From assembly GCA_046350055.1 (NCBI GenBank), contig JAXMBC010000001.1, forward strand, positions 1,214,660 through 1,278,659: a stretch of DNA of 64,000 bases. The letters run 5' to 3'. Shown here in pieces: positions 1 through 64,000 of the stretch. The translations under genes and the position numbers were made by a program. The DNA comes from Gemmatales bacterium (lineage in GTDB: Bacteria; Planctomycetota; Planctomycetia; Gemmatales; HRBIN36). Under the pieces are notes generated by a model. That model worked only from the letters and a program-made list of their open reading frames with translations, searched no databases and was not told the DNA's origin. The stretch's first letter is position 1, and the number at the start of each line of letters is the position of its first letter.

Positions 1-814
1 GTGTTTCGCCGGGGCCAGGCAGGGCCATCGAGGCGAAGTAATAGCTGAGCACGAACCCGACGTGTCCCAGCATGCCCAGTGCTACAGATTGCACCATCGC
101 CAGCGGATAACGGCGGAATTGCAGGAACGCTCCGAAGATTTTACTCAGGATCGGGCCCACCCAGCGAATACGGTGCAGCCACACCAGCAACCGTTCCCCA
201 TTGAAAGGCAACAGTGCAAAGAGTGCATAGAAGACGATTCCACCAACCGCTACTCCACAAATCACCATGAAAGCAATCTGCAGCTCATGAGCACGCTCGC
301 CCTGGAACGAGAGGATGGTGTTCAGGTATATCAGCCCGATGAGGGCCGAGAGAAGAAAGAGGCTGTACAGCCCCACGAAGCGATCCACCACAATGCTCGC
401 AAGTGCCCCGACCCGGTTACCCGGGTTCTCCTTCATGATGAACCCGGCCTTGAATACATCTCCCATGGTGGAGCCAGGCATAAACATGCCTACCACATAA
501 CCCACGAACCCCAGACGAATGGCATCCCATCGGCTGCATTTGATATGCAGGGCATGCAGCAGAATGTGCCAGCGGAGGAAGGTGGATAGCACGCTCAGCA
601 GAAACACCACCAGCCCGACGATGAACCAGCTGTAGCCGAAATCCACGAAGTTGAGGTTCGCCTGGGCCCACTGTTGTTGCAGGGTGTTCCAGAAATCCCG
701 GCCCTTGAAGTACGCCAGGATGCCGATCACAACGAGGATGACAAGCAGGATCACCCAGCGCAGCAAACGCTGGCGGGTAGACTGTTTCGAGTTATTCGCT
801 TTGTCTTTGACCAT
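1..814 (-). CDS. flippase-like / lysyl-PG-synthase TM-region (UPF0104) family membrane protein; C-terminus lies beyond the window edge
   Basis: My own minus-strand translation from the ATG at complement 814-812 gives MVKDKANNSKQSTRQRLLRWVILLVILVVIGILAYFKG...GDVFKAGFIMKENPGNRVGALASIVVDRFVGLYSLF. It has several hydrophobic helices. The frame stays open to base 1, so it is missing from the ORF track. Confidence 0.55.
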   Translation of the reverse strand, partial: MVKDKANNSKQSTRQRLLRWVILLVILVVIGILAYFKGRDFWNTLQQQWAQANLNFVDFGYSWFIVGLVVFLLSVLSTFLRWHILLHALHIKCSRWDAIRLGFVGYVVGMFMPGSTMGDVFKAGFIMKENPGNRVGALASIVVDRFVGLYSLFLLSALIGLIYLNTILSFQGERAHELQIAFMVICGVAVGGIVFYALFALLPFNGERLLVWLHRIRWVGPILSKIFGAFLQFRRYPLAMVQSVALGMLGHVGFVLSYYFASMALPGPGET

Positions 815-832
815 GATGCCTGGGGGGTACGT

Positions 833-1312
833 CTAGTCTTCCCGGCATCCACACCGCTTCTTCACCATCATCACGGCGTTGCCTGGTTCCAAGTAACTGA
901 CTTCGGACATATAGTGCTTCATCATCAGCAGGCCGCGACCACATGGCGATTCGAGGTGTTCGATCGACAGCGGATCTGCTACAGACTGGGGATTAAACCC
1001 CGGGCCTTCATCTTCAATGCAGATCTGGAAGCAGTCGTTATCCACACAGAACGAGATGTGCAGTTGCTTGGCACAATCGCAGTTATTGCCATGCTTGATG
1101 GCATTCACCAGCGCTTCTTCCAGGGCCTGACGGACATCTATGACATCCTCTTCATCGTAGCCCGATTCCCGCAACCGCTCCGTAATGTGATCGCGGATTC
1201 GGTACGCTTCCTGCGTATCACTCGGAATGACATAGCATTCCGGCAGTGTGAGATAGTGTGGAGAAGGTCGAACAGACATACCCAGCATTCCAGACGGAGA
1301 GTGAATGCCCAT
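833..1312 (-). CDS. anti-sigma regulatory factor, HATPase-type Ser/Thr kinase (RsbW/SpoIIAB-like)
   Basis: The 159-aa ORF contains EEALVNAIKHGN and IEDEGPGF ATP-binding motifs. It sits directly downstream of a STAS gene. Confidence 0.75.
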   Translation of the reverse strand: MGIHSPSGMLGMSVRPSPHYLTLPECYVIPSDTQEAYRIRDHITERLRESGYDEEDVIDVRQALEEALVNAIKHGNNCDCAKQLHISFCVDNDCFQICIEDEGPGFNPQSVADPLSIEHLESPCGRGLLMMKHYMSEVSYLEPGNAVMMVKKRCGCRED

Positions 1313-1344
1313 CCCTGGCAGGCCGATGAGGAGCGAGTCGTACC

Positions 1345-1719
1345 CTAGTTCTGCAGGAACTGCAAGGCCTCTTGCTCATCATCAAAGATCTTGAAGATGC
1401 GATCAAAGCCGGTGATCTTGAATGCTTCAAAGATGCTGGAGTCAATATTCGAGAGAGCCAGCTTGCCTTTTGCTGCCTCCACCTGCTTGCGTAGTACCAC
1501 CAGTTTGCCCAGAGCAGCACTGGAGAGGTACTCCACTTTGGAGAAATTCAGCAGGATGTGGTGATGCCCCGCTTGCTCGACCAGGCTCTTGAGCTGATCG
1601 CCAAACTGTTGAATGACCTGATCATCCAGAATGCGTCCTGCCAGGATGCTGACAACCGCCACGTTGTCAATGACCTGCACTTCGAGCAGGCGTTTAGGCT
1701 GAACGGCCATGGGGGACAC
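1345..1719 (-). CDS. STAS-domain anti-sigma-factor antagonist
   Basis: The 124-aa ORF has a typical STAS layout (LNFSKVEYLSSAALGKLVVL...ITGFDRIFKIF). Confidence 0.8.
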   Translation of the reverse strand: MSPMAVQPKRLLEVQVIDNVAVVSILAGRILDDQVIQQFGDQLKSLVEQAGHHHILLNFSKVEYLSSAALGKLVVLRKQVEAAKGKLALSNIDSSIFEAFKITGFDRIFKIFDDEQEALQFLQN

Positions 1720-2041
1720 TCCAGTGCAGTATGCTTTGATTCAAGTTCCAGACAATTATAGCCGATAAGACGACATTGGGTAGGACACGCCAGTCGAGTT
1801 CCTGCCCAGTTTGCCCAACCACCTGTTTGAACGAGAACGGATGGACACTTTCGAGCAGCCTATCCAGGGCAGGCGAATCGTCCGGCCGTACCGTTATCTG
1901 CCCCTGTGGGTACCCCTGTTCCCGGGCTGACTTCGGGAATGTCGCACCTTCAGCCGCACCTGCGGACGGTCGCACCTCTCCAACGCCAACCTTGGTCTTT
2001 CCATGCCAAGCCACTCCAACGTGGCCTAACCACATGTTGTC

Positions 2042-2620
2042 ATGTGGAGGGAGGACGCTATGTACGGCATTGACTTTGTTCTGGCAGTCTTGCTGCTTCA
2101 GGGAGCAGACGTCTCCACGTTTCAAGACGCCAGGACCATACCCGGCTGGCATGCCCTGGTCAGCAAGCCTCTCGTACAACTCGCCCTCGCCTGCGAGATT
2201 CTCGACCAGCGTGAAGTTCGTTATGTCCTTGTCAAGCCTGACGAATTTGTCAGCGACCTCCGCATGCTCCAGCGTCGCGCCCACGACCTCCAGCAAGCAC
2301 CCTTCCTGAGCGATTCCGTACGTTTCCCCGAACGGGTGATCGTGAACGAGTTGCTTCTGATGAATCGTGCCTATCGTCAGTATCTGGAAAACTGCACACC
2401 CCTGTATCCACATTCAGCGGATCTGCGTGCGGCTCGTGAGGAAGTGGAACTACTCTACCAGGTGTGGGATGCCGTGCGCGATGCCCGCTGCGAATACTAC
2501 TACGTCCACATCCGCCGCCAGGCACTAAAAAAGCTGCAGGACATGCTCGGCGAAGCTGACTACGAAAATGGCAACCTGCCACCCCACGTGCCCCACTGGC
2601 GCTTTACGGCACTGCGGTAA
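2042..2620 (+). CDS. hypothetical protein
   Basis: The 192-aa ORF has C/G-rich third codon positions. The C-terminal part (NRAYRQYLENC...VWDAVRDARCEYYYVHIRRQALKKL) looks like genuine protein. The start is uncertain. Confidence 0.45.
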   Translation: MWREDAMYGIDFVLAVLLLQGADVSTFQDARTIPGWHALVSKPLVQLALACEILDQREVRYVLVKPDEFVSDLRMLQRRAHDLQQAPFLSDSVRFPERVIVNELLLMNRAYRQYLENCTPLYPHSADLRAAREEVELLYQVWDAVRDARCEYYYVHIRRQALKKLQDMLGEADYENGNLPPHVPHWRFTALR

Positions 2621-2637
2621 CACATCATTCGCTAGTT

Positions 2638-2850
2638 TCACTCATTATCAGGTGCAGAGTCATGCAGTCGCGGGGGCGGCTTGCGCTCCAGCATCCCCAT
2701 GAAGTACAGGAAGATCATGGGTAAGATACACCATTGAAGCACTTCAGAAACGCTCTTGGAGAAGTAGTAGACGACGGCCGTGTAACACGTCATGATTAGC
2801 AGACCCAGCAAACAACTACGCTTCTGCGGAAACATCTCTTCAGAGGTCAT
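2638..2850 (-). CDS. small membrane protein (about 70 aa)
   Basis: Taken from the internal ATG of the 2638..3183 ORF: MTSEEMFPQKRSCLLGLLIMTCYTAVVYYF...ILPMIFLYFMGML, with two hydrophobic helices. The segment is AT-richer than its surroundings. Confidence 0.3.
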   Translation of the reverse strand: MTSEEMFPQKRSCLLGLLIMTCYTAVVYYFSKSVSEVLQWCILPMIFLYFMGMLERKPPPRLHDSAPDNE

Positions 2851-2867
2851 TAGAGAGGTCCCATATG

Positions 2868-3194
2868 CTAGCGAATTAAACGAGAGATCAGTAAGAACCA
2901 TCCAAACACGTAGGCCGTCACCCAGCATGCCTGGAATGGGGTAAGTGCGATGGATGAAGTCATTCTGAAGCGAAAGCGGCGAAGAACATACTTTGTCAGG
3001 ACGATGTAAATACCCGCAGAAGTGTAGATGATACCAAGAGCAATGAGCGGATGAAACTGATCTCGCGGCATCAAATAAGCTGCGAGGTACATCACCGCCA
3101 CTGCCGAGAAGGGAATCGTGACTTCCGCCAGAAGACGCAAATGGCTGACCCGCCTGGGGCCAGCCTTGAATGTCAGTGAACAATGCTTAAACAT
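2868..3194 (-). CDS. small membrane protein (108 aa)
   Basis: The ORF has three hydrophobic stretches (IPFSAVAVMYLAAYL, LIALGIIYTSAGIYIVL, ACWVTAYVFGWFLLI). It may form a single frameshifted gene with 2638..2850. Confidence 0.35.
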   Translation of the reverse strand: MFKHCSLTFKAGPRRVSHLRLLAEVTIPFSAVAVMYLAAYLMPRDQFHPLIALGIIYTSAGIYIVLTKYVLRRFRFRMTSSIALTPFQACWVTAYVFGWFLLISRLIR

Positions 3195-3235
3195 TGATCA
3201 ACATCCTCGCATTGGGTGTTCTACGCCTCGACGCC

Positions 3236-4324
3236 CTACTTCTTCTTCTTCACCTCTTCCAGTAAGCTCCGGGCTTCTACCACCTGCTTCGTATCATCGT
3301 AATCGCTGATGATCTGCTTCAGGAAGTCCTCGGCAATACTGTAATCCTTCACCTTCATTGCCCGCTTGGCGAAGTTCAGTTTCGAGAGTGCTGCCTTCTC
3401 GCGCGGATCGAGTTTCTCCTCCGCAGGCTTCTCCTTCTCAGCCTTCGTCACTTCCTTGCTGCTCTCCGGTGCTGTCTTGTCCGGGCTGGCTTGTGCCACC
3501 GTTGTCGTACGGCGAGGAATAATCACCTTCTTGTCCTTCAGCAGTGTCTTCACTTCGCTCAGATCGATGAAGGTAGATAACTGGTTGGCCGAGGTGATGC
3601 CACCCTGGGTAACACCTACCAGCTCTCCTTCATCATTCACCAGCGGGCCGCCTGAATCACCTTTGTTGGTTGGATTGGAGCTTTCAATCATGCGGGCTTC
3701 GATGGTCAGCGATTCCCCCTGCCCGATCTGCACCACAAACTTCTTGTCGTAGATGCTGCGAACACTGCCATCGGTATAGCTCCACATGCCACCCGCCCCG
3801 GTGTTGCCAATAGTATGTACTCGCGAACTGGGCCGTGGACTATTCTGGGCCAGTGGCAGCGTCGTTACTCCCTTGGGCAGTTTCTGGCCTGCATCGAATT
3901 GCACTTCGACCAGGGCCAGGTCTTTGTTCTTCAGGTACGTCACAATCTTGCCCCGGAAGGTATAGATCGGATCGCCGCTGCTTTGCATGTACTTGCTGCG
4001 ATCCTGCTCCACTTCCCCCCGGCTGTTCTTGACCGGGAACATCACCCGCACTTCCGCATGGTTGCCATCGCTCTTCACACACGGAGCCACGACATGATAA
4101 TTGGTGATGATCAGGGGCAAATTGGTGCGGGGAGACAGCCCGATGAATGATCCGGAACCCGTCGCTGCCCGGCGACTCCCATCACCCAGGGGGGACAAGA
4201 CAAAGACAGTGCTGCGGAGTGTCTTGTCGAAGACGGTCTCACCCGCCTTGGTTCCCTGCGCGTGAATGGAGTGGCATGCAATTAGGAACAGGAGGATCGT
4301 CGCTGCGGCGCGCATAGGAAGCAC
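3236..4324 (-). CDS. secreted trypsin-like serine protease (S1C/DegP-type catalytic domain) with a Lys/Glu-rich C-terminal tail
   Basis: It has a signal-peptide-like N-terminus, a TNYHV histidine motif, a DLALV aspartate motif and a GDSGGPLV serine motif. Confidence 0.8.
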   Translation of the reverse strand: MLPMRAAATILLFLIACHSIHAQGTKAGETVFDKTLRSTVFVLSPLGDGSRRAATGSGSFIGLSPRTNLPLIITNYHVVAPCVKSDGNHAEVRVMFPVKNSRGEVEQDRSKYMQSSGDPIYTFRGKIVTYLKNKDLALVEVQFDAGQKLPKGVTTLPLAQNSPRPSSRVHTIGNTGAGGMWSYTDGSVRSIYDKKFVVQIGQGESLTIEARMIESSNPTNKGDSGGPLVNDEGELVGVTQGGITSANQLSTFIDLSEVKTLLKDKKVIIPRRTTTVAQASPDKTAPESSKEVTKAEKEKPAEEKLDPREKAALSKLNFAKRAMKVKDYSIAEDFLKQIISDYDDTKQVVEARSLLEEVKKKK

Positions 4325-4514
4325 TCAGAAGGTTATCCCATAGTACCATGCAGCAACGGCTTCCACAAGAAAGGGCTAGGCTATCGTCGCTCGATCGTCA
4401 CTCGCTCAACTGCCCCAGCATAAAATCGCTGGATTCCCCCAACTTTCCTTGCCTCCTCATCAATGTCACCGATATTGACCAGAATAGTCTGACAACCCTT
4501 TCTCGGAGACTGCC

Positions 4515-4886
4515 ATGGTTCGCATCCTGTCCCTCTTCGCCCTCGCGCTCATCGTCGTCACTCCTTCCTTGGCTGACGACAAGATCGATGGCAAACTCCT
4601 CCTCGGCAAATGGGAACCCACCGGCGACAAGGTCCCCCCGGGACTCAAGGCTGTCATCGACTTCCAGAAAGATGACAAGGTCGTTGTCGAAGTCGACTTC
4701 AATGGCAAGTCGCAGAAGCTCGAAGGCAAGTACAAGATCGATGGCAACAAACTGGAAATGACCATGAAAAACCCCGACGGCCAGGAACGCTCCCAGAAGA
4801 TGACGATCGTCAAACTCAGCGCCAAGGAAGTCACCATCAAGGACGAAGACAAGAACGAAGAGCAGGTGCTGAAGAAGGTCTCGTGA
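4515..4886 (+). CDS. small secreted lipocalin-like protein (resembles the Gemmata paralogous family TIGR03066)
   Basis: It has a signal peptide followed by the pattern GKWEP...F.KDDKV...GKY.IDGNKLE. Confidence 0.55.
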   Translation: MVRILSLFALALIVVTPSLADDKIDGKLLLGKWEPTGDKVPPGLKAVIDFQKDDKVVVEVDFNGKSQKLEGKYKIDGNKLEMTMKNPDGQERSQKMTIVKLSAKEVTIKDEDKNEEQVLKKVS

Positions 4887-4934
4887 ACCGGCCTTGCCCG
4901 TTCCCCGTCATGACGCTATGACAACATCAACCAC

Positions 4935-5006
4935 TACCCCGTGGTGTAACTGGTAACACTAGAGTTTTTGGTACTCTCATTTCTGGTTCGAATCCAGACG
5001 GGGTAA
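4935..5006 (+). tRNA. tRNA-Gln (anticodon UUG)
   Basis: A hand-folded cloverleaf. The acceptor stem is TACCCCG/CGGGGTA and the D stem is GTGT/ACAC with a GG loop. The anticodon stem is AGAGT/ACTCT with loop TT-TTG-GT. The T arm is TCTGG-TTCGAAT-CCAGA. CCA is not encoded. Confidence 0.9.
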
Positions 5007-5047
5007 TTTCCTTCAGATTCCACGGTAACTGATAACAAGCCGTTTTT

Positions 5048-5085
5048 CGCAAGAAGCCCCGTTTTCACGGGGTTTCTTGCGTTTG
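5048..5085 (+). terminator. rho-independent terminator after tRNA-Gln
   Basis: A 14-bp stem CGCAAGAAGCCCCG/CGGGGTTTCTTGCG with one mismatch and loop TTTTCA, followed by TTTG. Confidence 0.6.
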
Positions 5086-5191
5086 TGACTTTGCCTGACA
5101 TCCTTCTCCCTATCCCAGCTCAATGACGGGGGCATAGGCGTTACATTTCCGTTCTGCTCACGCCTCTATGCTGTGATCCCGCACAGGAACC

Positions 5192-7645
5192 GTGAGGCAA
5201 CCCATGTCCACTGCACCAGAAATCCAGTCGTCACCGCCACCTCCTTCATTCCTCGAAAGACTCCTCTCTCCGCAGGGTATCCAGGCACTGCTGGGCACGG
5301 GTGGAGCGTTGTTCGTCGGCGGCCTCATCACCTGGCTGGCGACGCTGGGAGTATTTGATCATCCGCTGGTGCTTGCTGCCTGTCTGGGTGGGGTGAACCT
5401 GGCGTTGCTGTTTGCCGGCTTTGCCCTGGTGCTGCGGTCCCGATATCAACTCGCAGGACTGGCACTGACGCTGCTGGCGTGCCTGGTGATGCCCTTGCAT
5501 TTGTGGTTCTATCACGCCCAGCACCTGCTCACCTTTGACAACCATCTCTGGGCAGCTGCGCTGGTGATTTCGTTGCTCTATGCCCTGACGGCCCGGGTGC
5601 TGCAGAACCTCTGGTTCGTGCCTATTTTCCTGGGTGGGATCGCGATGACCACGCTGTTGATCCTCGCAGATCTGGGACAGTTCTGGCAGGTGACGGCTCC
5701 AGCCATCGCCCTGGTGGGCATGGGGCTGGTGGCGATCCACGTCGAACGGCTCTTCACGCAGGATGCCGCCAGCCCGTTCCGACGGGAACGATTCGGGCTG
5801 GCCTTCTTCTGGAGCGGACATGCCTTGCTGGGACTGGGCCTCCTGATGGTGCTGGTCGCACAACTGGCCGGCGGACCGTTGTATGCTCATTACACCAAAT
5901 CGATCTACGATCAATGGAGCTTCACACGCACGGAGCTGGTGACGACACAGTCGGGCAAAGGTCTGGCACTATTCCTGGTACTCGTGGGAGTGTATGCCCA
6001 TCTCTATTCCGATATGGTGGTTCGTCGCAAGGGGTACTGCCTGCAGATTGCAGCTCTGCTGCTGGTGTGGGTCGAGTTCATCGTCATTGATCTGCTGAAC
6101 ATCTCGTTGAGCATCGAATCGCTCCTGGGACTGCTGGCCGGTACCGGCTTGCTGATTCAACTGCTGCACCGCCTGGTGGGGCATCGGCTGCCGGGGCAGA
6201 TGCCGGTGCTGCCGTTCCTGGCAAGCCTGCTGAGCATCGGTGCCACAATCGTCGGGCTGTTCTGCTACTTCACGGAGAATGTGCATTACGTATCCAGTGA
6301 ACTATCGCTTCACACGATTCAATCCCTGCCAACATTGCTGTTATCGATGGCGGTGGCTGCTGTTGCCCTGGCTGGCGGGTCGTTCACTTCGACTGACAGG
6401 AAAGCGAAGCTGTATCACAGCGGGTTCGGGCTGGCGGTGCTGCTCGTCGGTACACTCGCGATTGGTTGCTATGCAGTGGCGAACTGGTATGTCCAGTGTG
6501 CCCTGGTTCTGGGGATGGTGTGTGTGGCTGTCGTGGTGTCCTGGCAGCTGCGACAGTTGCGGGAGATCGGTCAGTTCGCCCATCTCTTCGCTGCCTTCTG
6601 GCTGCTGGTGGGTATGCCTAAGCTGCTGGCTCTGGGCAGCAGCGACATCTGGCTCATCGTAGGTGTGCTGTCTCTGGCTCTGTTGTTCTATGCACTGTGC
6701 ACCGTGCTGCTCAAGCAGCGTGGGGCGTTCGCCCTGGCGCTGCTCAGTCTGGTGCTGATTGTGCTGCACGTGTTTGCCTGGCTGCAACTGGTGCTGGCAT
6801 ACAAGATGGCAGCGGGTGCAGTCCTGGGTGCGAGCCTGCTGGTTGCGGGCAAGGCAACTGCTCGTTCTGCGTCCCTGGCAGCCAGTGCCCGCGTATTGAC
6901 GAAGATGGGGTCGGTGATCTTCTTTGTCTCGACCCTGGCAACCATTCTGCTGGGCGTGCAGACACTCGTGGCTTACACCTCACATGCGGTCATCTGGCCG
7001 GTGTTCTTCAGTCTGCTGCTGGAAGGCATCCTGGCTGCAGTGTTCTACCTGATGAACAAGAAGGATGTGTCAGCGAACCTCTTCTTCGCTACGGCTGTAA
7101 CCAACGCCAGCCTGGCGGTCGTTCTCCTGACGACGATGCTGGAACTGCCGATGTGGCGGAAGCTGGAAGTGGCAAGCGTGGGGCTGGGTCTGTTCATGAC
7201 CGTGCTCGGCTTCCGGGCCTGGTTGCAGGAGGTGCAGGAGCGTCATCAGCAGCCTTCGGTCTCGCCCATGTTCCTGCTCGGTTCGTTGCTGGTGGGTGTG
7301 CCCATGGTCCTGGTAGTCATGGGGTACCGCAGCAGCGGGCAGTTCATGGTCCTGGACGAAGCCTCGATGTTCATCGTGGGACTGGTGATGCTGGGCCTCG
7401 GTTGCCTGTGTCAGCTCCGCATCCCCGCGATGGCGGGGGCAGCGTTGACGCTGCTGTATCTGGCAGGCCTGCTGCTGTTCGTGCCGTGGGGTCAGCTGGG
7501 AACAGCAGCCCTGGTGCTGGCTGGTGGCGGTGCCGGACTGTTCCTGATTGGCCTGGGTCTGAGCATCTTCCGCGACAGGCTGCTGGCTTTGCCACAGCAG
7601 GTGAAGCAGCGGCAGGGCATCTTTCAGGTGCTGGGCTGGAGGTAA
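5192..7645 (+). CDS. large polytopic integral membrane protein, function unknown
   Basis: The 817-aa ORF is almost entirely a series of hydrophobic helices. Codon bias is good. Confidence 0.6.
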   Translation: MRQPMSTAPEIQSSPPPPSFLERLLSPQGIQALLGTGGALFVGGLITWLATLGVFDHPLVLAACLGGVNLALLFAGFALVLRSRYQLAGLALTLLACLVMPLHLWFYHAQHLLTFDNHLWAAALVISLLYALTARVLQNLWFVPIFLGGIAMTTLLILADLGQFWQVTAPAIALVGMGLVAIHVERLFTQDAASPFRRERFGLAFFWSGHALLGLGLLMVLVAQLAGGPLYAHYTKSIYDQWSFTRTELVTTQSGKGLALFLVLVGVYAHLYSDMVVRRKGYCLQIAALLLVWVEFIVIDLLNISLSIESLLGLLAGTGLLIQLLHRLVGHRLPGQMPVLPFLASLLSIGATIVGLFCYFTENVHYVSSELSLHTIQSLPTLLLSMAVAAVALAGGSFTSTDRKAKLYHSGFGLAVLLVGTLAIGCYAVANWYVQCALVLGMVCVAVVVSWQLRQLREIGQFAHLFAAFWLLVGMPKLLALGSSDIWLIVGVLSLALLFYALCTVLLKQRGAFALALLSLVLIVLHVFAWLQLVLAYKMAAGAVLGASLLVAGKATARSASLAASARVLTKMGSVIFFVSTLATILLGVQTLVAYTSHAVIWPVFFSLLLEGILAAVFYLMNKKDVSANLFFATAVTNASLAVVLLTTMLELPMWRKLEVASVGLGLFMTVLGFRAWLQEVQERHQQPSVSPMFLLGSLLVGVPMVLVVMGYRSSGQFMVLDEASMFIVGLVMLGLGCLCQLRIPAMAGAALTLLYLAGLLLFVPWGQLGTAALVLAGGGAGLFLIGLGLSIFRDRLLALPQQVKQRQGIFQVLGWR

Positions 7646-7650
7646 TGATC

Positions 7651-7800
7651 AGGTTCTCCCCCTTACGAAGGGGGAGCTAGAGGGGGTTTCACCGTGCGGG
7701 TGGATACAGTCTTGCGAATGCCAAACCGTTGGTGTATTTCGCGTAAGCACACGCCCTTGCAAGGTGCTACCCCTCCCAACCTCCCCTTCGAAAGGGGAGG
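7651..7800. repeat. copy 1 of a ~145-bp element with GC-hairpin termini (inverted relative to copy 2)
   Basis: The terminal hairpins are CTCCCCCTTACGAAGGGGGAG (7656-7676) and CCTCCCCTTCGAAAGGGGAGG (7780-7800). About 40 nt at each end match 12575-12715 in reverse complement. Confidence 0.7.
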
Positions 7801-7882
7801 AGCAGCCAATGCCCATGAATTGGTGCATGACTGCGGGATGATGGCAAGATATGATCGATCAAACTAAGGCGTTGCCTATGAG

Positions 7883-8356
7883 GTGTCTCCTATGTGTCTC
7901 CTGATGATCTTCGGTGGAATGGCCATGCTCCTGATGGTGGTGTTCATCAAGTCAGCCATGGTGCTGTTGCCCTGGACGATCACAGCGGGTGTACTGGCGG
8001 GGCTGACTGGGCTGGGGCTGGGCAAGCTGTCTCGTGGTTCGAAGTCCCTCAAACTGGGGATTGGCATGGCATGCAGCCTGGTGCTGACCGTGGTATATGG
8101 TTACTTCGGGTACATGCTGATCAAACCACCAGGGGCAGTTCCCCGGCAGGGCATAGAGCAGTTGCTGACCCTGCCCGATCCAACGCAAGATGATCTGTGG
8201 CAGATGCTGCCGGTGCACCTGGCGATTGTGGGGATCATCACCGCGGTGATCGTCAGTCGTTACTGGTACCGCTGGTCACCGGAGCTGAGCATGGTGCCGG
8301 AGATGGGCGAGGTGGCAGAGGAGCCAGCAGGCGAGGAGCCCCCGATGGGGGTGTGA
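7883..8356 (+). CDS. membrane protein, function unknown
   Basis: The 157-aa ORF has four hydrophobic helices and an acidic C-terminal tail. Confidence 0.5.
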   Translation: MSPMCLLMIFGGMAMLLMVVFIKSAMVLLPWTITAGVLAGLTGLGLGKLSRGSKSLKLGIGMACSLVLTVVYGYFGYMLIKPPGAVPRQGIEQLLTLPDPTQDDLWQMLPVHLAIVGIITAVIVSRYWYRWSPELSMVPEMGEVAEEPAGEEPPMGV

Positions 8357-8454
8357 GGCAGGCCATTTGCGAAGTTCGCCATGAATTTTTCACTCCTGCA
8401 GCGTCGTACTCCCCTCCATAGAATACCTGCGTGCGAACCCTAGCTGGAGCAGTC

Positions 8455-9861
8455 ATGGCGGAGCGTTACGATCTGGTGGTGATTGGTGCAGGCCCCGGTG
8501 GCTATGTCGCAGCGATTCAGGCTGCACAGCTCGGCAAGAAGGTCGCCTGCATCGACAAGCGCGGCACCTTCGGTGGCACCTGTCTCAACATCGGCTGCAT
8601 CCCCAGCAAGGCCCTTCTCGATTCCAGCGAACACTACCACCAGGCCAAACACAGCTTCAGTCGGCATGGCATCTCCGTGGGTGACGTCAAGATGGATGTC
8701 CCCACCATGATCAAACGCAAGGATGGCATTGTCAAAGGCCTTGTCGATGGCATTGCCTTCCTCTTCAAGAAGTATGGCGTGAAGGGCATCTTCGGCACTG
8801 GCAAACTGCTGAGCAGGAACCAGGTGGAAGTGACGGCGAAGGATGGCACGAAGAGCGTGCTCGAAGCGGACAACATCCTGCTGGCCATGGGAAGCGAGCC
8901 GAGTGGGTTGCCGTTCCTGAACGTCGATGGCAAGAACATTGTCACCAGCACCGAAGCCCTGAACTTCGACAAGGTGCCGGAGCATCTCATCGTCATTGGC
9001 GGTGGCTACATCGGTCTCGAAATGAGTTCGGTCTGGCTGCGGCTGGGGGCGAAGGTGACGGTGATTGAGTTTCTGCCCAAGCTGCTGCCCCTCAATGATG
9101 CCGAGATTGCCGGCATGGTGCACAAGTCGCTGGTGAAGCAGGGTATGGTGTTCCACCTGGATACCAAGGTGACCGGAGCCAAAAGCGATGGCAATCAGGT
9201 GACCGTGACGGCGGAGAGCAAGAGCGGGCCGATTACGGTGACAGGCGACAAGGTGCTGGTCTCCACGGGCCGTCGGCCGATTACCAGGGATACCGGGTTG
9301 GAAACGGTGGGCGTACAGGTCGATCCGAAGACGGGGAAGATACCCGTTAATCATCACTTCCAGACGAATATCCCCAATATCTATGCGATTGGCGATCTGA
9401 TCGCCGGCCCGATGCTGGCCCATAAGGCGATGGAGGAAGGCGTTGCCATTGCGGAGCACCTGTCAGGCAAGCCGATACATATGGATTACGACATCATTCC
9501 GAGTGTGATCTATATCTGGCCGGAAGTGGCTGCAGTGGGCAAGACCGAGGAAGAACTCAAGACTGCGGGCGTGCAGTATCGTGTGGGCAAGTTCCCATTC
9601 ATCGCCAACGGCCGGGCCAAGGCGCTGGACGAAACCGAAGGCACGGTCAAGGTACTGGCAGATGCCACGACCGATCGCTTGCTCGGTGTGCACATCTTCG
9701 GCCCACGGGCTTCCGACATGATTGCCGAGGCCGTGACGACCATGGCATTCAAGGGTAGTGCCGAAGACATGGCCCGCATCGTACACGGCCACCCGACGCT
9801 CGCAGAAGGTATGGGCGAAGCAGCACGGGCGGCGTGGCTGGGGAAGGCGTTACACATCTAA
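8455..9861 (+). CDS. lpdA: dihydrolipoyl dehydrogenase (E3 component)
   Basis: It has MAERYDLVVIGAGPGGY (FAD-binding GxGxxG), the redox disulfide GGTCLNIGCIPSK and a C-terminal HAHPTL-like HGHPTLAE motif. The start was moved from the track GTG at 8431 to the ATG at 8455. Confidence 0.9.
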   Translation: MAERYDLVVIGAGPGGYVAAIQAAQLGKKVACIDKRGTFGGTCLNIGCIPSKALLDSSEHYHQAKHSFSRHGISVGDVKMDVPTMIKRKDGIVKGLVDGIAFLFKKYGVKGIFGTGKLLSRNQVEVTAKDGTKSVLEADNILLAMGSEPSGLPFLNVDGKNIVTSTEALNFDKVPEHLIVIGGGYIGLEMSSVWLRLGAKVTVIEFLPKLLPLNDAEIAGMVHKSLVKQGMVFHLDTKVTGAKSDGNQVTVTAESKSGPITVTGDKVLVSTGRRPITRDTGLETVGVQVDPKTGKIPVNHHFQTNIPNIYAIGDLIAGPMLAHKAMEEGVAIAEHLSGKPIHMDYDIIPSVIYIWPEVAAVGKTEEELKTAGVQYRVGKFPFIANGRAKALDETEGTVKVLADATTDRLLGVHIFGPRASDMIAEAVTTMAFKGSAEDMARIVHGHPTLAEGMGEAARAAWLGKALHI

Positions 9862-9923
9862 ACTGTAGCTTTAGCTGATTCCGCATTGTGTGGTGCGTCA
9901 TAACGTAGCTTGTTGATTCGATG

Positions 9924-9953
9924 AAAAGGCCACAGCAAATGCTGTGGCCTTTT
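9924..9953. terminator. bidirectional rho-independent terminator between convergent genes
   Basis: AAAAGGCCACAGC-AAAT-GCTGTGGCCTTTT: a 9-bp GC stem flanked by an A-run and a T-run. Confidence 0.7.
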
Positions 9954-9980
9954 CATTAACCTGGGTGTTCATGCCGTGCA

Positions 9981-10676
9981 CTATCGGCTGATTGTCAGAT
10001 TGGCGTCGATCACCTGACGGCGACGATAGTAATAGCCACCGATGCCGCAGAGGGTCAAGCCCGCGATCATGGCGATGGTGGTCGGTTCGGGTACAGACAC
10101 TGCATAGAGCTCAAACGCGACATCAGGCGCTACACTCGCCCAAGGTCCGGGATTCGTGACATTGGCAGTCTCAGCATGGTCGAATCCTACGGTGGAAATT
10201 GCTTCCTGCCAACCCATGACGGTTCCATCCGAGGCACTGCCCCAGGTACCGTCTCGCAGCGCCAGCCAATAGGTGCCTGCTGTCAGTACAGGAGCACCGG
10301 AAAAGACAGCGTCTACTTGAAAGATTTCCCGTCCCGTACCAGAAAGCAGCCCGGTCGTTGTCACGCTGGCAGCCACATCATTCCCGCTGAACAAAATAGT
10401 GCTGGGGATGCCACCACTGTTGGCATAGAGCGCCCATCCCAGCGTGCCGGAGAAATTGTTTGCCACCCCATCCAGCACGCCTGATTGTGCACGGTCTGCC
10501 AGCCAGACTCGCATACTCGACAGGGTCGTGGAACTGGTAAGCGTAAAGTCGTTGGCAACGACGAAGGTTGTTATGCTAAAATTATTGCCTGTCTGCAGAA
10601 ACGGCTGAGACCACACTTGGGCCGACGCTGGGACTGCCAAACCGAGTGCGACAACAATTGAATACAATAGACGCAT
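9981..10676 (-). CDS. PEP-CTERM sorting-domain protein
   Basis: It has a signal peptide. The C-terminus is VPEPTTIAMIAGLTLCGIGGYYYRRRQ, i.e. the PEP motif, a TM helix and a basic tail. Confidence 0.8.
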   Translation of the reverse strand: MRLLYSIVVALGLAVPASAQVWSQPFLQTGNNFSITTFVVANDFTLTSSTTLSSMRVWLADRAQSGVLDGVANNFSGTLGWALYANSGGIPSTILFSGNDVAASVTTTGLLSGTGREIFQVDAVFSGAPVLTAGTYWLALRDGTWGSASDGTVMGWQEAISTVGFDHAETANVTNPGPWASVAPDVAFELYAVSVPEPTTIAMIAGLTLCGIGGYYYRRRQVIDANLTISR

Positions 10677-10935
10677 AATTACCTCTCTGGTGTGAATCTG
10701 GGTGCACGCTCAAGATACTTCGCCATAACAGGCAAAACAACAGAATATTCCAAAAATTTCACATATCTCATAATTTCCAGTCTGTCATGCACCTACCCTC
10801 TTCTCATGCTTTTCCAGAAAACAGCTGGAATCCTGACGTATTCGACAGCAGTTATGGACATGTCCGAAAACTACAATACTGCACTATTCACATGCAGTAT
10901 CATCCACTCGTCCTATCCCAAAGCTGGAACCCAAT

Positions 10936-11526
10936 ATGCTCGGTACCATCCTCTTCAGTCTGGCCCTTGTCAGCACAGGCAACTCTCGCCCTGACGACAT
11001 CCCTTCTGATCTCCAGAAACTGGTAGGCACCTTCCAGGGCAAGTGGACCTTGTTCGGCATCAATGACAAGGGGGATGTCGTCCAGCGCATGGCCTGGACC
11101 GACACCATCACCTGTGCCAACCCGCAGACCAGCGACGATAAAGTCTTCGTCACGACCGTCAGTGAGATGGCCATCGAAGGCTCGACCACCAAGCGCAAGT
11201 GGGAAGGCAAGGAAGGCTACTTCCTGAACAAGGATAAGAGCCTGGGATCATACTTCATCGAAAGTCGTGGCCAGGTGCAGAAGATGGTGAAGTTGAACGA
11301 CACGACCTGGACCTACGTCAGCCCCGCCGCCTCGCAGGAACTGGGCGCGCTGGGCTTTCCCGCCAATGCCAAAGGAGAGCACGTGCTGGTCAAAGTGGTC
11401 ACCCGGGAAAACAATGTCGAAACCCATCGCATCAGCCGAGTGACCACAGTCTCATGGAAAAACAAGGAAGGCACCGAACAATGGCTTCAGTTCGTCAGCC
11501 TGCAGGGGTATCACAGGAAGCAGTAA
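10936..11526 (+). CDS. secreted hypothetical protein
   Basis: The 196-aa ORF has a signal-like N-terminus and good codon bias. Confidence 0.55.
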   Translation: MLGTILFSLALVSTGNSRPDDIPSDLQKLVGTFQGKWTLFGINDKGDVVQRMAWTDTITCANPQTSDDKVFVTTVSEMAIEGSTTKRKWEGKEGYFLNKDKSLGSYFIESRGQVQKMVKLNDTTWTYVSPAASQELGALGFPANAKGEHVLVKVVTRENNVETHRISRVTTVSWKNKEGTEQWLQFVSLQGYHRKQ

Positions 11527-11670
11527 CTACTACTACAGAGTAACATCGTTCACCGTAGCGTTCCATCGTGCTGATGCGGTGGCAATGCCCCCAAACCTTT
11601 TGATGCGATGCACTCTAAACAACATCCAAAACAGATCTAACAAGGCGAATGGCTGGCTTAGCGTTGGCGG

Positions 11671-12345
11671 CTAATCCCACTCGTACCACTTCTGCAACCA
11701 TTCAAATAATTCCCTCTCGGTGCGTGGAGACGGGTCTTGGATAATTCGCTCCTGACACTCAAAACGAACTCGATGGCCTTGCGGTAAGGTCTTCCAATAC
11801 GTGCAATGCCAGGGACTCACAGTATCCCATGTCGCAGAGTCCGATACAGCTGTCATTCCCTGCAGATGCATGAGCGAAAAATATGTCCGAACCCTGGACT
11901 CAGATGCACCGGTTATTTCGCCAATTTCGCCAGCGTCCACAACATAACCAGAATCTATGTAATCATTCCAGCGTGGTTGAGCAAATGCTTCCCAGACTGA
12001 ACCGCCAAGCACGGACAAGCGATAATACAAGCTTCTCTCATGCTGGAATGTTGGCCCTCGCCCTTCCAAGATCTCTTCTAACAATGCACGATCAACAGGC
12101 TCTGATCCCTGGCGATCCACAAAAGGAACGTGCGCTTCGATCCACTTCTTGCTAAACATCGACTCCAAAGTCTCAAGCAACTCTAGTCGAGACATCCCAT
12201 GTCCATCACGATTGAACAGCACACCAGGATTGGTGGCGTCCAGCCAATGGATCGGATAGCTATGGTGAACGACGAGATTCAGCAACCAATATTCGCCACG
12301 CGACAGACGAGGACAGTTCATAGCGGTTGGCACATGCAATGCCAA
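11671..12345 (-). CDS. hypothetical protein (AT-richer gene)
   Basis: A 224-aa ORF. The start may instead be the internal ATG at 12321. Confidence 0.5.
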   Translation of the reverse strand: MALHVPTAMNCPRLSRGEYWLLNLVVHHSYPIHWLDATNPGVLFNRDGHGMSRLELLETLESMFSKKWIEAHVPFVDRQGSEPVDRALLEEILEGRGPTFQHERSLYYRLSVLGGSVWEAFAQPRWNDYIDSGYVVDAGEIGEITGASESRVRTYFSLMHLQGMTAVSDSATWDTVSPWHCTYWKTLPQGHRVRFECQERIIQDPSPRTERELFEWLQKWYEWD

Positions 12346-12574
12346 ATCAAGGGATTCGTACTCACGATTATCTTCGCAGCTGCTTGTCTGTCAAGCAATA
12401 CCTGAAGACAGCAATCAACAATTCAGTTACTGTGCCGGGGTACTCACCGAAGTTCGACCCACCTGCCCAACTACAATCATCTCACACATACTCAGGAGTG
12501 GCAGCATCTTGTCAAACGGGGCACAATCCCTGTGCAACCCTCCTGCAAGATGCTGCCGGTCTCCAGGCATTGCT

Positions 12575-12715
12575 CCTCCCCTTTCGAAGGGGTGGTGGGT
12601 GGGGTAGCACCACGCCAGAGCAAGCGCTCTCGCGTTGGTCTACCTCAGCTTTCGCCCGACGGTCTGAACTCGCGAGGTGAAACCCCTTCCAGCTCCCCCT
12701 TCGTAAGGGGGAAAG
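12575..12715. repeat. copy 2 of the ~145-bp element with GC-hairpin termini
   Basis: The left terminus is CCTCCCCTTTCGAAGGGGTGGTGGGTGGGGTAGCACC and the right terminus is GGTGAAACCCCTTCCAGCTCCCCCTTCGTAAGGGGGAA. Both match the reverse complement of 7651-7800. The central ~65 nt differ. Confidence 0.7.
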
Positions 12716-12781
12716 CCAGACCGGCGTAAAGGGGAGAGCCAGACCGCCCTTCGCTCACGCTTCGGCTCATAGTGTTCAACC

Positions 12782-13549
12782 TCACACCACCGGAAGCTGC
12801 CAACGGCCCGTACTGGAATCATGTACTTCATGCGGGCCGAAGCGTGCTTTGTACTCTAACGACCGGCAGCCTGCGACGTAATACCCTAAATAGACAAAAG
12901 GGCGATTTCGTTCCCCGGCTTCTTTGATCACCTGCAGTACATTCCAGGTGCCCAGGCCCCATTCCCGATACTGCGGATCGTGGAAAAAGTAGATGGCCGA
13001 GAGCCCTGTCGGCACCACATCCACATAACCCACGCCAATAAGCTTGTCGCCATCGTAGTAGCACCATTCCTCGGTCGGGATGGGGTTATTGACGAAGCTT
13101 GCAACGTAAGAGCTGAAGTCCTTCGGGGGATAGCGAGGCCAGCCGATCTCTTCCGACTGATGGGTGTGGAAGGCATCGTGCAGGGCCAGCTTGCGGTCCG
13201 ACACGCTCGGCTCGCCGATCTCCAGCCGCACCCGGCTTGCATTCTCGCGGACGTTCCGCTTCTGCGACCGGTTCATCTCAAACCGCTCCGTCAGTACCCG
13301 CAGCGACCAGCATGAGGTACAGAACGGGCAGCGCGGTCGAAACAGCGACCTGCCAAAGCGACGCCAGCCATTCACCAGCATGACGTCGTACTCATCCACC
13401 GACAGCGTTTCGCAGTCGATATACTCCAGCATCGCTGTCTGGGCAGGCAGATAGCTGCATCGGTGGGGCGGCGTGACGTAGTGTGCCGAGATCTTCATCC
13501 CGACCAGCATAACATACTTCGCCGCGCTGCCAATCTGTAAGGATGTCAC
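12782..13549 (-). CDS. bpt: arginyl/leucyl-tRNA--protein transferase (ATE/Bpt family)
   Basis: It has the motif run CSYLP...EY..L...GWRR.G...FRP.C..C..C..LRV followed by YLGYY. The probable true start is MKISAHY at 13498. Confidence 0.75.
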   Translation of the reverse strand: MTSLQIGSAAKYVMLVGMKISAHYVTPPHRCSYLPAQTAMLEYIDCETLSVDEYDVMLVNGWRRFGRSLFRPRCPFCTSCWSLRVLTERFEMNRSQKRNVRENASRVRLEIGEPSVSDRKLALHDAFHTHQSEEIGWPRYPPKDFSSYVASFVNNPIPTEEWCYYDGDKLIGVGYVDVVPTGLSAIYFFHDPQYREWGLGTWNVLQVIKEAGERNRPFVYLGYYVAGCRSLEYKARFGPHEVHDSSTGRWQLPVV

Positions 13550-15867
13550 CGGGATGGAATGAGTGCACCGCCCTTTCCAGCCTGTACAACATCTACTACC
13601 AGCTGCCCATCAGCAGTTCTCCTTTGCTTCTTTCGGATTCGCCAGTGAAGTCCACCAAGCCCTCGCTCGCCGTCACTCTTCCTCGTGATCTGATGTCGGG
13701 GCTCGTCGTATTCCTCGTGGCCCTTCCCTTGTGCCTGGGAGTTGCCCTCGCCTCCAACGCGCCGCTCATCTCCGGGCTGGTCTCCGGCATCATCGGCGGT
13801 GTCGTAGTCGGCATACTCAGCGGCTCCCAGACCAGTGTCAGTGGCCCCGCTGCCGGCCTGACTGCCGTCGTCGCTGCCCAGATCGTTGCCTTCGGTTCCT
13901 TCCCGGCCTTTCTTTTTGCCGTCTTCGTTGCCGGGCTGATGCAGATCGGCATGGGAATCGCCAAGGCCGGTGGGCTGGCTGCCTTCTTCCCCTCCAGTGT
14001 TATCAAGGGGCTTCTTGCCGCCATTGGCGTCATTCTCATTCTCAAGCAGTTTCCCCACGTCCTGGGTTTCGATGCCGATGCTTTCAGCCTCGCCTGCAAG
14101 GCGAAGGGTCTCAACTGCTTGACCATGCTCCAGGAGATGTTTCAGCATCTGCATCTGGGAGCCAGCATCATTGGCGTTCTCTCTATTGCCTTCCTCATGT
14201 TCTGGGATCGCAACATGTCGTTGAAGAAGTCACCCGTGCCCGCACCGCTGCTGGTGGTGCTGCTCGGCGTGGGCCTCGGCCTGCTCTTCCGCCGCTTCGG
14301 CGATGGCTGGGCTATCGGTACCCATCAGCTTGTGCAGGTCCCTGTTGCCGAGTCCATGAATCATTTCCTGTCGTTCCTGACTCTGCCCGACTTCACCCAG
14401 TGGAGCAATCCCAGGATCTACTCCGCAGCGGCGACCATAGCCATCGTCGCCTCGCTGGAAACGCTCCTCAACCTGCAGGCTGTGGACAAGATCGATCCGT
14501 ATCAGCGCAGTTCACCACCCAGTCGTGAACTCTGGGCTCAGGGCGCGGGCAACCTGCTCGCCGGTCTCACCGGCGGCTTACCGATCACCTCCGTCATTGT
14601 CCGCAGCTCGGTCAACATCAATGCCGGCGGCCGCACCAAGCTCGCTGCTGTGTTTCATGGTCTGTTGCTCTTTATCTGTATCCTCTTCCTGGCCGAGACG
14701 CTGAACCTGATCCCCCTCTCCTGCCTGGCTGCCATTCTCATTGTGACCGGTATCAAGCTGGCCAGCCCCACCCTCGTCAAGCAGATGTGGGCTGGAGGCA
14801 CCTACCAGTTCATTCCCTTTGTCGTCACCGTGGTCGCCATCGTAATCTCCGATCTGCTTGTTGGCGTCCTCATCGGTCTGGGTGTGGCACTCAGCTTCAT
14901 CCTCTGGAGCAACATGCGCCGCCCGGTGCATACCATCATCGAAAAGCATCTGGGAGGCGATGTCATCAAGATCGATCTGGCCAATCAGGTAAGCTTCCTC
15001 AATCGCGCTGCCCTTGACCATGCCCTCCATTCCATTGAACCGGGCAGCCACGTTCTCTTCGATGCAACTCACACCAACTACATCGACCCCGACATCCTCG
15101 ACCTGATCCGCGACTTCAAGAACGAAGTGGCCCCGGCCCGCGACGTGGAAGTCAGTCTGGTCGGCTTCCGCCCCAGGTATCGGTTGCGCGATCAGATTCA
15201 GTATGTCGACTACTCCACCCGTGAACTGCAGGACGCCATCACCCCGGCACAGGTTCTCGACATCCTCAAGCAGGGGCATGAGCGTTTCCGCACCGGCCAG
15301 CAACTCACCCGCGACTTCGGCAGGCAGGTCACCGCCACCGCCCGGTCGGAACATCCCCTGGCTGTTGTCCTCAGTTGTGTCGATTCCCGCACGCCCACCG
15401 AGCTGATCTTCGATCTGGGCGTGGGCGACATCTACAGTGTGCGTATCGCCGGCACCGTCCTCAGCCGCAAGGTGCTCGGCAGCATTGAATATGGCTGCAG
15501 CATTGCCGGAGCCAAGCTGATCGTGGTGATGGGCCACACCCGCTGCGGCGTCATGAATGCTGCAGTTGAATCGGTTTGTGCACCTGCCACCTCCACGATC
15601 AACACACTCTCCAGCAATTTCGGCCTGATCGTGGACGATATCCGTCAGTCAATTTCGAAGGACGACTGCGCAGGCTACAGTGCCGACACCCTGCACACCG
15701 TGGTCGATGCCATCAGCCACAAGAACGTCCGCCGTGTAACGCAGGCACTGCTGAATGATTGCCCGCTGCTGGCCCAACTCGTCAGCATGCAGAAGCTTGC
15801 CATTGTCGGTGCCATGTACGACGTCACCACTGGTACCATCACATTCGGTGAACTGATCGAAGGGTAA
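13543..15867 (+). CDS. bifunctional SulP-family anion transporter / beta-carbonic anhydrase
   Basis: The N-terminus has SulP-type TM helices (LPRDLMSGLVVFLVALPLCLG...). The middle is STAS-like. The C-terminus carries the beta-CA motifs SCVDSR and GHTRCG. The start is uncertain; an alternative is the GTG at 13645. Confidence 0.8.
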   Translation: MSPGWNECTALSSLYNIYYQLPISSSPLLLSDSPVKSTKPSLAVTLPRDLMSGLVVFLVALPLCLGVALASNAPLISGLVSGIIGGVVVGILSGSQTSVSGPAAGLTAVVAAQIVAFGSFPAFLFAVFVAGLMQIGMGIAKAGGLAAFFPSSVIKGLLAAIGVILILKQFPHVLGFDADAFSLACKAKGLNCLTMLQEMFQHLHLGASIIGVLSIAFLMFWDRNMSLKKSPVPAPLLVVLLGVGLGLLFRRFGDGWAIGTHQLVQVPVAESMNHFLSFLTLPDFTQWSNPRIYSAAATIAIVASLETLLNLQAVDKIDPYQRSSPPSRELWAQGAGNLLAGLTGGLPITSVIVRSSVNINAGGRTKLAAVFHGLLLFICILFLAETLNLIPLSCLAAILIVTGIKLASPTLVKQMWAGGTYQFIPFVVTVVAIVISDLLVGVLIGLGVALSFILWSNMRRPVHTIIEKHLGGDVIKIDLANQVSFLNRAALDHALHSIEPGSHVLFDATHTNYIDPDILDLIRDFKNEVAPARDVEVSLVGFRPRYRLRDQIQYVDYSTRELQDAITPAQVLDILKQGHERFRTGQQLTRDFGRQVTATARSEHPLAVVLSCVDSRTPTELIFDLGVGDIYSVRIAGTVLSRKVLGSIEYGCSIAGAKLIVVMGHTRCGVMNAAVESVCAPATSTINTLSSNFGLIVDDIRQSISKDDCAGYSADTLHTVVDAISHKNVRRVTQALLNDCPLLAQLVSMQKLAIVGAMYDVTTGTITFGELIEG

Positions 15868-15985
15868 CCGGATCAGTACTGATATGGATTCCAGCATCCA
15901 GTTTTCTCATTTAGTATCAATTTTGTTGACTCCACACTGTCACAAGGTAGCTTGTGCCTAACACTCGATACTGCAACATGAGGAA

Positions 15986-16849
15986 TTGCGTATGCTGTCC
16001 TATCTTCGCTTCACATTTAGTGCTGCTCTTGTCGTGGCTTGCATGTGGGTTTGCCCCACGACCTCGGTTCATGCTGACGATCTGCTGTACGGCTCGACCG
16101 GCAGTGCCGGCCTGCTTTACTCGATCAACCCTGTGACCCAGACAGTAACACTGATTGGCAACTCCGGCATCGGCAAGCTGGGTGGCATTGCCTTTGATGC
16201 TAATGGCGTTCTCTACGGCGTCAGCGGCGGAAGTGGCGGGCCTTCTGAACTCTTCACCCTGAATACGACGAATGCTGCTGCCACCTCCATCGGAGTTGTG
16301 AACGGCATTCAAGGCGTGGATGGCTTACGCTTTGCTGCGAACGGAACCCTGTATGGCGCTGGCTGGAACGGTGTTGGCACGCTGATCACTATCGACCCGA
16401 CTAATGCTACCCTCTTGACCAGCACAGTACTCTCCGGATCTGGCAATGCGTTTGCCCCTGGCATCGCCTTTAACTCCGCAGGCACCCTGTTCGGTTCCCG
16501 CGGCAACTCGTCGGGGCATGCCGAAGATCTCGTGACCATCGATCCTAACACTGGTATTTTGACAGCCATCGGCGGCTCTACCAATATCATCTCCGACATC
16601 TGGTTTTCGCCAACGGGCACACTCTACGCTTCCTCCCCCAGTGGTGAGCTCTACACCATCGACCCGACGACTGGTGATAAGACACTGCTCTTCAACACCG
16701 GGATCTCCCAGTTTTCCGGCTTGGCAGGCTTTGCCGCTGTGCCCGAACCCACCACGTGGGCACTCATCGGAACAGCAGTCCTGGGTGCCAGTGCCATTGG
16801 CTGGAAGAAACGTCGCGCCATCAAACAGAACTACAACCGCAAGAAATAG
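15986..16849 (+). CDS. PEP-CTERM protein with beta-propeller-like GxLYG repeats
   Basis: It has a signal peptide and repeated LYG/LFG blades. The C-terminus is VPEPTTWALIGTAVLGASAIGWKKRR. Confidence 0.8.
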   Translation: MRMLSYLRFTFSAALVVACMWVCPTTSVHADDLLYGSTGSAGLLYSINPVTQTVTLIGNSGIGKLGGIAFDANGVLYGVSGGSGGPSELFTLNTTNAAATSIGVVNGIQGVDGLRFAANGTLYGAGWNGVGTLITIDPTNATLLTSTVLSGSGNAFAPGIAFNSAGTLFGSRGNSSGHAEDLVTIDPNTGILTAIGGSTNIISDIWFSPTGTLYASSPSGELYTIDPTTGDKTLLFNTGISQFSGLAGFAAVPEPTTWALIGTAVLGASAIGWKKRRAIKQNYNRKK

Positions 16850-16996
16850 GTAATCGTTCAACACACTCAAGTATCGAATCGGCACCCGCTGGTTCGATAC
16901 TTTTTCGTTGGTGCAGCCCCCGTTCCCAGTTTTCTTGCACTCTTCCCTCTCACTCTCCGGTATACTCGAAGCTCCACTTCTACGGAGTCCGGCAGC

Positions 16997-17884
16997 GTGT
17001 TTCCCTACTTCAAAGGTCAGCCGACCGACTTCATCTTCCGCTACACCGGCGGCAGTTTGCGCAGCAGCGGGCTGGGCCAGGCGTTCTTCTACTGGCGCTA
17101 CAATACCCAGGTCGTCGCCGTTCCCACGCAAAGCCAGGATGCCAGCTTCGTCTTCAACGAACTCACCCGCGACTTTCAGGAAGTGACTCTGCAAGGCCAG
17201 ATCACCTTCCGCATCAAGGATGCCAAGCTCACTGCCGGCCTCTTCAACTTCACGATCGACCCTGTGACCTACGCCTACCTCGGCGAAGACCACGACAAGC
17301 TCGGCAAACGCCTGACCAACCTGGTGCAGATCGAAACCCGGGCCGAGGTCTCACAGCGCACCCTGCAGGAAACCCTGCGCGATGCTTCGCAGCTCAGCTC
17401 CGCCGTCGCCGAGCGACTCCGCGTCGGCACGTTGCTCTCGAGCCTCGGCGTGGAACTGCTGAGTGCCGATTTCCTCTCGGTGCGACCCACGCCCGAAGTC
17501 GGCAAAGCCCTTGAAGCCGAGCTGCGCGAAGCCTTGCTCCGCAAGGCTGATGAAGCCATCTATGCCCGCCGGGTCGCAGCCGTTGATGAAGAACGGCGTA
17601 TCAAGGAGAAGGAACTCGCGTCCGACAAGGCTCTCGAAGACCAGCGCAAGGAGCTCATCGCTCTGCAAGGTGCCAACGCCCTGACCGAAGCGAAGAACGC
17701 AGCCGAAGCTCGCGAAGTAGCTGCGGAAGCCGAGGCCAAAGCCGCTGAGATGAACTTCGTGGTCTACAAGGATGTCGACCACCGCAAGCTCCTCGCCTAC
17801 GCCATCAAGGAACTGGGCCAGGGCAACATCGGCAACCTCACCATCACTACCGAAATGCTCGCGAGCCTGTTGCAGGGAAAGTAA
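16997..17884 (+). CDS. SPFH/band-7 domain protein
   Basis: The 295-aa ORF has a GTG start. A band-7-like core is followed by an Ala/Glu-rich coiled coil (EAKNAAEAREVAAEAEAKAAE). Confidence 0.6.
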   Translation: MFPYFKGQPTDFIFRYTGGSLRSSGLGQAFFYWRYNTQVVAVPTQSQDASFVFNELTRDFQEVTLQGQITFRIKDAKLTAGLFNFTIDPVTYAYLGEDHDKLGKRLTNLVQIETRAEVSQRTLQETLRDASQLSSAVAERLRVGTLLSSLGVELLSADFLSVRPTPEVGKALEAELREALLRKADEAIYARRVAAVDEERRIKEKELASDKALEDQRKELIALQGANALTEAKNAAEAREVAAEAEAKAAEMNFVVYKDVDHRKLLAYAIKELGQGNIGNLTITTEMLASLLQGK

Positions 17885-17899
17885 CAGCAACTTCCAACG

Positions 17900-18838
17900 A
17901 TGCCCTTCCAGAAGATCATCCTCGTCACCCGCAAGACCCAGCTCGAGGAGCTGGTGGAGCGGCACGGCACGCGCGAGCAGGCGGCCTTCCTTCTCCAGCA
18001 GCGCGGCCAGTCCATCGACGACATCGCCGACGCCCACCACCGCTACACCACAGGCCTCGCCCAGTTGAAAGCCTCAGTCCCCTCCTCTATCCGGCTGCAA
18101 CTCATCGAACGAAGCTTCCTGCCCAACTTCCTCTTCGGCCCGAGTGACCTCATCCTCACCCTCGGTCAGGATGGCCTCGTCGTCAACACCGCCAAGTACC
18201 TCAGCGAGCAGCCGATCATCGCTTTCAATCCCGACCCCAGCCGCATCGATGGCGTGCTGGTGCCGTTCAAGATGGAGGACGCGAAGGACGCCATCGACGC
18301 TGCCCTCAACGAAGTGCTCGACCGCAAGGAAGTGACGATGGCCCGGGCCACCCTCGACGACGGCCAGACGCTTGATGCGGTCAACGATCTCTTCGTCGGC
18401 ATCCAGGGCCACGCCTCCGCCCGCTACCGTCTCGAGTTTGACAACCAGGCCGAGGAGCAATCCTCCAGCGGTGTCATCATCTCCACCGGGGCAGGCTCCA
18501 CCGGCTGGTACCGCTCCATCATCACCGGTGCCTTCGGCGTATCGTCCACCATCATGAAGAACAAGACCCTTGCCGAGATGAAAGCCAACTACCGTTTCGA
18601 CATTGATGCCCGCGAGCTGCGGTTCAGCGTGCGGGAGCCGTTCATCAGCCAGACCTCGGGAGCTGAACTGGTCTATGGCCGCCTCGAAGCAGGCCAGCAG
18701 CTGGAGATCATCTCCCGCATGCCCCAGCGAGGCATCCTCTTCAGCGACGGCATGGAAAGCGATTACCTGAAGTTCGACAACGGCATGCGGGCCACCATCG
18801 CCATCGCCCCCCGACGCGTGCAACTCTTCTGGCGCTGA
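17900..18838 (+). CDS. NAD-kinase-like (ATP-NAD/diacylglycerol kinase fold) protein
   Basis: The DLILTLGQDGLVVNTAKY motif resembles the GGDG region, and a downstream ISTGAGSTGW motif is present. Confidence 0.5.
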   Translation: MPFQKIILVTRKTQLEELVERHGTREQAAFLLQQRGQSIDDIADAHHRYTTGLAQLKASVPSSIRLQLIERSFLPNFLFGPSDLILTLGQDGLVVNTAKYLSEQPIIAFNPDPSRIDGVLVPFKMEDAKDAIDAALNEVLDRKEVTMARATLDDGQTLDAVNDLFVGIQGHASARYRLEFDNQAEEQSSSGVIISTGAGSTGWYRSIITGAFGVSSTIMKNKTLAEMKANYRFDIDARELRFSVREPFISQTSGAELVYGRLEAGQQLEIISRMPQRGILFSDGMESDYLKFDNGMRATIAIAPRRVQLFWR

Positions 18839-18950
18839 GGCATTTAGCCCCCGGCTCTTTAAGACGGGGGCGGGTTCACGCGAGGGTCCAACACAGCCCA
18901 CTGAGGCTCGCCTAGGTCGTTATTACACCACGCAGCCATAGAACAAACCC

Positions 18951-19913
18951 ATGCCCGATACCTTCCAGCCCATGCCGCTCCTCCGCTCTGGTCACTATCA
19001 GACCATTGTCGGTTACTATGTGCGCCAATGGCAGCGGGCCTTGCCGGGCACTCTCCACAAAGTCTCCCTGCCCGATGGTGATGCACTCCACGTCTATGAA
19101 TCTTTCCCCGATGGCTGGAAGCCCGAAGATCCTATCGTCCTCATCATCCATGGGCTGGGGGGCTCCCATACCTCAGGCAGCGTCACCCGCCTGGGCTGGG
19201 AATGTATGCGCGCCGGTCTGGCTGTCCTCCGCATCAATTTACGTGGCAGCGGCGAAAGCTTGGCGGACAACCGGCTCCCCTATCACGCTGGCTGCTCCAC
19301 GGATATTCAGTATGTACTGCGCTGGCTTGTCCATCGCCATCCCGGTTCCCCGTTGTACCTCGTCGGCTTCTCCCTGGGAGGCAACATCGCCCTGAAGCTC
19401 GCCGGCGAAACACCTCAGGATGATTGCCTGCCTCTCCGCCACATCGTTGCCGTCTCCCCACCTGCCCATCTGGAGCGCTGCGCCAGCATGCTCGCGGAGC
19501 CACGCAATGCCATGTACGAAAAACGCTTCGTCGCTGAACTCAAAGCACTCGCCGAACAGCGGGCCAGGCTGCATGGCGAATCGCTTCCGGCGTTTCCCAA
19601 AGAGATGAAACTCCGCGACTTTGACGATCTCTACACGGCTCCACGCGTCGGCTACCGCGATGTGGCTGACTACTACGCCCGCGCCAGCAGCCTGCCACTC
19701 CTCACCCAGGTGGAAATCCCCACCCATATCCTCTCCGCGGAGGACGACCCGATGATCGACCCCGTCCCCATCCGCGAAGCCTTCCGTTCCCCCGCTGTCA
19801 GCATCCACCTCACACCCCACGGCGGCCATCTCGGCTTCCTCAGCACCCCCCGCAACGGTGGCTGGTGCTGGATGGAAAAGTACATCGTGCGCATGCTGAC
19901 CCAGCAGGATTGA
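18951..19913 (+). CDS. alpha/beta-fold hydrolase (YheT-like)
   Basis: It has HGLGGS, the nucleophile elbow GFSLGGN, and late Asp/His motifs. Confidence 0.7.
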   Translation: MPDTFQPMPLLRSGHYQTIVGYYVRQWQRALPGTLHKVSLPDGDALHVYESFPDGWKPEDPIVLIIHGLGGSHTSGSVTRLGWECMRAGLAVLRINLRGSGESLADNRLPYHAGCSTDIQYVLRWLVHRHPGSPLYLVGFSLGGNIALKLAGETPQDDCLPLRHIVAVSPPAHLERCASMLAEPRNAMYEKRFVAELKALAEQRARLHGESLPAFPKEMKLRDFDDLYTAPRVGYRDVADYYARASSLPLLTQVEIPTHILSAEDDPMIDPVPIREAFRSPAVSIHLTPHGGHLGFLSTPRNGGWCWMEKYIVRMLTQQD

Positions 19914-20198
19914 GATCGCCCTGGTCGAACTCTTGACCGTGCCAGCACCGACAACTGCAGGTCATCCAGGAGTTGCAACTCCAGCAGCACGGTCGTGAGG
20001 CCGGCTACCTCCTGCGTAGAAACCGGCTACAATCCTCGCAGTCCCCATCAAAAGCAGCCAGCCACCTGCCACACAGTCCATTTGTATGGTAGGATAATTA
20101 TTGCATCACAGATAAGTACGGCCCACCTCTCTCAGGTCGTACTTTCCTGGAGCAGCTATCGTACCTGTTTTTCCAAGGCAATTGCTACTACCTATCTC

Positions 20199-21155
20199 AT
20201 GGCTACTCTCGCCCAATTTGCTGAGCAGCTCGATCTTCGTCCGGAGCTGACCTGGCCTGCTCCGCCCGAAGTGCATCGCACGAAATCGAAACCCCACCTG
20301 AAGCCGCTGCCTCAGGTCCGGGCCGTGACCTGGAATGTCTACGGCACCTTGCTCGCCATCTCAGGGGGCGAACTTCTCCGCGAGCATCCCCAGAAGTTCA
20401 TCACCGACCTGGCCCTGGACAAGACCATCCAGGAATTCAAAATGTGGAAGGCCATGTCGCGCAAGCCCGGCCACCCTGCTGAGTATATGCGGGTCATGAT
20501 CGGAAATGTCCTTGATGCCATGCTCTTCCTCGTCGAAAAGGGGGAAACCCATCCCGAAACCCTGCACGAGAAAATCTGGGAAGGCATCATCCGCAAGCTG
20601 ATGCAGAATGAATACACGGTGGACACCGGCAAGTACGGCTCGCTGGAAGAGATGTCGCTCAAGGTAGCCTACTTCTACAATCGCTGTCTGCAGGGAGTCG
20701 GCGCCCAGGCCGATGCTGCCGACACCGTGCAATGGATCAAGGACAGCAATCTCTGGCAGGGTCTGCTGGCCGACGGACAGGCCTACACCGGGCTGCATCT
20801 GCAGCGCAGCCTGCAGCAGCAGAACCCTTCCGTGCTGGCGGAGTTCTGCATTCCCTCATCCCATCGCGTACTCTCACACGCGCTCAAGAGCAGGAAGCCT
20901 TCCGACAAGCTTTACAAGGAAATGATCCGCCGACTGAAGGAGTTCGGCATCTCGCCCCAGGAAACTCTCCACGTTTCCAATGACCTCAGCAACGATCTGC
21001 TGCCCGCGAAGAAACACGGCTTCCTGACATGTCTGTTCACGGGCGACAGTCAGTCGCTCCGCGCCAAACCAGAGGAAGTTGCTGACCCGAACAACCGCCC
21101 GACGGTCATGGTCACGCAGCTTACACAGATCGTGCAGATGCTCGCCGCGGAGTGA
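20199..21155 (+). CDS. HAD-superfamily-like protein with a degenerate motif I
   Basis: The start was moved to MATLAQFAEQ. VTWNVYGTLL occupies the DxDxT position, and the C-terminus has SNDLSNDL...AKKHGF. Confidence 0.4.
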   Translation: MATLAQFAEQLDLRPELTWPAPPEVHRTKSKPHLKPLPQVRAVTWNVYGTLLAISGGELLREHPQKFITDLALDKTIQEFKMWKAMSRKPGHPAEYMRVMIGNVLDAMLFLVEKGETHPETLHEKIWEGIIRKLMQNEYTVDTGKYGSLEEMSLKVAYFYNRCLQGVGAQADAADTVQWIKDSNLWQGLLADGQAYTGLHLQRSLQQQNPSVLAEFCIPSSHRVLSHALKSRKPSDKLYKEMIRRLKEFGISPQETLHVSNDLSNDLLPAKKHGFLTCLFTGDSQSLRAKPEEVADPNNRPTVMVTQLTQIVQMLAAE

Positions 21156-21259
21156 CTGGTAGGCAGCACGCTCCACGGTGATGGCAGATAACTATAGCGC
21201 GAGCACAATGAATCGCCGCCAGTGGACCGCTGCCACGTTCTCCATGAGCACGATTCCCA

Positions 21260-22222
21260 TCAATCCTTCAGCCCATCGAACAGCGCCGTGGAGAGATACC
21301 GTTCCCCCAGGCTTGGCAGGAACGTGACGATCCGCTTGCCTTTGAATTCCGGTCGTGCCGCTACCTGGGCTGCTCCCCATACATTGGCACCGCTGCTGAT
21401 GCCGGCCATGATGCCTTCATCCTTCATCATCCGCCGCGACCACTCCATGGCTTGCTCGTTGCTCACCTGCAGCGTCTCGTCCACCAGGCTCAGGTCCAGG
21501 TTCTTCGGCACGAAGTTGGCACCGATGCCCTGAATCTTGTGCGAGCCCGGCTTGAGTGGCTCCCCGGCCCGGGTCTGCGTGATCACCGGCGACAGGCTTG
21601 GCTCCACCACAATCACCTTGAAGTTCGGGTTGAACTGACGGATGTACCGTGCCACACCGGTGATCGACCCACCCGTACCCACACCACACACGATGGCATC
21701 GATGTTCTTGCCACTGTCTTCCCAGATCTCGGGGCCGGTGGTGCGTTCGTGGATGGCAGGGTTCGCCGGGTTCTCGAACTGCTGAGGCATCCAGGCATTC
21801 TTGCCCCCGTTCTGCACCAGCTCGCTCGCCTTGTTGAGTGCCCCACGCATGCCCTCTGCGGCAGGAGTCAGCACCAGGTTGGCTCCCATCGCCCGCAGCA
21901 ACGCCCGCCGTTCCAGCGACATCGACTCCGGCATCGTCAGCGTCAGCTTGTAGCCCTTGGCCGCACAGACAAACGCCAGGGCAATACCCGTGTTGCCACT
22001 GGTCGGCTCGATGATGTGCGTTTCACTGGTCAGGATGCCCCGGCGCTCCGCATCCTCGATCATGGCCAGACCGATGCGGTCTTTCACACTCTTGAGCGGA
22101 TTGAAGAACTCACACTTGGCGAAAACCGTAGCGTGCTCCGCAGGGATGACCCGGCGGAGGCGAACCATGGGAGTGTTGCCAATGGTGTGCGTGATGCTGT
22201 CAAACGTTTTGCCCAGAGACAT
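21260..22222 (-). CDS. cysK: cysteine synthase A (O-acetylserine sulfhydrylase)
   Basis: It has GNTPMVRL, KCEFFNPLKSVKDR (the PLP lysine) and TSGNTGIALA. The start is taken at MSLGKTF. Confidence 0.85.
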   Translation of the reverse strand: MSLGKTFDSITHTIGNTPMVRLRRVIPAEHATVFAKCEFFNPLKSVKDRIGLAMIEDAERRGILTSETHIIEPTSGNTGIALAFVCAAKGYKLTLTMPESMSLERRALLRAMGANLVLTPAAEGMRGALNKASELVQNGGKNAWMPQQFENPANPAIHERTTGPEIWEDSGKNIDAIVCGVGTGGSITGVARYIRQFNPNFKVIVVEPSLSPVITQTRAGEPLKPGSHKIQGIGANFVPKNLDLSLVDETLQVSNEQAMEWSRRMMKDEGIMAGISSGANVWGAAQVAARPEFKGKRIVTFLPSLGERYLSTALFDGLKD

Positions 22223-22721
22223 GGATCGGCCCTTCACTGGTGGATGCGAGTGATGAGGGCCATCTTACAGAGCCGAAGCGTTCAGCGATACGCTGAAATC
22301 GATAATCAAATATGGCGTTCAGATCACGCTGAACGATGAGTGCATGCGACAAGGTGCCGAGCGGTCCCAGCGGCAGGCGATAGCGGACGATGTCGTGCAT
22401 CAGCGTGCCCCCTGCCTTCGATTCAAACGTGTGAGTATGGTGCCAGAGGCTATACGGTCCCTTGATCTGCTGATCAACGAAACGGTAGGGAGGCGACCAG
22501 TCCAGGATCTCCGTCCGCCAGGCAACCGGAATAAGCCGCCAGCGGATGGTATAGTCGATCAGCGTCCCGGTCTTCATCACGATGGGCAGCTTCGTTTTGA
22601 TCCGGAAATGCAGCCAGGGAGGCGTCAGGAAATCGAGGTTGACGGCATCGGCAAAAAAGGCGAAGACCTCGTCGATCCCGGTGGGAATGAACTGTTCACG
22701 GCGAAGGGTGTATTCGGTCAT
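22200..22721 (-). CDS. SRPBCC-superfamily (cyclase/dehydrase-like) protein
   Basis: A 173-aa ORF with FADAVNLDFLTPPWL...GPYSLWHHTHTFE. Its 3' end overlaps the cysK start. Confidence 0.6.
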   Translation of the reverse strand: MTEYTLRREQFIPTGIDEVFAFFADAVNLDFLTPPWLHFRIKTKLPIVMKTGTLIDYTIRWRLIPVAWRTEILDWSPPYRFVDQQIKGPYSLWHHTHTFESKAGGTLMHDIVRYRLPLGPLGTLSHALIVQRDLNAIFDYRFQRIAERFGSVRWPSSLASTSEGPIHVSGQNV

Positions 22722-22857
22722 GGCTATCGCTACCGGTAGAGTTTACAGACCATTCTTCGTGGAGAACCACCCTTTGGATGACACCACTCGCGCAGGATTC
22801 GTCCGCCCGGTCACTATACTGTCACAGCATCCGCGGATGGTATTCAAAGGAAGTTCC

Positions 22858-23622
22858 ATGATCATGCGTTGCCTGGCCATCGCCTGCCTCTTCATCGCTC
22901 AGACAGCGTACGCCCAAACCGTGCTGTTTGATGAAACCGCTGGCACACTTCCCGCTGCCCAGGGCTGGCTCACCTACATCGTCCAGGGCTCCGCCACTCA
23001 GACGTACCTGACCAACCAGGGCGTGCAACTGGTCACCGATAACGCTACCCAGGCAGGCTACTTCAATCGCAATCTCTTCACCGGCACTCTGGTCAACCCC
23101 GCCTTTCCCGTCCTCCAGCGTAACCCGGGCTTTGCGGTTCGCTTTGATCTCACCGTGACCGCGGAAGCCCATCTCAACAACAATCGTGCAGGCTTCAGCG
23201 TCATCGCCCTCGCCAGCGATGGCATGGGCATTGAACTGGGCTTCTGGGCCAACGAAATATGGGCCCAGAACGACACCCCCCTCTTCACTCACGGCGAAGG
23301 CGTAGTACGCAACACCACCTCTGCTACCAGCTACCTCCTCAGCCTCGTCGGCAACAGCTATCAACTGGTAGCGGACGGTTCTCCGATTCTCAATGGTGCG
23401 CTGCGCAACTATTCCTCGTTCGGATTTCCACCCTACACCTACACCAGCTTCCTCTTTCTGGGGGACGATACCACCAGTGCCAGCGCCGATGTCACCCTCG
23501 GCCGCGTGACCCTCCTCGCCAGCGTGCCAGAACCAGCCAGCTGGATGATGATGACGGTAGCGGTGCTGGGCGCAGGCTGTTGCTATCGGCGATGGAAGCG
23601 CGGAAACATACAAGTCGCCTGA
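22858..23622 (+). CDS. PEP-CTERM sorting-domain protein
   Basis: The start is taken at MIMRCLAIACLFIAQTAYAQ (signal peptide). The C-terminus is VPEPASWMMMTVAVLGAGCCYRRWKRG. Confidence 0.75.
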   Translation: MIMRCLAIACLFIAQTAYAQTVLFDETAGTLPAAQGWLTYIVQGSATQTYLTNQGVQLVTDNATQAGYFNRNLFTGTLVNPAFPVLQRNPGFAVRFDLTVTAEAHLNNNRAGFSVIALASDGMGIELGFWANEIWAQNDTPLFTHGEGVVRNTTSATSYLLSLVGNSYQLVADGSPILNGALRNYSSFGFPPYTYTSFLFLGDDTTSASADVTLGRVTLLASVPEPASWMMMTVAVLGAGCCYRRWKRGNIQVA

Positions 23623-23758
23623 TCGTTACGGTGTAGACTTCGCAAACATTGTCTTCGGGGAGAATATCGTAATCGCTGGCCACATCATATCGGGGAATAA
23701 TCAGCCTGCCACACCCGCAAGCCTCCGCCACCGAATGTTAGGCTGTTGCATTGGCTGG

Positions 23759-24136
23759 TTATACCCCGCCCGCTGGCGGGAAGTCACCGACGCTGAAAGA
23801 GGCCCATGACAGCCCAGCGACGTGCGGTCGCCCCGACTTGGCGTCAAATACGCCTTCCAGAACGCTCACATTGTCATTCGCGATCAACGGCCCAGACACG
23901 AGCCAGTCGCTCGCAATACGGTTAGCAACGAGGAGTAATTCGAACACGCCCGTTGCCGCCGGGGATGAAAACGGGCTGCGAAGTGCGACCTCCCACAGCT
24001 CGGGCACCTTCCAATACGGCTTCGGAGCCTCGACGACTTCGGACGGAAGGACTTCGCGGGTTCGCGCAAGACACCGGTCGGCGCCCGCAGCGTCGTTCAC
24101 ACGAAACATCAGACGCCAGGCAACCTGAAGGGGCAT
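23759..24136 (-). CDS. cassette ORF g, hypothetical
   Basis: A 125-aa ORF from the ATG at 24136; the track starts it at the GTG at 24154. A GCCGAAC box lies just upstream (complement of 24157-24163) and a GCCTAAC box just downstream (complement of 23737-23743). Confidence 0.5.
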   Translation of the reverse strand: MPLQVAWRLMFRVNDAAGADRCLARTREVLPSEVVEAPKPYWKVPELWEVALRSPFSSPAATGVFELLLVANRIASDWLVSGPLIANDNVSVLEGVFDAKSGRPHVAGLSWASFSVGDFPPAGGV

Positions 24137-24172
24137 AACGTAGGTCCGGTGCACTGGTTCGGCGTCAGCGGC

Positions 24173-24493
24173 TCACCCACCGATCAGTTGCTGCCATCCG
24201 AGCAACGCCTGACGGAACTCGTCCAGCCCGACACGGCACACCGGCATGGACTCGTCCCACAGGCACTTGATCTCGGCCCCGGCAGCCGACAGGGTAAGCA
24301 GGAACGCATTGCCGGTGCCGCTGAACCCCGACTGACAACCTGCGGCGACCGCCTCTGCCATCTCCACCAACTCGGCAGCCCCGTTCGGGCTGGATTGGAC
24401 ATCCTGTTCCAAGAACCAGCCGACGGCCTCGTGTGGCGGAGCCACCTCGCACCGCGGGTAGCCATGCGCGTCTCGCAGGAACCGGGCTTCCAC
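24173..24493 (-). CDS. cassette ORF f, hypothetical
   Basis: A 106-aa ORF with a GTG start, preceded on the minus strand by GTTCGGCGGCGGAGGGCTTGCGGCA. Confidence 0.5.
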   Translation of the reverse strand: MEARFLRDAHGYPRCEVAPPHEAVGWFLEQDVQSSPNGAAELVEMAEAVAAGCQSGFSGTGNAFLLTLSAAGAEIKCLWDESMPVCRVGLDEFRQALLGWQQLIGG

Positions 24494-24600
24494 TGCCGCA
24501 AGCCCTCCGCCGCCGAACGACCCCGCTCAGCGGCCGCGGGGGCTCGGTGAGCTGTGAGTCGCAGAAACGCTACATGCCCCCGCCGGTCTGCTGCAGCGCC

Positions 24601-24834
24601 TGGATACTAATCATAGCCCTTCGGTTACAGTGAAGTCGGCGAACTTCACTCCAGGAGAGACTACGATGCGTTACTACACCCAGACTCACCCATACTACTG
24701 TGGCGTCGACCTGCACGCAAGAAGCCCGGGTGCCATAGCCTGCGTGTACTCACGCTGGCTATGCCGAGGTACCCCAAGGTTCCGGCATAGTCAGGTCGAG
24801 TACGACCAGACTAGGGCCCCCTTGCTATAGAGGG
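24601..24834 (+). mobile_element. recombinase-less remnant of an IS110/IS1111-family element inserted in an attC-like site
   Basis: The left end has the hairpin AGTGAAGT-CGGCGA-ACTTCACT and GGAGAG upstream of the ATG at 24666. It encodes MRYYTQTHPYYCGVDLHARS, where GVDLH corresponds to the N-terminal GIDxH/K motif of DEDD (IS110) recombinases. The ORF is then fused directly to module A1. Confidence 0.5.
24725..24817 (+). repeat. structured module A, copy 1 (candidate IS1111-type right end / guide RNA)
   Basis: H1 is 24734-24763 (CATAGCC-T-GCGTG TACT CACGC-T-GGCTATG). H2 is 24759-24790 (CTATGCCG...CGGCATAG). H3 is 24794-24807 (GGTCG AGTA CGACC). Confidence 0.7.
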
Positions 24835-25262
24835 GTTCGGCGTGCCTCTGCTTCTGCAGCCCACAGGGACCAATACCGCTCGGCCGCCGCCTCCAACTCC
24901 GCCTGCGACAGCGGCTGGCCCTCGGCGGTGGCTGCGTGTGTTGACGAGTACCGCGTCAGCAGGTAGCCGCCGCCCCCACGGTCCGAGCACTCGACGCGGA
25001 TGGCCCCCTCGGCCACCTCCGCCGACAGCACCTCCAGGCCGATCGCGGCGATGGCGACCGGGTCGGACACCGGCGGCCCCTCGTAGGGGTGGTACTCGAA
25101 CCGCTCGCACCCGGTGAGCGTGACCAGCACATGCTCGGCGCGGGTGGGCAGGTGGCCGCACAGGTACGAGATGCCGACTGACAGCCGGAGGTCGCCGGGG
25201 ACTGAGCCCTCGGCTGCCGACACCTCGCCGTCGTGCAGCACGTTCCAGATGGCGACATCCAC
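24825..25262 (-). CDS. cassette ORF e, hypothetical
   Basis: A 145-aa ORF with a GTG start and GGAGGG 9 nt upstream. The GCCGAAC box overlaps its last codons (CGC CGA ACC CCT CTA TAG). Confidence 0.5.
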   Translation of the reverse strand: MDVAIWNVLHDGEVSAAEGSVPGDLRLSVGISYLCGHLPTRAEHVLVTLTGCERFEYHPYEGPPVSDPVAIAAIGLEVLSAEVAEGAIRVECSDRGGGGYLLTRYSSTHAATAEGQPLSQAELEAAAERYWSLWAAEAEARRTPL

Positions 25263-25286
25263 CCGTTGCGCCCTCCGCCGCCGAAC

Positions 25287-25442
25287 AGATGCTTCTCTGA
25301 CCTATAGGTCAGAGAGTAAACTACACAGGTCAGATAATACCGGCTTGTCTCCAGCCTGGTCAAGCGATTACATCGAAACGTCGGCTTTCCTGATCTCCCA
25401 CTTTCTCCAAGCCGTCCACTAGCCACCACCCTGGTGTACAAG
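25287..25442 (-). promoter_or_regulatory. element B, copy 1 (short form): outward promoter plus palindromic operator/hairpin facing ORF e
   Basis: On the minus strand, TTGACC (25363-25358) is followed by an 18-nt spacer and TATTAT (25339-25334). A CTGACC half-site and the perfect 22-bp palindrome TCTCTGACCTATAGGTCAGAGA (25294-25315) follow. Confidence 0.55.
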
Positions 25443-25534
25443 CCTATCATAACAGGGAGGCAGGCCTGCGAAGGTCGTGGAGACGGTCTGTCTATAGAGT
25501 GCAGTAACCGTGGCACGATGAACTCCGCCGCGCG

Positions 25535-25630
25535 CCCGGGTGCCATAGCCTGCGTGTACTCACGCTGGCTATGCCGAGGTACTCCGAGGTTCGGGCATAG
25601 TCAGGTCGAGTACGACCAGAGGCCGTCCGG
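25535..25630 (+). repeat. structured module A, copy 2
   Basis: It is near-identical to copy 1, with H1 at 25544-25573. The H2 3' arm reads GGTTCGGGC. It is preceded by segment C, which ends in ATGAACTCCGCCGCGC. Confidence 0.7.
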
Positions 25631-25788
25631 TAATTGAGTTGATCTAAACTGCCTGATCTCTTGAGGTTACGTTGTTGTTTGCCAACGCCAACGCAACACA
25701 TCAGGAGATCAGGCATTGCTTAGTGCCAAGGACGGCACGTCGCTCGCCACGTTGATACAGCAAGCCATTCCTGTTTGTCAGGAAGCGG

Positions 25789-25890
25789 CGGGTGCCATAG
25801 CCTGCGTGTACTCACGCTGGCTATGCCGAGGTACTCCAAGCTTCCGGCACAGTCAGGTCGAGTACGACCAGGCTTTGGCACCCGTGCGAG
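25789..25890 (+). repeat. structured module A, copy 3, with a perfect closing stem
   Basis: The closing stem is CGGGTGCC (25789-25796) paired with GGCACCCG (25877-25884). H1 is at 25796-25825. The module ends at the stop codon of ORF d. Confidence 0.7.
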
Positions 25891-25894
25891 CCAG

Positions 25895-26413
25895 CTACCA
25901 AGTCCGATGATAGCGGAACCCATCGTGATCCGTGCCCTCGATGTATCCCATCGCTGACAATGTCTGTTCAGCCGCCCGCCGCCGCGTGAACCCGAGCAAG
26001 TCCTCGCGGCCGGCGTTCGTGAGTTCCGCGGCGACCCGCTCAAAGGTGCACCGCGGGTCGTGACCGAGCAACTCGGCCGAGCGCCACGGGAGCGGCATGA
26101 CCAAAAGCTTCTCCCGGTCGTCGTCGGGGTCCGCCAGACCCAGAGCGAGGAGGGCCAACTCGAGCGTCTCTAGGGACGCCCGGCGCACCGCCAGTGCAGC
26201 GGATCGCTCCGCGTAGCACAGCAGGACGGATGCTAGCCCGCCGTCCATGCAGCCGAGAAATTCGGCGGCAGACGGGCCAGCGTCACGGGCAGTCCGCAGG
26301 AGTGCCTCGACGGACTCATCAAGCGGATGAGGTATAGGCCGCGGGCCGTAGCCATCGTACACGCCGTCTCAGATTGCGGCGTCAACCCGGTCAGCAATGT
26401 CGTCGAGACCCAT
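25895..26413 (-). pseudogene. cassette ORF d with an in-frame TGA after codon 14
   Basis: On the minus strand, GAGGAGG lies upstream (7-nt spacer) of the ATG at 26413. This encodes MGLDDIADRVDAAI, then TGA (26371-26369), and the same frame continues DGVYDGYGPRPIP... to 25895. The track lists only 25895..26362. Confidence 0.45.
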
Positions 26414-26427
26414 CGCCCTGCCTCCTC

Positions 26428-26523
26428 GCCGAACGACCCCGCTCAGCAGCGGCGGGGCACCGGCGAGCTTGGACTCCCAGAACAGCGTCATGCCCCGCCG
26501 TCTGCTGCAGTGCCTCGTTCGGC
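26428..26523. other. intact attC-like site (96 bp)
   Basis: It runs from GCCGAAC (26428-26434) to GTTCGGC (26517-26523). The arms CAGCAGCGGCGGGGC and GCCCCGCCG-T-CTGCTG pair, leaving one unpaired T. Confidence 0.6.
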
Positions 26524-26529
26524 GTGCCT

Positions 26530-26931
26530 TTAGCTCATCTGGAGCCGGAACCCAATGCCCTCTGACGCTGCAACCCCAAGGACCCGCGCCATCTCCTCCA
26601 ACTCCTCGACCACTCCGGCGGACTCGTCGAGCCGCTTCGCCGCCTTCGGGCTGGCCTTGATGTGGTCGGCGAGGGCTTGCATCGCGGCCCGGCCCTCGGC
26701 CGGATCGAACCACTCAGTCCACTCGCCCATGACCTCCGCAAGGTCGTCCGGATCGCCGTCGAAATCCTCGGGGATCGGGCGGTTGTCCGCGAACGCCGTG
26801 AACGGCGTGAGCTTGGCCGCCCGTGCGATCTTGTCGAGTACCTCGAAGTTCGCCGCCAAGACCTCGCCGAGGGCGACGAACTTGGTGCCCGTCAGCTTGG
26901 GCTGGAACACTGGGTAGATGCCCAAGCTCAT
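26530..26931 (-). CDS. cassette ORF c, hypothetical (acidic; immunity-protein-like flavour)
   Basis: A 133-aa ORF with the ATG preceded by GGCGGAGGGCAAGCGG. It reads MSLGIYPVFQPKL...PEDFDGDPDDLAEVMGEWTEWFDPAEG. Confidence 0.55.
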   Translation of the reverse strand: MSLGIYPVFQPKLTGTKFVALGEVLAANFEVLDKIARAAKLTPFTAFADNRPIPEDFDGDPDDLAEVMGEWTEWFDPAEGRAAMQALADHIKASPKAAKRLDESAGVVEELEEMARVLGVAASEGIGFRLQMS

Positions 26932-26954
26932 CCGCTTGCCCTCCGCCGCCGAAC

Positions 26955-27173
26955 AGTTGTTTCTCTGACCTATAGGTCAGAGAGTAAACTACACAGGTCA
27001 GATAATACCGGCTCGACTCCAGCCTGGTCAAGCGATTAGCCTCGGATGGTCCAATTCCCTGACCTAAACTCTGATGAAGCTCCTCGACTACTGACAAACT
27101 CTGTCTCGACCTTTCAGTTTACTATCTGCAACTTTCTCCAAACCGTTCACTAGCCACCACTCTGGTGTACAAG
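26955..27173 (-). promoter_or_regulatory. element B, copy 2 (long form): outward promoter plus palindrome facing ORF c
   Basis: On the minus strand, TTGACC (27031-27026) is followed by an 18-nt spacer and TATTAT (27007-27002). The palindrome is at 26962-26983. Confidence 0.55.
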
Positions 27174-27174
27174 T

Positions 27175-27290
27175 CCGGGTGCCATAGCCTGTGTGTACTC
27201 ACCCTGGCTATGCCGAGATACTCCAAGGTTCCGGCATAGTCAGGTCAAGTACGATCAGACTAGGGCACCCGGGCACCCGTGCAGCGACTG
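27175..27290 (+). repeat. structured module A, copy 4, with a closing stem and full 3' tail
   Basis: The closing stem is CCGGGTGCC (27175-27183) paired with GGCACCCGG (27264-27272). The tail GCACCCGTGCAGCGACTG abuts GTTCGGC (27291-27297). Confidence 0.7.
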
Positions 27291-27304
27291 GTTCGGCGGC
27301 GCCC

Positions 27305-27772
27305 TCACTCTTTAATACCCCAGCCCGCTAGTCGTTCCTTATGAGCGGCCGTGACTGCATTTTCATACGCAGCAGGGTCATTGAGCAATGTGGGCAGAAT
27401 GATTTTCTCGATGTCATCGACGACCGCATCAACGATGTCGCGCCCATCCGTCGTTTCGACGGCCCACTGCTTTTCGTTAAACCGGACTGCGCTTTCGCTA
27501 GCCCGGCCAAGCCGTTTGATCAAGTCGTCGTGACCACAAAGGAACTTCCCGTAATCATAGTTCGGTAATCCTAACTCGTCGTACCGAACAATCAGTCCGA
27601 TCTTTACCGGAGGCCTAATGTAAAATCCGTTTGAAAAAGGGCCGCCAGAACTGACAGCATTGTGTTCGGCCTCAAAGACGAATCCGTGCGGATTCAGGAT
27701 CGGATCGAGCCGGGCGACAATTGCGAGCAGGCGATCGTGCGGTTGTCCCAGGTATTTTGAGGACTTACTCAT
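27305..27772 (-). CDS. cassette ORF b, hypothetical
   Basis: A 155-aa ORF from the ATG at 27772 (MSKSSKYLGQPHD...). The track start at 27799 lies inside the attC-like site. Confidence 0.55.
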   Translation of the reverse strand: MSKSSKYLGQPHDRLLAIVARLDPILNPHGFVFEAEHNAVSSGGPFSNGFYIRPPVKIGLIVRYDELGLPNYDYGKFLCGHDDLIKRLGRASESAVRFNEKQWAVETTDGRDIVDAVVDDIEKIILPTLLNDPAAYENAVTAAHKERLAGWGIKE

Positions 27773-27787
27773 GTCAGTCACCAAGCC

Positions 27788-27882
27788 GCCGAACGACACC
27801 GTTCACCTGCGAGGCGGCCGGTGAGACGTTGAACCCTGAAAAACCGTGATGCCGCCGCGTCAGGTGCAACGGCTGGTTCGCT
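27788..27882. other. intact attC-like site (95 bp)
   Basis: It runs from GCCGAAC (27788-27794) to GTTCGCT (27876-27882). The arms CACCTGCGAGGCGGC and GCCGCCGCG-T-CAGGTG covary relative to the site at 26428-26523. Confidence 0.6.
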
Positions 27883-27890
27883 GCGGCCCC

Positions 27891-28436
27891 TCAGTCGCAG
27901 TCTTGGTAGCCACCCAACTGACCACATTTTCTGCACCGAAACATGTACGCAGTCGGTGATCCTTCCTTGTCGAGTGCGGCGAGAAACTCCTCCCACTCGG
28001 GGCCATCTGAAAGGCCCGCGGAATCTTGAATCGCAGCTATTGCTTGTGGACCGAGAGCCTTCAACTCCTTCTTCCCAGCGCGCCCGATGAACTCAGCTGC
28101 ATCGCCACAATGGGTCCACCATTGCTCTTGTTGCCAGCCCGAGAATCCGGGAGTGCGATGGGCCACCTCCTCGATCACCTCTTCCGGCACTTCATCCCAC
28201 ATCCCGCCGCCGCCAATGCCGGCATCGTCGGTGAAGCTCGCTTCCAGTTTTTCATTAGCGGACCCGTCTGCGATGCACCAGGGGCATATGCATTGGTCGT
28301 ATTCCTCCACGGCGTAAACGGGGCCGGTGTAGATGAAGCCGCACGCCTTCCCACAGCAGGCGCATTCGGTATCGGACTTGATGACCATTCCGGTCGCCAA
28401 GGGGTCAGGGTGGTACTTGAAGGTTGGCAGTGCCAC
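27891..28436 (-). CDS. cassette ORF a, CbrC/UPF0167-family protein (colicin-tolerance-associated family)
   Basis: It reads LPTFKYHPDPLATG...CACCGK...CPWCIADGSA...FRCRKCG. It has a GTG start with AGGAG 7 nt upstream. Confidence 0.65.
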   Translation of the reverse strand: MALPTFKYHPDPLATGMVIKSDTECACCGKACGFIYTGPVYAVEEYDQCICPWCIADGSANEKLEASFTDDAGIGGGGMWDEVPEEVIEEVAHRTPGFSGWQQEQWWTHCGDAAEFIGRAGKKELKALGPQAIAAIQDSAGLSDGPEWEEFLAALDKEGSPTAYMFRCRKCGQLGGYQDCD

Positions 28437-28459
28437 GGTCGACTCCTAAAGCAGCGAAC

Positions 28460-28679
28460 AGTTGTTTCTCTGACCTATAGGTCAGAGAGTAAACCACACA
28501 GGTCAGATAATACCTGCTTGTCTCCAGCCTGGTCAAGCGATTAGCCTCGGAAGGTCCACTTCCCTGACCTAAACTCTGATGAAACTCCTCGACTACTGAC
28601 AATACTCTGTCTCGACCTTCAAGTTTACTATCTCCAACTTTCTCCAAACCGTCCACTAGCCACCACCCTGGTGTACAAG
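28460..28679 (-). promoter_or_regulatory. element B, copy 3 (long form): outward promoter plus palindrome facing the cbrC-like ORF
   Basis: On the minus strand, TTGACC (28536-28531) is followed by an 18-nt spacer and TATTAT (28512-28507). The palindrome is at 28467-28488. On the plus strand it is followed by segment C (28680-28770), but no module A is present. Confidence 0.55.
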
Positions 28680-29189
28680 CCTATCATAACAGGGAGGCAG
28701 GCCTGCGAAGGTCGTGGAGACGGTCTGTCTATAGAGTGCAGTAACCGTGGCACGATGAACTCCGCCGCGCACACAATCGCACGGTTGGTTGCATCGCCAC
28801 GAGGTGCTGCAGACGCGGCAGGATGCCGCGTCTACTTTGCGCACATGCGGTGCTGGGGATGAACCACTTCGCGTGCACGCGAGCCTTCAGATGGCGCGGG
28901 CGCGAATAGTTTGCTGCTGCATGAATCGACGGTGCACAGAATTCTGACGTAAGTCATTGACATCATTAACGATGCGCTGCGCACGAGTGGTTTGCCAGAT
29001 GAACTGAGACTGCACTGCCCCCGACTCTGCGACCCAAAGCCTCCCGCATACGGTGGATGTCGCCCTGAATCCACACCTCACCTTCACGCCAACCCTCGCT
29101 GCCATCCCTATACTAAACAGTTGCCAAGTCACCCAACCATTCGCCCCGCTCCTTCACTCTTCCGCTAAGGAGTCGGGCCAGGAAAGCAC

Positions 29190-31031
29190 ATGAAACGGAA
29201 CGATATTCGCAATGTCGCCATCATCGCCCACGTCGATCATGGCAAAACCACGCTCGTCGATGAAATGCTCAGGCAGTCAGGCCTCTTCCGCGCCGGCGAA
29301 CTCGAGAAGCTCGAAGGAGGCCAGCACGGCCTCATCATGGATTCCAACGAACTGGAACGGGAGCGGGGCATCACCATCCTCGCCAAGAACTGTGCCATCA
29401 AGTGGGGCGATACCAAGATCAACATCATCGATACCCCCGGCCACGCCGACTTCGGTGGCGAAGTGGAACGCGTCCTTCGCATGGCGGACGGTGCCGCACT
29501 GCTGGTCGATGCCGCCGAAGGCCCGTTGCCTCAGACCCGCTTCGTGCTCCGCAAGGCGTTCGAGTGTGGCCTCAAGCCCATTGTGGTGATCAACAAGATC
29601 GATCGTCCCGATGCCCGGGTGCAGGAAGTGCTCAATGGCATCTTCGATCTCTTCGTCGATCTCGATGCCGATGATGCGACCTGCGACTTCCCCGTGGTGT
29701 ATGCCTCGGGCCGCAATGGCTGGGCCAAGCTCAGCATGGATGACGAGAGCAAGGACTTGCGTCCCCTCGTCGAAACCATCATGAAGCACGTGCCGCCGCC
29801 TGATGTGAACCTGGATGCACCAGCCCAGTTCCAGGTGAACAACCTCGACCACAGCGAATTCGTCGGCCGCATTGCCGTGGGCAAGGTCTACGCTGGCAAG
29901 CTCAAGAAGAACCAGCGCGTGGCGGTGCTCTCCCGCGACAACAAGCGGACCGATTACAACATCAAGCAATTGCTGACCTTCGACCGTCTCGGTCGCAACG
30001 AGGTGGAGGAAGTGACCGCTGGCGACATCTGTGCCATCGTCGGCCTGACCGATGTGGAAATGGGCGACACGGTAGCAGATGTCGATCATCCCAATCCCCT
30101 TCCAGCACTGAAGGTCGATGAACCAACACTGACGATGCTCTTCCGCATCAACGATTCGCCCTTCTCCGGGCGTGATGGTGAGTACGTCACCAGCCGGCAG
30201 TTGCGCGACCGTCTGTTCAAGGAACTGGAACGCAACGTGGCCCTGCGGGTCGTGCCGGCAGCCAAGTCCGACGAGTTCATGGTCTCAGGCCGAGGTCTTC
30301 TGCACCTGGGCATTCTGCTCGAGACCATGCGCCGCGAAGGCTATGAGCTCAGCGTCGGCAAGCCCCGTGTCATCATGAAGGAAGAAGGGGGCATGAAGCT
30401 GGAGCCGGTGGAATACCTTGTGATCGAGTGTCCGCAAGGGTCCGTCGGTTCCGTCATGGAACTCGTCGGCAATCGCCGGGCAGAATGCCTGAAGATGGAT
30501 GCCCGAGGCGAACTGACCCACCTGGAGTTCACCATCCCCGCCCGAGGTCTCATCGGCCTCAAGACCCGGCTGCTCACTGCCACCAGCGGTCAGGCCATCA
30601 TGCACCACACGTTCTACGACTATCAGCCCAGCCGTGGAACCATCCCGTCACGGACCAACGGCGTGATGATCGCCACCGAAACTGGCCCCGCCACGTTCTA
30701 TGCCATTGAAGGCTTGCAGGACCGGGGCGTCATGTTCGTCTCGCCGCAGGATCAGTGTTATGAAGGACAGATCGTGGCCGAGCATTGCCGCGACAATGAC
30801 CTGCCTGTGAATATCGCCCGTGAGAAAAAGCTGACCAACATGCGGAACGCCAACGCCGAAAAGACGGTGGTGCTCAAGGCTCCCCGGCAGATGACGCTGG
30901 AAATGGCTCTCGAGTACATCGAAGACGATGAACTGGTGGAGATCACACCAAACTTCATCCGGCTACGGAAGATGATGCTCAAGGAAGCTGACCGCAAACG
31001 GTTCGACCGGTCGAACCGGGAGGCGGAATAA
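29190..31031 (+). CDS. typA: translational GTPase TypA/BipA
   Basis: It starts [24 protein letters not shown], has [12 protein letters not shown] and NKIDR, and is 613 aa long. Confidence 0.9.
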
Positions 31032-31116
31032 GTCTGCCTGCTGGACTTCCTCCAGAATTGTGTGATACTGGACGCTGCCTTTTACGCTAAGTAATAGAAG
31101 GCATCTGGATCAGGAC

Positions 31117-34100
31117 ATGAGTACTAGCCAGCCGACAAGCTCCGGGGCTCGCTTGTGGCAAAAGCAGACGCCGCAGAGCTTGTTCGATACCGTCGATATG
31201 CATCCAGCGTCAGAAGAGGCGATGCCTGAACGGATCGGCAACCTGCTGATCCGTCGCTGCGTCGGGCGGGGTGGCTTCGGCATCGTTTACGCCGCGTACG
31301 ACGAAGGACTGGGAAAAGAGGTGGCGGTCAAGGTGCCGCGTGCCCAGTTGATACCCAACCAGATACTGATCGACCGCTTTGTCCGCGAGATGCATTCAGG
31401 CTCGCTGGATCACCCGAACATCCTGACCGTCCTGCAGGCCGGTACCGATAATCACGTCCCGTATCTGGTGATGCCTCTCTGCGAAGGCACCGACCTGGGT
31501 AACTGGCTCGCCAGGCGGAATCAGGATGACAGGGCCCTTCCCACCGAACTGGTTCTGCACTGGGTCATCCAGATCACCAAAGCGGTGGACTACGCACACA
31601 AGCGCGGTGTACTCCATCGCGACCTGAAGCCTTCCAATATCATGCTCGATCAGTCAACAGGCTCCACCAATCCTTACGACTGGGTGCCTCGCCTGACCGA
31701 CTTCGGGCTGGCCAAGGCATTGACCAGCGAGGATAAGGGGTCGTCGCTCACCAAGCAGGGAGACATCCTCGGCACGCCAGAGTACATGTCCCCGGAACAA
31801 CTGGCTGGCGATGTCAATAACATCGGCGTAGCGACCGATGTGCATGGTCTGGGAACCATTCTGCACGAGCTGGTCTATGGCGTCTCACCCTACGGCGGAC
31901 ACGACCGCACCAATACACTGTTCAAGGTCATCAACCTCGCACCGCAGTATCCGACCACGATGAAGCGGCGCGTGCCGCCTGATCTGCGGGCGGTGATCGA
32001 GAAATGCCTGGAGAAGAAGCCGGAAGATCGCTTCCAGAGTGCCAGTGAGTTGCTGGAAGAGCTGGAGAAGGTACGCGATGGCAAGCCCACCCGTACACGC
32101 CCGCTCACCTGGCTGGGGCATGGGCTTCGCTGGGGCTGGCGTCATCCGATTGGAGCATTGGCAGCCGGCATCATTGCGGTGCTCCTGGCGATTCTGGGCA
32201 TCGGCATCGTCAAATACCAGCTCACTTCCCTCGCGAATGTGAAAGAGCTGCAGGAAAACAACAAGCGGCTGCAGGAGAAGGAGCAGGAACGAGTTCATAC
32301 GATCGGGGCGTCCCTCATGAGGGAGGCCTTCTCCTTTTACAACGATGGTCGAACCGACCTGGCACTGGATCGACTCAACCAGCCGGAAGTGCAAGGCACC
32401 ATGCCCCTGGTCGAGGGGCTGCTGCGGTATCAGCTCATGAATCGACAGGTCGTTTACTATCCGGGGCATTTTTCCCGCGTCGATCACATGGCGATATCCA
32501 CGAATGAACGGTACATCATTACCCGCAGTCACGACGAGAATGTGCTGCTGACGGATCTGGTGACTGGTACCAGGCGATCGCTGGCGGAGCCAGGCGAATT
32601 GCTGATGCTTGGCCATACGGGGCATCGTTCAATTTTTATCAATCAGTTCGGTCAGGCCTGTGTCTGGCATGCACAGGATGAACGGCGACTCCATCGCCAT
32701 ACCCTGACGCCCTTGACCAATACCAGGTACGCCAGCATCGCCTGCTCTGCGGATCGCACCCAGATCTTCGCCACGCAGCCTGAAATCGGCTTAATCTGGT
32801 ATGATGTTCGGCAACAACAGACCTTGCTGGTGCCATGGCCAAAAGGGCTCGAACCTCATTCCACTCGCACTGCTTCCACGTTGTGGTGCAGCCCCACTGG
32901 CAACTGGCTCATTATTGATCAAGTCGGGAAAGGCTATCTATCCTGGCACCGGGACGAGCCCGAGAAGCTCGTGCCACTCTGCTTGATGGCTCCACTCGAT
33001 GGGCCACAAAATCTACCCATTCAGGCGATCTCCTTTCAGGAGCAAAGTGATGAACTCTACGCCTGGGTGTATCCCCATTATCGCGCCCACTTTCGTCGCA
33101 AGCCTCATCTGGTGACCGTAGCAACCTGCCCGGAATTGGGACGATGCAGTTACAATCTGGGACCGAATCCCGAGAACCGGATGTGCTGTCTGGATCGAAA
33201 CAACAGCAACATACTCTATACCGGAAACAATTATGGCGAAGTTATTGCCGTGGACCTGGCTAGCGGGCAGGTCACCACCCTGGTCCAACATGCCAGCGAA
33301 GTGCAGGCAGTACTGCACGGAGCACCGGGCGAACTGTTCATCCTCGATGAGGCCATGCTCTTCGCCTATGATCTTCGTTCCCGGACTATCACACAGACAT
33401 GGAAGATACCAGACATCCTGCGTGATGCCAAAGTGGGAGACTTCCTGAACTGGCTGCAGTATTTCCCTTCGGAACGAGCCTTGCTTGTTGCGGGTAACGA
33501 TGGTCGCATTGCCAGGTGGAACCTCACGTATCAGCAGCCGGAAACACTCTGGCACCGCGAACGCAGTGAAGTGCATGGCATCGCGTTCTCCGACGATTCC
33601 CGTCTCCTGGCCACTGGTGCTGATAATGGCGATGTCCACCTCTGGGATCCCCAGACGCGGAAGTTGATCCGTTCCATCGACAAGGCACATGATGTCGTGG
33701 TCATGAGCCTCTGCTTCACGCCTGATGGGCAATCGCTTTTCTCCAGCAGTTACGATGGTGATATCAAGCAATGGAACGTGGCCACCGGCGCGCTGGTCCA
33801 GACCTATGTCGGTCCCCATATGCCGATTCGCTCCATAGCGTATTCCCCGAAGCATCGTCGTCTCTTTGCCGGCTGCCGCGAAGGCTTCCTGATCACGTGG
33901 GAGGAAGGGCAGCCCAACAAGTGCCTCTGGCGGCGACTGCATGAGAATAATATCAAGGGCTTCCACCTCTCTGCGGACGAATCACGACTCTACACCGGTG
34001 GCGAGGATTTCACCATCAAGTGCCTCGACCCGGCGACCGGTCAGCAACAATATGAACTCAATGATCAACAGCAATCGTGGTGTGTGGTGGAGCGGGGATC

Positions 34101-34434
34101 GCAACTCTACACTGCCGGAGCTGCTGCCCACCTGAGTGTCTTCGATCGGCTGGCGAAGCACAAAATCGCGGACTTCACTGATACTTTCAACAATCACTCT
34201 GCCCTGGTGGTCAGCCGCAATGGTGAGTACATGATTTCTGCGGGAGAGTCGGCTCCCATCCGGTTCTGGAACGTGCGGACCAGGCATGAACTGGGCATGC
34301 TTAACACCACTCAGGAGATGGTGTATATGATGGCTCTTTCCCCGGACGACAAGTACCTCGCAGTCGCCTGCAAATCAGGCAAGGTACTGATCTATCCTGT
34401 TGGTGCCCTGCCCGTACCCTCTGACAACAAATAA
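31117..34434 (+). CDS. Ser/Thr protein kinase with a TM segment and a C-terminal WD40 beta-propeller
   Basis: It has the kinase motifs HRDLKPSNIM, DFGLAK and SPEQ, and late WD-type repeats (GDVHLWD, DIKQWN, IRFWN). Confidence 0.85.
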   Translation: MSTSQPTSSGARLWQKQTPQSLFDTVDMHPASEEAMPERIGNLLIRRCVGRGGFGIVYAAYDEGLGKEVAVKVPRAQLIPNQILIDRFVREMHSGSLDHPNILTVLQAGTDNHVPYLVMPLCEGTDLGNWLARRNQDDRALPTELVLHWVIQITKAVDYAHKRGVLHRDLKPSNIMLDQSTGSTNPYDWVPRLTDFGLAKALTSEDKGSSLTKQGDILGTPEYMSPEQLAGDVNNIGVATDVHGLGTILHELVYGVSPYGGHDRTNTLFKVINLAPQYPTTMKRRVPPDLRAVIEKCLEKKPEDRFQSASELLEELEKVRDGKPTRTRPLTWLGHGLRWGWRHPIGALAAGIIAVLLAILGIGIVKYQLTSLANVKELQENNKRLQEKEQERVHTIGASLMREAFSFYNDGRTDLALDRLNQPEVQGTMPLVEGLLRYQLMNRQVVYYPGHFSRVDHMAISTNERYIITRSHDENVLLTDLVTGTRRSLAEPGELLMLGHTGHRSIFINQFGQACVWHAQDERRLHRHTLTPLTNTRYASIACSADRTQIFATQPEIGLIWYDVRQQQTLLVPWPKGLEPHSTRTASTLWCSPTGNWLIIDQVGKGYLSWHRDEPEKLVPLCLMAPLDGPQNLPIQAISFQEQSDELYAWVYPHYRAHFRRKPHLVTVATCPELGRCSYNLGPNPENRMCCLDRNNSNILYTGNNYGEVIAVDLASGQVTTLVQHASEVQAVLHGAPGELFILDEAMLFAYDLRSRTITQTWKIPDILRDAKVGDFLNWLQYFPSERALLVAGNDGRIARWNLTYQQPETLWHRERSEVHGIAFSDDSRLLATGADNGDVHLWDPQTRKLIRSIDKAHDVVVMSLCFTPDGQSLFSSSYDGDIKQWNVATGALVQTYVGPHMPIRSIAYSPKHRRLFAGCREGFLITWEEGQPNKCLWRRLHENNIKGFHLSADESRLYTGGEDFTIKCLDPATGQQQYELNDQQQSWCVVERGSQLYTAGAAAHLSVFDRLAKHKIADFTDTFNNHSALVVSRNGEYMISAGESAPIRFWNVRTRHELGMLNTTQEMVYMMALSPDDKYLAVACKSGKVLIYPVGALPVPSDNK

Positions 34435-34460
34435 AGCCCACGGGAAGTTCCCGTGGGCTT
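34434..34460. terminator. bidirectional terminator hairpin between convergent genes
   Basis: AAGCCCACGG-GAAGTTC-CCGTGGGCTT, located immediately after the kinase stop codon. Confidence 0.6.
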
Positions 34461-34487
34461 CGGAGAGCTGCTGTCGTGCTTGACTGG

Positions 34488-36302
34488 TTACTTCGAGTAG
34501 CCAGCCTGCTGAACCATGCCCGCCTTCATCATCGAGCTGATCACATCGTTGGCAGCTTCCTTCACGCGGGGATCCATATCCACCGAAGCGTGGGCCAGCA
34601 TGTTCAGCACTTCAGGACGGGTAGACTTCATCGAAGCCAGCGTGCGGATGGCGGCAACCTTCACCAGTGGTGCACGGTCATTCTGTGCCGCAGTCAGCAG
34701 CGCGTCTTCCACGTAGGGACGAACCGTTGGCAGCGTGGCCTGTTCCAGCCGCTGGGCAGCCCACTGGCGGTTTTCCCATTCCTTGGACTGGGCCAGCACA
34801 TTGATCAGCTGCATGGTGTTGGCCACAGCGTCGCCATTACCAGGATTCATCTGGTGAATGCCAGCCATGATTCGATCGTTCATGCCGTCGCCGAAGGGCT
34901 GATTCAGGCAGTAGTAAGGAACCACGTTGGGGGAGTTCATGTAGCACCGGATAGAACTGCTGTTCATGGTGCAGAACGCGGGAACCATGGGTTGAGGAGG
35001 TGGGCCACCGGGTGTGCCATTGACTGCTGTCAGGTGCACGCCGGGAACTGGCACATTGATTTCGTCCTCGCGAACGCGATGACCACGATGGCTGCGGCCA
35101 TGCCCCACTCCATGCTTGCTGCAGGCGTCGCAGCTGCCTTCAGGGCCGCCACATGTGGCACACTTCGAAGCAGCACACTGGCTATCGCAGGCCTTGGCAG
35201 TAGCACAGGGATCGCAAGCCTTGGTGGCAGTAGCACAGGGATCGCAAGCCTTGGTGGTAGTGGCACAGGGATCGCATGCCTTGGTGGCACACGGGTCACA
35301 CGCCTTGACTGGTGCAGCAACTGTCTTGTAGGGGTCACACACCTTGGCCGGTGCAGCAACCGTCTTGCAAGGATCGCAGGCCACCTTGGCTGGCTCGCAG
35401 GGCTTGCATTCAGTCTTGGCTACAACTGGCGGGCAAGCAGGCTTGCAAGGCTCACATTTCACCGGAGCAGGTGCACAGGCAACTGGTGCACAGGCAGTCT
35501 TAGGTGCACAGGCAGTACCACAGCTATCGCAGTTCAAGGTCACTACTTCGTTGTTATCCAGTGCCTGGCAGCGATGGGTCATCACGCCGTGAGCATCACG
35601 AGCAGTGCCCAGAATCTTGTACTTGCGGGCCTTGCCGTTTTCCGTGATGGTGATCACTTCGCAGCCACCTACCAGTTCACGTGTGGTAGCAGCAGCGGGG
35701 GCAGGAGCCGTTTGCACAGGTGCAGCCTGGACAGAGACAGGAACCTGTGTCGGAACCACTGGCACCGAAACCGTATTCTTGATCGTCGCTGGTGCAGCCA
35801 CTTCCTTGCGGACGGGTGCAACTTCAGACTTGATTGGCTGCGAAGCCACAGGAGCGCTGACAACAGGCTTGGCTACTTCGTTCCTGGGAAGCAGCGGAAT
35901 CAAGCCGCCGTCCACAGACTGTACCTTGTCGCCATCCACAGGCACCTGATGACCGACTTGCTTGACTGCAGCATCAGCTGCAGGAGCCACCGGGCAACCC
36001 GTCGGGCGAACGCCGTTGACCCAGCGATAGAGCTTGATGCGCTCAGCAGCGCTCTTGGCCTTGGTGTTTTCCACCAGGGTCAGTTCCGTCTTGCTGGTGT
36101 TGGTTGTGGCTTGCATCACGGGCGTGCCGTCAGCGAGACGCCATACCTGGGTAATGACAGCCTTCTCCGTGGGGAAGTTCTTTTCCACCACTGTGATAGT
36201 TTTGCCCAGGCGCTGGTCCAGGGCGGGGAATGCATCATCAGCCTGGGCTGCACTGGTGCAGGCCAGCAGACAGACGAGCAACGCGGGGGCAACACGACAC
36301 AT
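34488..36302 (-). CDS. secreted protein with a Cys-rich tandem-repeat region and C-terminal HEAT repeats
   Basis: It has a signal peptide (MCRVAPALLVCLLACTSAAQA) and KACDPCAT repeats. The C-terminus has HEAT-like helices (VKVAAIRTLASM...DPRVKEAAND). Confidence 0.7.
   Translation of the reverse strand: MCRVAPALLVCLLACTSAAQADDAFPALDQRLGKTITVVEKNFPTEKAVITQVWRLADGTPVMQATTNTSKTELTLVENTKAKSAAERIKLYRWVNGVRPTGCPVAPAADAAVKQVGHQVPVDGDKVQSVDGGLIPLLPRNEVAKPVVSAPVASQPIKSEVAPVRKEVAAPATIKNTVSVPVVPTQVPVSVQAAPVQTAPAPAAATTRELVGGCEVITITENGKARKYKILGTARDAHGVMTHRCQALDNNEVVTLNCDSCGTACAPKTACAPVACAPAPVKCEPCKPACPPVVAKTECKPCEPAKVACDPCKTVAAPAKVCDPYKTVAAPVKACDPCATKACDPCATTTKACDPCATATKACDPCATAKACDSQCAASKCATCGGPEGSCDACSKHGVGHGRSHRGHRVREDEINVPVPGVHLTAVNGTPGGPPPQPMVPAFCTMNSSSIRCYMNSPNVVPYYCLNQPFGDGMNDRIMAGIHQMNPGNGDAVANTMQLINVLAQSKEWENRQWAAQRLEQATLPTVRPYVEDALLTAAQNDRAPLVKVAAIRTLASMKSTRPEVLNMLAHASVDMDPRVKEAANDVISSMMKAGMVQQAGYSK
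35191..35380 (-). repeat. in-frame tandem DNA repeats (27/30-nt units, then ~39-nt units)
   Basis: gccttgg(tgg)cagtagcacagggatcgcaa occurs 3.5 times and ggtgcagcaacYgtcttg occurs twice. Together they encode the (K)ACDPCAT(T)TK and CDPYKTVAAP motifs. Confidence 0.8.
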
Positions 36303-36541
36303 GGCCTGGCTCTCCTTGCTTATTCTGAGCGCGCAGTCTCTGCGGGGAGACCTCTCAGTGAACCTGTGCGGGTTTGCTCACCGAGACGATGCGCGCGGCT
36401 TCTAACAGTGTTGCCCTGTGTATCGTCTTGGAAAGTTTAACCGCATGAGGGGAAGGGAACGAAGATGCGGAGGATGCACAGGGTAGGGGGCTTCAATGTG
36501 CACAACTTAACTCTGATACCGATTAGGTAAGATGGGTAACC

Positions 36542-37933
36542 CTACTCAGTTTCAATGACGGCTGGTTCAATCACCCGCATCCTGCGCCACGGACCCCACA
36601 GAAACCGACCGAAGATAAAGAGCATCAGCACGATCAGGTAGATCACAGCAAAGTTCCACGCCCAGAAAAAGCCCCAGCCCAGGACGTAACTCAGGTAGAC
36701 CGGCAAGCCCAGGGTGAACAGCCCGCAGCCCAGATACAGCCAGGAAATAAAGGCAGTGTCACCTGCCCCACGCAGGCTGAATGCCAGCAGAACATTGACT
36801 CCATCAAAGGCAGCGTAGGCGGCTACATACCAAAGTAGCCCCGGTATCAGGGCCGAGACTTCCGCCCAGATTTCCGGCTCCTTGTCACTGGCGAAGAGAC
36901 TCAGAATCGGACCGGGGGTAAGAGCAGTCAACAAACCCATGCTCGTCATGAAGATCACCGTGACTACGATGCCGATCCAGATGCCGCGCTCCGCCAGGTC
37001 AGGGCGTTCTTCTCCCAGACGCTGGCCCACATACACACCAGACGCCTGCCCCAGCCCAAGCATGGGAATGAAGAAGAGGGCATTGATCACAAAGACGTTA
37101 CTGGTCGCAGCCAGCTCCGCCTTGCCGAACCATCCCACCATCGTCGTGAAGAGGGTCCAGGCAATCAGGTCGAAAGTTGACTGGAAGCCATTGGGCATGC
37201 CGTACTTGACGAGTTTGAAGAATAAAGGCGTATTCCATCCTCGGCCCCGCACGGTGGCAAATTGCTCATCGTACTGGTGTCGCATGAAGAGGTAGAGCCC
37301 GCAGAGTGCTGAGGCAGTACACCCTGCGACTGTAGCCCAGCCTGCCCCGACGATCCCCTCTTCCGGAAAGCCGAGCTTGCCAAAGATCAGACAGTAATCA
37401 AGCAGCCCATTCACCACGCAACCGATGGCATTGATCCAGATAACAGTGCGGGTATCCCCACGCCCCGAAAAAAACGAACATACCGCTGCAGTGACGGAGA
37501 CAGGCAGGCCGCAGAAGCACAAGCAGAAGAAGTAGTCCGCTTCGAGAGCGACGAGCTTGGGGGAATGCCCAGCCAGCGCCATCAGCGGCGTAGCAACAGG
37601 GGCCAGGCAAATCATAGCCAACCCGCCCAGGATACACCAGTAGATTGCTTGCCAGACGATAGGCCCGATCTTCTCAAACTGCCTGGCCCCGAAGTACTGG
37701 GCAACAAACGTGGTAGCAAAGCTGCCCGTGTTCTGCACAAAGATCACCGGAATCCACAGCAACATCGACGAAGCCAGCGCTGCAGCGGAGGCATCAGGGT
37801 CATACTGGCTGAGGAAAGTGCGGTCGATGACAATCTGAATGCTGAAAAACAGATTGCTGAGCATGAGCGGCCAGGCGAGGCGCAGCACTTCGCGCAAGAT
37901 CTGGACACTGGAGTGAGTGGCTGAAGAGGTCAT
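36542..37933 (-). CDS. MATE-family efflux transporter
   Basis: A 463-aa ORF with 12 hydrophobic helices and a MATE-like N-terminus (LRLAWPLMLSNLFFSIQIVIDRTFL). Confidence 0.75.
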   Translation of the reverse strand: MTSSATHSSVQILREVLRLAWPLMLSNLFFSIQIVIDRTFLSQYDPDASAAALASSMLLWIPVIFVQNTGSFATTFVAQYFGARQFEKIGPIVWQAIYWCILGGLAMICLAPVATPLMALAGHSPKLVALEADYFFCLCFCGLPVSVTAAVCSFFSGRGDTRTVIWINAIGCVVNGLLDYCLIFGKLGFPEEGIVGAGWATVAGCTASALCGLYLFMRHQYDEQFATVRGRGWNTPLFFKLVKYGMPNGFQSTFDLIAWTLFTTMVGWFGKAELAATSNVFVINALFFIPMLGLGQASGVYVGQRLGEERPDLAERGIWIGIVVTVIFMTSMGLLTALTPGPILSLFASDKEPEIWAEVSALIPGLLWYVAAYAAFDGVNVLLAFSLRGAGDTAFISWLYLGCGLFTLGLPVYLSYVLGWGFFWAWNFAVIYLIVLMLFIFGRFLWGPWRRMRVIEPAVIETE

Positions 37934-38035
37934 GCGGAAGAGACAACCTCTGGTCGAGACAGGTTCGAGTGTGGAAATGAAGCAAGCCGTCTAAGGTAAT
38001 CCTCAGACGGCTTGGTGTACTCAGGGGTGAGCAGC

Positions 38036-38221
38036 TTACTCGCTGCCAACCATCGCCAGGGCTTCGCGAATCTGTTTGCGAAGCAGGTTCGCCTTGGGAG
38101 GAATGCCCATCTTGGTGGGGCACTTCCGCAGGGCGGCTCGTTCCAGTCGCTTGGCAATCTTCCGACGCTTCATGGCCCGTGTTTCCGGGCGAACGCCACC
38201 GTATCGTTTAATGCTGCCCAT
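38036..38221 (-). CDS. small basic hypothetical protein (61 aa)
   Basis: An Arg/Lys-rich ORF downstream of rpmE. I recognised no family. Confidence 0.35.
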   Translation of the reverse strand: MGSIKRYGGVRPETRAMKRRKIAKRLERAALRKCPTKMGIPPKANLLRKQIREALAMVGSE

Positions 38222-38238
38222 GCTTCGCTTCGCTCCGC

Positions 38239-38359
38239 AGTAGCTATTAGCAGGAAGCTAGTAGCTAGTAGATTCGTGATGTTGTTTCGTAACAGCAGAC
38301 CTCGAAAGGCCCGCAAGGTTGGTATTCTTCCAGCTACTAGCTTCTTGCTACTAGCTACT
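38239..38359. repeat. long inverted repeat (30-bp arms, 61-nt spacer) just downstream of rpmE
   Basis: AGTAGCTATTAGCAGGAAGCTAGTAGCTAG (38239-38268) matches the reverse complement of 38330-38359 at 27 of 30 positions. The arms are CTAG/TAG-rich. Confidence 0.75.
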
Positions 38360-38368
38360 TTATCGCAG

Positions 38369-38650
38369 CTACTTGGCTGCTGCTTCTTCCTTCTTCTTGC
38401 CGTAGTTGGCGAAGCGCTTGTTGAAGCGATCGATCTGACCGGCGGAATCGAGCAGCTTCATCTTGCCCGTGAAGAAGGGATGGCTGGCGGAGGAGATGTC
38501 AAGCTTCACCAGTGGATAGGTCTTGCCATCGCTCCACTGAATCGTGTCCTTGGTCTTCACCGTGGAACGGCAGAGGAACGCAAAGTCAGCGGCGGTATCT
38601 TTAAAGACGACTTCACGATAGTCGGGATGAATCTTGTCTCGCATGGTCAC
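38369..38650 (-). CDS. rpmE: 50S ribosomal protein L31 (type B; no CxxC zinc motif)
   Basis: It reads [16 protein letters not shown]...[19 protein letters not shown]. Confidence 0.85.
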
Positions 38651-38689
38651 ACCTGGTGGTCTGATAATGAGCTGCTGGCAGGCAGCTGG

Positions 38690-38857
38690 TTACATCTTGC
38701 CTTCTTTGTACAGCACGTGCTTGCGCAGGGTCGGATCATACTTCTTCAGTTCGAGCTTGTCCGCCACATTGCGCCGATTCTTTTCGGTATAATAGCAATG
38801 CTTGCTTTCGCTGCTTTGCAGCTTGATGATCCCGCGGACATTCTTATCTTTGGCCAT
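38690..38857 (-). CDS. rpmG: 50S ribosomal protein L33
   Basis: The sequence is MAKDKNVRGIIKLQSSESKHCYYTEKNRRNVADKLELKKYDPTLRKHVLYKEGKM. The start was moved from the track position 38932. Confidence 0.85.
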   Translation of the reverse strand: MAKDKNVRGIIKLQSSESKHCYYTEKNRRNVADKLELKKYDPTLRKHVLYKEGKM

Positions 38858-38987
38858 GTGCTCGCTCCGAACATCCCGGCTCACCGTTCGATACCGGTTA
38901 GTCAGTATAGCAGTGAGCGAAATACTGGCCATTGTGGCTGGGGAAATTCATGGGCAGATATCGCAAGATGTTGCCCTGTAAGGGTTT

Positions 38988-40001
38988 ATGTCGCTAGCAG
39001 AATTACCGCCGAATCAGCGACTCATCGACAGTTATGGTCGTGTGCACAACAACTTGCGCATCAGTGTGACGGACCGATGTAATCTCCGATGCATTTACTG
39101 CATGCCCGAAGAGGTGGTCTTCCTCGATAAAGGCGACCTTCTTTCTTTTGAAGAGATGACTCGTTTCGTCAGCGTGGCGGCCTCGCTGGGCGTGAACAAG
39201 CTGCGCCTGACTGGCGGTGAACCGCTGCTGCGGAAAGATCTCGCAACCCTCGCTGCCATGCTCAGTCGCATCCCCGGCATTAACGATCTGGGGCTGACCA
39301 CGAATGGACTTCTCCTGGCCCAGCAGGCCCAGGCACTGTTTGATGCAGGGGTGCATCGCCTCAATCTGAGTCTCGATACCCTCGATCCGAACCGGTTCCG
39401 CGAACTGGCCCGGCGGGACGGACTCGACCTGGTTCTGCGAGGGATTGAGAAAGCCCAGTCGGTCGGGTTCGCCAACATCAAGGTGAATGCGGTCATCATC
39501 CGTGGCATCAATGACATGGATGTAGTACCCCTTGCTCGTTATGGCCGCGAACAAGGCGTCCAGATGCGCTACATCGAATACATGCCGATTGGTGCCGAGT
39601 CGTGGGAACGAAGCAAATGCTACTTCGCTCACGAGATCATGGAACAGCTGGAGGAAGCTTTCGGTCCGCTGCTGCCTGCCCACGACTATGATCCGCGCCA
39701 CCCTGCAATGGAATTCGAGTATGCCGATGGTGGCGGGCGCATCGGGATCATCGCCAGTGTCTCCCGTCCGTTCTGCAAGCAGTGCAATCGTCTGCGACTC
39801 ACGGCAGACGGCAAACTGAGGCACTGCCTCTTTGCCCTGGAAGAGGACGATGTCAAACCGCTATTGCGGGCCACGACGTTTGATGAGGCAGCCCTGGCAT
39901 CACTGATACAAGGCAATGTAGCCAGCAAGTGGGAAGGGCACGAGATCAACAGTGCCCAGTTCGTGAAGCCCGGCCGGACGATGCATGCGATTGGCGGGTA
40001 A
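38988..40001 (+). CDS. moaA: GTP 3',8-cyclase (molybdenum cofactor biosynthesis protein A)
   Basis: It has the radical-SAM motif CNLRCIYCMP, the LRLTGGEPLLR motif and the C-terminal cluster motif CKQCNRLRLTADGKLRHCLF. Confidence 0.9.
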   Translation: MSLAELPPNQRLIDSYGRVHNNLRISVTDRCNLRCIYCMPEEVVFLDKGDLLSFEEMTRFVSVAASLGVNKLRLTGGEPLLRKDLATLAAMLSRIPGINDLGLTTNGLLLAQQAQALFDAGVHRLNLSLDTLDPNRFRELARRDGLDLVLRGIEKAQSVGFANIKVNAVIIRGINDMDVVPLARYGREQGVQMRYIEYMPIGAESWERSKCYFAHEIMEQLEEAFGPLLPAHDYDPRHPAMEFEYADGGGRIGIIASVSRPFCKQCNRLRLTADGKLRHCLFALEEDDVKPLLRATTFDEAALASLIQGNVASKWEGHEINSAQFVKPGRTMHAIGG

Positions 40002-40092
40002 GTCTCTGTATTGTGCTTAACAAAGCATGCGACTCGGGTGCCACGGTTTTCGTGTACGCACGATAACCGTGCCAATTCACCGCTAACAACGA

Positions 40093-40656
40093 TTACGGAT
40101 GTACTTTGTAACTCTGCCAGCGCGCCGATGTCCCCAGCGTACCGCTCCATTGTTCAACATAGCCACGATCAAGCATGCTGCCGCGCTGCAGGATTAGCCC
40201 TCGAATATCTTCCGCATCCTTGGCGCGTTCCGAGAAGAGCTTCAGCAAGATGATATCTTCCGCACTGGCAACACGAATGCTGAGGCCATTCAGTTGAATA
40301 TACCTGGCTCGCTGCATGATCGATTCAGCCCAGTCACCATCGACTGCGATCATGTCAATAGTGACAAGTCGTTGTTCTACCTTGATATGTGAGCGGAGGA
40401 TGTACATGTGCGGAAATGGCAATTGCTCGGGTTCAAACACAAAGAATGCCCTGCCATCCTTGACCAGTGCTTCCTGCAGAACGGTCCGATCCATGGCGAC
40501 AATGAAATCGACATCCGAGGTGCTGCGCGGCTGACCATAGACTGCCAGCGCCATCCCACCGATTAGAGCGAAAGGCACTTGATGACTTGAGAGAAAACTA
40601 CTTGCTACTTTGAGCGATTCGATCAAATCCGAATGCTTCAGGTTTGAGGAGTCCAT
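40093..40656 (-). CDS. nucleotidyltransferase-fold protein (MNT/DUF6036-like)
   Basis: It has IGGMALAVYGQPRSTSDVDFIV, which fits the GG...G..R.T.D.D NTase signature. Confidence 0.55.
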   Translation of the reverse strand: MDSSNLKHSDLIESLKVASSFLSSHQVPFALIGGMALAVYGQPRSTSDVDFIVAMDRTVLQEALVKDGRAFFVFEPEQLPFPHMYILRSHIKVEQRLVTIDMIAVDGDWAESIMQRARYIQLNGLSIRVASAEDIILLKLFSERAKDAEDIRGLILQRGSMLDRGYVEQWSGTLGTSARWQSYKVHP

Positions 40657-40861
40657 AGGCCTTCCATTTCTCCAGGCGGTAGCGCTCCAGCCGTTCCCAC
40701 AGGATATTGTTCACTTCCACAGGTGTGGCTTCGGGAAAATCGGCAACCACACCCGCCCGCGCGAGTTGCAGATTGAGATCACACAACCTGATGCCCTCAA
40801 GTAGACGCTGGCTTAGCACTTCGGGTGTTTCGTCGGGAAACATACGCCTCTCCTGCACCAC
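40598..40861 (-). CDS. small hypothetical protein overlapping the NTase gene start
   Basis: An 87-aa ORF that overlaps the downstream ORF by 59 nt. It may be a partner of the NTase. Confidence 0.35.
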   Translation of the reverse strand: MVQERRMFPDETPEVLSQRLLEGIRLCDLNLQLARAGVVADFPEATPVEVNNILWERLERYRLEKWKAYGLLKPEAFGFDRIAQSSK

Positions 40862-41026
40862 GATAGTCTATAGTTTTCCACGAATCAGTTCATTCCATGA
40901 CTGTCATCACCTTCATTTCTCAAGTTAGTCTTCATGCATGGCCGTTCTCTTTCGCAGTGCCTTGGTTTGTTGTATCGTTCAGATAGAATTGAAACATCTA
41001 ATCACATCTGAAGGGTACGCTATCCC

Positions 41027-41581
41027 ATGAAGCCCAGGAAGACAGTGAACGATGCGCAGGCTGTCTACAGCCTCGTGGAGCAGCGGTTTGTCGAACTCTG
41101 GGGCGACATGAGTTCCTGGTGGGGCGTCAGCCGTACCATGGCCGAGATCCACGGTCTGCTGTTTATCACCGGCACCCCTCACTCGGCCGAAGATATCCAG
41201 AACAGCCTGGGTATCTCGCGTGGCAACGTCAGCATGAACATCCGCACGCTGGTGGAGTGGGGCCTGGTTCGCCGGGTACGCAAGCGTGGCGACCGGCGTG
41301 ACTACTACGAATCGCTGACCGATGTCTGGGAAATGTTCACCGTGCTGGCAGCCCAGCGGAAACGACGGGAAATTGACCCCATCGTGAAAACGCTGAAACA
41401 GTGCCGGACGGATCTCGACAGTCTGGAGAAGGGCAAGAAAGAGACCCCCGGTCATCATGTGGCCCGGGTCGATGAATTGCTCGGCTTCCTGCAGACCGTC
41501 GAGAAGGTGGCAGAGCACTTCTTCAAGCACAACGAAGGGTTGCGGGAAGCCATGCAGTTGCTCGCCCAGGCGGAGGTGTAG
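41027..41581 (+). CDS. GbsR/MarR-type winged-helix transcriptional regulator
   Basis: WGVSRTMAEIHGLLFITGTPHSAEDIQNSLGISRGNVSMNIRTLVEWGLVRRV forms a wHTH. Confidence 0.65.
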   Translation: MKPRKTVNDAQAVYSLVEQRFVELWGDMSSWWGVSRTMAEIHGLLFITGTPHSAEDIQNSLGISRGNVSMNIRTLVEWGLVRRVRKRGDRRDYYESLTDVWEMFTVLAAQRKRREIDPIVKTLKQCRTDLDSLEKGKKETPGHHVARVDELLGFLQTVEKVAEHFFKHNEGLREAMQLLAQAEV

Positions 41582-42595
41582 TCACGGGCTGATCCGCAGC
41601 CACGTCTCTTCCAGCACTACCGTCAGTACCAGCAACACCAGCGCAGCGAGCAGAAACCAGGGACGGGTCTCCATGTGCTCAGCATACACAAAACTGGTGA
41701 TGCGTGACTTCTCCATGGAATCCAGTTCTCGACTGATCTGCGCCAGACTGGTCCCATCGCTAGCCAGGCTGGCAGCACCCTGAGTCATCTGTGAAACACT
41801 TTTCAGTATCGCTTCCGCTCGCTGTTGCTCTGCCAGACGATCCGGGTCGTTGCCAGCAGATCCAGTGAGAAAGATCGTATGCACCCGGATGCCCAGTGCA
41901 GCAGCAAGCTGCGCTGCCTGCCGGGGTTTGAGGGCGTCCTTGTCGAGTTCGGCAGGTACGGTGTGTTCGCCATCGCTGATCAGGATGATGGCGCGACTGG
42001 CTGGTTGCGAGCGCTGCAGCAGATCAACCGCCACCCCCAGTGCATCGCCAATGTTCGTGCTGCTATCAGGCACCGTGCCGATGGGCTTGGCCTGATCGAG
42101 AAAGTACCTGACCGAACTGTGCGTAAGCGTCGGTGGGCAGATATCAATCGGCCGGGCAGCGAAGGTGACTAAACCGATCGCATCGTTGCCTCTTGCAGTC
42201 CGGTCGTCCGTACTGTCAAGAAACTGCTTGATGACTGTGACCGCAGCTTGCAATCTCGTCACCGGACGACCTTCCAGCAGCACATCGGTTTCTCCCATGC
42301 TGCCACTGACATCCAGGACAAACATCAGTGCGATACCTTCGCTGGGTATAGCGCTGCCTGGCAGTGGCCAGCGTGGCCCCAGCAGTGCCAGCCACAGGCA
42401 CAGTGCCGTCAGCAGTCGGCCTGTCAGCGGCCACCATCGTGCCCAGGCAATACGCGGACTTTGATCGCCAGCAGGCAGGAAGCGCAGGTCCGGGTGTCGT
42501 AATGCAGGCCGGTGCTTCTCCCGCCACCACCACAGCGGGGCGACTAGGAAGACGAACGGGAGGAACCACCAGGCAAGAGGCCAGGCTGAGGTCAT
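41582..42595 (-). CDS. VWA-domain membrane protein (BatA-like)
   Basis: It has N-terminal TM helices and the MIDAS motif VLDVSGSM. Confidence 0.7.
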   Translation of the reverse strand: MTSAWPLAWWFLPFVFLVAPLWWWREKHRPALRHPDLRFLPAGDQSPRIAWARWWPLTGRLLTALCLWLALLGPRWPLPGSAIPSEGIALMFVLDVSGSMGETDVLLEGRPVTRLQAAVTVIKQFLDSTDDRTARGNDAIGLVTFAARPIDICPPTLTHSSVRYFLDQAKPIGTVPDSSTNIGDALGVAVDLLQRSQPASRAIILISDGEHTVPAELDKDALKPRQAAQLAAALGIRVHTIFLTGSAGNDPDRLAEQQRAEAILKSVSQMTQGAASLASDGTSLAQISRELDSMEKSRITSFVYAEHMETRPWFLLAALVLLVLTVVLEETWLRISP

Positions 42596-42700
42596 GCTGT
42601 CTTCCTAGCGGCAATCGCAGGGTGGGTCGAGTTTGATTCCGCTCGATCATATGTCCACGACGGTTTCGCGCGCCCCACCCTGCGCGGATCGTCATCGCAC

Positions 42701-43558
42701 TCAGCGCCAGCCGAATTCCTTACGAAGCCAGTCATTCAGTGGACGCCAACTATCCTTCTTCTGACGCTTCCAACATGCGAATCCATGCATGCCACAATAC
42801 TGACCATCACGCCAACCCAAATCTCGTAGTTGCGGATCTTCTTGAGGCAACCTCTGTACAGGAAGCCATGCTATCTCTTCTGCAGGGTACTCTTCTATCT
42901 GATCTCGGTGAATACTCAGCACGAGTACGCGGCGATATACTCTCCAATAACCCTGTACATGGTGCCGTTCCACTACTTCTTTGAGCTTACATTGCATCAC
43001 CTTACTTGCCGGTGGCAGACGTTTGCCGATCCAATCAAGGAAGACAACAATCGGACAATAGCCGACTTGTTTGTCTCCCTGTCGGTCAATGACGTACATC
43101 AACACCTTGTTCCCGGAACGTAACGTGTACGGGAAGATCCTGCCCACTGGCCATTCAAAGGAATCATTCCAGGTCTTCTTCGGAACTCGGATGGTCTTTG
43201 CTGCCGGTGGTGTCGAAAGCAGCCTGTCTCGGAGCTTTCCCAAGGCTGCCTTGCGACGGGGAGTGGTACCACTCATATCGCGTTGCGCCCAGCGTTTCAG
43301 AGCAGTGCCATTGTCGATGAGTTTGATTGCGCGCTGCTTAACACGCTCTTCCACACGGCCCAGGTCCCATTGCGTTGCAGCGAGTGCCAGCCAACAGGAA
43401 GGTCCGTCGTCGTAGTCCTTCACTTCCTCCCGAAAGTCGCGCAGTACTTGTCTGGTTGCCTGCGAACCGGATAGACCTTGTTCGAGTGCTTCACGATAGG
43501 CTTCGCGTATATCACACGCGATATCTTCTTGAAACAGACCGGCACCCCAAGCCCCCAT
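42701..43558 (-). CDS. hypothetical protein with a DUF4259-like N-terminus
   Basis: The N-terminus is MGAWGAGLFQEDIACDIREAY. Confidence 0.5.
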   Translation of the reverse strand: MGAWGAGLFQEDIACDIREAYREALEQGLSGSQATRQVLRDFREEVKDYDDGPSCWLALAATQWDLGRVEERVKQRAIKLIDNGTALKRWAQRDMSGTTPRRKAALGKLRDRLLSTPPAAKTIRVPKKTWNDSFEWPVGRIFPYTLRSGNKVLMYVIDRQGDKQVGYCPIVVFLDWIGKRLPPASKVMQCKLKEVVERHHVQGYWRVYRRVLVLSIHRDQIEEYPAEEIAWLPVQRLPQEDPQLRDLGWRDGQYCGMHGFACWKRQKKDSWRPLNDWLRKEFGWR

Positions 43559-43598
43559 GATCAGCCCTCATCAGTCGTGAGTTCCCGAACCTATGTAG

Positions 43599-45434
43599 TT
43601 ACGGCCCACCCAGCGATCGCTGTAACACTTCCTGCGTCAACACCTGCCGCTCGGCGTTCCCGCCCGGTTTGGCGTACCAGAACGAGGTCGCGCAGTAGTG
43701 CAGGTTGGTGTTCGGGGCATCGGCTCGCACTTCCAGCTCGTGTCGCAGAGCAGACTGGAAGGCGATGCGGTCGAGCAGCCTGGCACGGAAGAGGCTGGTG
43801 TGACCTTCATGCCCCTGCACGGAGCCGTCATGCCGGGGCTGAGCACGCCAGGGCAGGCTGAACAGTGTCTTGTCTGCCCACCCGAGACCGAAATCGTCAT
43901 CGGTGCCAGTGCCCCAATGACTGGGAAACGTGCCTCCGTCGATCCAGACCTTGCTGTCTCCCTCGCCCCACCAGTCTTTCAGCGGGTTGAAGACACTCAG
44001 CAACGTACCAACGTGATGGCCTTGACCCTGTAACTGCAGCAGGTGCCAGTCCTGAAACGGTCTGCTTTGAAAGCTGGCCGACTGCCAGCTGGTGTGAAAA
44101 TGCAGGCTCCGCTCGTTCCACCGGTAAGGTACATGCGTCAGGGAGACTTGCACGTTGACATTTTGCCCTCCCAGGTTCTTGAGCGTGAGTCGGGCATTGC
44201 GGGCATAGGGCATGATCCAGTGGCAGGTCAGCTTGCCGGAAGCAGTAACACGCAAAGGCAACGTGGAGAGTGGATTGCACCCCGGTCCGGTGCCGAAGAA
44301 GTCGCCCAGCGGTGCGAGTACTTGTGGCGACTTGGCACCATCGAAGTTGATCGTGAGTACCACCTGTCGCAGCGCTTCAGTCAGTCGTTCTGCCTGTACC
44401 TGCGCTTCGATTTGAACGATGGCTCGATTCGTGGCCTGCCCCGGGGGTTCAAGCAGATCCAGGGTTCGTTCCTGGCCCGGGTCCAGGCTGCCAGCTTCCA
44501 TGACAGCACGTTTGACGGCGTCCGTATCACCAGGCTTCACGCCTCCGAGTTTCGTTGCCCATTCACCAGCGCTCGGCGTCTGCTGCGCTGTCAATGCTTC
44601 ACCAAGTGCATTCAGTTGCTTCTCGTGTTCAACCACGTCTGCCACATTCCACGATTTGACCGCAGTGCCTTCCGGATAGCGACGGTAGCTGATCTGGTAT
44701 TGCAGCGTGGGGCGCTCAACCACGACGAGGCACCGCGATTGAAAAGGAAGGGGGTAGAGCATCTCATAACCGCGTGCCTTCACCGACGCCCAGGGGCTGG
44801 GGATGGGCTTCATCAGCTTTCCCCCATCATTGAATTGCCACTGTCCACTCAGCAGTTCCAGCAGCTTGGAATCAATGACGGGGCCAGGTTGATCGTCGAG
44901 GTAGATCTTCACCCGTCCTGCTTCACCGGGGTTGGAGGACCAGAAACGGGTCAGGCAACCGGGGCCTGCGATATCGGCCAGCACCGGACCGGATGGGTGA
45001 GGCGTGAAGGCTGCAGCATCGATGTAACCCTGATGCGACGCAGCCTGACCTTCACCATCGTAGGAATAGACATACAAGGCACCAGGGACATTCCTCCGGT
45101 GCCGTGCGATACCGACCTTGGTACCTGCGGGAAGCTTGCCTGTCGGTTTGCTGCCTCGTTGCGGAGGCTGGGCATAATAGGCAGTCTCAGCGTTCACCAC
45201 ACCTTCGTATAACGCGTGTCCCCGATCATGATTGGCGAACCAGGTTTCAGGCTGCTGAGGCGAGACACTGGCCCGGTCGTAACTGCTGACCTGATGCGTC
45301 GTGAACGGGATGGCAGGCGTTTCCAGCAGCGTGGAGAGATCGCTGGTTTCCTGCAGCAGGCTCAGCCAGTCGATACTCTTCGCGGGAGGTTGGCAGAGGA
45401 GTGTGAGGATCAACAGCAGCATGCAGCCATCCAT
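43599..45434 (-). CDS. DUF2961-family secreted protein (putative glycan-active)
   Basis: It has a signal peptide and the WWGEGDSKVWIDGGTFPSHWGTGTDDDFG signature. Confidence 0.65.
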   Translation of the reverse strand: MDGCMLLLILTLLCQPPAKSIDWLSLLQETSDLSTLLETPAIPFTTHQVSSYDRASVSPQQPETWFANHDRGHALYEGVVNAETAYYAQPPQRGSKPTGKLPAGTKVGIARHRRNVPGALYVYSYDGEGQAASHQGYIDAAAFTPHPSGPVLADIAGPGCLTRFWSSNPGEAGRVKIYLDDQPGPVIDSKLLELLSGQWQFNDGGKLMKPIPSPWASVKARGYEMLYPLPFQSRCLVVVERPTLQYQISYRRYPEGTAVKSWNVADVVEHEKQLNALGEALTAQQTPSAGEWATKLGGVKPGDTDAVKRAVMEAGSLDPGQERTLDLLEPPGQATNRAIVQIEAQVQAERLTEALRQVVLTINFDGAKSPQVLAPLGDFFGTGPGCNPLSTLPLRVTASGKLTCHWIMPYARNARLTLKNLGGQNVNVQVSLTHVPYRWNERSLHFHTSWQSASFQSRPFQDWHLLQLQGQGHHVGTLLSVFNPLKDWWGEGDSKVWIDGGTFPSHWGTGTDDDFGLGWADKTLFSLPWRAQPRHDGSVQGHEGHTSLFRARLLDRIAFQSALRHELEVRADAPNTNLHYCATSFWYAKPGGNAERQVLTQEVLQRSLGGP

Positions 45435-45451
45435 CCGAAGAGGGTCACCCT

Positions 45452-45473
45452 CTCCCCCTGTACTCAGGGGGAG
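45452..45473. repeat. GC hairpin with a TACT loop (terminator/REP-like)
   Basis: CTCCCCCTG-TACT-CAGGGGGAG, flanked by the direct repeats AGGGTCACCCT and AGGGGGTCACTCT. It lies between the GNAT stop and the next gene start. Confidence 0.6.
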
Positions 45474-45491
45474 GCGGAGGGGGTCACTCTT

Positions 45492-45965
45492 CTACTGTAG
45501 TTGCATTTCGTAGTAGATGCTATTGGGATCGAGACGGTATTCGCCGAACGGGTCTCGGCGCTGAAAGCCGAAGCGTTCATACAGCTTGATCGCCGGGTGC
45601 TGGTGAATGCCTGTCTCCAGCCGCAAAATACCGATACCATGTTGTTGAGCGAACGTGCCCAGGTGACGGAGCATCGCCTGGCCGTATCCCCGTCCCTGAT
45701 GCTCCGGACGAACGAACATGCGTTTGACTTCGCCGTAGTCGCTGAAGAGCTTGATGCCGCCACAGCCTACCGGAATGTCACCCGCGTTCATCACGAAGAA
45801 GTCGACCTGTTGTGCTACGAGCTTCTCTACGCTGAAACCATGTCGACTCTGGGCCGGGTAGCCGAACGATTCGAGATGTGCTTCCAGCTCGTTGATGAGC
45901 TCCACTGCAGCCGGAGTGTTTGGCATCACTTGCTGAATGTGAACAGGCATGAGGATGCTCCGCAA
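45492..45965 (-). CDS. GNAT-family N-acetyltransferase
   Basis: It has the QGRGYGQAML acetyl-CoA motif and is 157 aa long. Confidence 0.8.
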   Translation of the reverse strand: MRSILMPVHIQQVMPNTPAAVELINELEAHLESFGYPAQSRHGFSVEKLVAQQVDFFVMNAGDIPVGCGGIKLFSDYGEVKRMFVRPEHQGRGYGQAMLRHLGTFAQQHGIGILRLETGIHQHPAIKLYERFGFQRRDPFGEYRLDPNSIYYEMQLQ

Positions 45966-46048
45966 CCGATATCCCAGTTGTACAGGTGCAATCTGCCGGG
46001 GTCCTGCAAGGGTTCGATTTCTTTGCCACGGTAACTATCCTACCTCCT

Positions 46049-48826
46049 ATGGCACGTTACTCCATCGGCATCGATCTCGGCACCACCAACTGCGCCCTGG
46101 CTGCAGTGGAGATGGTCAAGCGCAAGCATGATGTGCTGCCGGTGCCCATCGAACAACTCGTTGCACCAGGAGAGGTGGCAACGAGACCGCTGTTGCCCTC
46201 CTTCCTCTACCTGCCCAGCGACCATGAACTGCCTGCCGGGGCGATGGTGTTGCCCTGGGATGCCGAGCGGAAGTATCTGGTGGGCGAAGCGGCTCGGAAC
46301 TGGGGGGCCAAGGTTGCCGGGCGGCTCGTCACTTCCGCCAAGAGCTGGCTCTGTCACGATGGTGTCGATCGCCAGGCTGCCATCCTGCCATGGGGCGGCC
46401 CGGCAGACGTGCCCAAGGTATCCGCCGTCGATGCCTCCACCCGTTATCTGCAGCACCTCGCGCAGGCATGGAACCACAGCCAGCGGAACGAGAAGACCCC
46501 GGCCCGTTTCGAAGAGCAGCAGATCACCCTCACCGTGCCAGCCTCGTTCGACGACGTCGCCCGGCAACTGACTGCCGAGGCAGCCCGTCGCGCAGGCTTC
46601 CTCCATGTCACCCTGCTCGAGGAACCGCAGGCGGCGTTCTATGCCTGGATCGCCCAGGCCGAGCGCGATCGCCGGCGCAAGCAACCGCTCGAAGAAGGCA
46701 TGACCTGTCTTGTCGCCGATGTCGGCGGTGGCACCACCGATTTCAGCCTGATCGACTGTGTCGCCGAGGATGGCAGTCTCGGCTTTGTGCGCCGGGCCGT
46801 AGGCGATCATCTGCTGCTCGGTGGCGACAACATGGATCTCGCCCTCGCCCATCGCATGGAAGAGAAGCTGGGCACCGGGCAACTTGATGCCGGGCGGTTC
46901 GCCCAGCTGGTGCAGGCCTGTCGGGCAGCAAAAGAAACGCTGCTGAGCGAAGGTGGTCCCAGCGAGTGCCCGGTCACGGTCGTGGGTCGGGGCCGGTCGG
47001 TGGTGGGAGCTGCGCTGACGACCACGCTCACTCGCCGCGAGGTGGAGGAGCACATCCTCGATGGCTTCTTCCCCCTGGTGCCCAGCGACAGCGAGCCGCA
47101 GCGGGCCAAGAGCGCCGGCATCCACGAGATGGGCCTGCCCTTCGTGAGCGATGCCGCCATCACCAGGCACCTCGCCAGCTTCCTCCGCCAGCACGAGGTG
47201 ACGCCCGAGAAGCCCCCGGCAGCCATCCTCTTCAACGGTGGCGTTTTCACTCCCACCATCCTGCGTGAACGCTTCCTCGCCGTGATGAAGCAGTGGTTTG
47301 GCTCCGAGTGGGAGCCCCTGGTGCTCAACACGCCATCGCTCGATCTGGCGGTAGCCATCGGGGCGGCTTACTTCGGCAGGCAGCGCGAATACGGCGGGCG
47401 GGCCATCGCCGGCGGTCTGGCCCGGTCGTACTACATCGCCATTGCCGATGCTGGTGACACGGCTACGTCACACCAGATGCTCTGCGTGGTGCCGCAGCAC
47501 ATGGAGGAAGGAAGCACCATTGATCTGGAGAAGCCGGTGCTGGAGCTGTCGCTGGGGCAGCCGGTGCAGTTTCCCCTCTACACTTCCACGGTGCGAGGCA
47601 AGGACAAGGCAGGCAAGCTGCTGTCGATCCCGGACAAGCACCTGCTCAAGCTCGCTCCATTGCAGACGGTACTCCGAGGCGGCAAACGAGCCGGCGTGAA
47701 GGGGGTCCCGGTGATGCTAACGAGCACACTGACACCGGTGGGCACGCTGGAACTCTCGCTGGTGGCGCAAAACAGCCCGCAGCGCTGGCGGCTCGAGTTC
47801 AACACCCGCGCGGTGGCAGGCAGTGCTGCGGAACCGGCCAGCGACGAGACGGAAACTGTCAGTCACCTAGATCAACCACCGGAACAGTCCTTCCCCGAAG
47901 ACCGCATCGAGTCGGCCCTCAGCGTCATGCGGGAAGTCTACTCTCATGCAAACGAAGACGCGGCCCGGCAACTCACCAAAGAGTGGGAACAACGGCTCGA
48001 GGCCAGCCGCCGCGATTGGCCCTCATCCCTCTGTCGCCGCCTGGCCGATGGGCTGATCGAGATCGCCGAGCAGCGTCGCCGGTCGCTGCCGCATCTGTCC
48101 CGGTGGTACAACCTCACGGGCTACTGCCTCCGGCCTGGCTATGGGGATAGTCGCGACCGCTTCCGCGTTGAGCAACTCTGGAAGCTGCTCTGTGCGCCGG
48201 GCAAGACCAGCGAAGGCGGCGCCGACTTCTGGATCCTCTGGCGACGCCTGAGTGGCGGCCTGACACCGAACTGGCAGATGACCCTGCTCGACCGCCTGCG
48301 TCCGGTGCTGCTCGCGGGCAAGAGCGCCATCAAGCCCAACAACAACGAGCTGGCAGAGATGTGGCGGGCCGCTGCAAGTCTGGAACGCCTCGAACCCAAA
48401 GTAAAGGGTCTGCTGGCAGAGCCACTGTTGAAGCAATACCGCCGACCGCCAGTGGCCCACTATGCCCCCTGGGCGCTGGCCCGTCTGGGTTCACGGGCCA
48501 TGCTCTATGCACCCATCAACCATGTAGTGAGTGCTGAGATGGTCAGCCCGTGGATTGAACAGCTGTTGCCCTATCAGCCAGTTCATGAATCGGACCGCAG
48601 AAGCTGGCAATGGACGCTGACAACCATGAGCCGGCGCATCGGCGTACGTGGTTTGGACATTGACGAAGGATTGCGGACAACAGTGTTAGCCACGCTCAAG
48701 CAGTATCACGCCCCGGAGCGCTATTTGCATCTGGTAGCCGAGTTGAGCACCCTGGAAAGGGAGGAAGAGCAACAGATGTTCGGGGATGAGCTGCCGCTGG
48801 GTCTCAAGGTGATGGCTACTGGTTGA
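46049..48826 (+). CDS. Hsp70-family ATPase with a long uncharacterised C-terminal extension
   Basis: It has MARYSIGIDLGTTNCALA and DVGGGTTDFSLI. The start was moved from the track position 45986. Confidence 0.75.
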   Translation: MARYSIGIDLGTTNCALAAVEMVKRKHDVLPVPIEQLVAPGEVATRPLLPSFLYLPSDHELPAGAMVLPWDAERKYLVGEAARNWGAKVAGRLVTSAKSWLCHDGVDRQAAILPWGGPADVPKVSAVDASTRYLQHLAQAWNHSQRNEKTPARFEEQQITLTVPASFDDVARQLTAEAARRAGFLHVTLLEEPQAAFYAWIAQAERDRRRKQPLEEGMTCLVADVGGGTTDFSLIDCVAEDGSLGFVRRAVGDHLLLGGDNMDLALAHRMEEKLGTGQLDAGRFAQLVQACRAAKETLLSEGGPSECPVTVVGRGRSVVGAALTTTLTRREVEEHILDGFFPLVPSDSEPQRAKSAGIHEMGLPFVSDAAITRHLASFLRQHEVTPEKPPAAILFNGGVFTPTILRERFLAVMKQWFGSEWEPLVLNTPSLDLAVAIGAAYFGRQREYGGRAIAGGLARSYYIAIADAGDTATSHQMLCVVPQHMEEGSTIDLEKPVLELSLGQPVQFPLYTSTVRGKDKAGKLLSIPDKHLLKLAPLQTVLRGGKRAGVKGVPVMLTSTLTPVGTLELSLVAQNSPQRWRLEFNTRAVAGSAAEPASDETETVSHLDQPPEQSFPEDRIESALSVMREVYSHANEDAARQLTKEWEQRLEASRRDWPSSLCRRLADGLIEIAEQRRRSLPHLSRWYNLTGYCLRPGYGDSRDRFRVEQLWKLLCAPGKTSEGGADFWILWRRLSGGLTPNWQMTLLDRLRPVLLAGKSAIKPNNNELAEMWRAAASLERLEPKVKGLLAEPLLKQYRRPPVAHYAPWALARLGSRAMLYAPINHVVSAEMVSPWIEQLLPYQPVHESDRRSWQWTLTTMSRRIGVRGLDIDEGLRTTVLATLKQYHAPERYLHLVAELSTLEREEEQQMFGDELPLGLKVMATG

Positions 48827-49006
48827 AGTTGGTCAACCTGTTTAACAACTACATGAGATTACTTGGCCTGAAGTATCACATTAGGTAACCTCTGCCGATT
48901 GCGCTCGACTCCGGCATATCCGCCACCCGGCCATGGTAATTTCTTCACAAGTTATACGTCTGTGTTGGTCGATGCCCCTACTGAGACTGTCTCCTCGGAC
49001 TTCCTC

Positions 49007-50377
49007 ATGCACCGCTGGCAAGGATGCCTGTTACTCCTCATCGCTGGGCCGTTATGGGCTCAGGAATGGCGTCCTGTCTCGCAAATACCGGCGGAGCCGA
49101 CTGCCCCTGTCATCAAACTGGGCAAGCCACGGCTGACTCGCAGCGAAACTCCCGAACTGGTAGCCCAGCCACTGCCTCGGGAATCCATCAAGTATCAATC
49201 CACTCGGTACAACGATCTGGCCAGCGTGCCCGAACCAGTCTTTGGCGGCCAGCCACTCAACCTGCTGCAAACCCGCTACCAGGGGCCGGGCAGTGCTGCC
49301 GAAGAAGCATTCAACTGCGGCCAGGTTCCCGGCTCAGGCGGCGGAGCAGCACCCCCTGCTGGAGCACCTGCTCCATACTACGGTCAGACTGCTCCTCCCC
49401 CCGGTGCTGCTCCGGGTGCCCCTGCACCGTACTACGGCCAGCCAGGGGCTCCTCCACCGGGCGCCCCGGCTTCCAGCACTACACCCTGGTATCAGCCCGT
49501 CAAAGACTGCTGGAACCGCATCTTCGGTGGCGGCAGTTCCAATAACGGCATACCTGGCACCTGGGATGCCCGCAGCGATCAGGGCTTCAAGGACTTCATT
49601 TCGCCCGTCAGCAACCCGACCTACTTCGAAGACCCCCGTTCGCTCACCGAGTTCCGCTTCATTGGCACCTACCAGAAATCGCCTGACGACAACATCCTGA
49701 TGGATGGCGGTCAGATCCTCGACTTCAACTTCCAGGGACGCATCAGCATCAATGACAACTGGTCGCTGACGTTGCAGCGGCTGGGCTTCTCCAACGTCAA
49801 ACCCGGCAGTGCTGCTCTCGGTGGCTACTCCGGCGGCACCGGGTTTAACGATCTGCAAATGGGCGTCAAGTACACCTTCCTGCGTGATACCCGCAGCGAA
49901 AGCCTGCTCGCTGCGGGCGTGAGCTTTGAGCTGCCCATCGGCAGCAGCAATGTCCTCTCGGGCAGTGGCACCGGCATCACCCCCTACCTGAGCTACGGCC
50001 AGGGCTTCATGGATAACTGGCACCTGCTTGCTGCAGGCGGTTACCGCTTCGGCATCTCCAGCGGCAGCAGCGACTTCCTCTTCCTCAGTGGCCACCTCGA
50101 TTATGGCTTCTTCAAGCGGTTCTATCCGCTCGTCGAAATGAACTGGTACTACTACACCGGCAACGGCGACCGCCAGCCAGTCGACTTTGAAGGTGGCGAT
50201 CTCAAGAATATCGGCGCCAGTGGCGTGGCAGGCAGAAGCCTCGTCACACTGGCCGGTGGCTTCCGCTTCAAGTTCAGCGAATCGCTCCAGGCCGGTATCA
50301 TCTACGAGATGCCTGTCGTCGGCACCGATATGCTGGAAAAGTACCGGGTGATGTTGGATTTCATCATTCGGTTCTAA
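49007..50377 (+). CDS. putative outer-membrane beta-barrel protein with a Pro/Gly/Ala-rich linker
   Basis: It has a signal peptide (MHRWQGCLLLLIAGPLWAQ) and an alternating-pattern C-terminal half ending ...LDFIIRF. Confidence 0.45.
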   Translation: MHRWQGCLLLLIAGPLWAQEWRPVSQIPAEPTAPVIKLGKPRLTRSETPELVAQPLPRESIKYQSTRYNDLASVPEPVFGGQPLNLLQTRYQGPGSAAEEAFNCGQVPGSGGGAAPPAGAPAPYYGQTAPPPGAAPGAPAPYYGQPGAPPPGAPASSTTPWYQPVKDCWNRIFGGGSSNNGIPGTWDARSDQGFKDFISPVSNPTYFEDPRSLTEFRFIGTYQKSPDDNILMDGGQILDFNFQGRISINDNWSLTLQRLGFSNVKPGSAALGGYSGGTGFNDLQMGVKYTFLRDTRSESLLAAGVSFELPIGSSNVLSGSGTGITPYLSYGQGFMDNWHLLAAGGYRFGISSGSSDFLFLSGHLDYGFFKRFYPLVEMNWYYYTGNGDRQPVDFEGGDLKNIGASGVAGRSLVTLAGGFRFKFSESLQAGIIYEMPVVGTDMLEKYRVMLDFIIRF

Positions 50378-50447
50378 GGTTGTAACGTCATTATTTAGAG
50401 CCTCACCAACGATTTGATGAGGCCATCACATTTAAAGTTTAGAGCGT

Positions 50448-50636
50448 TTATTTAGATTGCTGGCTAGATTCTTGCTGAGTAACCTTCAATTGCGAACTAA
50501 CTACTGGAGTTCGTGCAACGTTTACAGTGGGCTTTGCTGAGTTTTCCAATAGGTTCTGCTTCCACTCAGGCCAAGTTTGCACGACTCTCTGTGCAATCTC
50601 CTGTTGTCTCTTAAATTCGTCCCTGCTCATCATCAT
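50448..50636 (-). CDS. small hypothetical protein (62 aa), translationally coupled to the deaminase gene
   Basis: The sequence ATGATGATGA overlaps the deaminase stop codon. The gene lies in the AT-rich islet. Confidence 0.4.
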   Translation of the reverse strand: MMMSRDEFKRQQEIAQRVVQTWPEWKQNLLENSAKPTVNVARTPVVSSQLKVTQQESSQQSK

Positions 50637-51542
50637 GCCTCCTGTACTCCAAGCATTTCGGATTGGAGCTTACCAAAGAGTCTACAAGCATTTGCCTCAT
50701 CTTCCAGATATGAGGTGGGCTTCATTTGTATCCTCAGTCGTGATTTCTCGATAGTCCAATCAACTTTAGTGCCATCTGAGTTCTTCCTAACAATATCGTA
50801 ACTCGCTCCAAGGTTCATTGAGAATAAGTCGAAGAACCTTCGAGGACCAATTCCAACAAATGCGTCGAATTTAACCCTTGACGATTCTTCCGCTAATCCA
50901 GGTGGGCAGATTGCGTCTTCATGGAAGTCAAGGGCTTTGCTTTTTGGATATGGCTCGACATAAACAACCCGCTTAACCCCTGCTGCAATAATATGCTTAG
51001 CACAGTTGTGGCATGGAAAGGTCGTGCAGTACAATGTTGTACCTATGGTTGACAAACCGTTTCGTGAACAACAAAGAAGTGCCTCCATCTCGGCATGGAC
51101 TACTCTGCCGTACTCAGTCAAGTCACGAAGAGGACTTTCATCCAGCAAGCTCCTCACTTTTGCTTCATCTGCAGCAGGAATCGCAATCTTCAATCTTTCT
51201 ACGATGCGATCGATAATCTCAAGCTGTTCAGCTCTATTTGAATCACCGGCCTTTCGCATATAGTCTCTTCCATTCGGCGTGTCACATATTCTTCTAGTAG
51301 TCAGATCTCTATTGGGCCAATAAAGGCCACCCTGAGCCTTTGGGCAGTCATTTGCACCTGTTGACAATATCTGAGAATCTATTGTAACTACTGCTCCTAC
51401 CTGCCTCGACATATCAGCTGATCTTAACGCAGAAGCAAATGCCATAAACATTGCATGTTCATCGAAGGTTGGCGTGACATAAGGATCACCAAACCATAGC
51501 GATACTATTCTTGTAATATCATGTCTAAGTTGATCGCGATTA

Positions 51543-52389
51543 GGCCGTGTTGACATTGATCTAGCATAAGTTGGGGCAGAGCGGTAAACCAGTGAAGTCC
51601 AAGGAAGGATTTTCTGGAGAAAGATCATGCGACGATTCGAGCTCACGGATGAGCAGTGGGAGAAGATCAAGCACCTGCTGCCAGGCAAAGAAGGCGATTC
51701 AGGACGTACGGCCAAGGACAATCGACTCTTTATTGATGCTGTGTTGTGGACGGCCCGCACCGGTGCTCAGTGGCGTGATTTGCCTGCTCGCTTTGGTAAC
51801 TGGAACAGCATCTATCAGCGGTTCAATCGCTGGGCCAAGGCGGGGCGTTGGCAGGAAATCTTTGAGCGAATGCAAGATCCTGATCTGGAATGGCTGCTGA
51901 TCGATTCGACGATTGTCAGGGCCCACCAGCATGCAGCAGGAGCCCTGAAAAAAGGGGAGACCAAGCGTTGGGACGATCTCGGGGAGGACTGGGAACCAAG
52001 GTCCACATTGCCTGCGAAGGGCTTGGGTTGCCAGTTCGCTTCCTGCTAACTGGTGGCGAAGTGCATGATGTCACGCAGGCGTCAGCCTTGATCGATGGAA
52101 TCTCCGCGGAACAAGTCATCGCCGACAAGGGCTACGATAGCGATGCAGTCGTTGAGAAGATTGAGGAGCAAGGCGGTACGGCCATTATTCCTTCCAAGAG
52201 CAACCGCAAAATGCCTCGTCCCCATGACCGCGCGACCTATCAGGAACGGAATCGGATTGAGCGTTTGATCAATCGTCTGAAACAATGTCGCCGGATCGCG
52301 ACTCGCTACGACAAAACCAGTCGCAACTTCCTGGCATTCCTCTACTTAGCGGGCACCATGCTCTGGCTGGCGTAATTGTCAACACGGCC
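51543..52389 (+). mobile_element. IS5-family (IS427-like) insertion sequence, 847 bp
   Basis: The 13-bp terminal inverted repeats are perfect: GGCCGTGTTGACA (51543-51555) and TGTCAACACGGCC (52377-52389). They are flanked by a TA direct duplication (51541-51542 and 52390-52391). Confidence 0.85.
51627..52375 (+). CDS. IS5-family DDE transposase, made from two frames joined by a -1 frameshift at an A6G run
   Basis: OrfA reads MRRFELTDEQWEKIKHLLPG...IVRAHQHAAGALKK. The slippery run GAAAAAAG is at 51947-51954. The downstream frame reads GDQALGRSRGGLGTKVHIA...DKGYDSD...RNRIERLINRLKQCRRIATRYDK. Confidence 0.8.
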
Positions 52390-53064
52390 TAGATGATATC
52401 CTGACAAAAAAGTCTGCTAAATGAAATGTTTTGTTCACACGTTGGCCATGAACGACATTTGTTTCATCGCTATCACGAGCAATCAGGCTTCTTGCTTGAT
52501 CTTCGCTCATTCCTCGATCAGTCTGAAGGTGAACGAGCCGCCGAGACTCATCCGCATGAACCCCAATCAATACGAACCCATGTGGATAAATCCGGCGTAA
52601 TTGCGCAACCTCTTCTGGCCGTTTCAGCGAATTAATAATGTAGGCTGTTTTTGGGGATGGTTTGGATTGGTCATTCTCCTTGTCTCGCTTTGCAAAAATC
52701 ATCGATGCAGCACCTAGTGCTAATATTTCACATTTGCCACTTGCCTCCCTTGCACGATTACCCGCATCCATGAGGTTACTAATGCGCATAAACTGACATG
52801 AACCATGGTCAGGTACAGTACACAAAGTCGGAATAACCTCTTCGGATACTTTCATTGAAATGACATTGTAGCCCGCTAGGTTCAATCGCTCCTTCAGCAA
52901 TTCAGTAATCAAAGTAGTTTCAGTACCAACTGCACTAACCAAGCCAATAACAAGTTCGGAATCGAAATCTGTCGTCATGTTATCAATCCTTTTAGTGAAC
53001 ATTCCATAGTATATTTGCAAAAATGAAGTAATGCAAAAAAACATATGCATATTAACGGTTACTT

Positions 53065-56370
<3,306 letters not shown>

Positions 56371-56546
56371 CGTGTCTCAAGTCCTGGGTGCTGAGTCCTG
56401 AGTGCTAATCTGCAGTCCGTACGGGGAGGTGGGACTATGGCATGATTTACGGAATGATGGCGCATTATGTAGGGTACGCGGGGCATACCTCACAGAAGTG
56501 GTCTGGATGCAACCGGCCACTCACGTCAGCGCACGGAATGCGGTGG

Positions 56547-56775
56547 CACGGAAACGCGGTATGTCCGCTTTTCCGTGTGAGAGTTGCTGTTGTGGTACGT
56601 CCAGGCACGGAGGAGACGGAGTACAGTCACCTCCATGGCACCCCAGCTCCCCGGGCACCCCGGCTGCAACATCCGAGGGTAAGCGGGTGCCATGCTCACG
56701 GCACGATGCCGTGAGCATGAGGAGGGGGAAGAGACTTCGCGAACGGAGCCGTGGCACGGTACTTGGTACTCCAAG
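56547..56775. repeat. cluster of module-A-like hairpins in the carB/OLD intergenic region
   Basis: X1 is CACGGAAA-C-GCGG TATGT CCGC-T-TTTCCGTG (56547-56577). X2 is CGGGTGC|CATGCTCACGGCA CGA TGCCGTGAGCATG|AGGAGG (56684-56725). A third hairpin is CTTGG TACT CCAAG (56762-56775). GGCACCCC/GGGCACCCCGG occurs at 56637-56662. Confidence 0.6.
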
Positions 56776-56981
56776 TGCAGTGAAGCCACGCGAAGGTATC
56801 ACGTGATCTCAGCACTGCTTGTTGAGTACACAAAACAGTGCCACAGCATACAATCGAATTTCAAAGCAGTGCCACCAAGCCTGAGCATGCCGTGTGATTT
56901 GACGTGGCAAGCTATGATGAACCTTGGTAACTTCTTCTACATCTTTCATTAATAAGGCGATTCGCAGGGCTAGGACAAACA

Positions 56982-58769
56982 ATGAACACATTACACCGAT
57001 TTACTCGTATCGATTTCGAACGATTCAAGGCTTTCGAGAAATTCAGTATACACCTGCGTCATTTCAACATACTTGTGGGCCCAAATAACGCTGGGAAGTC
57101 TACCATCTTAACAGCCTTCCGTATCTTGGCGGCGGCAATGAGAAAGGCAGTTGTCCGAAGGCCTGAAGTAGTCATGGGCCCAAAGGGTGAAACATTAGGT
57201 TATCACGTTGACATAGGTGCCATATCCGTAAGTGAGGAGAACATCTTTTTTAATTATGATGACACTGAACCGGCATCCGTCAGATTTTCACTATCGAATG
57301 GCAGAAGGCTGGTACTCTATTTTCCAGCAGAAACAAGAAGATGTAATTTAATATGCGAAAGTAGTGATCGTTGTGACAATCCTACGGCCTTTAAGAAACA
57401 GTATAGTTGTTCAATTGGCTTTGTGCCTGTTTTGGGGCCCGTCGAACATTTCGAACCACTCTACGAGAAGGAAGCAGCACGTCAGGCACTATTCAACTAC
57501 CATGCAGCAAGGAACTTCAGAAATATCTGGTATCATTATCCGGAGCAATTTTCAATTTTCCGTGAAACACTTAATCGAACTTGGCCAGGCATGGATGTTA
57601 AGCCACCTGAGATTGAGCGTTCGTTAGCGAGGCCTCGGCTCGTTATGTTTTGCCCAGAGCAGAGAATCCCTCGCGAAATCTGCTGGTCTGGGTTTGGGTT
57701 TCAAGTTTGGTGTCAAATGTTGACTCATATTATTCAATCTAAAGAAGCGTCATTGTTTCTAATTGATGAGCCTGACATCTATTTGCATGCAGAACTACAA
57801 CGTCAACTACTTGTATTACTTCGCAATCTCGGCCCTGATATCCTTATCGCTACTCATTCTACAGAAATCATTACCGAGTCCGAGCCAGATGATATTGTGC
57901 TTATTAATAAGGAACGCAAAAGCGCACGGCGGCTTAAGAACCCTGCAGAATTATTCGAGGTATTTCATCTATTGGGATCGAATCTGAATCCAATACTAAC
58001 GCAACTTGCCAGAACTCGTAAGGCTGTATTTGTGGAGGGAAAAGACTTCCAGATACTTGGGCGATTTGCGCAAAAGCTGAAGAAATCAAAAACCAGTGTA
58101 CGTGGAGGATTTGCAGTGATCCCAGTAGAAGGATTTAACCCACAAAAGATCAAGAGCTTAAAACACGGGATGGAGACGACTTTAGGTGGCAAGATTCTTG
58201 GAGCAGCAATACTTGATAAAGACTATCGATCCAATGAAGAATGCAGTTCTATTGAAAAAGAAACTGCGTTGTTTTGCGATATCGTATCGATCCATAAACG
58301 CAAAGAGATTGAGAACTTTTTGCTAGTTCCTAGCGCCATTGATCGAGCTGCACAGCGTCGTGTCTCAGATCAAGCAGCCCGATCAGGTAAGAAGGTGGAA
58401 TATAATGCATGTGCGCAGAAAGTACTAGAACAGTTTGCTGCTGAAAAAAAAGAGGCTGTAATTGCCCAGTATCTTTCAGGTAGACGAGCATTCGAAAGAG
58501 CGCGAAGCACAGGCTCTCACGATGCAACTTTGAGTGAATCTGTATTGAAGGAGTGTGGACGTGCATGGCAATCTTTCGATTCTCAAATGCTTCTTGTACC
58601 TGGAAAAGAGGCTTTGAGCGCAGTCAACCAGCAATTACAGAAAGATTATGGAGTAAGCATCACGCCCACAGCTATTATCGAAGCAATGCGTGTTGATGAA
58701 GTACCTTCCGAAATGACAGTGCTTATCGAGACGATCGAGCAATTTGCAAATCGAAGTATTACTAACTAA
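56982..58769 (+). CDS. OLD-family ABC-ATPase / Toprim nuclease-like protein (class-1 OLD or fused PARIS-like architecture)
   Basis: It has Walker A GPNNAGKST, Walker B LIDEPDIYLH and an H-loop IATHS. The C-terminal half carries Toprim-like VFVEGKDF (Glu) and ILDKDY (DxD). The gene is AT-rich. Confidence 0.65.
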   Translation: MNTLHRFTRIDFERFKAFEKFSIHLRHFNILVGPNNAGKSTILTAFRILAAAMRKAVVRRPEVVMGPKGETLGYHVDIGAISVSEENIFFNYDDTEPASVRFSLSNGRRLVLYFPAETRRCNLICESSDRCDNPTAFKKQYSCSIGFVPVLGPVEHFEPLYEKEAARQALFNYHAARNFRNIWYHYPEQFSIFRETLNRTWPGMDVKPPEIERSLARPRLVMFCPEQRIPREICWSGFGFQVWCQMLTHIIQSKEASLFLIDEPDIYLHAELQRQLLVLLRNLGPDILIATHSTEIITESEPDDIVLINKERKSARRLKNPAELFEVFHLLGSNLNPILTQLARTRKAVFVEGKDFQILGRFAQKLKKSKTSVRGGFAVIPVEGFNPQKIKSLKHGMETTLGGKILGAAILDKDYRSNEECSSIEKETALFCDIVSIHKRKEIENFLLVPSAIDRAAQRRVSDQAARSGKKVEYNACAQKVLEQFAAEKKEAVIAQYLSGRRAFERARSTGSHDATLSESVLKECGRAWQSFDSQMLLVPGKEALSAVNQQLQKDYGVSITPTAIIEAMRVDEVPSEMTVLIETIEQFANRSITN

Positions 58770-58916
58770 GAGCAAGCTAGTTGCCCCGAACACTCCCCGC
58801 TTCCCACGCTGTAACAGGATTGTCCAGTACTCCGGATGACCCTGCAAGACCACCGCTTCATTCTACCACTCGGGAACCCGGCCAGGTGCCCGGTAGGATC
58901 ATGAGGTTGCTGTGCC

Positions 58917-58946
58917 ACGGAGGTGAGGTACTCCTCTCCTCCGTGC
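58917..58946. repeat. module-A-type hairpin X3
   Basis: CACGGAGG-T-GAGG TACT CCTC-T-CCTCCGTG, preceded by CTGTGC. It has the same architecture as H1 of module A but entirely different stem sequence. Confidence 0.6.
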
Positions 58947-59123
58947 TGGCACTGCGACTCACCCCATAGAACGATCAAGGCTTGTCGTTGACACAGTCCC
59001 TGCAACACCAGATGCGACACTCCCTTTCGCCAACTCCCTGCCAGCCCTGCACTTACGACATTCACCGCGCGACATCCATGCGACACTCACCCAGGGGAAA
59101 CGGCCATTCCCTGGAGTACCCGC

Positions 59124-60233
59124 ATGTCCCTCGTACAACCCATCCAGCCGATTCACTTCGACCAGAAGTGGTTCTATCCGCAACTGCTACCCCAGTCGTG
59201 CGTCATCCTGCTCGATGGCGCCACCGGCGTGGGCAAATCCATGCTCTGTGCCCACCTGGCCACCCAGTTCTCCCACCACTTCCAGGAAGAGAAACGGGCC
59301 GCGACCCTCTTCGTCTCCGCCATGGAGCAGGAGATCAGCCGCAACCGTCACCTCGCCCACCTGAAATGCGACACCCGCTTCGTCGGCCAGGGAAACTTCC
59401 TCGACATGTTCAACTTCAGCAAAGAGTGTGGCGAGGATTTCCAGGCCTGTTTCCGCGCCTACCTCGATACCCTCATCTCCGAAGAGAAGCCCCTCGTTCT
59501 CGTCATCGACGACATCGAGGAGATGATCGGCAGTCTGAATCAGCACATTTCGAAGGACTCACAGGGCCGCTGGTGGGCCATCCTCGGCGAGATGGCTATC
59601 AAGCACCGCATCACCATCATCGTCACCCGCAGAAACGGCATGAACGCCGCCCGCCACTACGGCACCTTCAACCGGGCCGGCACCGAGTTCTGCGACTTCA
59701 TCCTCACCATGCACTGGCATCCCTACGACCCCAACAAGCGGGTCATCTCCATCGCCAAGAACCGCTACGGCGAGCTCGGCAACCAGTGGCACCTGAACCT
59801 CGACGGGGGCAAGCCGCAGTTGCAGTTCGTGGAACGCCATGAACATGTACGCCCATCCAAGTGCCCGCAAACCTGGGTCAGCGACCCCGGCATGGTCCAG
59901 GAAATGAGTCTGGCTGTCGAGGAGATCCGCGAGTTCATGCACGGCGAAGGGACGGTCACCACCGCCCTCAAGGAGCACATGAAGAAGAAGAACTACTCCG
60001 AACGCACCGTCAGACAGGCCACCGCACGCATGGGGCTGCGACTCGTCCGGCAAGGCCAGCAGTGGTGGTACCTGCCCACCGACTTCATGCGAACCGAGGC
60101 CATCCATAAGGAAGTCGCCGCAGCGCGCACACGTGCTGCCGGGGTGGTTCCCCAGGCACTACCTGAAACACAAAGCCCTGGTAAATCCGAAGACTCTACC
60201 CCTTGCACACGCGATGCCGAGGTCGCCGCGTGA
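59124..60233 (+). CDS. RecA/RepA-like P-loop ATPase (AAA_25-type) with a C-terminal wHTH-like region
   Basis: It has Walker A DGATGVGKS and Walker B LVLVIDDIEE, and reads ...ISIAKNRYGE. This type is typical of integrative-element or plasmid replication/primase modules. Confidence 0.55.
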   Translation: MSLVQPIQPIHFDQKWFYPQLLPQSCVILLDGATGVGKSMLCAHLATQFSHHFQEEKRAATLFVSAMEQEISRNRHLAHLKCDTRFVGQGNFLDMFNFSKECGEDFQACFRAYLDTLISEEKPLVLVIDDIEEMIGSLNQHISKDSQGRWWAILGEMAIKHRITIIVTRRNGMNAARHYGTFNRAGTEFCDFILTMHWHPYDPNKRVISIAKNRYGELGNQWHLNLDGGKPQLQFVERHEHVRPSKCPQTWVSDPGMVQEMSLAVEEIREFMHGEGTVTTALKEHMKKKNYSERTVRQATARMGLRLVRQGQQWWYLPTDFMRTEAIHKEVAAARTRAAGVVPQALPETQSPGKSEDSTPCTRDAEVAA

Positions 60234-60241
60234 GCTTGCTC

Positions 60242-61990
60242 TCACTCTTCATGCTTCGGTCGGCGACGGCCAAGAAACCATAGCATGAGCAGGAACACCA
60301 CTAAGCCAGCCGCGATTCTCCACCCGCGATGATAAAATCGAATAGGCAGCTTCCAGCCTTCGAGAGTTTTCGTGTACTTGGGGAAGCCATCAGTTGTCGT
60401 GGCATACTGGCAGGTAATCAGTGTCCTGCTTGCCTTTTGTAAGTTAGTCGGTTGAGCATAGCGATTTGGCAATGATCCTACTACTAGTCCGGTGCGGCGA
60501 TCATAAAAGCGTACTTCGCTGCGAACAGGTGGAAAAACGTAGTGGAGATACTTCTCGTACCAGGCTGGAGCTGTTACTACACTGCGCAATAGATGGAAGG
60601 AGTGCTTGGCACTCTGAGCATCGCAGATAATGGTATCGTCCGTGATATACGACCATCCGGTGGGGAGAAAGGGATTCTCGCCACCATCGGGCACCAATTG
60701 TGTTTGATCCACCAGTTGAAACTGGCCATCCCGGAGTTGTACTTGCGTGATACTGTCGAGTATGAGCATGCCACCGCTTTGTGGCTTCTCGGAATTCTGA
60801 TGGAAGTACCAGCGTTCGGGCTGGCTTGGATGGTGCACCGCATCCAGGTCAAAGCTGAGCATGTGAGGATGAGTTAACTCTTTGGGCCAGTGGAGCAACT
60901 TGCCTGTACTCACATGGGCGTACTGATACCCTAATTCAACAAAACCCTTGCTGCCACCTTCCTGGGAAATCCTAAGGACATCGCCCAGCGAATCAGTTCG
61001 AACTGCCACGGGCTTCGAGTATGGTTGGAAAGGAATAGTCATCGGTTGACCCGTGTGTCCCTGGTAGAGTAATACTCCCGCAGGCAGTACATGGTCACGA
61101 TTAGGATATCCTCTTCGCTTCATGGACGACTCCCACTTTACTGGGAGCAGGCTGTCGCCACATGCTATCCACGAAAGATTCGGGCCTACTTGAAGAGGCC
61201 AGGTCCACCGGAAAAGAGGAAGTGTCCAGTTTGCCAGTGGCGTGAGTGAGGGTTGGGCCGTCGTAGGCAACGCATAGGATTGCAACCAGGGCAGCCAGGT
61301 TCCTTCAGGTTCAGTCAAACTGATCCCGCTCAAGCGACCTGTAGAGTTTCTCGGATCCTTGGCAATGGTCGGCTTGGCCAGAAGGTGAGTCAGGGCCGAC
61401 CAGCCATCCACACTTTGCAGGACCAGTGCCGGCTCCCAGGGGAAGGTGGTTTGCACAAGAAAGTACGGTGCATTGTCAGGAGCGAAAGTCACTTCAAAAG
61501 GTGTGTCAGGGCTGGTGTTCCAGGTCTTAACGACCTGCTCCGTGGTGGCGGAAGTGAAATCCCAGCGTCGCAGCTGATACGAGACTCCATCCTCTGTCAC
61601 CACGCGAACAAACCGCCAGACGGTTTCGCCGATCATCCTCGGGTAGTGGCCATGGGTTTGCAGGCCCCAGAAGTCGTTCATGTCCACTGGTGTTTCCAGG
61701 CGATGCAACAAGCGTCCCGTGGCTGTGTTCAGAATGAGGATGGAAGTGTATTGTAGATTGATCCTTTCCAGGACCAGCAGCCAGGGCTGTGTGGCATGTT
61801 CCTCTATGACGCTGTATTGGTGCTGGAGGCTTTTGAAGGAGATGCTCCACAACGGACGTGGAGTCAGTACAAAATGCAAGCCTGTCCCAACAACCCCAGC
61901 TAACAGGCAAGCTATCAGGAATCGGCTGAATGTCAGTCCGCCTGCGCGTGGAGAATGGGAATGAGAAATCATCTTCACCCTCCACACCAC
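60242..61990 (-). CDS. large hypothetical protein anchored by N- and C-terminal TM helices
   Basis: A 582-aa ORF. I recognised no family. The start is uncertain. Confidence 0.45.
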   Translation of the reverse strand: MVWRVKMISHSHSPRAGGLTFSRFLIACLLAGVVGTGLHFVLTPRPLWSISFKSLQHQYSVIEEHATQPWLLVLERINLQYTSILILNTATGRLLHRLETPVDMNDFWGLQTHGHYPRMIGETVWRFVRVVTEDGVSYQLRRWDFTSATTEQVVKTWNTSPDTPFEVTFAPDNAPYFLVQTTFPWEPALVLQSVDGWSALTHLLAKPTIAKDPRNSTGRLSGISLTEPEGTWLPWLQSYALPTTAQPSLTPLANWTLPLFRWTWPLQVGPNLSWIACGDSLLPVKWESSMKRRGYPNRDHVLPAGVLLYQGHTGQPMTIPFQPYSKPVAVRTDSLGDVLRISQEGGSKGFVELGYQYAHVSTGKLLHWPKELTHPHMLSFDLDAVHHPSQPERWYFHQNSEKPQSGGMLILDSITQVQLRDGQFQLVDQTQLVPDGGENPFLPTGWSYITDDTIICDAQSAKHSFHLLRSVVTAPAWYEKYLHYVFPPVRSEVRFYDRRTGLVVGSLPNRYAQPTNLQKASRTLITCQYATTTDGFPKYTKTLEGWKLPIRFYHRGWRIAAGLVVFLLMLWFLGRRRPKHEE

Positions 61991-62015
61991 GTAAGGCTCA
62001 ATCAGCTGATCAGCA

Positions 62016-63947
<1,932 letters not shown>

Positions 63948-64000
63948 GAAGACCTCTAGCGGGACGGCTGATGCAGGCAGACAGATATTCGATTATTCTA

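What the first reader, a model, noticed from the sequence alone, without database searches (positions are those of the whole stretch)
50448..52978. Anti-phage-type dCTP deaminase inactivated by an IS5-family insertion in an AT-rich islet next to carB
The two minus-strand fragments join in frame (...FFVRISS|NRDQLRHD...) once the 847-bp IS and one copy of the TA duplication are removed.

The N-half (ELVIGLVSAVGT...) resembles the nucleotide-kinase-like domain of defensive dCTP deaminases. The C-half carries the zinc-deaminase motifs HAEMEAL and PCHNCAKH.

The whole 50.4-53.06 kb segment is visibly AT-richer than its flanks, consistent with horizontal acquisition. The perfect IRs and intact TSD suggest a recent insertion. 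The host therefore probably lost this nucleotide-depletion defence only lately.
Basis: partly seen in the sequence, partly recalled or inferred. Interest (0 to 1): 0.6.

Follow-up and report, generated by a model that had tools for sequence, protein, structure and literature searches.

The report
IS-split anti-phage dCTP deaminase operon
A horizontally acquired phage-defence gene (a dCTP deaminase that starves viruses of a DNA building block) has been cut in two by a jumping gene, and it is followed by a conserved, unannotated 60-residue protein gene that also occurs alone in phages and may be the enzyme's missing regulator.

Summary

**The insertion.** An 847-bp IS5-family element lies at 51543-52389. 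It has 13-bp perfect inverted repeats and a TA target duplication. It sits inside codon 197 of a minus-strand gene.

**The gene.** Removing the IS and one TA restores a 498-aa ORF. That ORF:
- passes NCBIfam's equivalog model 'anti-phage dCTP deaminase' (457 bits, cutoff 400);
- matches PADLOC 'dCTPase' (535 bits);
- keeps all family-invariant residues;
- models as an adenylate-kinase-like N-domain plus a dCMP-deaminase-like C-domain.

**The setting.** The islet is 43% GC against 60% in its flanks. It is absent downstream of carB in two relatives whose carB is 92% identical. No intact allele exists in the protein collection searched; the best hit is 69% identical.

So this is an ordinary, recently pseudogenised member of a known defence family.

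A 60-aa ORF (50448-50630, minus strand) is translationally coupled to the deaminase stop codon.
- It follows nearly every deaminase that is at least 49% identical to this one, in Planctomycetota, a Vibrio plasmid and viral contigs.
- It follows none of the deaminases at 38% identity or less. Three of those five (E. coli and Photobacterium plasmids) instead carry a small ORF in the upstream AvcI position.
- It matches no curated family.
- Stand-alone copies sit in phage genomes.

I propose, as inference only, that it is a protein regulator or antitoxin of the deaminase.

The parts
52391..52978 (-). 5' fragment of the dCTP deaminase gene: codons 1-196, the kinase-like N-domain. In the present sequence it runs on into the IS and ends ...RISS-RPC*.
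   Evidence: ORF list and sequence. Repaired ORF. NF041025 and PADLOC dCTPase matches span this half. The AlphaFold N-domain matches adenylate-kinase-like folds.
51543..52389 (+). IS5-family insertion sequence of IS427-like organisation, 847 bp, with 13-bp perfect terminal inverted repeats. It carries two overlapping transposase ORFs (51627..52049 and 51890..52375). They join across an A6G run at 51948-51954 to give a 249-aa transposase.
   Evidence: inverted repeats. (DUF4096, DDE_Tnp_1, NF033580 on both ORFs). (fused ORF). (plasmid relatives are at most 56% identical and always match in two pieces). (a ~95% similar IS end at four contig ends of another Gemmatales MAG).
51541..51542 (.). Left copy of the TA target-site duplication. 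The target was T-TA-G.
   Evidence: The insertion sites of the related IS read CTA|, CTA|, TTA| and |TAG.
52390..52391 (.). Right copy of the TA target-site duplication.
50633..51541 (-). 3' fragment of the dCTP deaminase gene: codons 197-498 plus the stop codon. It holds the zinc deaminase domain (HAE 345-347, PCxxC 372-376) and a C-terminal extension.
   Evidence: (dCMP_cyt_deam_1 over residues 222-391). The public record annotates it as a 331-aa 'dCMP deaminase family protein' that starts inside the IS (P0017).
50448..50630 (-). Conserved small ORF of 60 aa (up to 62 aa if the first ATG, at 50636, is used). It carries the invariant motif V..WP.WK and overlaps the deaminase stop codon (ATGA). 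An AGGAGG sequence lies 7 nt before the third ATG. It is the second gene of the operon and is intact.
   Evidence: Homologues lie directly after deaminase homologues in L001, L002, L004, L005, L076-L079, L131 and 12 loci found through the small ORF. Variation falls on third codon positions. There is no Pfam, NCBIfam or PADLOC hit. The HMM search finds 1062 clusters. AlphaFold predicts a helical hairpin plus a disordered tail.
53008..53037 (-). Promoter-like site (TTTGCA-18-TATACT) in the 86-bp AT-rich spacer between the carB stop codon and the deaminase ATG.
   Evidence: This is a consensus match only, and the count is no higher than in shuffled sequence. Spacer sequence.
50400..50423 (.). 10-bp inverted repeat with a 4-nt loop, lying between the small ORF and the convergent upstream gene. 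It is a possible terminator hairpin. One pair is G-U on the minus-strand transcript.
   Evidence: Read directly from the sequence. The terminator scan did not call it, so confidence is low.

Best explanation
**What it is.** The 2.7-kb AT-rich islet between carB and a convergent gene is a horizontally acquired two-gene defence operon. Gene 1 encodes a 498-aa anti-phage dCTP deaminase of the AvcD/DcdV and Tal et al. family.

**How the family works.** It has an N-terminal P-loop-kinase-like domain and a C-terminal zinc deaminase domain. In characterised relatives the enzyme is switched on during infection. It converts dCTP and dCMP to dUTP and dUMP, which starves phage DNA synthesis.

**What happened here.** An 847-bp IS5-family element inserted at a TTAG site within codon 197, at the boundary between the two domains, and duplicated TA.
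- The gene is now split into a 196-aa kinase-like stub and a promoter-less deaminase fragment.
- Both domains on one protein are required for function in the studied homologues, so the defence is very probably dead.
- No other lesion has accumulated, so the insertion is evolutionarily recent.

**Gene 2.** It encodes a 60-aa helical-hairpin protein with a WPxWK motif, is translationally coupled to gene 1, and is a conserved partner in this subclade. This locus has no room for the AvcI/DifV RNA antitoxin of the E. coli and V. cholerae-type loci, which lies upstream of the gene. I therefore infer that the small protein regulates the deaminase, most likely by inhibiting it. That step is inference, not demonstration.
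For: **Shown**
- IS anatomy and exact frame restoration.
- Gapless junction and retention of all invariant residues against 11 homologues.
- NF041025 at 456.9 bits against a cutoff of 400. PADLOC dCTPase at 535 bits. Pfam dCMP_cyt_deam_1.
- Two-domain fold: kinase-like plus dCMP deaminase.
- 33-53% identity over more than 95% of the length to RefSeq-annotated 'anti-phage dCTP deaminase' genes on Vibrio, E. coli and Klebsiella plasmids.
- IS5-family transposase with an A6G frameshift site.
- GC of 43% against 60%.
- Relatives with 92% identical carB lack the islet. Homologues sit in unrelated neighbourhoods.
- The same junction appears in an independent assembly.
- No intact allele: the best hit is 69% identical.

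**From the literature**
- Both domains are needed for defence and toxicity (bioRxiv 10.1101/2021.04.26.441389; bioRxiv 10.1101/2021.03.31.437871).

**Evidence on the partner gene**
- Synteny.
- Coding-type substitution pattern.
- Only 86 bp upstream and no Rfam hit.
- Deaminases at 38% identity or less lack it. Three of those five have a small ORF in the AvcI position instead.
- Stand-alone copies in phages.
Against: - No experiment shows that this particular protein deaminates dCTP or defends. Family membership rests on profile scores and a model of only moderate confidence (mean pLDDT 69).
- The N-domain motif IGLVSAVGTE is not a canonical Walker A, because it lacks the lysine. This is a trait of the whole family.
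- 'Recent' is qualitative.
- I could not count IS copies in the host genome, because that genome is not in the searchable collection.
- An in-frame ATG on the antisense strand of the IS end gives a 331-aa ORF (P0017), so some expression of a deaminase-only fragment cannot be excluded.
- For the small protein there is no binding, toxicity or structural evidence. About two thirds of the small-ORF loci with enough flank have no adjacent deaminase, so its role may be broader than regulating this enzyme.
Confidence: 0.85

Rival explanations
1. The gene is a housekeeping or competence-type dCMP deaminase (ComEB/Dcd-like) involved in pyrimidine salvage, not a defence gene. Its loss would then be metabolically neutral.
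For: Pfam sees only the generic dCMP_cyt_deam_1 domain. The public record calls the fragment a 'dCMP deaminase family protein'. PDB sequence hits are all dCMP deaminases.
Against: ComEB scores 61.8 bits against a cutoff of 219.45, and only over residues 342-396. The protein is 498 aa with a kinase-like N-domain that housekeeping enzymes lack. It passes the equivalog model for the defensive family and the PADLOC model. It lies in an AT-rich islet that is not syntenic among relatives.
Confidence: 0.03
2. The split gene is still functional. Either the 331-aa ORF that starts inside the IS is expressed as a stand-alone deaminase, or the two fragments reassemble non-covalently. On this reading the IS rewired the system rather than killed it.
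For: An in-frame ATG on the antisense strand of the IS end yields the annotated 331-aa product. The break lies between the two predicted domains. Both fragments are undamaged.
Against: Point mutants in either domain abolish defence or toxicity in the E. coli and V. cholerae enzymes, which argues that both domains are needed in one active protein. No outward promoter was detected at the IS end. The N-fragment acquires a foreign RPC tail and a stop codon.
Confidence: 0.07
3. The small WPxWK ORF is not a partner of the deaminase. It would be an independent mobile 'moron' or a phage-derived gene that often lands next to defence genes, or a transcription factor for something else.
For: The family has about 1062 clusters. 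Many members lie in phage-like regions without a deaminase. One close deaminase homologue (L003) lacks it. It is sometimes a domain of larger proteins.
Against: It occupies the same position and orientation, with the stop and start codons overlapping or 2-10 nt apart where I read the junction, after deaminases that are only 49-69% identical to each other. These come from Planctomycetota, a Vibrio plasmid and viral contigs. It is absent after all five deaminases at 38% identity or less. Such conserved coupling is typical of functional operon partners.
Confidence: 0.25
4. The IS insertion is an assembly artefact: a chimeric join of a repeat into the gene.
For: The source is a metagenome-assembled genome. 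IS elements are classic sites of misassembly.
Against: The TA duplication is exact and the frame is restored precisely. Both junctions are present in the window. The left junction is reproduced base for base in an independent Logan short-read contig. The target TTAG matches the YTA(G) sites of the related IS copies.
Confidence: 0.02

Closest known systems
Anti-phage dCTP deaminase (Tal et al., E. coli AW1.7 enzyme; DefenseFinder/PADLOC 'dCTPdeaminase'; NCBIfam NF041025)
   Same: One polypeptide with a kinase-like N-domain and a zinc cytidine-deaminase C-domain. HAE and PCxxC motifs are present. It scores above the curated equivalog cutoff and matches the PADLOC model. It lies in a horizontally acquired islet.
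   Different: It is only about 33% identical to the E. coli and Klebsiella plasmid enzymes. It is 498 aa, against 576 aa for the studied enzyme. It is interrupted by an IS. It is followed by a conserved small protein gene that is not part of the described single-gene system.
AvcID / DcdV-DifV toxin-antitoxin defence system (Vibrio cholerae VSP-I and homologues)
   Same: The enzyme family is the same (P-loop-kinase-like plus dCMP-deaminase domains), and the locus is a two-component operon. In that system the enzyme is held inactive by a labile partner until infection.
   Different: AvcI/DifV is a 152-174-nt RNA encoded immediately 5' of the gene in the same orientation. Here only 86 bp separate carB from the start codon, and there is no Rfam hit. 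The second component is instead a 60-aa protein encoded 3' of the gene. The E. coli and Photobacterium loci with an upstream small ORF lack the downstream WPxWK ORF.
IS5-family insertion sequences of the IS427 group (group features recalled from ISfinder, not checked here)
   Same: The element is about 850 bp, with short terminal inverted repeats. It has two overlapping ORFs (DUF4096 plus DDE_Tnp_1) joined by slippage on an A-run. It makes a 2-bp TA duplication at a YTAR-like site.
   Different: It is at most 56% identical in protein to any plasmid-borne relative, so it is a new IS. Close copies (~95% over the end) were seen only in another Gemmatales MAG.
Housekeeping and phage dCMP deaminases (ComEB, T4 Cd, S-TIM5, PBCV-1 bi-DCD)
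   Same: The catalytic core fold and zinc ligands match.
   Different: Those enzymes are single-domain proteins of 130-190 aa. This protein has an additional 215-aa kinase-like domain, insertions within the deaminase domain and a C-terminal extension. It fails the ComEB cutoff.

Membership tests
Anti-phage dCTP deaminase (NF041025 / PADLOC dCTPase / Tal et al. criteria) | Score above the curated whole-protein cutoff of the equivalog model | tested here: met
   456.9 bits against a cutoff of 400. Residues 8-439 align to model positions 1-433 of 437. PADLOC dCTPase scores 535 bits. This holds only for the repaired ORF.
Anti-phage dCTP deaminase (NF041025 / PADLOC dCTPase / Tal et al. criteria) | N-terminal kinase-like domain and C-terminal cytidine deaminase domain on one protein of more than 350 aa (criterion quoted) | tested here: met
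   The repaired ORF is 498 aa. Foldseek matches the N-domain to 3lw7 and dephospho-CoA kinases, and the C-domain to dCMP deaminases. The model confidence is moderate.
Anti-phage dCTP deaminase (NF041025 / PADLOC dCTPase / Tal et al. criteria) | Zinc-binding and catalytic motifs (H-A-E, P-C-x-x-C) intact | tested here: met
   H345, E347, C373 and C376 lie in invariant columns.
Anti-phage dCTP deaminase (NF041025 / PADLOC dCTPase / Tal et al. criteria) | Intact, expressible gene | tested here: not met
   An 847-bp IS interrupts codon 197. It is a member by descent and is now a pseudogene.
Anti-phage dCTP deaminase (NF041025 / PADLOC dCTPase / Tal et al. criteria) | Location among other defence genes | tested here: inconclusive
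   An OLD/AAA_21-type ATPase islet lies on the other side of carB, and an AbiEii-like gene lies 10 kb away. The immediate neighbours are housekeeping genes.
Anti-phage dCTP deaminase (NF041025 / PADLOC dCTPase / Tal et al. criteria) | dCTP depletion on infection and protection against phage | not testable with these tools
   This requires expression of the repaired gene, nucleotide measurements and plaque assays.
AvcID (type III-like toxin-antitoxin with RNA antitoxin) | A 150-175-nt non-coding RNA (AvcI/DifV) encoded immediately 5' of the deaminase gene in the same orientation | tested here: not met
   Only 86 bp lie between the carB stop codon and the ATG, and a promoter-like site leaves about 30 nt of leader. 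There is no Rfam match and no upstream small ORF. AvcI has no conserved sequence, so absence is judged from the available space.
AvcID (type III-like toxin-antitoxin with RNA antitoxin) | AvcD-type toxin (P-loop-kinase-like plus dCMP-deaminase domains) | tested here: met
   See the rows above. It is 33% identical over 96% of its length to E. coli plasmid enzymes that have the upstream small ORF.
IS5 family (IS427-like group) | DDE transposase of IS5 type | tested here: met
   NF033580 scores 140.5 bits (ORF A) and 166.2 bits (ORF B) against a cutoff of 110. Pfam finds DUF4096 and DDE_Tnp_1.
IS5 family (IS427-like group) | Terminal inverted repeats and a short TA target duplication; length 800-1000 bp; two ORFs joined by frameshifting | tested here: met
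   13-bp perfect inverted repeats, a TA duplication and a length of 847 bp. An A6G run lies in the ORF overlap and yields a 249-aa fusion. Relatives also match in two pieces. The group definition is from memory of ISfinder.
Housekeeping dCMP deaminase / ComEB | Score above the TIGR02571 cutoff; single-domain protein of about 150 aa | tested here: not met
   61.8 bits against a cutoff of 219.45, over 55 residues only. The protein is 498 aa with two domains.

The most novel reading that the evidence does not exclude
The 60-aa WPxWK protein is a protein inhibitor (antitoxin) of the dCTP deaminase. In this large subclade it would take the place of the AvcI RNA. The stand-alone homologues carried by phages would then be antitoxin mimics that switch the defence off. 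One such copy lies between the terminase and portal genes in L010 and is very similar in sequence to deaminase-linked copies. If so, this defines a protein-regulated variant of nucleotide-depletion immunity together with its matching phage counter-defence.
Probability: 0.3. Interest if true: 0.7.

Novelty: new variant of a known kind. Interest (0 to 1): 0.42.

Why it matters
The deaminase itself is one more, now broken, member of a known nucleotide-depletion defence family. It illustrates how quickly defence genes are lost to insertion sequences, and how annotation pipelines mislabel the debris: the 3' fragment is deposited as an intact 'dCMP deaminase family protein'.

The more useful result concerns how these enzymes are kept silent. 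Outside the AvcI RNA of a few Proteobacteria, this is not known. A conserved micro-protein gene tightly coupled to the deaminase, mutually exclusive with the AvcI-type layout in the loci I examined and also carried by phages, gives a concrete, testable candidate for the regulator. It also gives a candidate for a phage counter-measure. RefSeq leaves this gene unannotated even where it annotates the deaminase (the Vibrio nigripulchritudo plasmid).

Tried and rejected
- **AvcI-like RNA.** An Rfam scan at E up to 1 over 50200-53300 found nothing. The upstream spacer is too short.
- **Solved structure of a full-length relative.** The PDB sequence search hit only the zinc-motif stretch of single-domain dCMP deaminases.
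- **Natural deaminase/small-protein fusions, to model a complex.** None among the 120 best homologues. The structure tool takes single chains only, so no complex could be predicted.
- **Fold of the small protein.** No PDB match at E up to 10. PHROG hits were weak and of unknown function.
- **Host genome record.** The look-up of P0017 found nothing on record. The genome-contig scan with the IS end found only a different Gemmatales MAG, so the IS copy number in the host could not be obtained.
- **Islet-flanking direct repeats or att sites.** None convincing.
- **Exact empty site.** The window's carB flanks are not syntenic with the 92%-identical relatives. Only 'islet absent after carB' could be shown, not a precise empty target.
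- **Literature.** I found no paper describing a protein partner or a phage inhibitor of dCTP deaminases.
- **Lost tool.** The scripting machine was lost, so later counts were made with the listing tools and by eye.
Full report
**1. The observation**

The sequence at 51530-51560 and 52370-52400 shows an element bounded by GGCCGTGTTGACA and its exact reverse complement.

- The element spans 51543-52389 and is 847 bp long.
- TA lies on both sides.
- The repeat finder independently reports the 15-nt perfect pair that includes the TA (I4).
- The 13-mer occurs nowhere else in the 64-kb window. The chance expectation is 0.10 matches.
- Removing the element and one TA (849 bp) joins two minus-strand ORF fragments into one 498-aa ORF, MTTDFDSE...FFVRISS|NRDQLRHD...VQEA.
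- The break falls after the first base of codon 197.
- In an alignment with 11 full-length homologues the junction is gapless. Every invariant residue is retained, including H345, E347, C373 and C376.

A separate short-read assembly (Logan SRR26348423) yields a 1610-bp contig that is 100% identical to window 49960-51569. It stops 27 bp inside the IS. The junction is therefore reproducible. A contig break at that point is what a repeated element would cause in a short-read assembly.

**2. Identity of the interrupted gene**

| Test | Result |
|---|---|
| PADLOC 'dCTPase' | E = 8e-161, 535 bits, residues 6-488 |
| NCBIfam NF041025 'anti-phage dCTP deaminase' (equivalog) | 456.9 bits, cutoff 400, residues 8-439 on model positions 1-433 of 437 |
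| NCBIfam ComEB | 61.8 bits, cutoff 219.45 |
| Pfam | only generic dCMP_cyt_deam_1, residues 222-391 |
| PDB by sequence | no full-length relative; dCMP deaminases match the zinc-motif stretch only |
| AlphaFold model | mean pLDDT 69; N-domain 75-90 |
| Foldseek, N-domain | adenylate-kinase-related 3lw7 (TMt 0.82), dephospho-CoA kinases |
| Foldseek, C-domain | human, S. mutans, cyanophage and PBCV-1 dCMP/dCTP deaminases |
| tblastn against plasmids | RefSeq 'anti-phage dCTP deaminase' genes: 52.6% identity (Vibrio nigripulchritudo), about 33% (E. coli, Klebsiella), over more than 95% of the length |

The literature on the characterised enzymes says that both domains are required.
- Kinase-motif and zinc-ligand mutants of the E. 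coli AW1.7 enzyme lose defence and dCTP depletion (bioRxiv 10.1101/2021.04.26.441389).
- Walker A, Walker B and deaminase mutants of V. cholerae DcdV lose toxicity (bioRxiv 10.1101/2021.03.31.437871).

A gene cut between the two domains is therefore very probably inactive. That is an inference.

**3. The insertion sequence**

- ORF A (51627-52049) matches DUF4096 and the first half of NF033580 'IS5 family transposase'.
- ORF B (51890-52375) matches DDE_Tnp_1 and the second half of the same model.
- The two ORFs overlap across an A6G run at 51948-51954.
- Adding one A, or slipping back by one base, fuses them into a 249-aa transposase.
- Plasmid-borne relatives are at most 56% identical and always align in two pieces. 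The two-ORF organisation is therefore native and the transposase looks intact.
- Size, two ORFs and a 2-bp TA duplication fit what I recall of the IS427 group of the IS5 family. That assignment is from memory.

An exact-match scan of one genome per species found the IS end at four contig ends of another Gemmatales MAG. The ends are about 95% identical, each has a different flank, and each insertion is at CTA, TTA or TAG. Close relatives of this IS are therefore multi-copy in the order. The host genome itself was not in that collection, so its copy number remains unknown.

**4. The islet**

GC content by segment:

| Segment | GC |
|---|---|
| Islet without the IS (1838 bp) | 43.3% |
| IS | 54.9% |
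| carB | 60.2% |
| Left neighbouring gene | 60.1% |

- The host is a Gemmatales bacterium: the carB product and the deaminase fragment are 100% identical to proteins of a 5.76-Mb MAG contig.
- In two relatives with 92% identical carB, the gene after carB is a glycosyltransferase followed by maf (L134), or a Bro-N gene followed by those two (L133). Neither has a deaminase there.
- The closest deaminase homologues (56-69% identical) sit in unrelated neighbourhoods.

All of this fits horizontal acquisition. A precise empty site could not be shown, because the window's carB flanks are rearranged relative to those relatives.

No intact allele exists in the 5.8-billion-protein collection. The best full-length hit is 69% identical.

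**5.

A small minus-strand ORF (50448-50636) starts with ATGATGATG overlapping the deaminase TGA. An AGGAGG sequence lies 7 nt before the third ATG, which gives a 60-aa product that aligns with homologues starting MSQ....

*It is a real coding gene and a consistent neighbour.*
- The same ORF follows the deaminase in L001 (4-bp overlap), L002 (10-nt gap), Lacipirellula parvula and Planctopirus limnophila, where it is uncalled.
- V, WP, WK and L are invariant across the alignments.
- Nucleotide differences fall on third codon positions, for example CCT/CCA/CCG, AAG/AAA and AAC/AAT.

*How the linkage splits by deaminase identity.* Loci retrieved through the deaminase divide cleanly:
- At 49% identity or more to this deaminase, all but one locus (L003) carry the small ORF. 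These include four viral or prophage contigs and the Vibrio nigripulchritudo plasmid, where the ORF is unannotated.
- At 38% identity or less, none of five loci carry it.
- Three of those five (two E. coli plasmids and Photobacterium pPHDD1) instead have a small same-strand ORF immediately upstream. This is the arrangement described for AvcI/DifV and its cognates.

*This locus cannot hold an AvcI-type RNA.* Only 86 bp separate the carB stop codon from the deaminase ATG, and there is no Rfam hit.

*The family is large, uncharacterised and also found in phages.*
- There is no Pfam, NCBIfam or PADLOC hit. PHROG hits are weak and of unknown function.
- A full HMM search finds 1062 clusters at E up to 1e-3 and 130 at E up to 1e-10.
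- AlphaFold predicts a helix (residues 3-18), the WPxWK turn, a short helix and a disordered tail. There is no PDB fold match.
- Scans starting from the small protein found 12 loci with a deaminase directly upstream. Many others lie in phage-like regions without one.
- L010 is a 39.6-kb contig in which a copy nearly identical over its first ~40 residues to deaminase-linked ones lies between a gpA-type large terminase and a lambda-type portal.
- L011 places a copy after a DNA methyltransferase. L030 places one before a family-A DNA polymerase.

**6. Mechanism**

*Shown:* the family membership of the deaminase, the IS anatomy, the intactness of all parts other than the interruption, and the conserved operon partner.

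*From the literature:* the enzyme class depletes dCTP and dCMP on infection, needs both domains, and in AvcID is restrained by a labile RNA that is lost when host transcription stops.

*Inferred:*
- The Gemmatales host acquired the two-gene operon and then lost its function to a recent IS hop.
- The small protein is the restraint, or another regulator, in this subclade.
- The phage copies counter it.

The last two steps rest only on synteny, mutual exclusivity with the AvcI layout in about 15 loci, and the presence of phage homologues. I give them about 0.3.

The alternatives are that the small protein is an unrelated mobile gene, or that it is a regulator of something else.

**7. Verdict**

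In itself it is ordinary: a recently pseudogenised member of a known defence family in a Planctomycete MAG, mis-annotated in the public record.

The operon's second gene makes the locus a variant of the known single-gene and RNA-antitoxin architectures. It is the part worth following up.

Noticed in passing
window 56982-58769 (+), islet about 56.8-58.8 kb: A second AT-rich islet (43.8% GC) lies on the other side of carB. It encodes a 595-aa AAA_21/AAA_15 ATPase whose best PADLOC hits are AriAB, NsnB, Old and GajA. It is probably another single-gene defence candidate.
   Followed up: partly
window 50633-51628 (-), public protein P0017: The public record annotates the 3' deaminase fragment as an intact 331-aa 'dCMP deaminase family protein'. 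Its first 28 residues are read from the antisense strand of the IS end. It should be a pseudogene.
   Followed up: yes
L131 3924-4106 (Vibrio nigripulchritudo plasmid NZ_AP027047.1): The WPxWK small ORF overlaps the end of an annotated 'anti-phage dCTP deaminase' but is not annotated in RefSeq. An IS3 element lies 400 bp further on.
   Followed up: yes
L010 3129-3296 (ENA ERZ19036836 scaffold_857, 39.6 kb): A stand-alone copy of the small protein lies between a gpA-type large terminase and a lambda-type portal. No deaminase is present in the 7.3 kb of the contig that I fetched. It is a candidate phage counter-defence gene.
   Followed up: partly
L072-L075 (Gemmatales MAG AMR_MDS_4993, DAOMFV01): Four contigs end about 50 bp into an IS whose end is 92-96% identical to the window's IS. 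Each has a different flank, and the insertions are at CTA, TTA or TAG. This IS lineage is multi-copy in the order.
   Followed up: partly
L133 10391-11209 and L133/L134 6183-6874: In relatives with 92% identical carB, a Bro-N gene is inserted right after carB in one genome, and a PIN/VapB-like pair precedes carB in both. The carB flanks look like a variable cargo spot.
   Followed up: no
window 40093-40656 (-): A 187-aa AbiEii/DUF6036-type nucleotidyltransferase, of the type IV toxin-antitoxin toxin family, lies 10 kb from the islet.
   Followed up: no
window 45986-48826 (+) and 59124-60233 (+): A 946-aa Hsp70-like protein with a DUF3731 'DnaK-related' domain, and a 369-aa AAA_25/KaiC-like ATPase, flank the region. 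Their function is unknown.
   Followed up: no
L132 705-887, L135 1148-1318, L137 1188-1373: E. coli and Photobacterium plasmid dCTP deaminases (33-38% identical to this one) each have a 56-61-aa 'hypothetical protein' ORF immediately upstream on the same strand. This is the position described for AvcI/DifV. None has the downstream WPxWK ORF.
   Followed up: partly

Follow-up and report, generated by a model that had tools for sequence, protein, structure and literature searches.

Intergenic hairpins around an OLD-like gene in a Gemmatales genome are very probably REP elements of a planctomycete REP/RAYT system

The closest described counterparts of the repeats analysed here are REP elements and their REP-associated tyrosine transposases (RAYTs). 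In E. coli, binding by the transposase TnpA-REP requires both a mid-stem mismatch and the 5′ tag of the element (PMC3479197). The text of Di Nocera et al. 2013 describes REP families that carry 5′ tags and include sub-families with alternative complementary stem residues, records long stems of 12-13 bp interrupted by mismatches, and reports REPs in Planctomycetes; the tag variants named in that text are GYAG, GYRG, GTRG, GTMG and GTGG, with GTGC not among them (PMC3733652).

We analysed a 64,000-nt stretch, hereafter the window, from a Gemmatales bacterium (HRBIN36; GCA_046350055.1, JAXMBC010000001.1, positions 1,214,660-1,278,659 of the forward strand). Its hairpins are very probably REP elements of a REP/RAYT system in a planctomycete lineage, an identification based on the combination of tag and mismatched hairpin, the outward-facing inverted doublets, and the family copies that flank RAYT genes. 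The unit consists of a tag, GTGC in most copies (usually GGGTGC) and GTGG in some; two 13-nt arms with a CAYRG/CYRTG foot; a 1x1 mismatch, usually T:T, at arm position 8 or 9; and a TACT loop. In the window the 5′ tag reads (G)GGTGC, or GTGG once, the arms start with CAYRG, a single internal 1x1 mismatch is present in all but the perfect stem at 56691, and the loop is mostly TACT. Every arm of the significant hairpins is exactly 13 nt and the hairpin 30 nt long, and the foot CAYRG...CYRTG is conserved across stems that otherwise differ. GGGTGC precedes this foot in most window copies and GTGC is invariant or nearly so in our alignment A1, while GTGG in the window is restricted to 56543-56546 and two weak remnants. 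One feature that speaks against the REP reading is this tag, GTGC and not the canonical GT[AG]G; its presence in most copies marks it as a tag variant.

A search of the window for the layout (outer stem of 6-9 bp, 1x1 mismatch, inner stem of 4-6 bp, loop of 3-6 nt) found eight instances, compared to zero or one per shuffle, with a mean of 0.05, in 20 dinucleotide shuffles of the window. A chance origin of the layout is thereby ruled out, and the expectation of a preliminary description of this DNA that such hairpins are commoner than in shuffled sequence is borne out within the window. In six of the eight the stem begins with CA and the flank is GTGC or GTGG, and the folding energies of the hairpins as single-stranded DNA range from -12 to -17 kcal/mol (z -3.7 to -5.1). 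The window holds 13 significant copies at three loci, and all 13 are extragenic, lying between ORFs. The outer stems are unusually diverse for one 64-kb stretch (CATAGCC, CCTAGTC, CACGGTT, CACGGAAA, CAYGGAGG and CATGCTC); within single metagenome contigs, unlike in the window, the outer stem is mostly constant, and the diversity in the window likewise counts against the REP reading.

The three hairpins reported previously on the two sides of the OLD-like gene are present in the sequence, at 56547-56577, 56691-56719 and 58916-58945, although the last had been placed 1 nt too high, at 58917-58946. Together with hairpin H1 of module A they form one family, as had been proposed, in which geometry is kept and stems covary; the stems had been called unrelated but are not wholly so, since they share the conserved foot. 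The leftmost copy, R1 (56539-56583, plus strand; tag GGTGG), reads CACGGAAA-C-GCGG TATGT CCGC-T-TTTCCGTG over the hairpin at 56547-56577 (fold -13.9 kcal/mol, z -4.9) and forms the left half of an inverted doublet whose right half, R2 (56600-56645, minus strand; tag GGGGTGC), lies 16 nt away. R2 reads CATGGAGG-T-GAC(tGTACTc)GTC-T-CCTCCGTG over a hairpin at 56606-56637, with a degenerate inner stem (fold z -1.4); its outer stem is that of R6, beyond the OLD-like gene, and R2 forms an inverted repeat with 58912-58946. Beside R2, at 56649-56662 on the minus strand, lies a duplicated tag without a hairpin, CCGGGGTGCCC (tag-only match, 5.6 bits), with a 17-nt-period duplication, GGCACCCCAGCT / GGCACCCCGGCT. 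The earlier account overlooked the minus-strand hairpin at 56606-56637 and saw its flank only: the pair GGCACCCC...GGGCACCCC, which it took for an echo of the tail of module A4, turned out to be the reverse-complemented tag and the duplicated tag of that hairpin.

Further to the right, R3 (56683-56725, plus strand; tag CGGGTGC) has a perfect 13-bp stem, CATGCTCACGGCA, closed by a CGA loop (hairpin 56691-56719; fold -16.8 kcal/mol, z -5.0). Two possible decayed REPs follow. The first (56750-56785, plus strand; tag GTGG) reads CAC-G-GTACTTGG TACT CCAAGTGC-A-GTG (fold -8.3 kcal/mol, z -3.6); it contains the element CTTGG-TACT-CCAAG (56762-56775), which had been noted as another echo of module A and is indeed part of a GTGG-tagged hairpin, albeit a weak one with 12-nt arms and a non-significant model score (7.5 bits, E 0.3). 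The second (56807-56848, minus strand; tag GTGG, loop TACT) is likewise not significant (7.0 bits, E 0.4, fold z -0.4), and its tag-proximal arm is duplicated at 56862-56875. The OLD-like gene itself (56982-58769, plus strand) is a neighbour outside the repeat family and encodes a 595-aa OLD/GajA/AriA-type ABC ATPase. On its far side R6 (58908-58951, plus strand; tag CTGTGC) is a singlet that reads CACGGAGG-T-GAGG TACT CCTC-T-CCTCCGTG, with the 3′ flank CTGG and a fold of -15 kcal/mol (z -5.1). The covariance-model scan suggested in the preliminary description, for which R6 was a member of the seed of the model (model R1; 41.8 bits) and R1, R2 and R3 were outside it, recovered all three non-seed copies in the interval: R2 with 30.1 bits (E 8e-5), R3 with 22.6 bits (E 0.0035) and R1 with 16.1 bits (E 0.09 over the window, 0.004 over the interval).

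The remaining significant copies lie at two other loci. A singlet at 40034-40077 on the plus strand (tag CGGGTGC; CACGGTT-T-TCGTG TACG CACGA-T-AACCGTG, hairpin 40042-40071) scores 52.2 bits with model R1, shares with R3 the identical flank CGGGTGC, and is situated where moaA and a convergent DUF6036/AbiEii-like gene end, between the two stops; a metagenome locus (L135) has a near-identical copy whose 3′ flank is the same. Module A comprises four doublets: A1 (24726-24823; H1 plus, H3 minus, tags outward, 10-nt gap; 58.9 and 49.2 bits), A2 (25536-25620; 58.9 bits, with a partial minus half of 18.9 bits that is without the tag end), A3 (25788-25885; 58.0 and 53.9 bits) and A4 (27175-27279; 55.5 and 44.5 bits), the last with its tag duplicated (GGGCACCC twice).

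The position of module A in a cassette array, together with the preservation of structure over sequence that the hairpins share with attC sites, could suggest that they are short attC-type sites of an integron-like array, a reading that is almost certainly wrong. Integron attC sites are 57-141 nt long. Applying as a criterion an inverse core and core (RYYYAAC...GTTRRRY) around an imperfect palindrome of that length, we found the hairpins to be only 30 nt, and the attC reading is ruled out by core sequences and length. The array has attC-like sites of its own, of about 97 nt with the cores CGCCGAAC/GTTCGGCG; some of these are split, with module A nested within them. The cores occur in the array at 24157-27794 and as three isolated matches elsewhere in the window; neither GTTCGGCG nor CGCCGAAC was found between 56371 and 59123, which lends no support to the earlier proposal that the hairpins around the OLD-like gene are related to the recombination sites of the array. 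No integrase was found beside the array, and it is RAYT genes, not integrases, that the hairpin family flanks. A REP doublet next to the R′ core of a split attC-like site was seen twice in the window, and single cores are similarly placed beside REPs in three metagenome loci (L103, L133 and L153); with only five of 143 copies having a core no more than 45 nt from the tag, the link between REPs and attC-like sites is at most local.

Beyond the window, a scan of metagenomes with the pattern GGGTGCCAYRG-N8-TACT-N8-CYRTG, in which only tag, foot and loop are fixed, yielded 89 sites on 71 contigs, each carrying the tag by construction of the pattern. Approximately 85 of the 89 sites pair across the unconstrained N8 segments, and the inner stems covary. 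In 63 of the 68 copies with a single mismatch, the mismatch lies at arm position 8 or 9: 39 copies have T:T and eight have C:C or A:C at position 8, and 16 have G:A at position 9. The 3′ flank shows a CT in 25 of 68 copies. In 45 distinct copies, nine of the 13 stem pairs change on both sides, and the covariation score of 0.626 compares to 0.195 in shuffles (none of 500 reached 0.626) and 0.05-0.14 with slid partners.

Model R1 identified 131 copies in 249 kb of metagenome loci. Neighbouring copies follow a doublet rule, with 45 of 48 pairs within 300 nt arranged plus-then-minus with tags outward and gaps of mostly 2-16 nt. Two inverted units with outward tags are thus the usual doublet (REPIN), a rule also followed in the window by the four copies of module A and by 56539+/56600-. 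About two-thirds of the 131 copies are in inverted doublets, mostly tight and without cargo. The copies in metagenome locus L163 all lie between called genes, so that extragenic placement holds there as in the window. The family is restricted in lineage: when carB loci of 80 other genomes, 1.38 Mb in total, were scanned with model R1, no match had E < 0.6. A scan of viral contigs with the hairpin pattern gave zero matches.

Related metagenome contigs link the hairpins to transposase genes. In L147, an ORF at 4781-5365 (194 aa) that sits between plus and minus copies reaches 94.6 bits with the NCBIfam model NF047646 ('REP-associated tyrosine transposase'; cut-off 80 bits), and two homologues reach 91.7 and 82.4 bits. 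Its sole PDB match is 4ER8 (TnpA-REP), a weak one (E 0.0013); Pfam gave no match at E 0.01, and the RAYTs of the hairpin family match the IS200 model weakly. Homologues adjoin hairpins in L094, L105, L113 and L142, and three further homologues, P0005, P0007 and P0009, which were found solely through a protein search, each have model matches beside the gene. The gene lies between inverted family copies in L147, L094, L163 and L162 (plus...minus in the latter two), and partly in L159, where the downstream copy alone is seen and the contig ends 62 nt upstream of the RAYT gene. All nine RAYT sequences retain the HUH motif (PEHxH) and YxHxNP without change. No RAYT gene was found by tblastn in the 64-kb window, a further point against the REP reading, although we infer that this genome encodes one outside it.

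The occurrence of the same hairpins beside RAYT genes in related contigs makes a role in single-stranded DNA the best reading, and the hairpins are probably ssDNA substrates; the earlier suggestion of a functional structure, either RNA or ssDNA, is therefore retained in its second form. By analogy with E. coli TnpA-REP, a RAYT (HUH/Tyr nuclease) encoded once elsewhere in the genome would bind hairpin, mismatch and tag on single-stranded DNA, and would cut and rejoin adjacent DNA, allowing the repeats to spread or persist; for a tag ending in GC, the pairing rule of the E. coli system would predict G|C as the dinucleotide that is cut. Foot, mismatch, loop and tag, which are constant, are presumably read by the enzyme, whereas the rest of the stem may vary as long as it stays paired, leading to covariation. 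The OLD-family gene, on this mechanism, would merely be situated between two REP-bearing intergenic regions.

It is very unlikely that the hairpins act chiefly at the RNA level, stabilising the 3′ ends of flanking transcripts or attenuating them, with spread being secondary. Their stems are stable, the hairpins at 58916 and 40042 begin 146 nt past the OLD stop and 40 nt past the moaA stop, respectively, and mRNA stabilisation and transcription termination are among the roles suggested for REPs in the text of PMC3733652. Nevertheless, the copies occur in both orientations and also upstream of genes, for example before carB, and both the tag, being strand-specific, and the association with a DNA nuclease favour DNA. 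Rfam, run on the whole window, matched tRNA only, with no match in the hairpin interval. No copy is followed by a T run, and the 3′ flanks (CTGGCA, TGAGAG, AGGAGG and CCAATT) rule out intrinsic terminators. Instead of competing with the DNA reading, an RNA role may come on top of it.

We consider it improbable that the hairpins are, as the preliminary description suggested, ends or recombination sites of a mobile unit that delivered the OLD-family gene, with borders at 56600-56645 (minus) and 58908-58951 (plus). These two copies do share tag and outer stem in inverted arrangement around the gene, which has a GC content of about 43% in a genome of 55-60%, but their tags face inward, opposite to every RAYT-flanking pair seen, and three further copies or remnants intervene between the left copy and the gene. 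Between the low-GC segment (approximately 56800-58790) and the significant copies there remain 75-120 nt, neither a direct repeat at a junction nor a target duplication is present, and other copies adjoin a core gene, moaA. The cargo-free doublets that prevail in metagenomes likewise argue against such borders. In favour of such a unit, the OLD-like gene was detected in only part of the samples that contain the neighbouring gene, and short-read contigs break here: those with the OLD-like gene stop at 58924, one begins at 56696, and contigs with the next gene begin at 58895-59122, all breaks falling within or just past hairpins, with Logan contigs starting or stopping at R6. Breaks of this kind, however, are expected at any repeat. 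An IS200/IS605-type element or derivative was also rejected, the copies around the gene being inverted (minus then plus) and not in the same orientation, and no tnpA or tnpB was found in the OLD-like gene interval.

The search for relatives yielded no empty site. All that exact-protein look-ups returned were short Logan contigs in the arrangement seen here, and scanning a genome collection with the lineage-specific 576-aa neighbour turned up no relative. A CarB scan indicated the phylum, with one MAG at 92% followed by Gemmataceae and other Planctomycetota at 65-71%, with no syntenic relative among them; the 92% relative (L008), which is labelled Bacteroidales and is probably a mis-binned contig, has no hairpins, and the gene upstream of its carB is of efflux type. 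The OLD-like protein has a clear ATPase part, with Pfam matches to AAA_21 and AAA_15 and PADLOC matches to AriAB (74.7 bits), NsnB (75 bits), Old (71.7 bits) and several GajA models; the AriAB and GajA alignments extend to about residue 550, and no Pfam Toprim match was found. A more elaborate proposal, in which same-type inverted REPs mark RAYT-dependent or REP-templated single-strand capture of this OLD-family defence gene, nested doublets reflect a working link between RAYT and cassette array, and REPs serve as gene-capture sites in the lineage, appears decidedly improbable.

Identification of the hairpins as REP elements would allow one mechanism to account for module A, the carB-OLD intergenic cluster and the hairpin after moaA, and warns against taking such repeats for island borders or new recombination sites. 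It also records, in soil and freshwater planctomycete-type contigs, a REP/RAYT family whose tag, GTGC, is non-canonical and whose 1x1 mismatch is fixed; its natural variants could be used to examine how RAYTs recognise tag, mismatch and loop. These repeats, which can be marked with the covariance model, also seem to interrupt short-read assemblies.

In comparison to known systems, the hairpins resemble integron attC sites in that a folded single strand with unpaired bases would be recognised by shape while sequence varies among sites, but differ in core sequences, length and enzyme, attC being a substrate of a tyrosine recombinase. With the subterminal palindromes of IS200/IS605, where a Y1 HUH transposase recognises ssDNA hairpins with a 5′ guide, they share this general form; in contrast, neither tnpA nor tnpB lies between them, and around the OLD-like gene the copies have inverted, not matching, orientations. 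Among the families in the text of Di Nocera et al., the GTAG-24 long-stem group and the GTGG-tagged GTAG-20 of Opitutus terrae (PVC superphylum) are similar in their 12-13-bp mismatched stems, variable tag and sub-families with alternative complementary stem residues, whereas GTGC is not among the tag variants stated in that text, which covers 24 GTAG families; the present family may or may not be one of them. As in the Pseudomonas REPINs of Bertels and Rainey 2011, two inverted REPs with a short spacer are the common unit. Unlike those REPINs, the doublet halves may differ in stem, as in module A (H1 CATAGCC.. and H3 CCTAGTC..), so that a doublet need not fold as one long hairpin, and there are more stem types per stretch of genome. 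There is also a likeness in plan to E. coli REP/BIME and TnpA-REP (4ER8), with a 5′ tetranucleotide tag at the hairpin foot, an imperfect stem with the mid-stem mismatch, extragenic inverted pairs, a transposase gene between inverted copies, and HUH and Tyr motifs. The planctomycete family departs from E. coli REPs in its tag (GTGC, sometimes GTGG, in place of GTAG), a single 1x1 mismatch in place of a 2x2 bulge, fixed 13-nt arms, the TACT loop and its planctomycete host.

The hairpins around the OLD-like gene are REP/REPIN elements (short extragenic hairpins and their inverted doublets) of a planctomycete REP/RAYT system, in which the REPs carry a GTGC tag as 5′ flank and RAYT denotes the REP-associated tyrosine transposase. 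All three hairpins placed in the carB/OLD-like gene region by the preliminary description were found in the sequence, at 56547-56577, at 56691-56719 (with flanks, 56684-56725) and at 58916-58945, the last 1 nt lower than first assigned. Scanning for strong hairpins, those with 10 or more pairs and no more than one mismatch, revealed about 16 distinct ones in the window, 7 of them of one type, and the arms of this type are all 13 nt long. A stricter layout (6-9 bp outer stem, 1x1 mismatch, 4-6 bp inner stem, 3-6 nt loop) occurred eight times in the window, compared to 0-1 times (mean 0.05) per shuffle in 20 dinucleotide shuffles, and six of the eight instances showed a CA start preceded by GTGC or GTGG. 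One of these six, absent from the original list, lies at 40042-40071 and has the flank CGGGTGC, as in module A, the repeat of the cassette array (copies A1-A4, 24726-27279).

The proposed kinship with module A held. A relaxed two-strand scan identified its minus-strand hairpin, H3, as the same motif with the tag on the outer side, and module A is a doublet of this family. The supposed echo GGCACCCC is a tag in reverse complement; it belongs to a minus-strand hairpin at 56606-56637, and the outer stem of this hairpin (CAYGGAGG/CCTCCGTG) is the one also found in the 58916 hairpin. R1, a covariance model of the family, gave three non-seed matches in the region, one on the minus strand at 56600-56645 (30.1 bits, E 8e-5) and two on the plus strand, at 56683-56725 (22.6 bits, E 0.0035) and at 56539-56583 (16.1 bits, E 0.09 over the window). 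Weak R1 matches (E > 0.3) that may be decayed copies are the CTTGG-TACT-CCAAG element and a candidate at 56807-56848 on the minus strand.

Conservation of the structure itself, as originally suggested, was borne out by covariation. A metagenome collection scanned with GGGTGCCAYRG-N8-TACT-N8-CYRTG, in which only the tag, the foot (CAYRG...CYRTG) and the loop are fixed, yielded 89 sites on 71 contigs. In about 85 of the 89, the two N8 segments, left free by the pattern, pair with each other; by arm pattern, 47 sites have one break only, at position 8, and 16 have one at position 9. The 68 copies with exactly one mismatch include 39 with T:T at position 8, 16 with G:A at position 9, and 8 with C:C or A:C at position 8. 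Inner stems varied freely inside one outer-stem type, CATGGTT being combined with seven different inner stems. When 45 distinct copies are compared, both partners change in 9 of the 13 pairs, and the covariation score was 0.626 versus 0.195 in shuffles (0 of 500 reached 0.626) and 0.05-0.14 with slid partners. The conserved hairpin structure probably acts as a single strand.

Neighbouring copies within 300 nt followed a plus-then-minus order with tags outward in 45 of 48 cases, with gaps mostly of 2-16 nt; module A (gap 10) and the 56539+/56600− pair (gap 16) are both such doublets. On one metagenome contig, L147, a 194-aa ORF is bracketed by one plus and one minus copy, which lie 618 nt apart. 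Against the NCBIfam model NF047646 ("REP-associated tyrosine transposase"; cut-off 80 bits) this ORF scored 94.6 bits, and its sole PDB match was 4ER8 (E. coli TnpA-REP), with an alignment that covers the HUH and Tyr regions. Homologues of this ORF adjoin hairpins in L094, L105, L113 and L142, with NF047646 scores of 91.7 bits for L094 and 82.4 bits for L105. A protein search returned 2372 relatives, several of them named as REP-associated tyrosine transposase, or transposase, of Rubinisphaera, Planctomycetaceae or Phycisphaerae. Reciprocally, the loci of three such relatives (L163, L162 and L159) all contained R1 matches beside the transposase gene, arranged plus...minus around it in L163 and L162; L159, whose contig extends no more than 62 nt upstream of the gene, shows only the downstream copy, and in L163 two more doublets lie between genes. 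The motifs PEHxH and YxHxNP were invariant in nine transposase sequences. The 64-kb window contains no RAYT gene.

The planctomycete origin of the window follows from its CarB, which is 65-71% identical to those of Gemmataceae and other Planctomycetota; one MAG contig reached 92% CarB identity, with synteny upstream of carB absent. R1 detected 131 copies in 249 kb of metagenome loci; in 1.38 Mb of carB loci of other genomes it gave no match with an E value under 0.6. The family is therefore lineage-restricted and abundant in that lineage. A hairpin scan of 1.4 Mb of carB loci from 80 genomes likewise found no such hairpins.

The suggestion that the hairpins mark the ends of an island gained no support. 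The OLD-like gene (56982-58769, plus strand) encodes an OLD/GajA/AriA-type ABC ATPase and has about 43% GC; the low-GC stretch that holds it spans about 56800-58790. Borders are not favoured by the arrangement, because the tags of the two same-type copies flanking the gene point inward, opposite to those of RAYT-flanking pairs, more copies sit between the left one and the gene, and no target duplication surrounds the gene. The ends of Logan short-read contigs from five sequencing runs fall on REP copies or just past them (56696, 58895, 58924, 58940, 59001 and 59122), and the gene was found in only some runs carrying the next gene, a pattern that fits either repeat-induced breaks or presence/absence (strain) polymorphism; look-ups of exact proteins among short Logan contigs found no empty site lacking the gene. 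Low GC and REPs do not always go together, since a second low-GC block (50000-53000, 48-49% GC), with a cytidine-deaminase-domain protein at 50633-51760, has no REP copy. A DUF6036/AbiEii-like nucleotidyltransferase gene (40093-40656) adjoins the REP beside moaA (40042-40071).

Nor was there support for the proposal that the hairpins are recombination sites related to those of the cassette array: the array (24157-27890) has its own attC-like cores, none of which occurs in the carB/OLD-like gene region. These comprise CGCCGAAC (24511, 25279, 26427, 26947 and 27787) and GTTCGGCG (24157, 24835, 26517 and 27291), with 12 exact matches versus 2.7 expected. Two sites of about 97 nt are intact (26427-26524 and 27787-27887), and two (24511 to 24835 and 26947 to 27291) are split by inserts of about 220-250 nt, both with module A close to the GTTCGGCG core and the second also holding the repeats D2/D4/D3. 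An attC-like core lay within 45 nt of the tag in only 5 of 143 hairpin copies. No integrase was found beside the array, which is flanked by genes for a PALP enzyme, a PEP-CTERM protein and BipA. In contigs of other metagenomes, two module-A copies (86-88% identity) and D2 (85%) surround a 184-aa ORF (related contig L103, WBZV01027578.1, 1-1160), and an attC-like half-site match lies directly next to a REP doublet (L155, 5417-5577). A short ORF start at 24667-24726, MRYYTQTHPYYCGVDLHARS, abuts the A1 tag and may resemble the N-terminus of an IS110-family transposase; such transposases are known to target REPs. Tandem 30-nt and 39-nt repeats (D5 and D11; 35195-35370) inside a long ORF (34476-36440) are unrelated to the hairpins.

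Other traces of the family were also seen. Three minus-oriented REPs carry a tandem duplication of their tag-proximal end, at 27263-27279 (GGGCACCC twice), at 56637-56665 (GGCACCCCAGCT/GGCACCCCGGCT, period 17 nt) and at 56831-56875 (CAAARCAGTGCCAC twice, period 31 nt); either cleavage and rejoining or slippage may have left these duplications. At 56384-56403, 14 nt upstream of the carB start, CTGGGTGC, 6 nt and CTGAGT correspond to the tag and 3′ flank with no hairpin between, and at 45448-45477 CCCTCTCCCCCTG TACT CAGGGGGAGGCGG forms a tagless hairpin with 13-nt arms and a TACT loop (partial R1 match, E 0.11).

E. coli TnpA-REP cuts and transfers single strands, its binding needs both the 5′ tag and the mid-stem mismatch, and the cut dinucleotide is proposed to be chosen by the last two tag bases (PMC3479197). 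By analogy, the RAYT would read the constant tag, foot, mismatch and loop, leaving variable but pairing stem positions free to drift, which would explain why the same geometry was seen with different stems. Among the REP families described in PMC3733652, tags vary, long stems can contain mismatches, sub-families may differ in complementary residues of the stem, and Planctomycetes are among the hosts.

Follow-up and report, generated by a model that had tools for sequence, protein, structure and literature searches.

Does a solitary, AT-rich gene next to carB in the genome of a Gemmatales bacterium encode a single-protein anti-phage system and, if so, of which kind? We examined this gene in a 64-kb window, by which we mean the whole stretch of 64,000 nucleotides that was analyzed. 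The reading that we favor, at a probability of roughly 0.6, is that the product is a stand-alone ATP-dependent nuclease of the OLD family, class 1, in which a sensor ATPase is joined to a Toprim effector and which, by analogy, would block phages. The features of the gene and its flanks are collected in Table 1.

Table 1. Features of the OLD-family gene and its flanking DNA, with positions in the 64-kb window.
Feature	Position	Strand	Basis
Structured upstream spacer	56542..56719	+	Hairpins 56547-56577, 56605-56641, 56691-56719; RNA fold z = -3.9
Complete gene, 595-aa OLD-family ATPase-nuclease	56982..58769	+	ORF listing; ATG start
N-terminal ABC-type ATPase domain, aa 1-315	56982..57926	+	Pfam and PDB profile matches
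Walker A GPNNAGKST, aa 33-41, K39	57078..57104	+	Conserved in homologs
Walker B and D-loop region LFLIDEPDIYLH, aa 258-269, D262/E263	57753..57788	+	Conservation, alignment
H-loop IATHS, aa 289-293, H292	57846..57860	+	T291 and H292 invariant in 47 homologs
Toprim nuclease domain, aa ~346-447	58017..58322	+	Predicted fold, conservation, profile, Foldseek
C-terminal helical bundle, aa ~450-590	58329..58751	+	High-confidence predicted helices; Foldseek
PGK motif with K542	58599-58607	+	Conserved in alignments A1 and A2
Downstream hairpin, inverted copy of 56605-56641	58912..58946	+	Inverted repeats; hairpin at 58916-58945

In a database comparison, the gene product was 100% identical to the NCBI protein MFO0812652.1 from a Gemmatales bacterium MAG. 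The dN/dS ratio relative to a 90%-identical homolog was 0.057, covering all three domains, which demonstrates strong purifying selection and shows that the gene is functional. Its GC content is 43.3%, as compared to 57.9% in the rest of the window, and its GC3 value is only 0.38, as compared to 0.79 for carB and 0.83 for dxs, in agreement with the preliminary description, in which the gene had been called AT-richer than these two genes. The open reading frame coincides with a low-GC tract at ~56800-58780, and the gene is intact and compositionally foreign.

The N-terminal part of the protein matched the Pfam domains AAA_21 (E 1.4e-19, aa 28-297) and AAA_15 (E 4e-16), both over threshold, and the sequence profile of this domain matched PtuA, GajA, Thermus OLD and AriA in the PDB. 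All short motifs that had been pointed out at the outset (GPNNAGKST, LIDEPDIYLH, IATHS, VFVEGKDF and ILDKDY) were recovered in the 595-aa reading frame, VFVEGKDF at aa 349-356 and ILDKDY at aa 410-415. Conservation was assessed in an alignment of 47 divergent homologs with 31-59% identity, in which G33, N35, N36, G38, K39 and S40 are invariant, as are D262 and E263, located in a region that aligns to the Walker B motif of PtuA, GajA and AriA. Across the protein, K39, D262, E263, H292, E352, D412, D414, E442 and E444 are invariant or nearly so. The matches to AAA_21 and AAA_15, taken together with the conservation of the motif residues in the 47 homologs, show that the motifs are not chance matches. 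Judged by its sequence, the protein has the N-terminal ABC-type ATPase with Walker A, Walker B and H-loop by which OLD proteins are generally recognized.

The C-terminal model (pLDDT 90.5) contains four parallel strands, with a glutamate ending beta1 and the DxD motif ending beta3, and the predicted Toprim topology is canonical. Candidate metal-binding residues are E352 and D355 in VFVEGKDF, D412 and D414 in ILDKDY, and E442 and E444 in KEIEN, a full acidic set suited to binding two metal ions. A Foldseek search with the C-terminal model retrieved the C-terminal regions of class 2 OLD proteins (6njw and 6nk8) at a probability of 0.99-1.0, followed by GajA, with AriB absent from the top 50 structural matches. 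With Thermus OLD 6p74, the family profile gave an alignment that extends across the Toprim domain (E 1.4e-15, positions 256-425 against 272-445). The Pfam match to DUF4435 (PF14491) reached 14.5-16.7 bits, under the curated cut-off of 27, so that the Toprim assignment rests on profile, structure and motifs. Among the 47 family members, six matched OLD-like_TOPRIM and two matched DUF4435 at E <= 0.01, the latter reaching E 1e-7. The Toprim/DUF4435-like label originally given to this region is thus upheld for the Toprim fold by topology, Foldseek, hhalign and profile, while its DUF4435 part is sub-threshold; the alignment to P2 Old in hhalign crosses the DxD motif and places the C-terminal half inside the Toprim fold. 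On the evidence of the predicted model, the protein has the C-terminal Toprim domain with conserved Glu and DxD that is general to OLD proteins.

Following the Toprim domain, the model predicts a helical bundle, a region matched in Foldseek by the Toprim-plus-helical-domain structures 6njw and 6nk8. P540, G541 and K542 are invariant in alignment A1; in alignment A2, G541 is invariant and K542 is conserved in at least 90%. We infer, by analogy, that K542 is a candidate equivalent of K562, the catalytic lysine of class 2 OLD proteins. Neither a narrow C-terminal profile nor the C-terminal half of a distant Nostoc relative (see below), when used as a query, gave a sequence bridge to the solved AriB or OLD structures.

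We compared the protein to the characterized members of the OLD family. In hhalign, the family profile aligned to P2 Old at 98.6% (E 1.2e-15) over 397 columns, spanning the ATPase and the Toprim domain through DxD, with detectable homology to the founding member at the level of sequence profiles. The full-length model matched GajA, 6p74 and retron Eco8 at a probability of 1.0 in the structure search. The PADLOC model "Old" gave 71.7 bits, mostly at the N terminus, whereas P2 Old itself reaches 712 bits along its entire length, and by sequence the protein falls outside the P2 Old subfamily. It falls into class 1 of the OLD nucleases as defined in the literature, since its gene stands alone, unaccompanied by a helicase, a reverse transcriptase or a separate nuclease. 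Its length of 595 aa lies within the ~500-600 aa given for class 1, and complete homologs mostly measure 585-605 aa. The predicted model departs from the Ts OLD-type structure in that a ~140-aa helical bundle, absent from Ts OLD, follows the Toprim domain (PMC7049728); the Ts OLD structure is a feature of the solved example and lies outside the genomic definition of class 1. Also, an insertion in the ATPase at aa ~130-235 is short and poorly modeled (pLDDT 30-60), so that a helical dimerization domain like the one inserted in the Ts OLD ATPase is at most putative here. The class 1 proteins P2 Old, Ts OLD (6P74) and Vc OLD are, like the gene studied here, typically found outside defense islands.

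The best structural matches were to class 2 OLD/GajA proteins (6NK8, 6NJW, 8SM3), with GajA matching the whole protein and 6njw/6nk8 the C-terminal region, and in class 2, as here, a helical domain comes after the Toprim domain. With E ~4e-3 and TM 0.38-0.48, the structural similarity is weak. The active-site residues of Bp OLD are E400, E404, D455, D457, T506, E508 and K562, a layout that is paralleled by the DxD motif, the E-x-E after beta4 and the helical-domain lysine of the protein described here (PMC6755086), whereas the helical domain is longer here, with 98 residues from E444 to K542, as compared to 54 in Bp OLD. In class 2 systems, the gene is adjoined by that for the UvrD-like helicase GajB, whereas only 1 of the 140 nearest neighbors at 80 loci was weakly GajB-like. 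Class 2 OLD/Gabija was ruled out, as the neighbors in the window are carB and an AAA_25 ATPase gene. The retron Eco8 effector (class 3 OLD) is also an ATPase-Toprim fusion and matched the full-length fold, but with weak sequence similarity (E 1e-5). No Rfam match was obtained at the gathering score for positions 50000-64000, and no reverse transcriptase was present among the 25 most frequent neighbor families listed, each with 1-3 members; class 3 was ruled out, as neither a reverse transcriptase nor an ncRNA is found nearby.

The nuclease module is atypical, being intermediate between the Toprim of OLD proteins and DUF4435/merged AriAB. A PARIS system of the merged type (class 4 OLD, AriAB) would likewise be one polypeptide. 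Its ATPase part would recognize anti-restriction proteins of phages, for example Ocr-like DNA mimics, whereupon a DUF4435-type Toprim part would cleave host tRNA and cause abortive infection. We consider it possible, although unlikely, that the protein is of this kind. Merged ariAB genes are known (PMC11464382), and their products also combine an ABC ATPase, a Toprim domain and a helical bundle in a single polypeptide, the last two of which correspond to the AriB layout (PMC10802264). The top PADLOC match was AriAB (PDLC02981, E 1.6e-21), and the C-terminal half alone was matched by just two AriAB models (E 6e-6 and 3e-4) in addition to the faint DUF4435 matches, which leans toward PARIS and its cleavage of tRNA rather than toward a DNase. 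The AriAB matches are, however, weak, with 74.7 bits for the whole protein on a 694-position model, 23 bits for the C-terminal half and a family best of ~E 5e-29, which is far short of member level, and the sub-threshold score for DUF4435, the OLD-like_TOPRIM matches and the lead of class 2 OLD C-terminal regions over AriB in the structure search also count against it. The active site of AriB consists of E26, D30, D88, E90 and E122, with no catalytic lysine (PMC10802264). Our protein has counterparts of the Glu, of the second acidic residue and of the Glu after beta4, but DxD replaces DxE, and K542 is extra. The AriA chains in the PDB, at 464 aa, exceed its ATPase in length by ~150 aa. We found no relatives split into two genes: all short matches in the family were fragments starting inside the ATPase domain, and the family consists of one fused polypeptide throughout. 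The double label of the preliminary description, class 1 OLD/fused AriAB-like, is nonetheless fair, since the definition of class 1 applies and the C-terminal half matches merged AriAB weakly.

Another point in favor of merged PARIS is a distant full-length relative of the same architecture, WP_114083283.1 from plasmid pNsp_c of Nostoc sp. ATCC 53789, which is located between pglX and pglZ in a BREX-1 operon, a context in which PARIS-like modules have been reported (PMC12839542). It aligned with the family profile from one end to the other (99.85%, E 7e-31, 547 columns) in an alignment that takes in the helical-domain motifs EIENYLL and GKEAL, with an identity of ~23%. While the Nostoc gene is embedded in BREX-1, the window gene and its close relatives are found alone among housekeeping genes.

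The family was identified in 218 of 185,579 species genomes (~0.1%) from at least 8 phyla, at 50-65% identity, and has more than 3,300 database relatives. At 74 of 77 loci, the gene has a lower GC content than its flanks, the mean difference being 12 points. Where similar copies occupy unrelated contexts, they share only the open reading frame and ~20-50 nt on each side, and even the 90%-identical sister copy lies in a different context. The gene is absent at the carB loci of three close relatives, in which carB itself is the sole part shared with the window; a clean empty site and the ends of the insertion were not obtained. Because of its presence in few species, its low GC content, the sharing of the reading frame only and its absence at the carB loci of relatives, we conclude that the gene is accessory, horizontally acquired and sporadic across phyla; the same observations, together with the changed context in the sister genome, set it apart from a conserved core gene.

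We also clustered the flanking open reading frames in an all-against-all comparison. No neighbor family was present at more than 6 of 81 loci, which rules out a conserved partner gene and, with no helicase or reverse transcriptase partner, supports the earlier description of the gene as solitary. The 140 nearest neighbors are heterogeneous and mostly housekeeping genes, such as carB, gyrB and genes for translation GTPases and rRNAs, and the same pattern has been reported for class 1 OLD genes (PMC10568477). Few defense or mobile-element genes were found among these 140 neighbors, a count made without a control set, and enrichment, and with it an association with defense islands, is unsupported. 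On the other side of carB, the window also contains a gene for an anti-phage dCTP deaminase that an IS has disrupted. Searches of 50,697 phage genomes gave zero matches, and those in the plasmid collection were confined to Cupriavidus megareplicons and one distant Nostoc plasmid; carriage by phages or plasmids was rejected on these searches.

An identity of 50-65% across phyla is high for a defense gene. Archaeal Cran1 represents an OLD-family lineage and is not a defense protein (PMC12796447), and by this precedent the protein could be an OLD-family ATPase-nuclease with a cellular role in DNA repair, replication-fork processing or cell-cycle control. The very high conservation across phyla, the strong purifying selection, the mostly housekeeping neighbors and the absence of defense-island enrichment would all fit such a role. 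We nevertheless regard it as very unlikely, considering the patchy phyletic spread over ~0.1% of species genomes, the systematically foreign composition, the change of locus between sister genomes, the absence of the gene from close relatives and the lack of a link to any repair or replication operon.

The flanks of the gene had been described as structured, and the upstream fold with its three hairpins and the downstream hairpin bear this out (Table 1). Positions 56542-56641 of the upstream spacer are 77% identical to positions 4579-4678 of locus L006, at an equal distance from the gene, and the first ~100 nt of the spacer accompany the gene in the sister genome. Both halves of the 36-nt element are confined to these two sites in the window. 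The downstream copy is missing 3' of the sister homolog, where homology stops at the stop codon. A transposon-like cassette bounded by the 36-nt inverted repeats was rejected as a general boundary, as the left copy alone is kept in the sister genome. An attC-like site was observed in one lineage (locus L033, GGCTAAC...GTTAGCT, 70 nt span). Such sites were found at 4 of 80 loci, as compared to 2.9% of control positions, and none is present in the window, and an integron cassette with attC was rejected for the window on both grounds.

These patterns also bear on the idea that the gene is a selfish, gene-sized mobile or addictive element, the nuclease of which would aid its own spread or retention by a homing-like route or by post-segregational killing, with phage defense being incidental. 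Copies at unrelated sites share the reading frame and its immediate flanks alone, an integrase or transposase is never consistently near, the gene is AT-rich in nearly all hosts and often adjoins highly conserved genes, and the attC-like site in one lineage points in the same direction. We give this idea very little credence, as conserved terminal repeats or a target site were not found, the 36-nt element is unconserved on the right in the sister copy, and attC-like sites lack enrichment. We know of no homing endonuclease of ATPase-Toprim architecture.

For the class 1 OLD nuclease that we favor, we infer a defense function, its trigger and its substrate, DNA or tRNA, from family membership and genomic behavior and by analogy to the characterized bacterial and phage OLD-family systems, which act in phage defense (PMC10568477, PMC12392090, PMC13261556). 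The BREX-1-embedded distant relative and the IS-disrupted dCTP deaminase beyond carB were counted in favor of a defense association. Counted against it were the scores of the defense-specific models, all of which are at or below ~75 bits, as compared to 712 for P2 Old on its own model, the immediate neighbors without enrichment in defense genes and the zero matches in phage genomes.

By analogy to P2 Old, Vc OLD, GajA and PARIS, the ATPase head would dimerize in an ATP-dependent manner and serve as a sensor or regulator that holds the nuclease inactive until infection or another cue of invading DNA. The Toprim site would then cut nucleic acid by two-metal catalysis, with K542 of the helical domain probably completing the catalytic center in the way that K562 does for class 2 OLD. 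The end result would be a block of phage replication or abortive infection. Between nicking or degradation of DNA and cleavage of tRNA, we consider DNA somewhat more likely as the target.

No mention of the family accessions was found in the literature searched. It is conceivable, if quite unlikely, that the family is a separate lineage within the OLD superfamily, distinct from both P2 Old and PARIS. It would then be a self-contained sensor-effector with a nuclease module intermediate between the Toprim of DNase-type OLD proteins and AriB, which is of the RNase type, and it would pass from phylum to phylum as a gene-sized unit that carries no mobility genes of its own and lands preferentially beside highly conserved housekeeping genes. 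Such a lineage could have a trigger and substrate logic of its own and an unrecognized mode of horizontal transfer.

As a member of a widespread OLD branch, the gene appears to be a sound but unsurprising candidate for defense. Within this major family of anti-phage proteins, the class 1 (single-gene) nucleases are understood least, and in the papers considered, defense activity has been shown only for P2 Old, Vc OLD and E. coli YbjD, in the last case on induced expression. The window gene is a clean representative of a large and highly conserved clade that is missed by the specific models of the defense finders and in which the gene context is that of class 1 and the nuclease module resembles class 2 or AriB. 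At stake are whether such a protein provides defense on its own, which cue it senses and whether the lysine and DxD predict cleavage of DNA over tRNA, and the annotation of defense genes could be extended to the Planctomycetota and other environmental phyla.

The open reading frame at 56982..58769 encodes, from an ATG start, a protein of 595 amino acids in which all motifs quoted in the preliminary description were found, and an identical protein (MFO0812652.1) is deposited from a Gemmatales (Planctomycetota) MAG. The ABC-type ATPase head was recovered with Pfam AAA_21 (E 1.4e-19) and AAA_15 (E 4e-16) over the N-terminal 300 residues, and this half belongs to the AAA_15/AAA_21 group, which takes in OLD, GajA, PtuA and AriA. 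Residues K39, D262, E263, H292, E352, D412, D414, E442 and E444 are invariant or nearly so in 40 close and 47 divergent homologues; given the Pfam matches and this conservation, the motifs are not chance matches. Between this copy and its 90% identical counterpart from a sister Gemmatales genome, dN/dS is 0.057, with constraint in all three domains, and the gene is predicted from its sequence to be a functional, well-preserved gene for a single polypeptide.

The C-terminal half alone produced weak matches only in the profile libraries, namely to two PADLOC models of merged AriAB (E 5.9e-6 and 3.3e-4) and to Pfam DUF4435 (E 0.006, under its curated cut-off). Alignments and structural comparison were more telling. 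A profile built from the 47 divergent members aligned to the class 1 OLD protein of Thermus scotoductus (6p74) from the Walker B motif to the Toprim glutamate and the DxD motif, and to P2 Old (98.6% probability, E 1.2e-15, 397 columns) with the Toprim domain covered through DxD. Pfam OLD-like_TOPRIM was matched by 6/47 members and DUF4435 by 2/47. With the full-length AlphaFold model (pLDDT 73), matches at a probability of 1.0 were obtained to GajA, 6p74 and the effector of retron Eco8. The Toprim glutamate and DxD motif proposed earlier were located in a separate model of residues 318-595 (pLDDT 90.5, pTM 0.85), where E352 is placed at the end of beta1 and D412-x-D414 at the end of beta3 of a four-stranded core, with E442-x-E444 directly after beta4 and a helical bundle of about 140 residues C-terminal to the core. 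The best PDB matches of this model were 6njw and 6nk8 (probability 0.99-1.0, E about 4e-3 to 1e-2), which are C-terminal regions of class 2 OLD proteins with a Toprim and a helical domain, followed by GajA; the TM-scores are modest (0.38-0.48), and AriB was not among the top 50 structural matches.

The conserved residues parallel the two-metal site of Bp OLD, which is formed by E400, E404, D455, D457, T506 and E508 together with K562 from the helical domain (PMC6755086). A P-G-K motif (K542) is invariant in the helical bundle, whereas AriB has E26, D30, D88, E90 and E122 without the lysine (PMC10802264); conservation and topology suggest that K542 lies at the active site. None of the Toprim acidic residues required for two-metal catalysis is missing, the ATPase motifs are intact and the helical domain is under constraint. 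Four features favour DNA as the putative substrate: the DxD motif, the conserved lysine, the structural ranking and the OLD-like_TOPRIM matches. Cleavage of tRNA, to which the AriAB and DUF4435 signal points, is a serious alternative. For an OLD-family nuclease of this kind, the ATPase dimer would gate the nuclease and respond to an infection cue, and nucleic-acid cleavage would then stop phage replication or kill the cell.

Fold and profile evidence, along with a class 1 context, support the initial interpretation as an OLD-family nuclease. Class 1 is defined by context, as one gene for 500-600 amino acids that is accompanied by neither a helicase nor a reverse transcriptase (PMC7049728, PMC10568477, PMC12392090), and by this published definition the gene belongs to class 1. 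Its product is unlike the solved class 1 protein Ts OLD, which has no C-terminal helical domain (PMC7049728), in that a helical bundle is present, and the modelled nuclease module bears a closer structural resemblance to class 2. In sequence the protein is nearest, though faintly, to the models of merged AriAB, at scores far under family level; merged ariAB genes are a known PARIS variant (PMC11464382). Membership in the P2 Old subfamily was rejected, with about 72 bits on the PADLOC Old model as compared to 712 for P2 Old itself. The gene falls within a large clade of single-gene OLD-family nucleases that is uncharacterised, and does not represent a new kind of system.

More than 3,300 related proteins are present in the databases, of which the best 120 span several phyla, with full-length identities of 60-90%. 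Relatives were identified in at least 218 of 185,579 species, a lower bound from a scan of one genome per species with two conserved peptides, and are distributed among Planctomycetota, Verrucomicrobiota, Alpha- and Gammaproteobacteria, Desulfobacterota/Thermodesulfobacteriota, Nitrospirota, Acidobacteriota, Bipolaricaulota and Rhodothermaceae; several are named "ATP-dependent nuclease" by NCBI. Candidates for proteins with the C-terminal module only (300-350 amino acids) all begin inside the ATPase domain and are therefore fragments, so that the family is always a fused polypeptide. No matches were found in 50,697 phage genomes, and those in the plasmid collection were confined to Cupriavidus megareplicons and one distant Nostoc plasmid.

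In composition the gene is foreign, with a GC content of 43.3% as compared to 57.9% in the remainder of the window, and the low-GC tract coincides with the reading frame. The AT-richness relative to carB and dxs is evident at third codon positions (GC3 of 0.38 versus 0.79 and 0.83), and in 74 of 77 loci the gene is poorer in GC than its flanks, the mean difference being 12 points. As anticipated for a non-core gene, it is missing from the carB neighbourhood of three relatives (CarB 86-92% identical), where homology to the window starts and stops exactly at carB, and the sister copy resides at another locus, beside a beta-lactamase-family gene and at a distance of about 1.1 kb to an rRNA cluster. 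Where copies of 73-88% nucleotide identity lie in unrelated contexts, they have in common only the reading frame plus about 20 nt upstream and 25-50 nt downstream. The gene was rightly called solitary: no neighbour family recurs in more than 6/81 loci, and unrelated housekeeping genes make up most of the 140 nearest neighbours, which also include a few resolvases or transposases, a few defence genes and one weakly GajB-like helicase, a pattern also described for class 1 OLD genes (PMC10568477). From these observations the gene is accessory, has been transferred horizontally and stands alone. A cellular, non-defence role is improbable in view of its sporadic occurrence and its foreign composition, although such a role has a precedent in archaeal Cran1 (PMC12796447) and is consistent with the high conservation and the housekeeping neighbours.

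Gene copies often adjoin very conserved genes, including gyrB and translation-GTPase genes. carB is adjacent in 5/81 loci, the window and, in the opposite orientation, a Mesorhizobium-type lineage (L010, L017, L021 and L040), and the cluster near the sister copy is 23S-5S-16S (L001 10878-15904). This closeness could be coincidental or could hint at the route of acquisition. Immediately downstream of the sister gene (L006 ~6955-7030, equal to L001 ~9955-10030) is a stretch of about 75 nt whose pattern is identical to that of the 16S rRNA 3' end (AAAGGAGGTGATCCAACC...TACGGTTACCTTGTTACGACTT). It is distinct from the complete 16S gene, which follows after about 0.9 kb, and may have arisen by duplication or as an artefact of MAG assembly. 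Two close relatives carry a PIN toxin and a small partner ORF 5' of carB, and one has a Bro-N domain gene 3' of it (carB loci L089 8194-8873; L090 8183-8874 and 12391-13209). Given these accessory genes, the surroundings of carB seem to vary within this lineage.

The structured flanks were confirmed, with three hairpins in the upstream spacer (fold z = -3.9) and a downstream hairpin at 58916-58945; an Rfam search of the flanking spacers yielded no family at gathering score. The gene is bracketed by a 36-nt hairpin-forming element and its inverted copy, both halves of which are found nowhere else in the 64-kb window. Terminal inverted repeats were not supported as a general mechanism, since only the left copy goes with the gene in the sister genome, with about 100 nt of hairpin DNA: the left copy and adjacent hairpin are 77-80% identical at the same distance upstream of the sister gene (L006 4579-4678), at the other locus, and the right copy is not conserved there. 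Candidate explanations for the element are a regulatory leader, a recombination scar or a dispersed repeat. The 9-mer GTGCCACGG occurs 6 times in the window (25508, 28430, 28745, 40038, 56749, 58912) versus 0.95 expected, a count reached in 0/100 shuffles, which suggests a short dispersed motif of this genome. Integron attC sites were likewise not supported as a general mechanism (4/80 loci versus 2.9% of control positions, no enrichment), and none resembling them was found in the window. In one deltaproteobacterial lineage, the stop codon of the homologue is overlapped by an attC-like site: at locus L033 (~3755-3830), GGCTAAC, with the stop codon inside, the internal palindrome CACCGGATTCC...GGAATCCGGTG and GTTAGCT span 70 nt. 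At L033 and two other loci (L018, L032), GTTAGCC precedes the start codon by about 22 nt, and small same-strand ORFs run around the gene in the L033 lineage; a search of 8.7 kb at L033 revealed no further attC-like sites and no integrase. The gene may be an integron-type cassette in this lineage.

Neither of the two ORFs between the OLD gene and dxs (see table) is present at the carB loci of the three relatives. On the other side of carB, an IS5-like element seems to interrupt an antiphage dCTP deaminase gene; GC is about 44% in both pieces as compared to about 55% in the element, and carB is thus flanked on both sides by low-GC defence-type genes.

Features surrounding the OLD-family gene in the window
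Feature	Position	Strand	Remarks
dCTP deaminase gene, antiphage, apparently split	50633-53170	-	IS at ~51600-52380
Zinc-deaminase part	50633..51760	-	HAEMEAL...PCHNC
Two overlapping DDE transposase ORFs	51627-52049, 51890-52375		between the dCTP deaminase pieces
Kinase-like N-terminal part	52379..53170	-	PADLOC dCTPase E 2e-50; NCBIfam antiphage_deaminase E 6e-46
carB	53065-56370		
36-nt element, left copy	56605-56641		
OLD-family gene	56982..58769	+	595 aa
36-nt element, inverted right copy	58912-58946		
RecA/KaiC-like AAA_25 ATPase	59124-60233	+	369 aa; AAA_25 E 7.7e-10; normal GC
Protein with no family match	60242-61990	-	582 aa; normal GC; between OLD gene and dxs

A full-length architecture like that of the OLD-gene product was also identified in a 625-aa "AAA family ATPase" from plasmid pNsp_c of Nostoc sp. 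ATCC 53789 (L088 3998-5875), which has an identity of about 23% and can be aligned to the family profile over its entire length, with the C-terminal helical motifs covered (99.85% probability, E 7e-31). Its gene is located between pglX and pglZ of a BREX-1 operon, upstream of which is a HEPN-domain gene. BREX-embedded OLD-ABC/Toprim modules have been described as PARIS-like back-up effectors (PMC12839542), and the position of the Nostoc relative within BREX-1 would, by guilt-by-association, link the broader architecture to defence. The OLD gene of this Gemmatales bacterium is a clean candidate for experiments, from a class and a phylum that have received little study.
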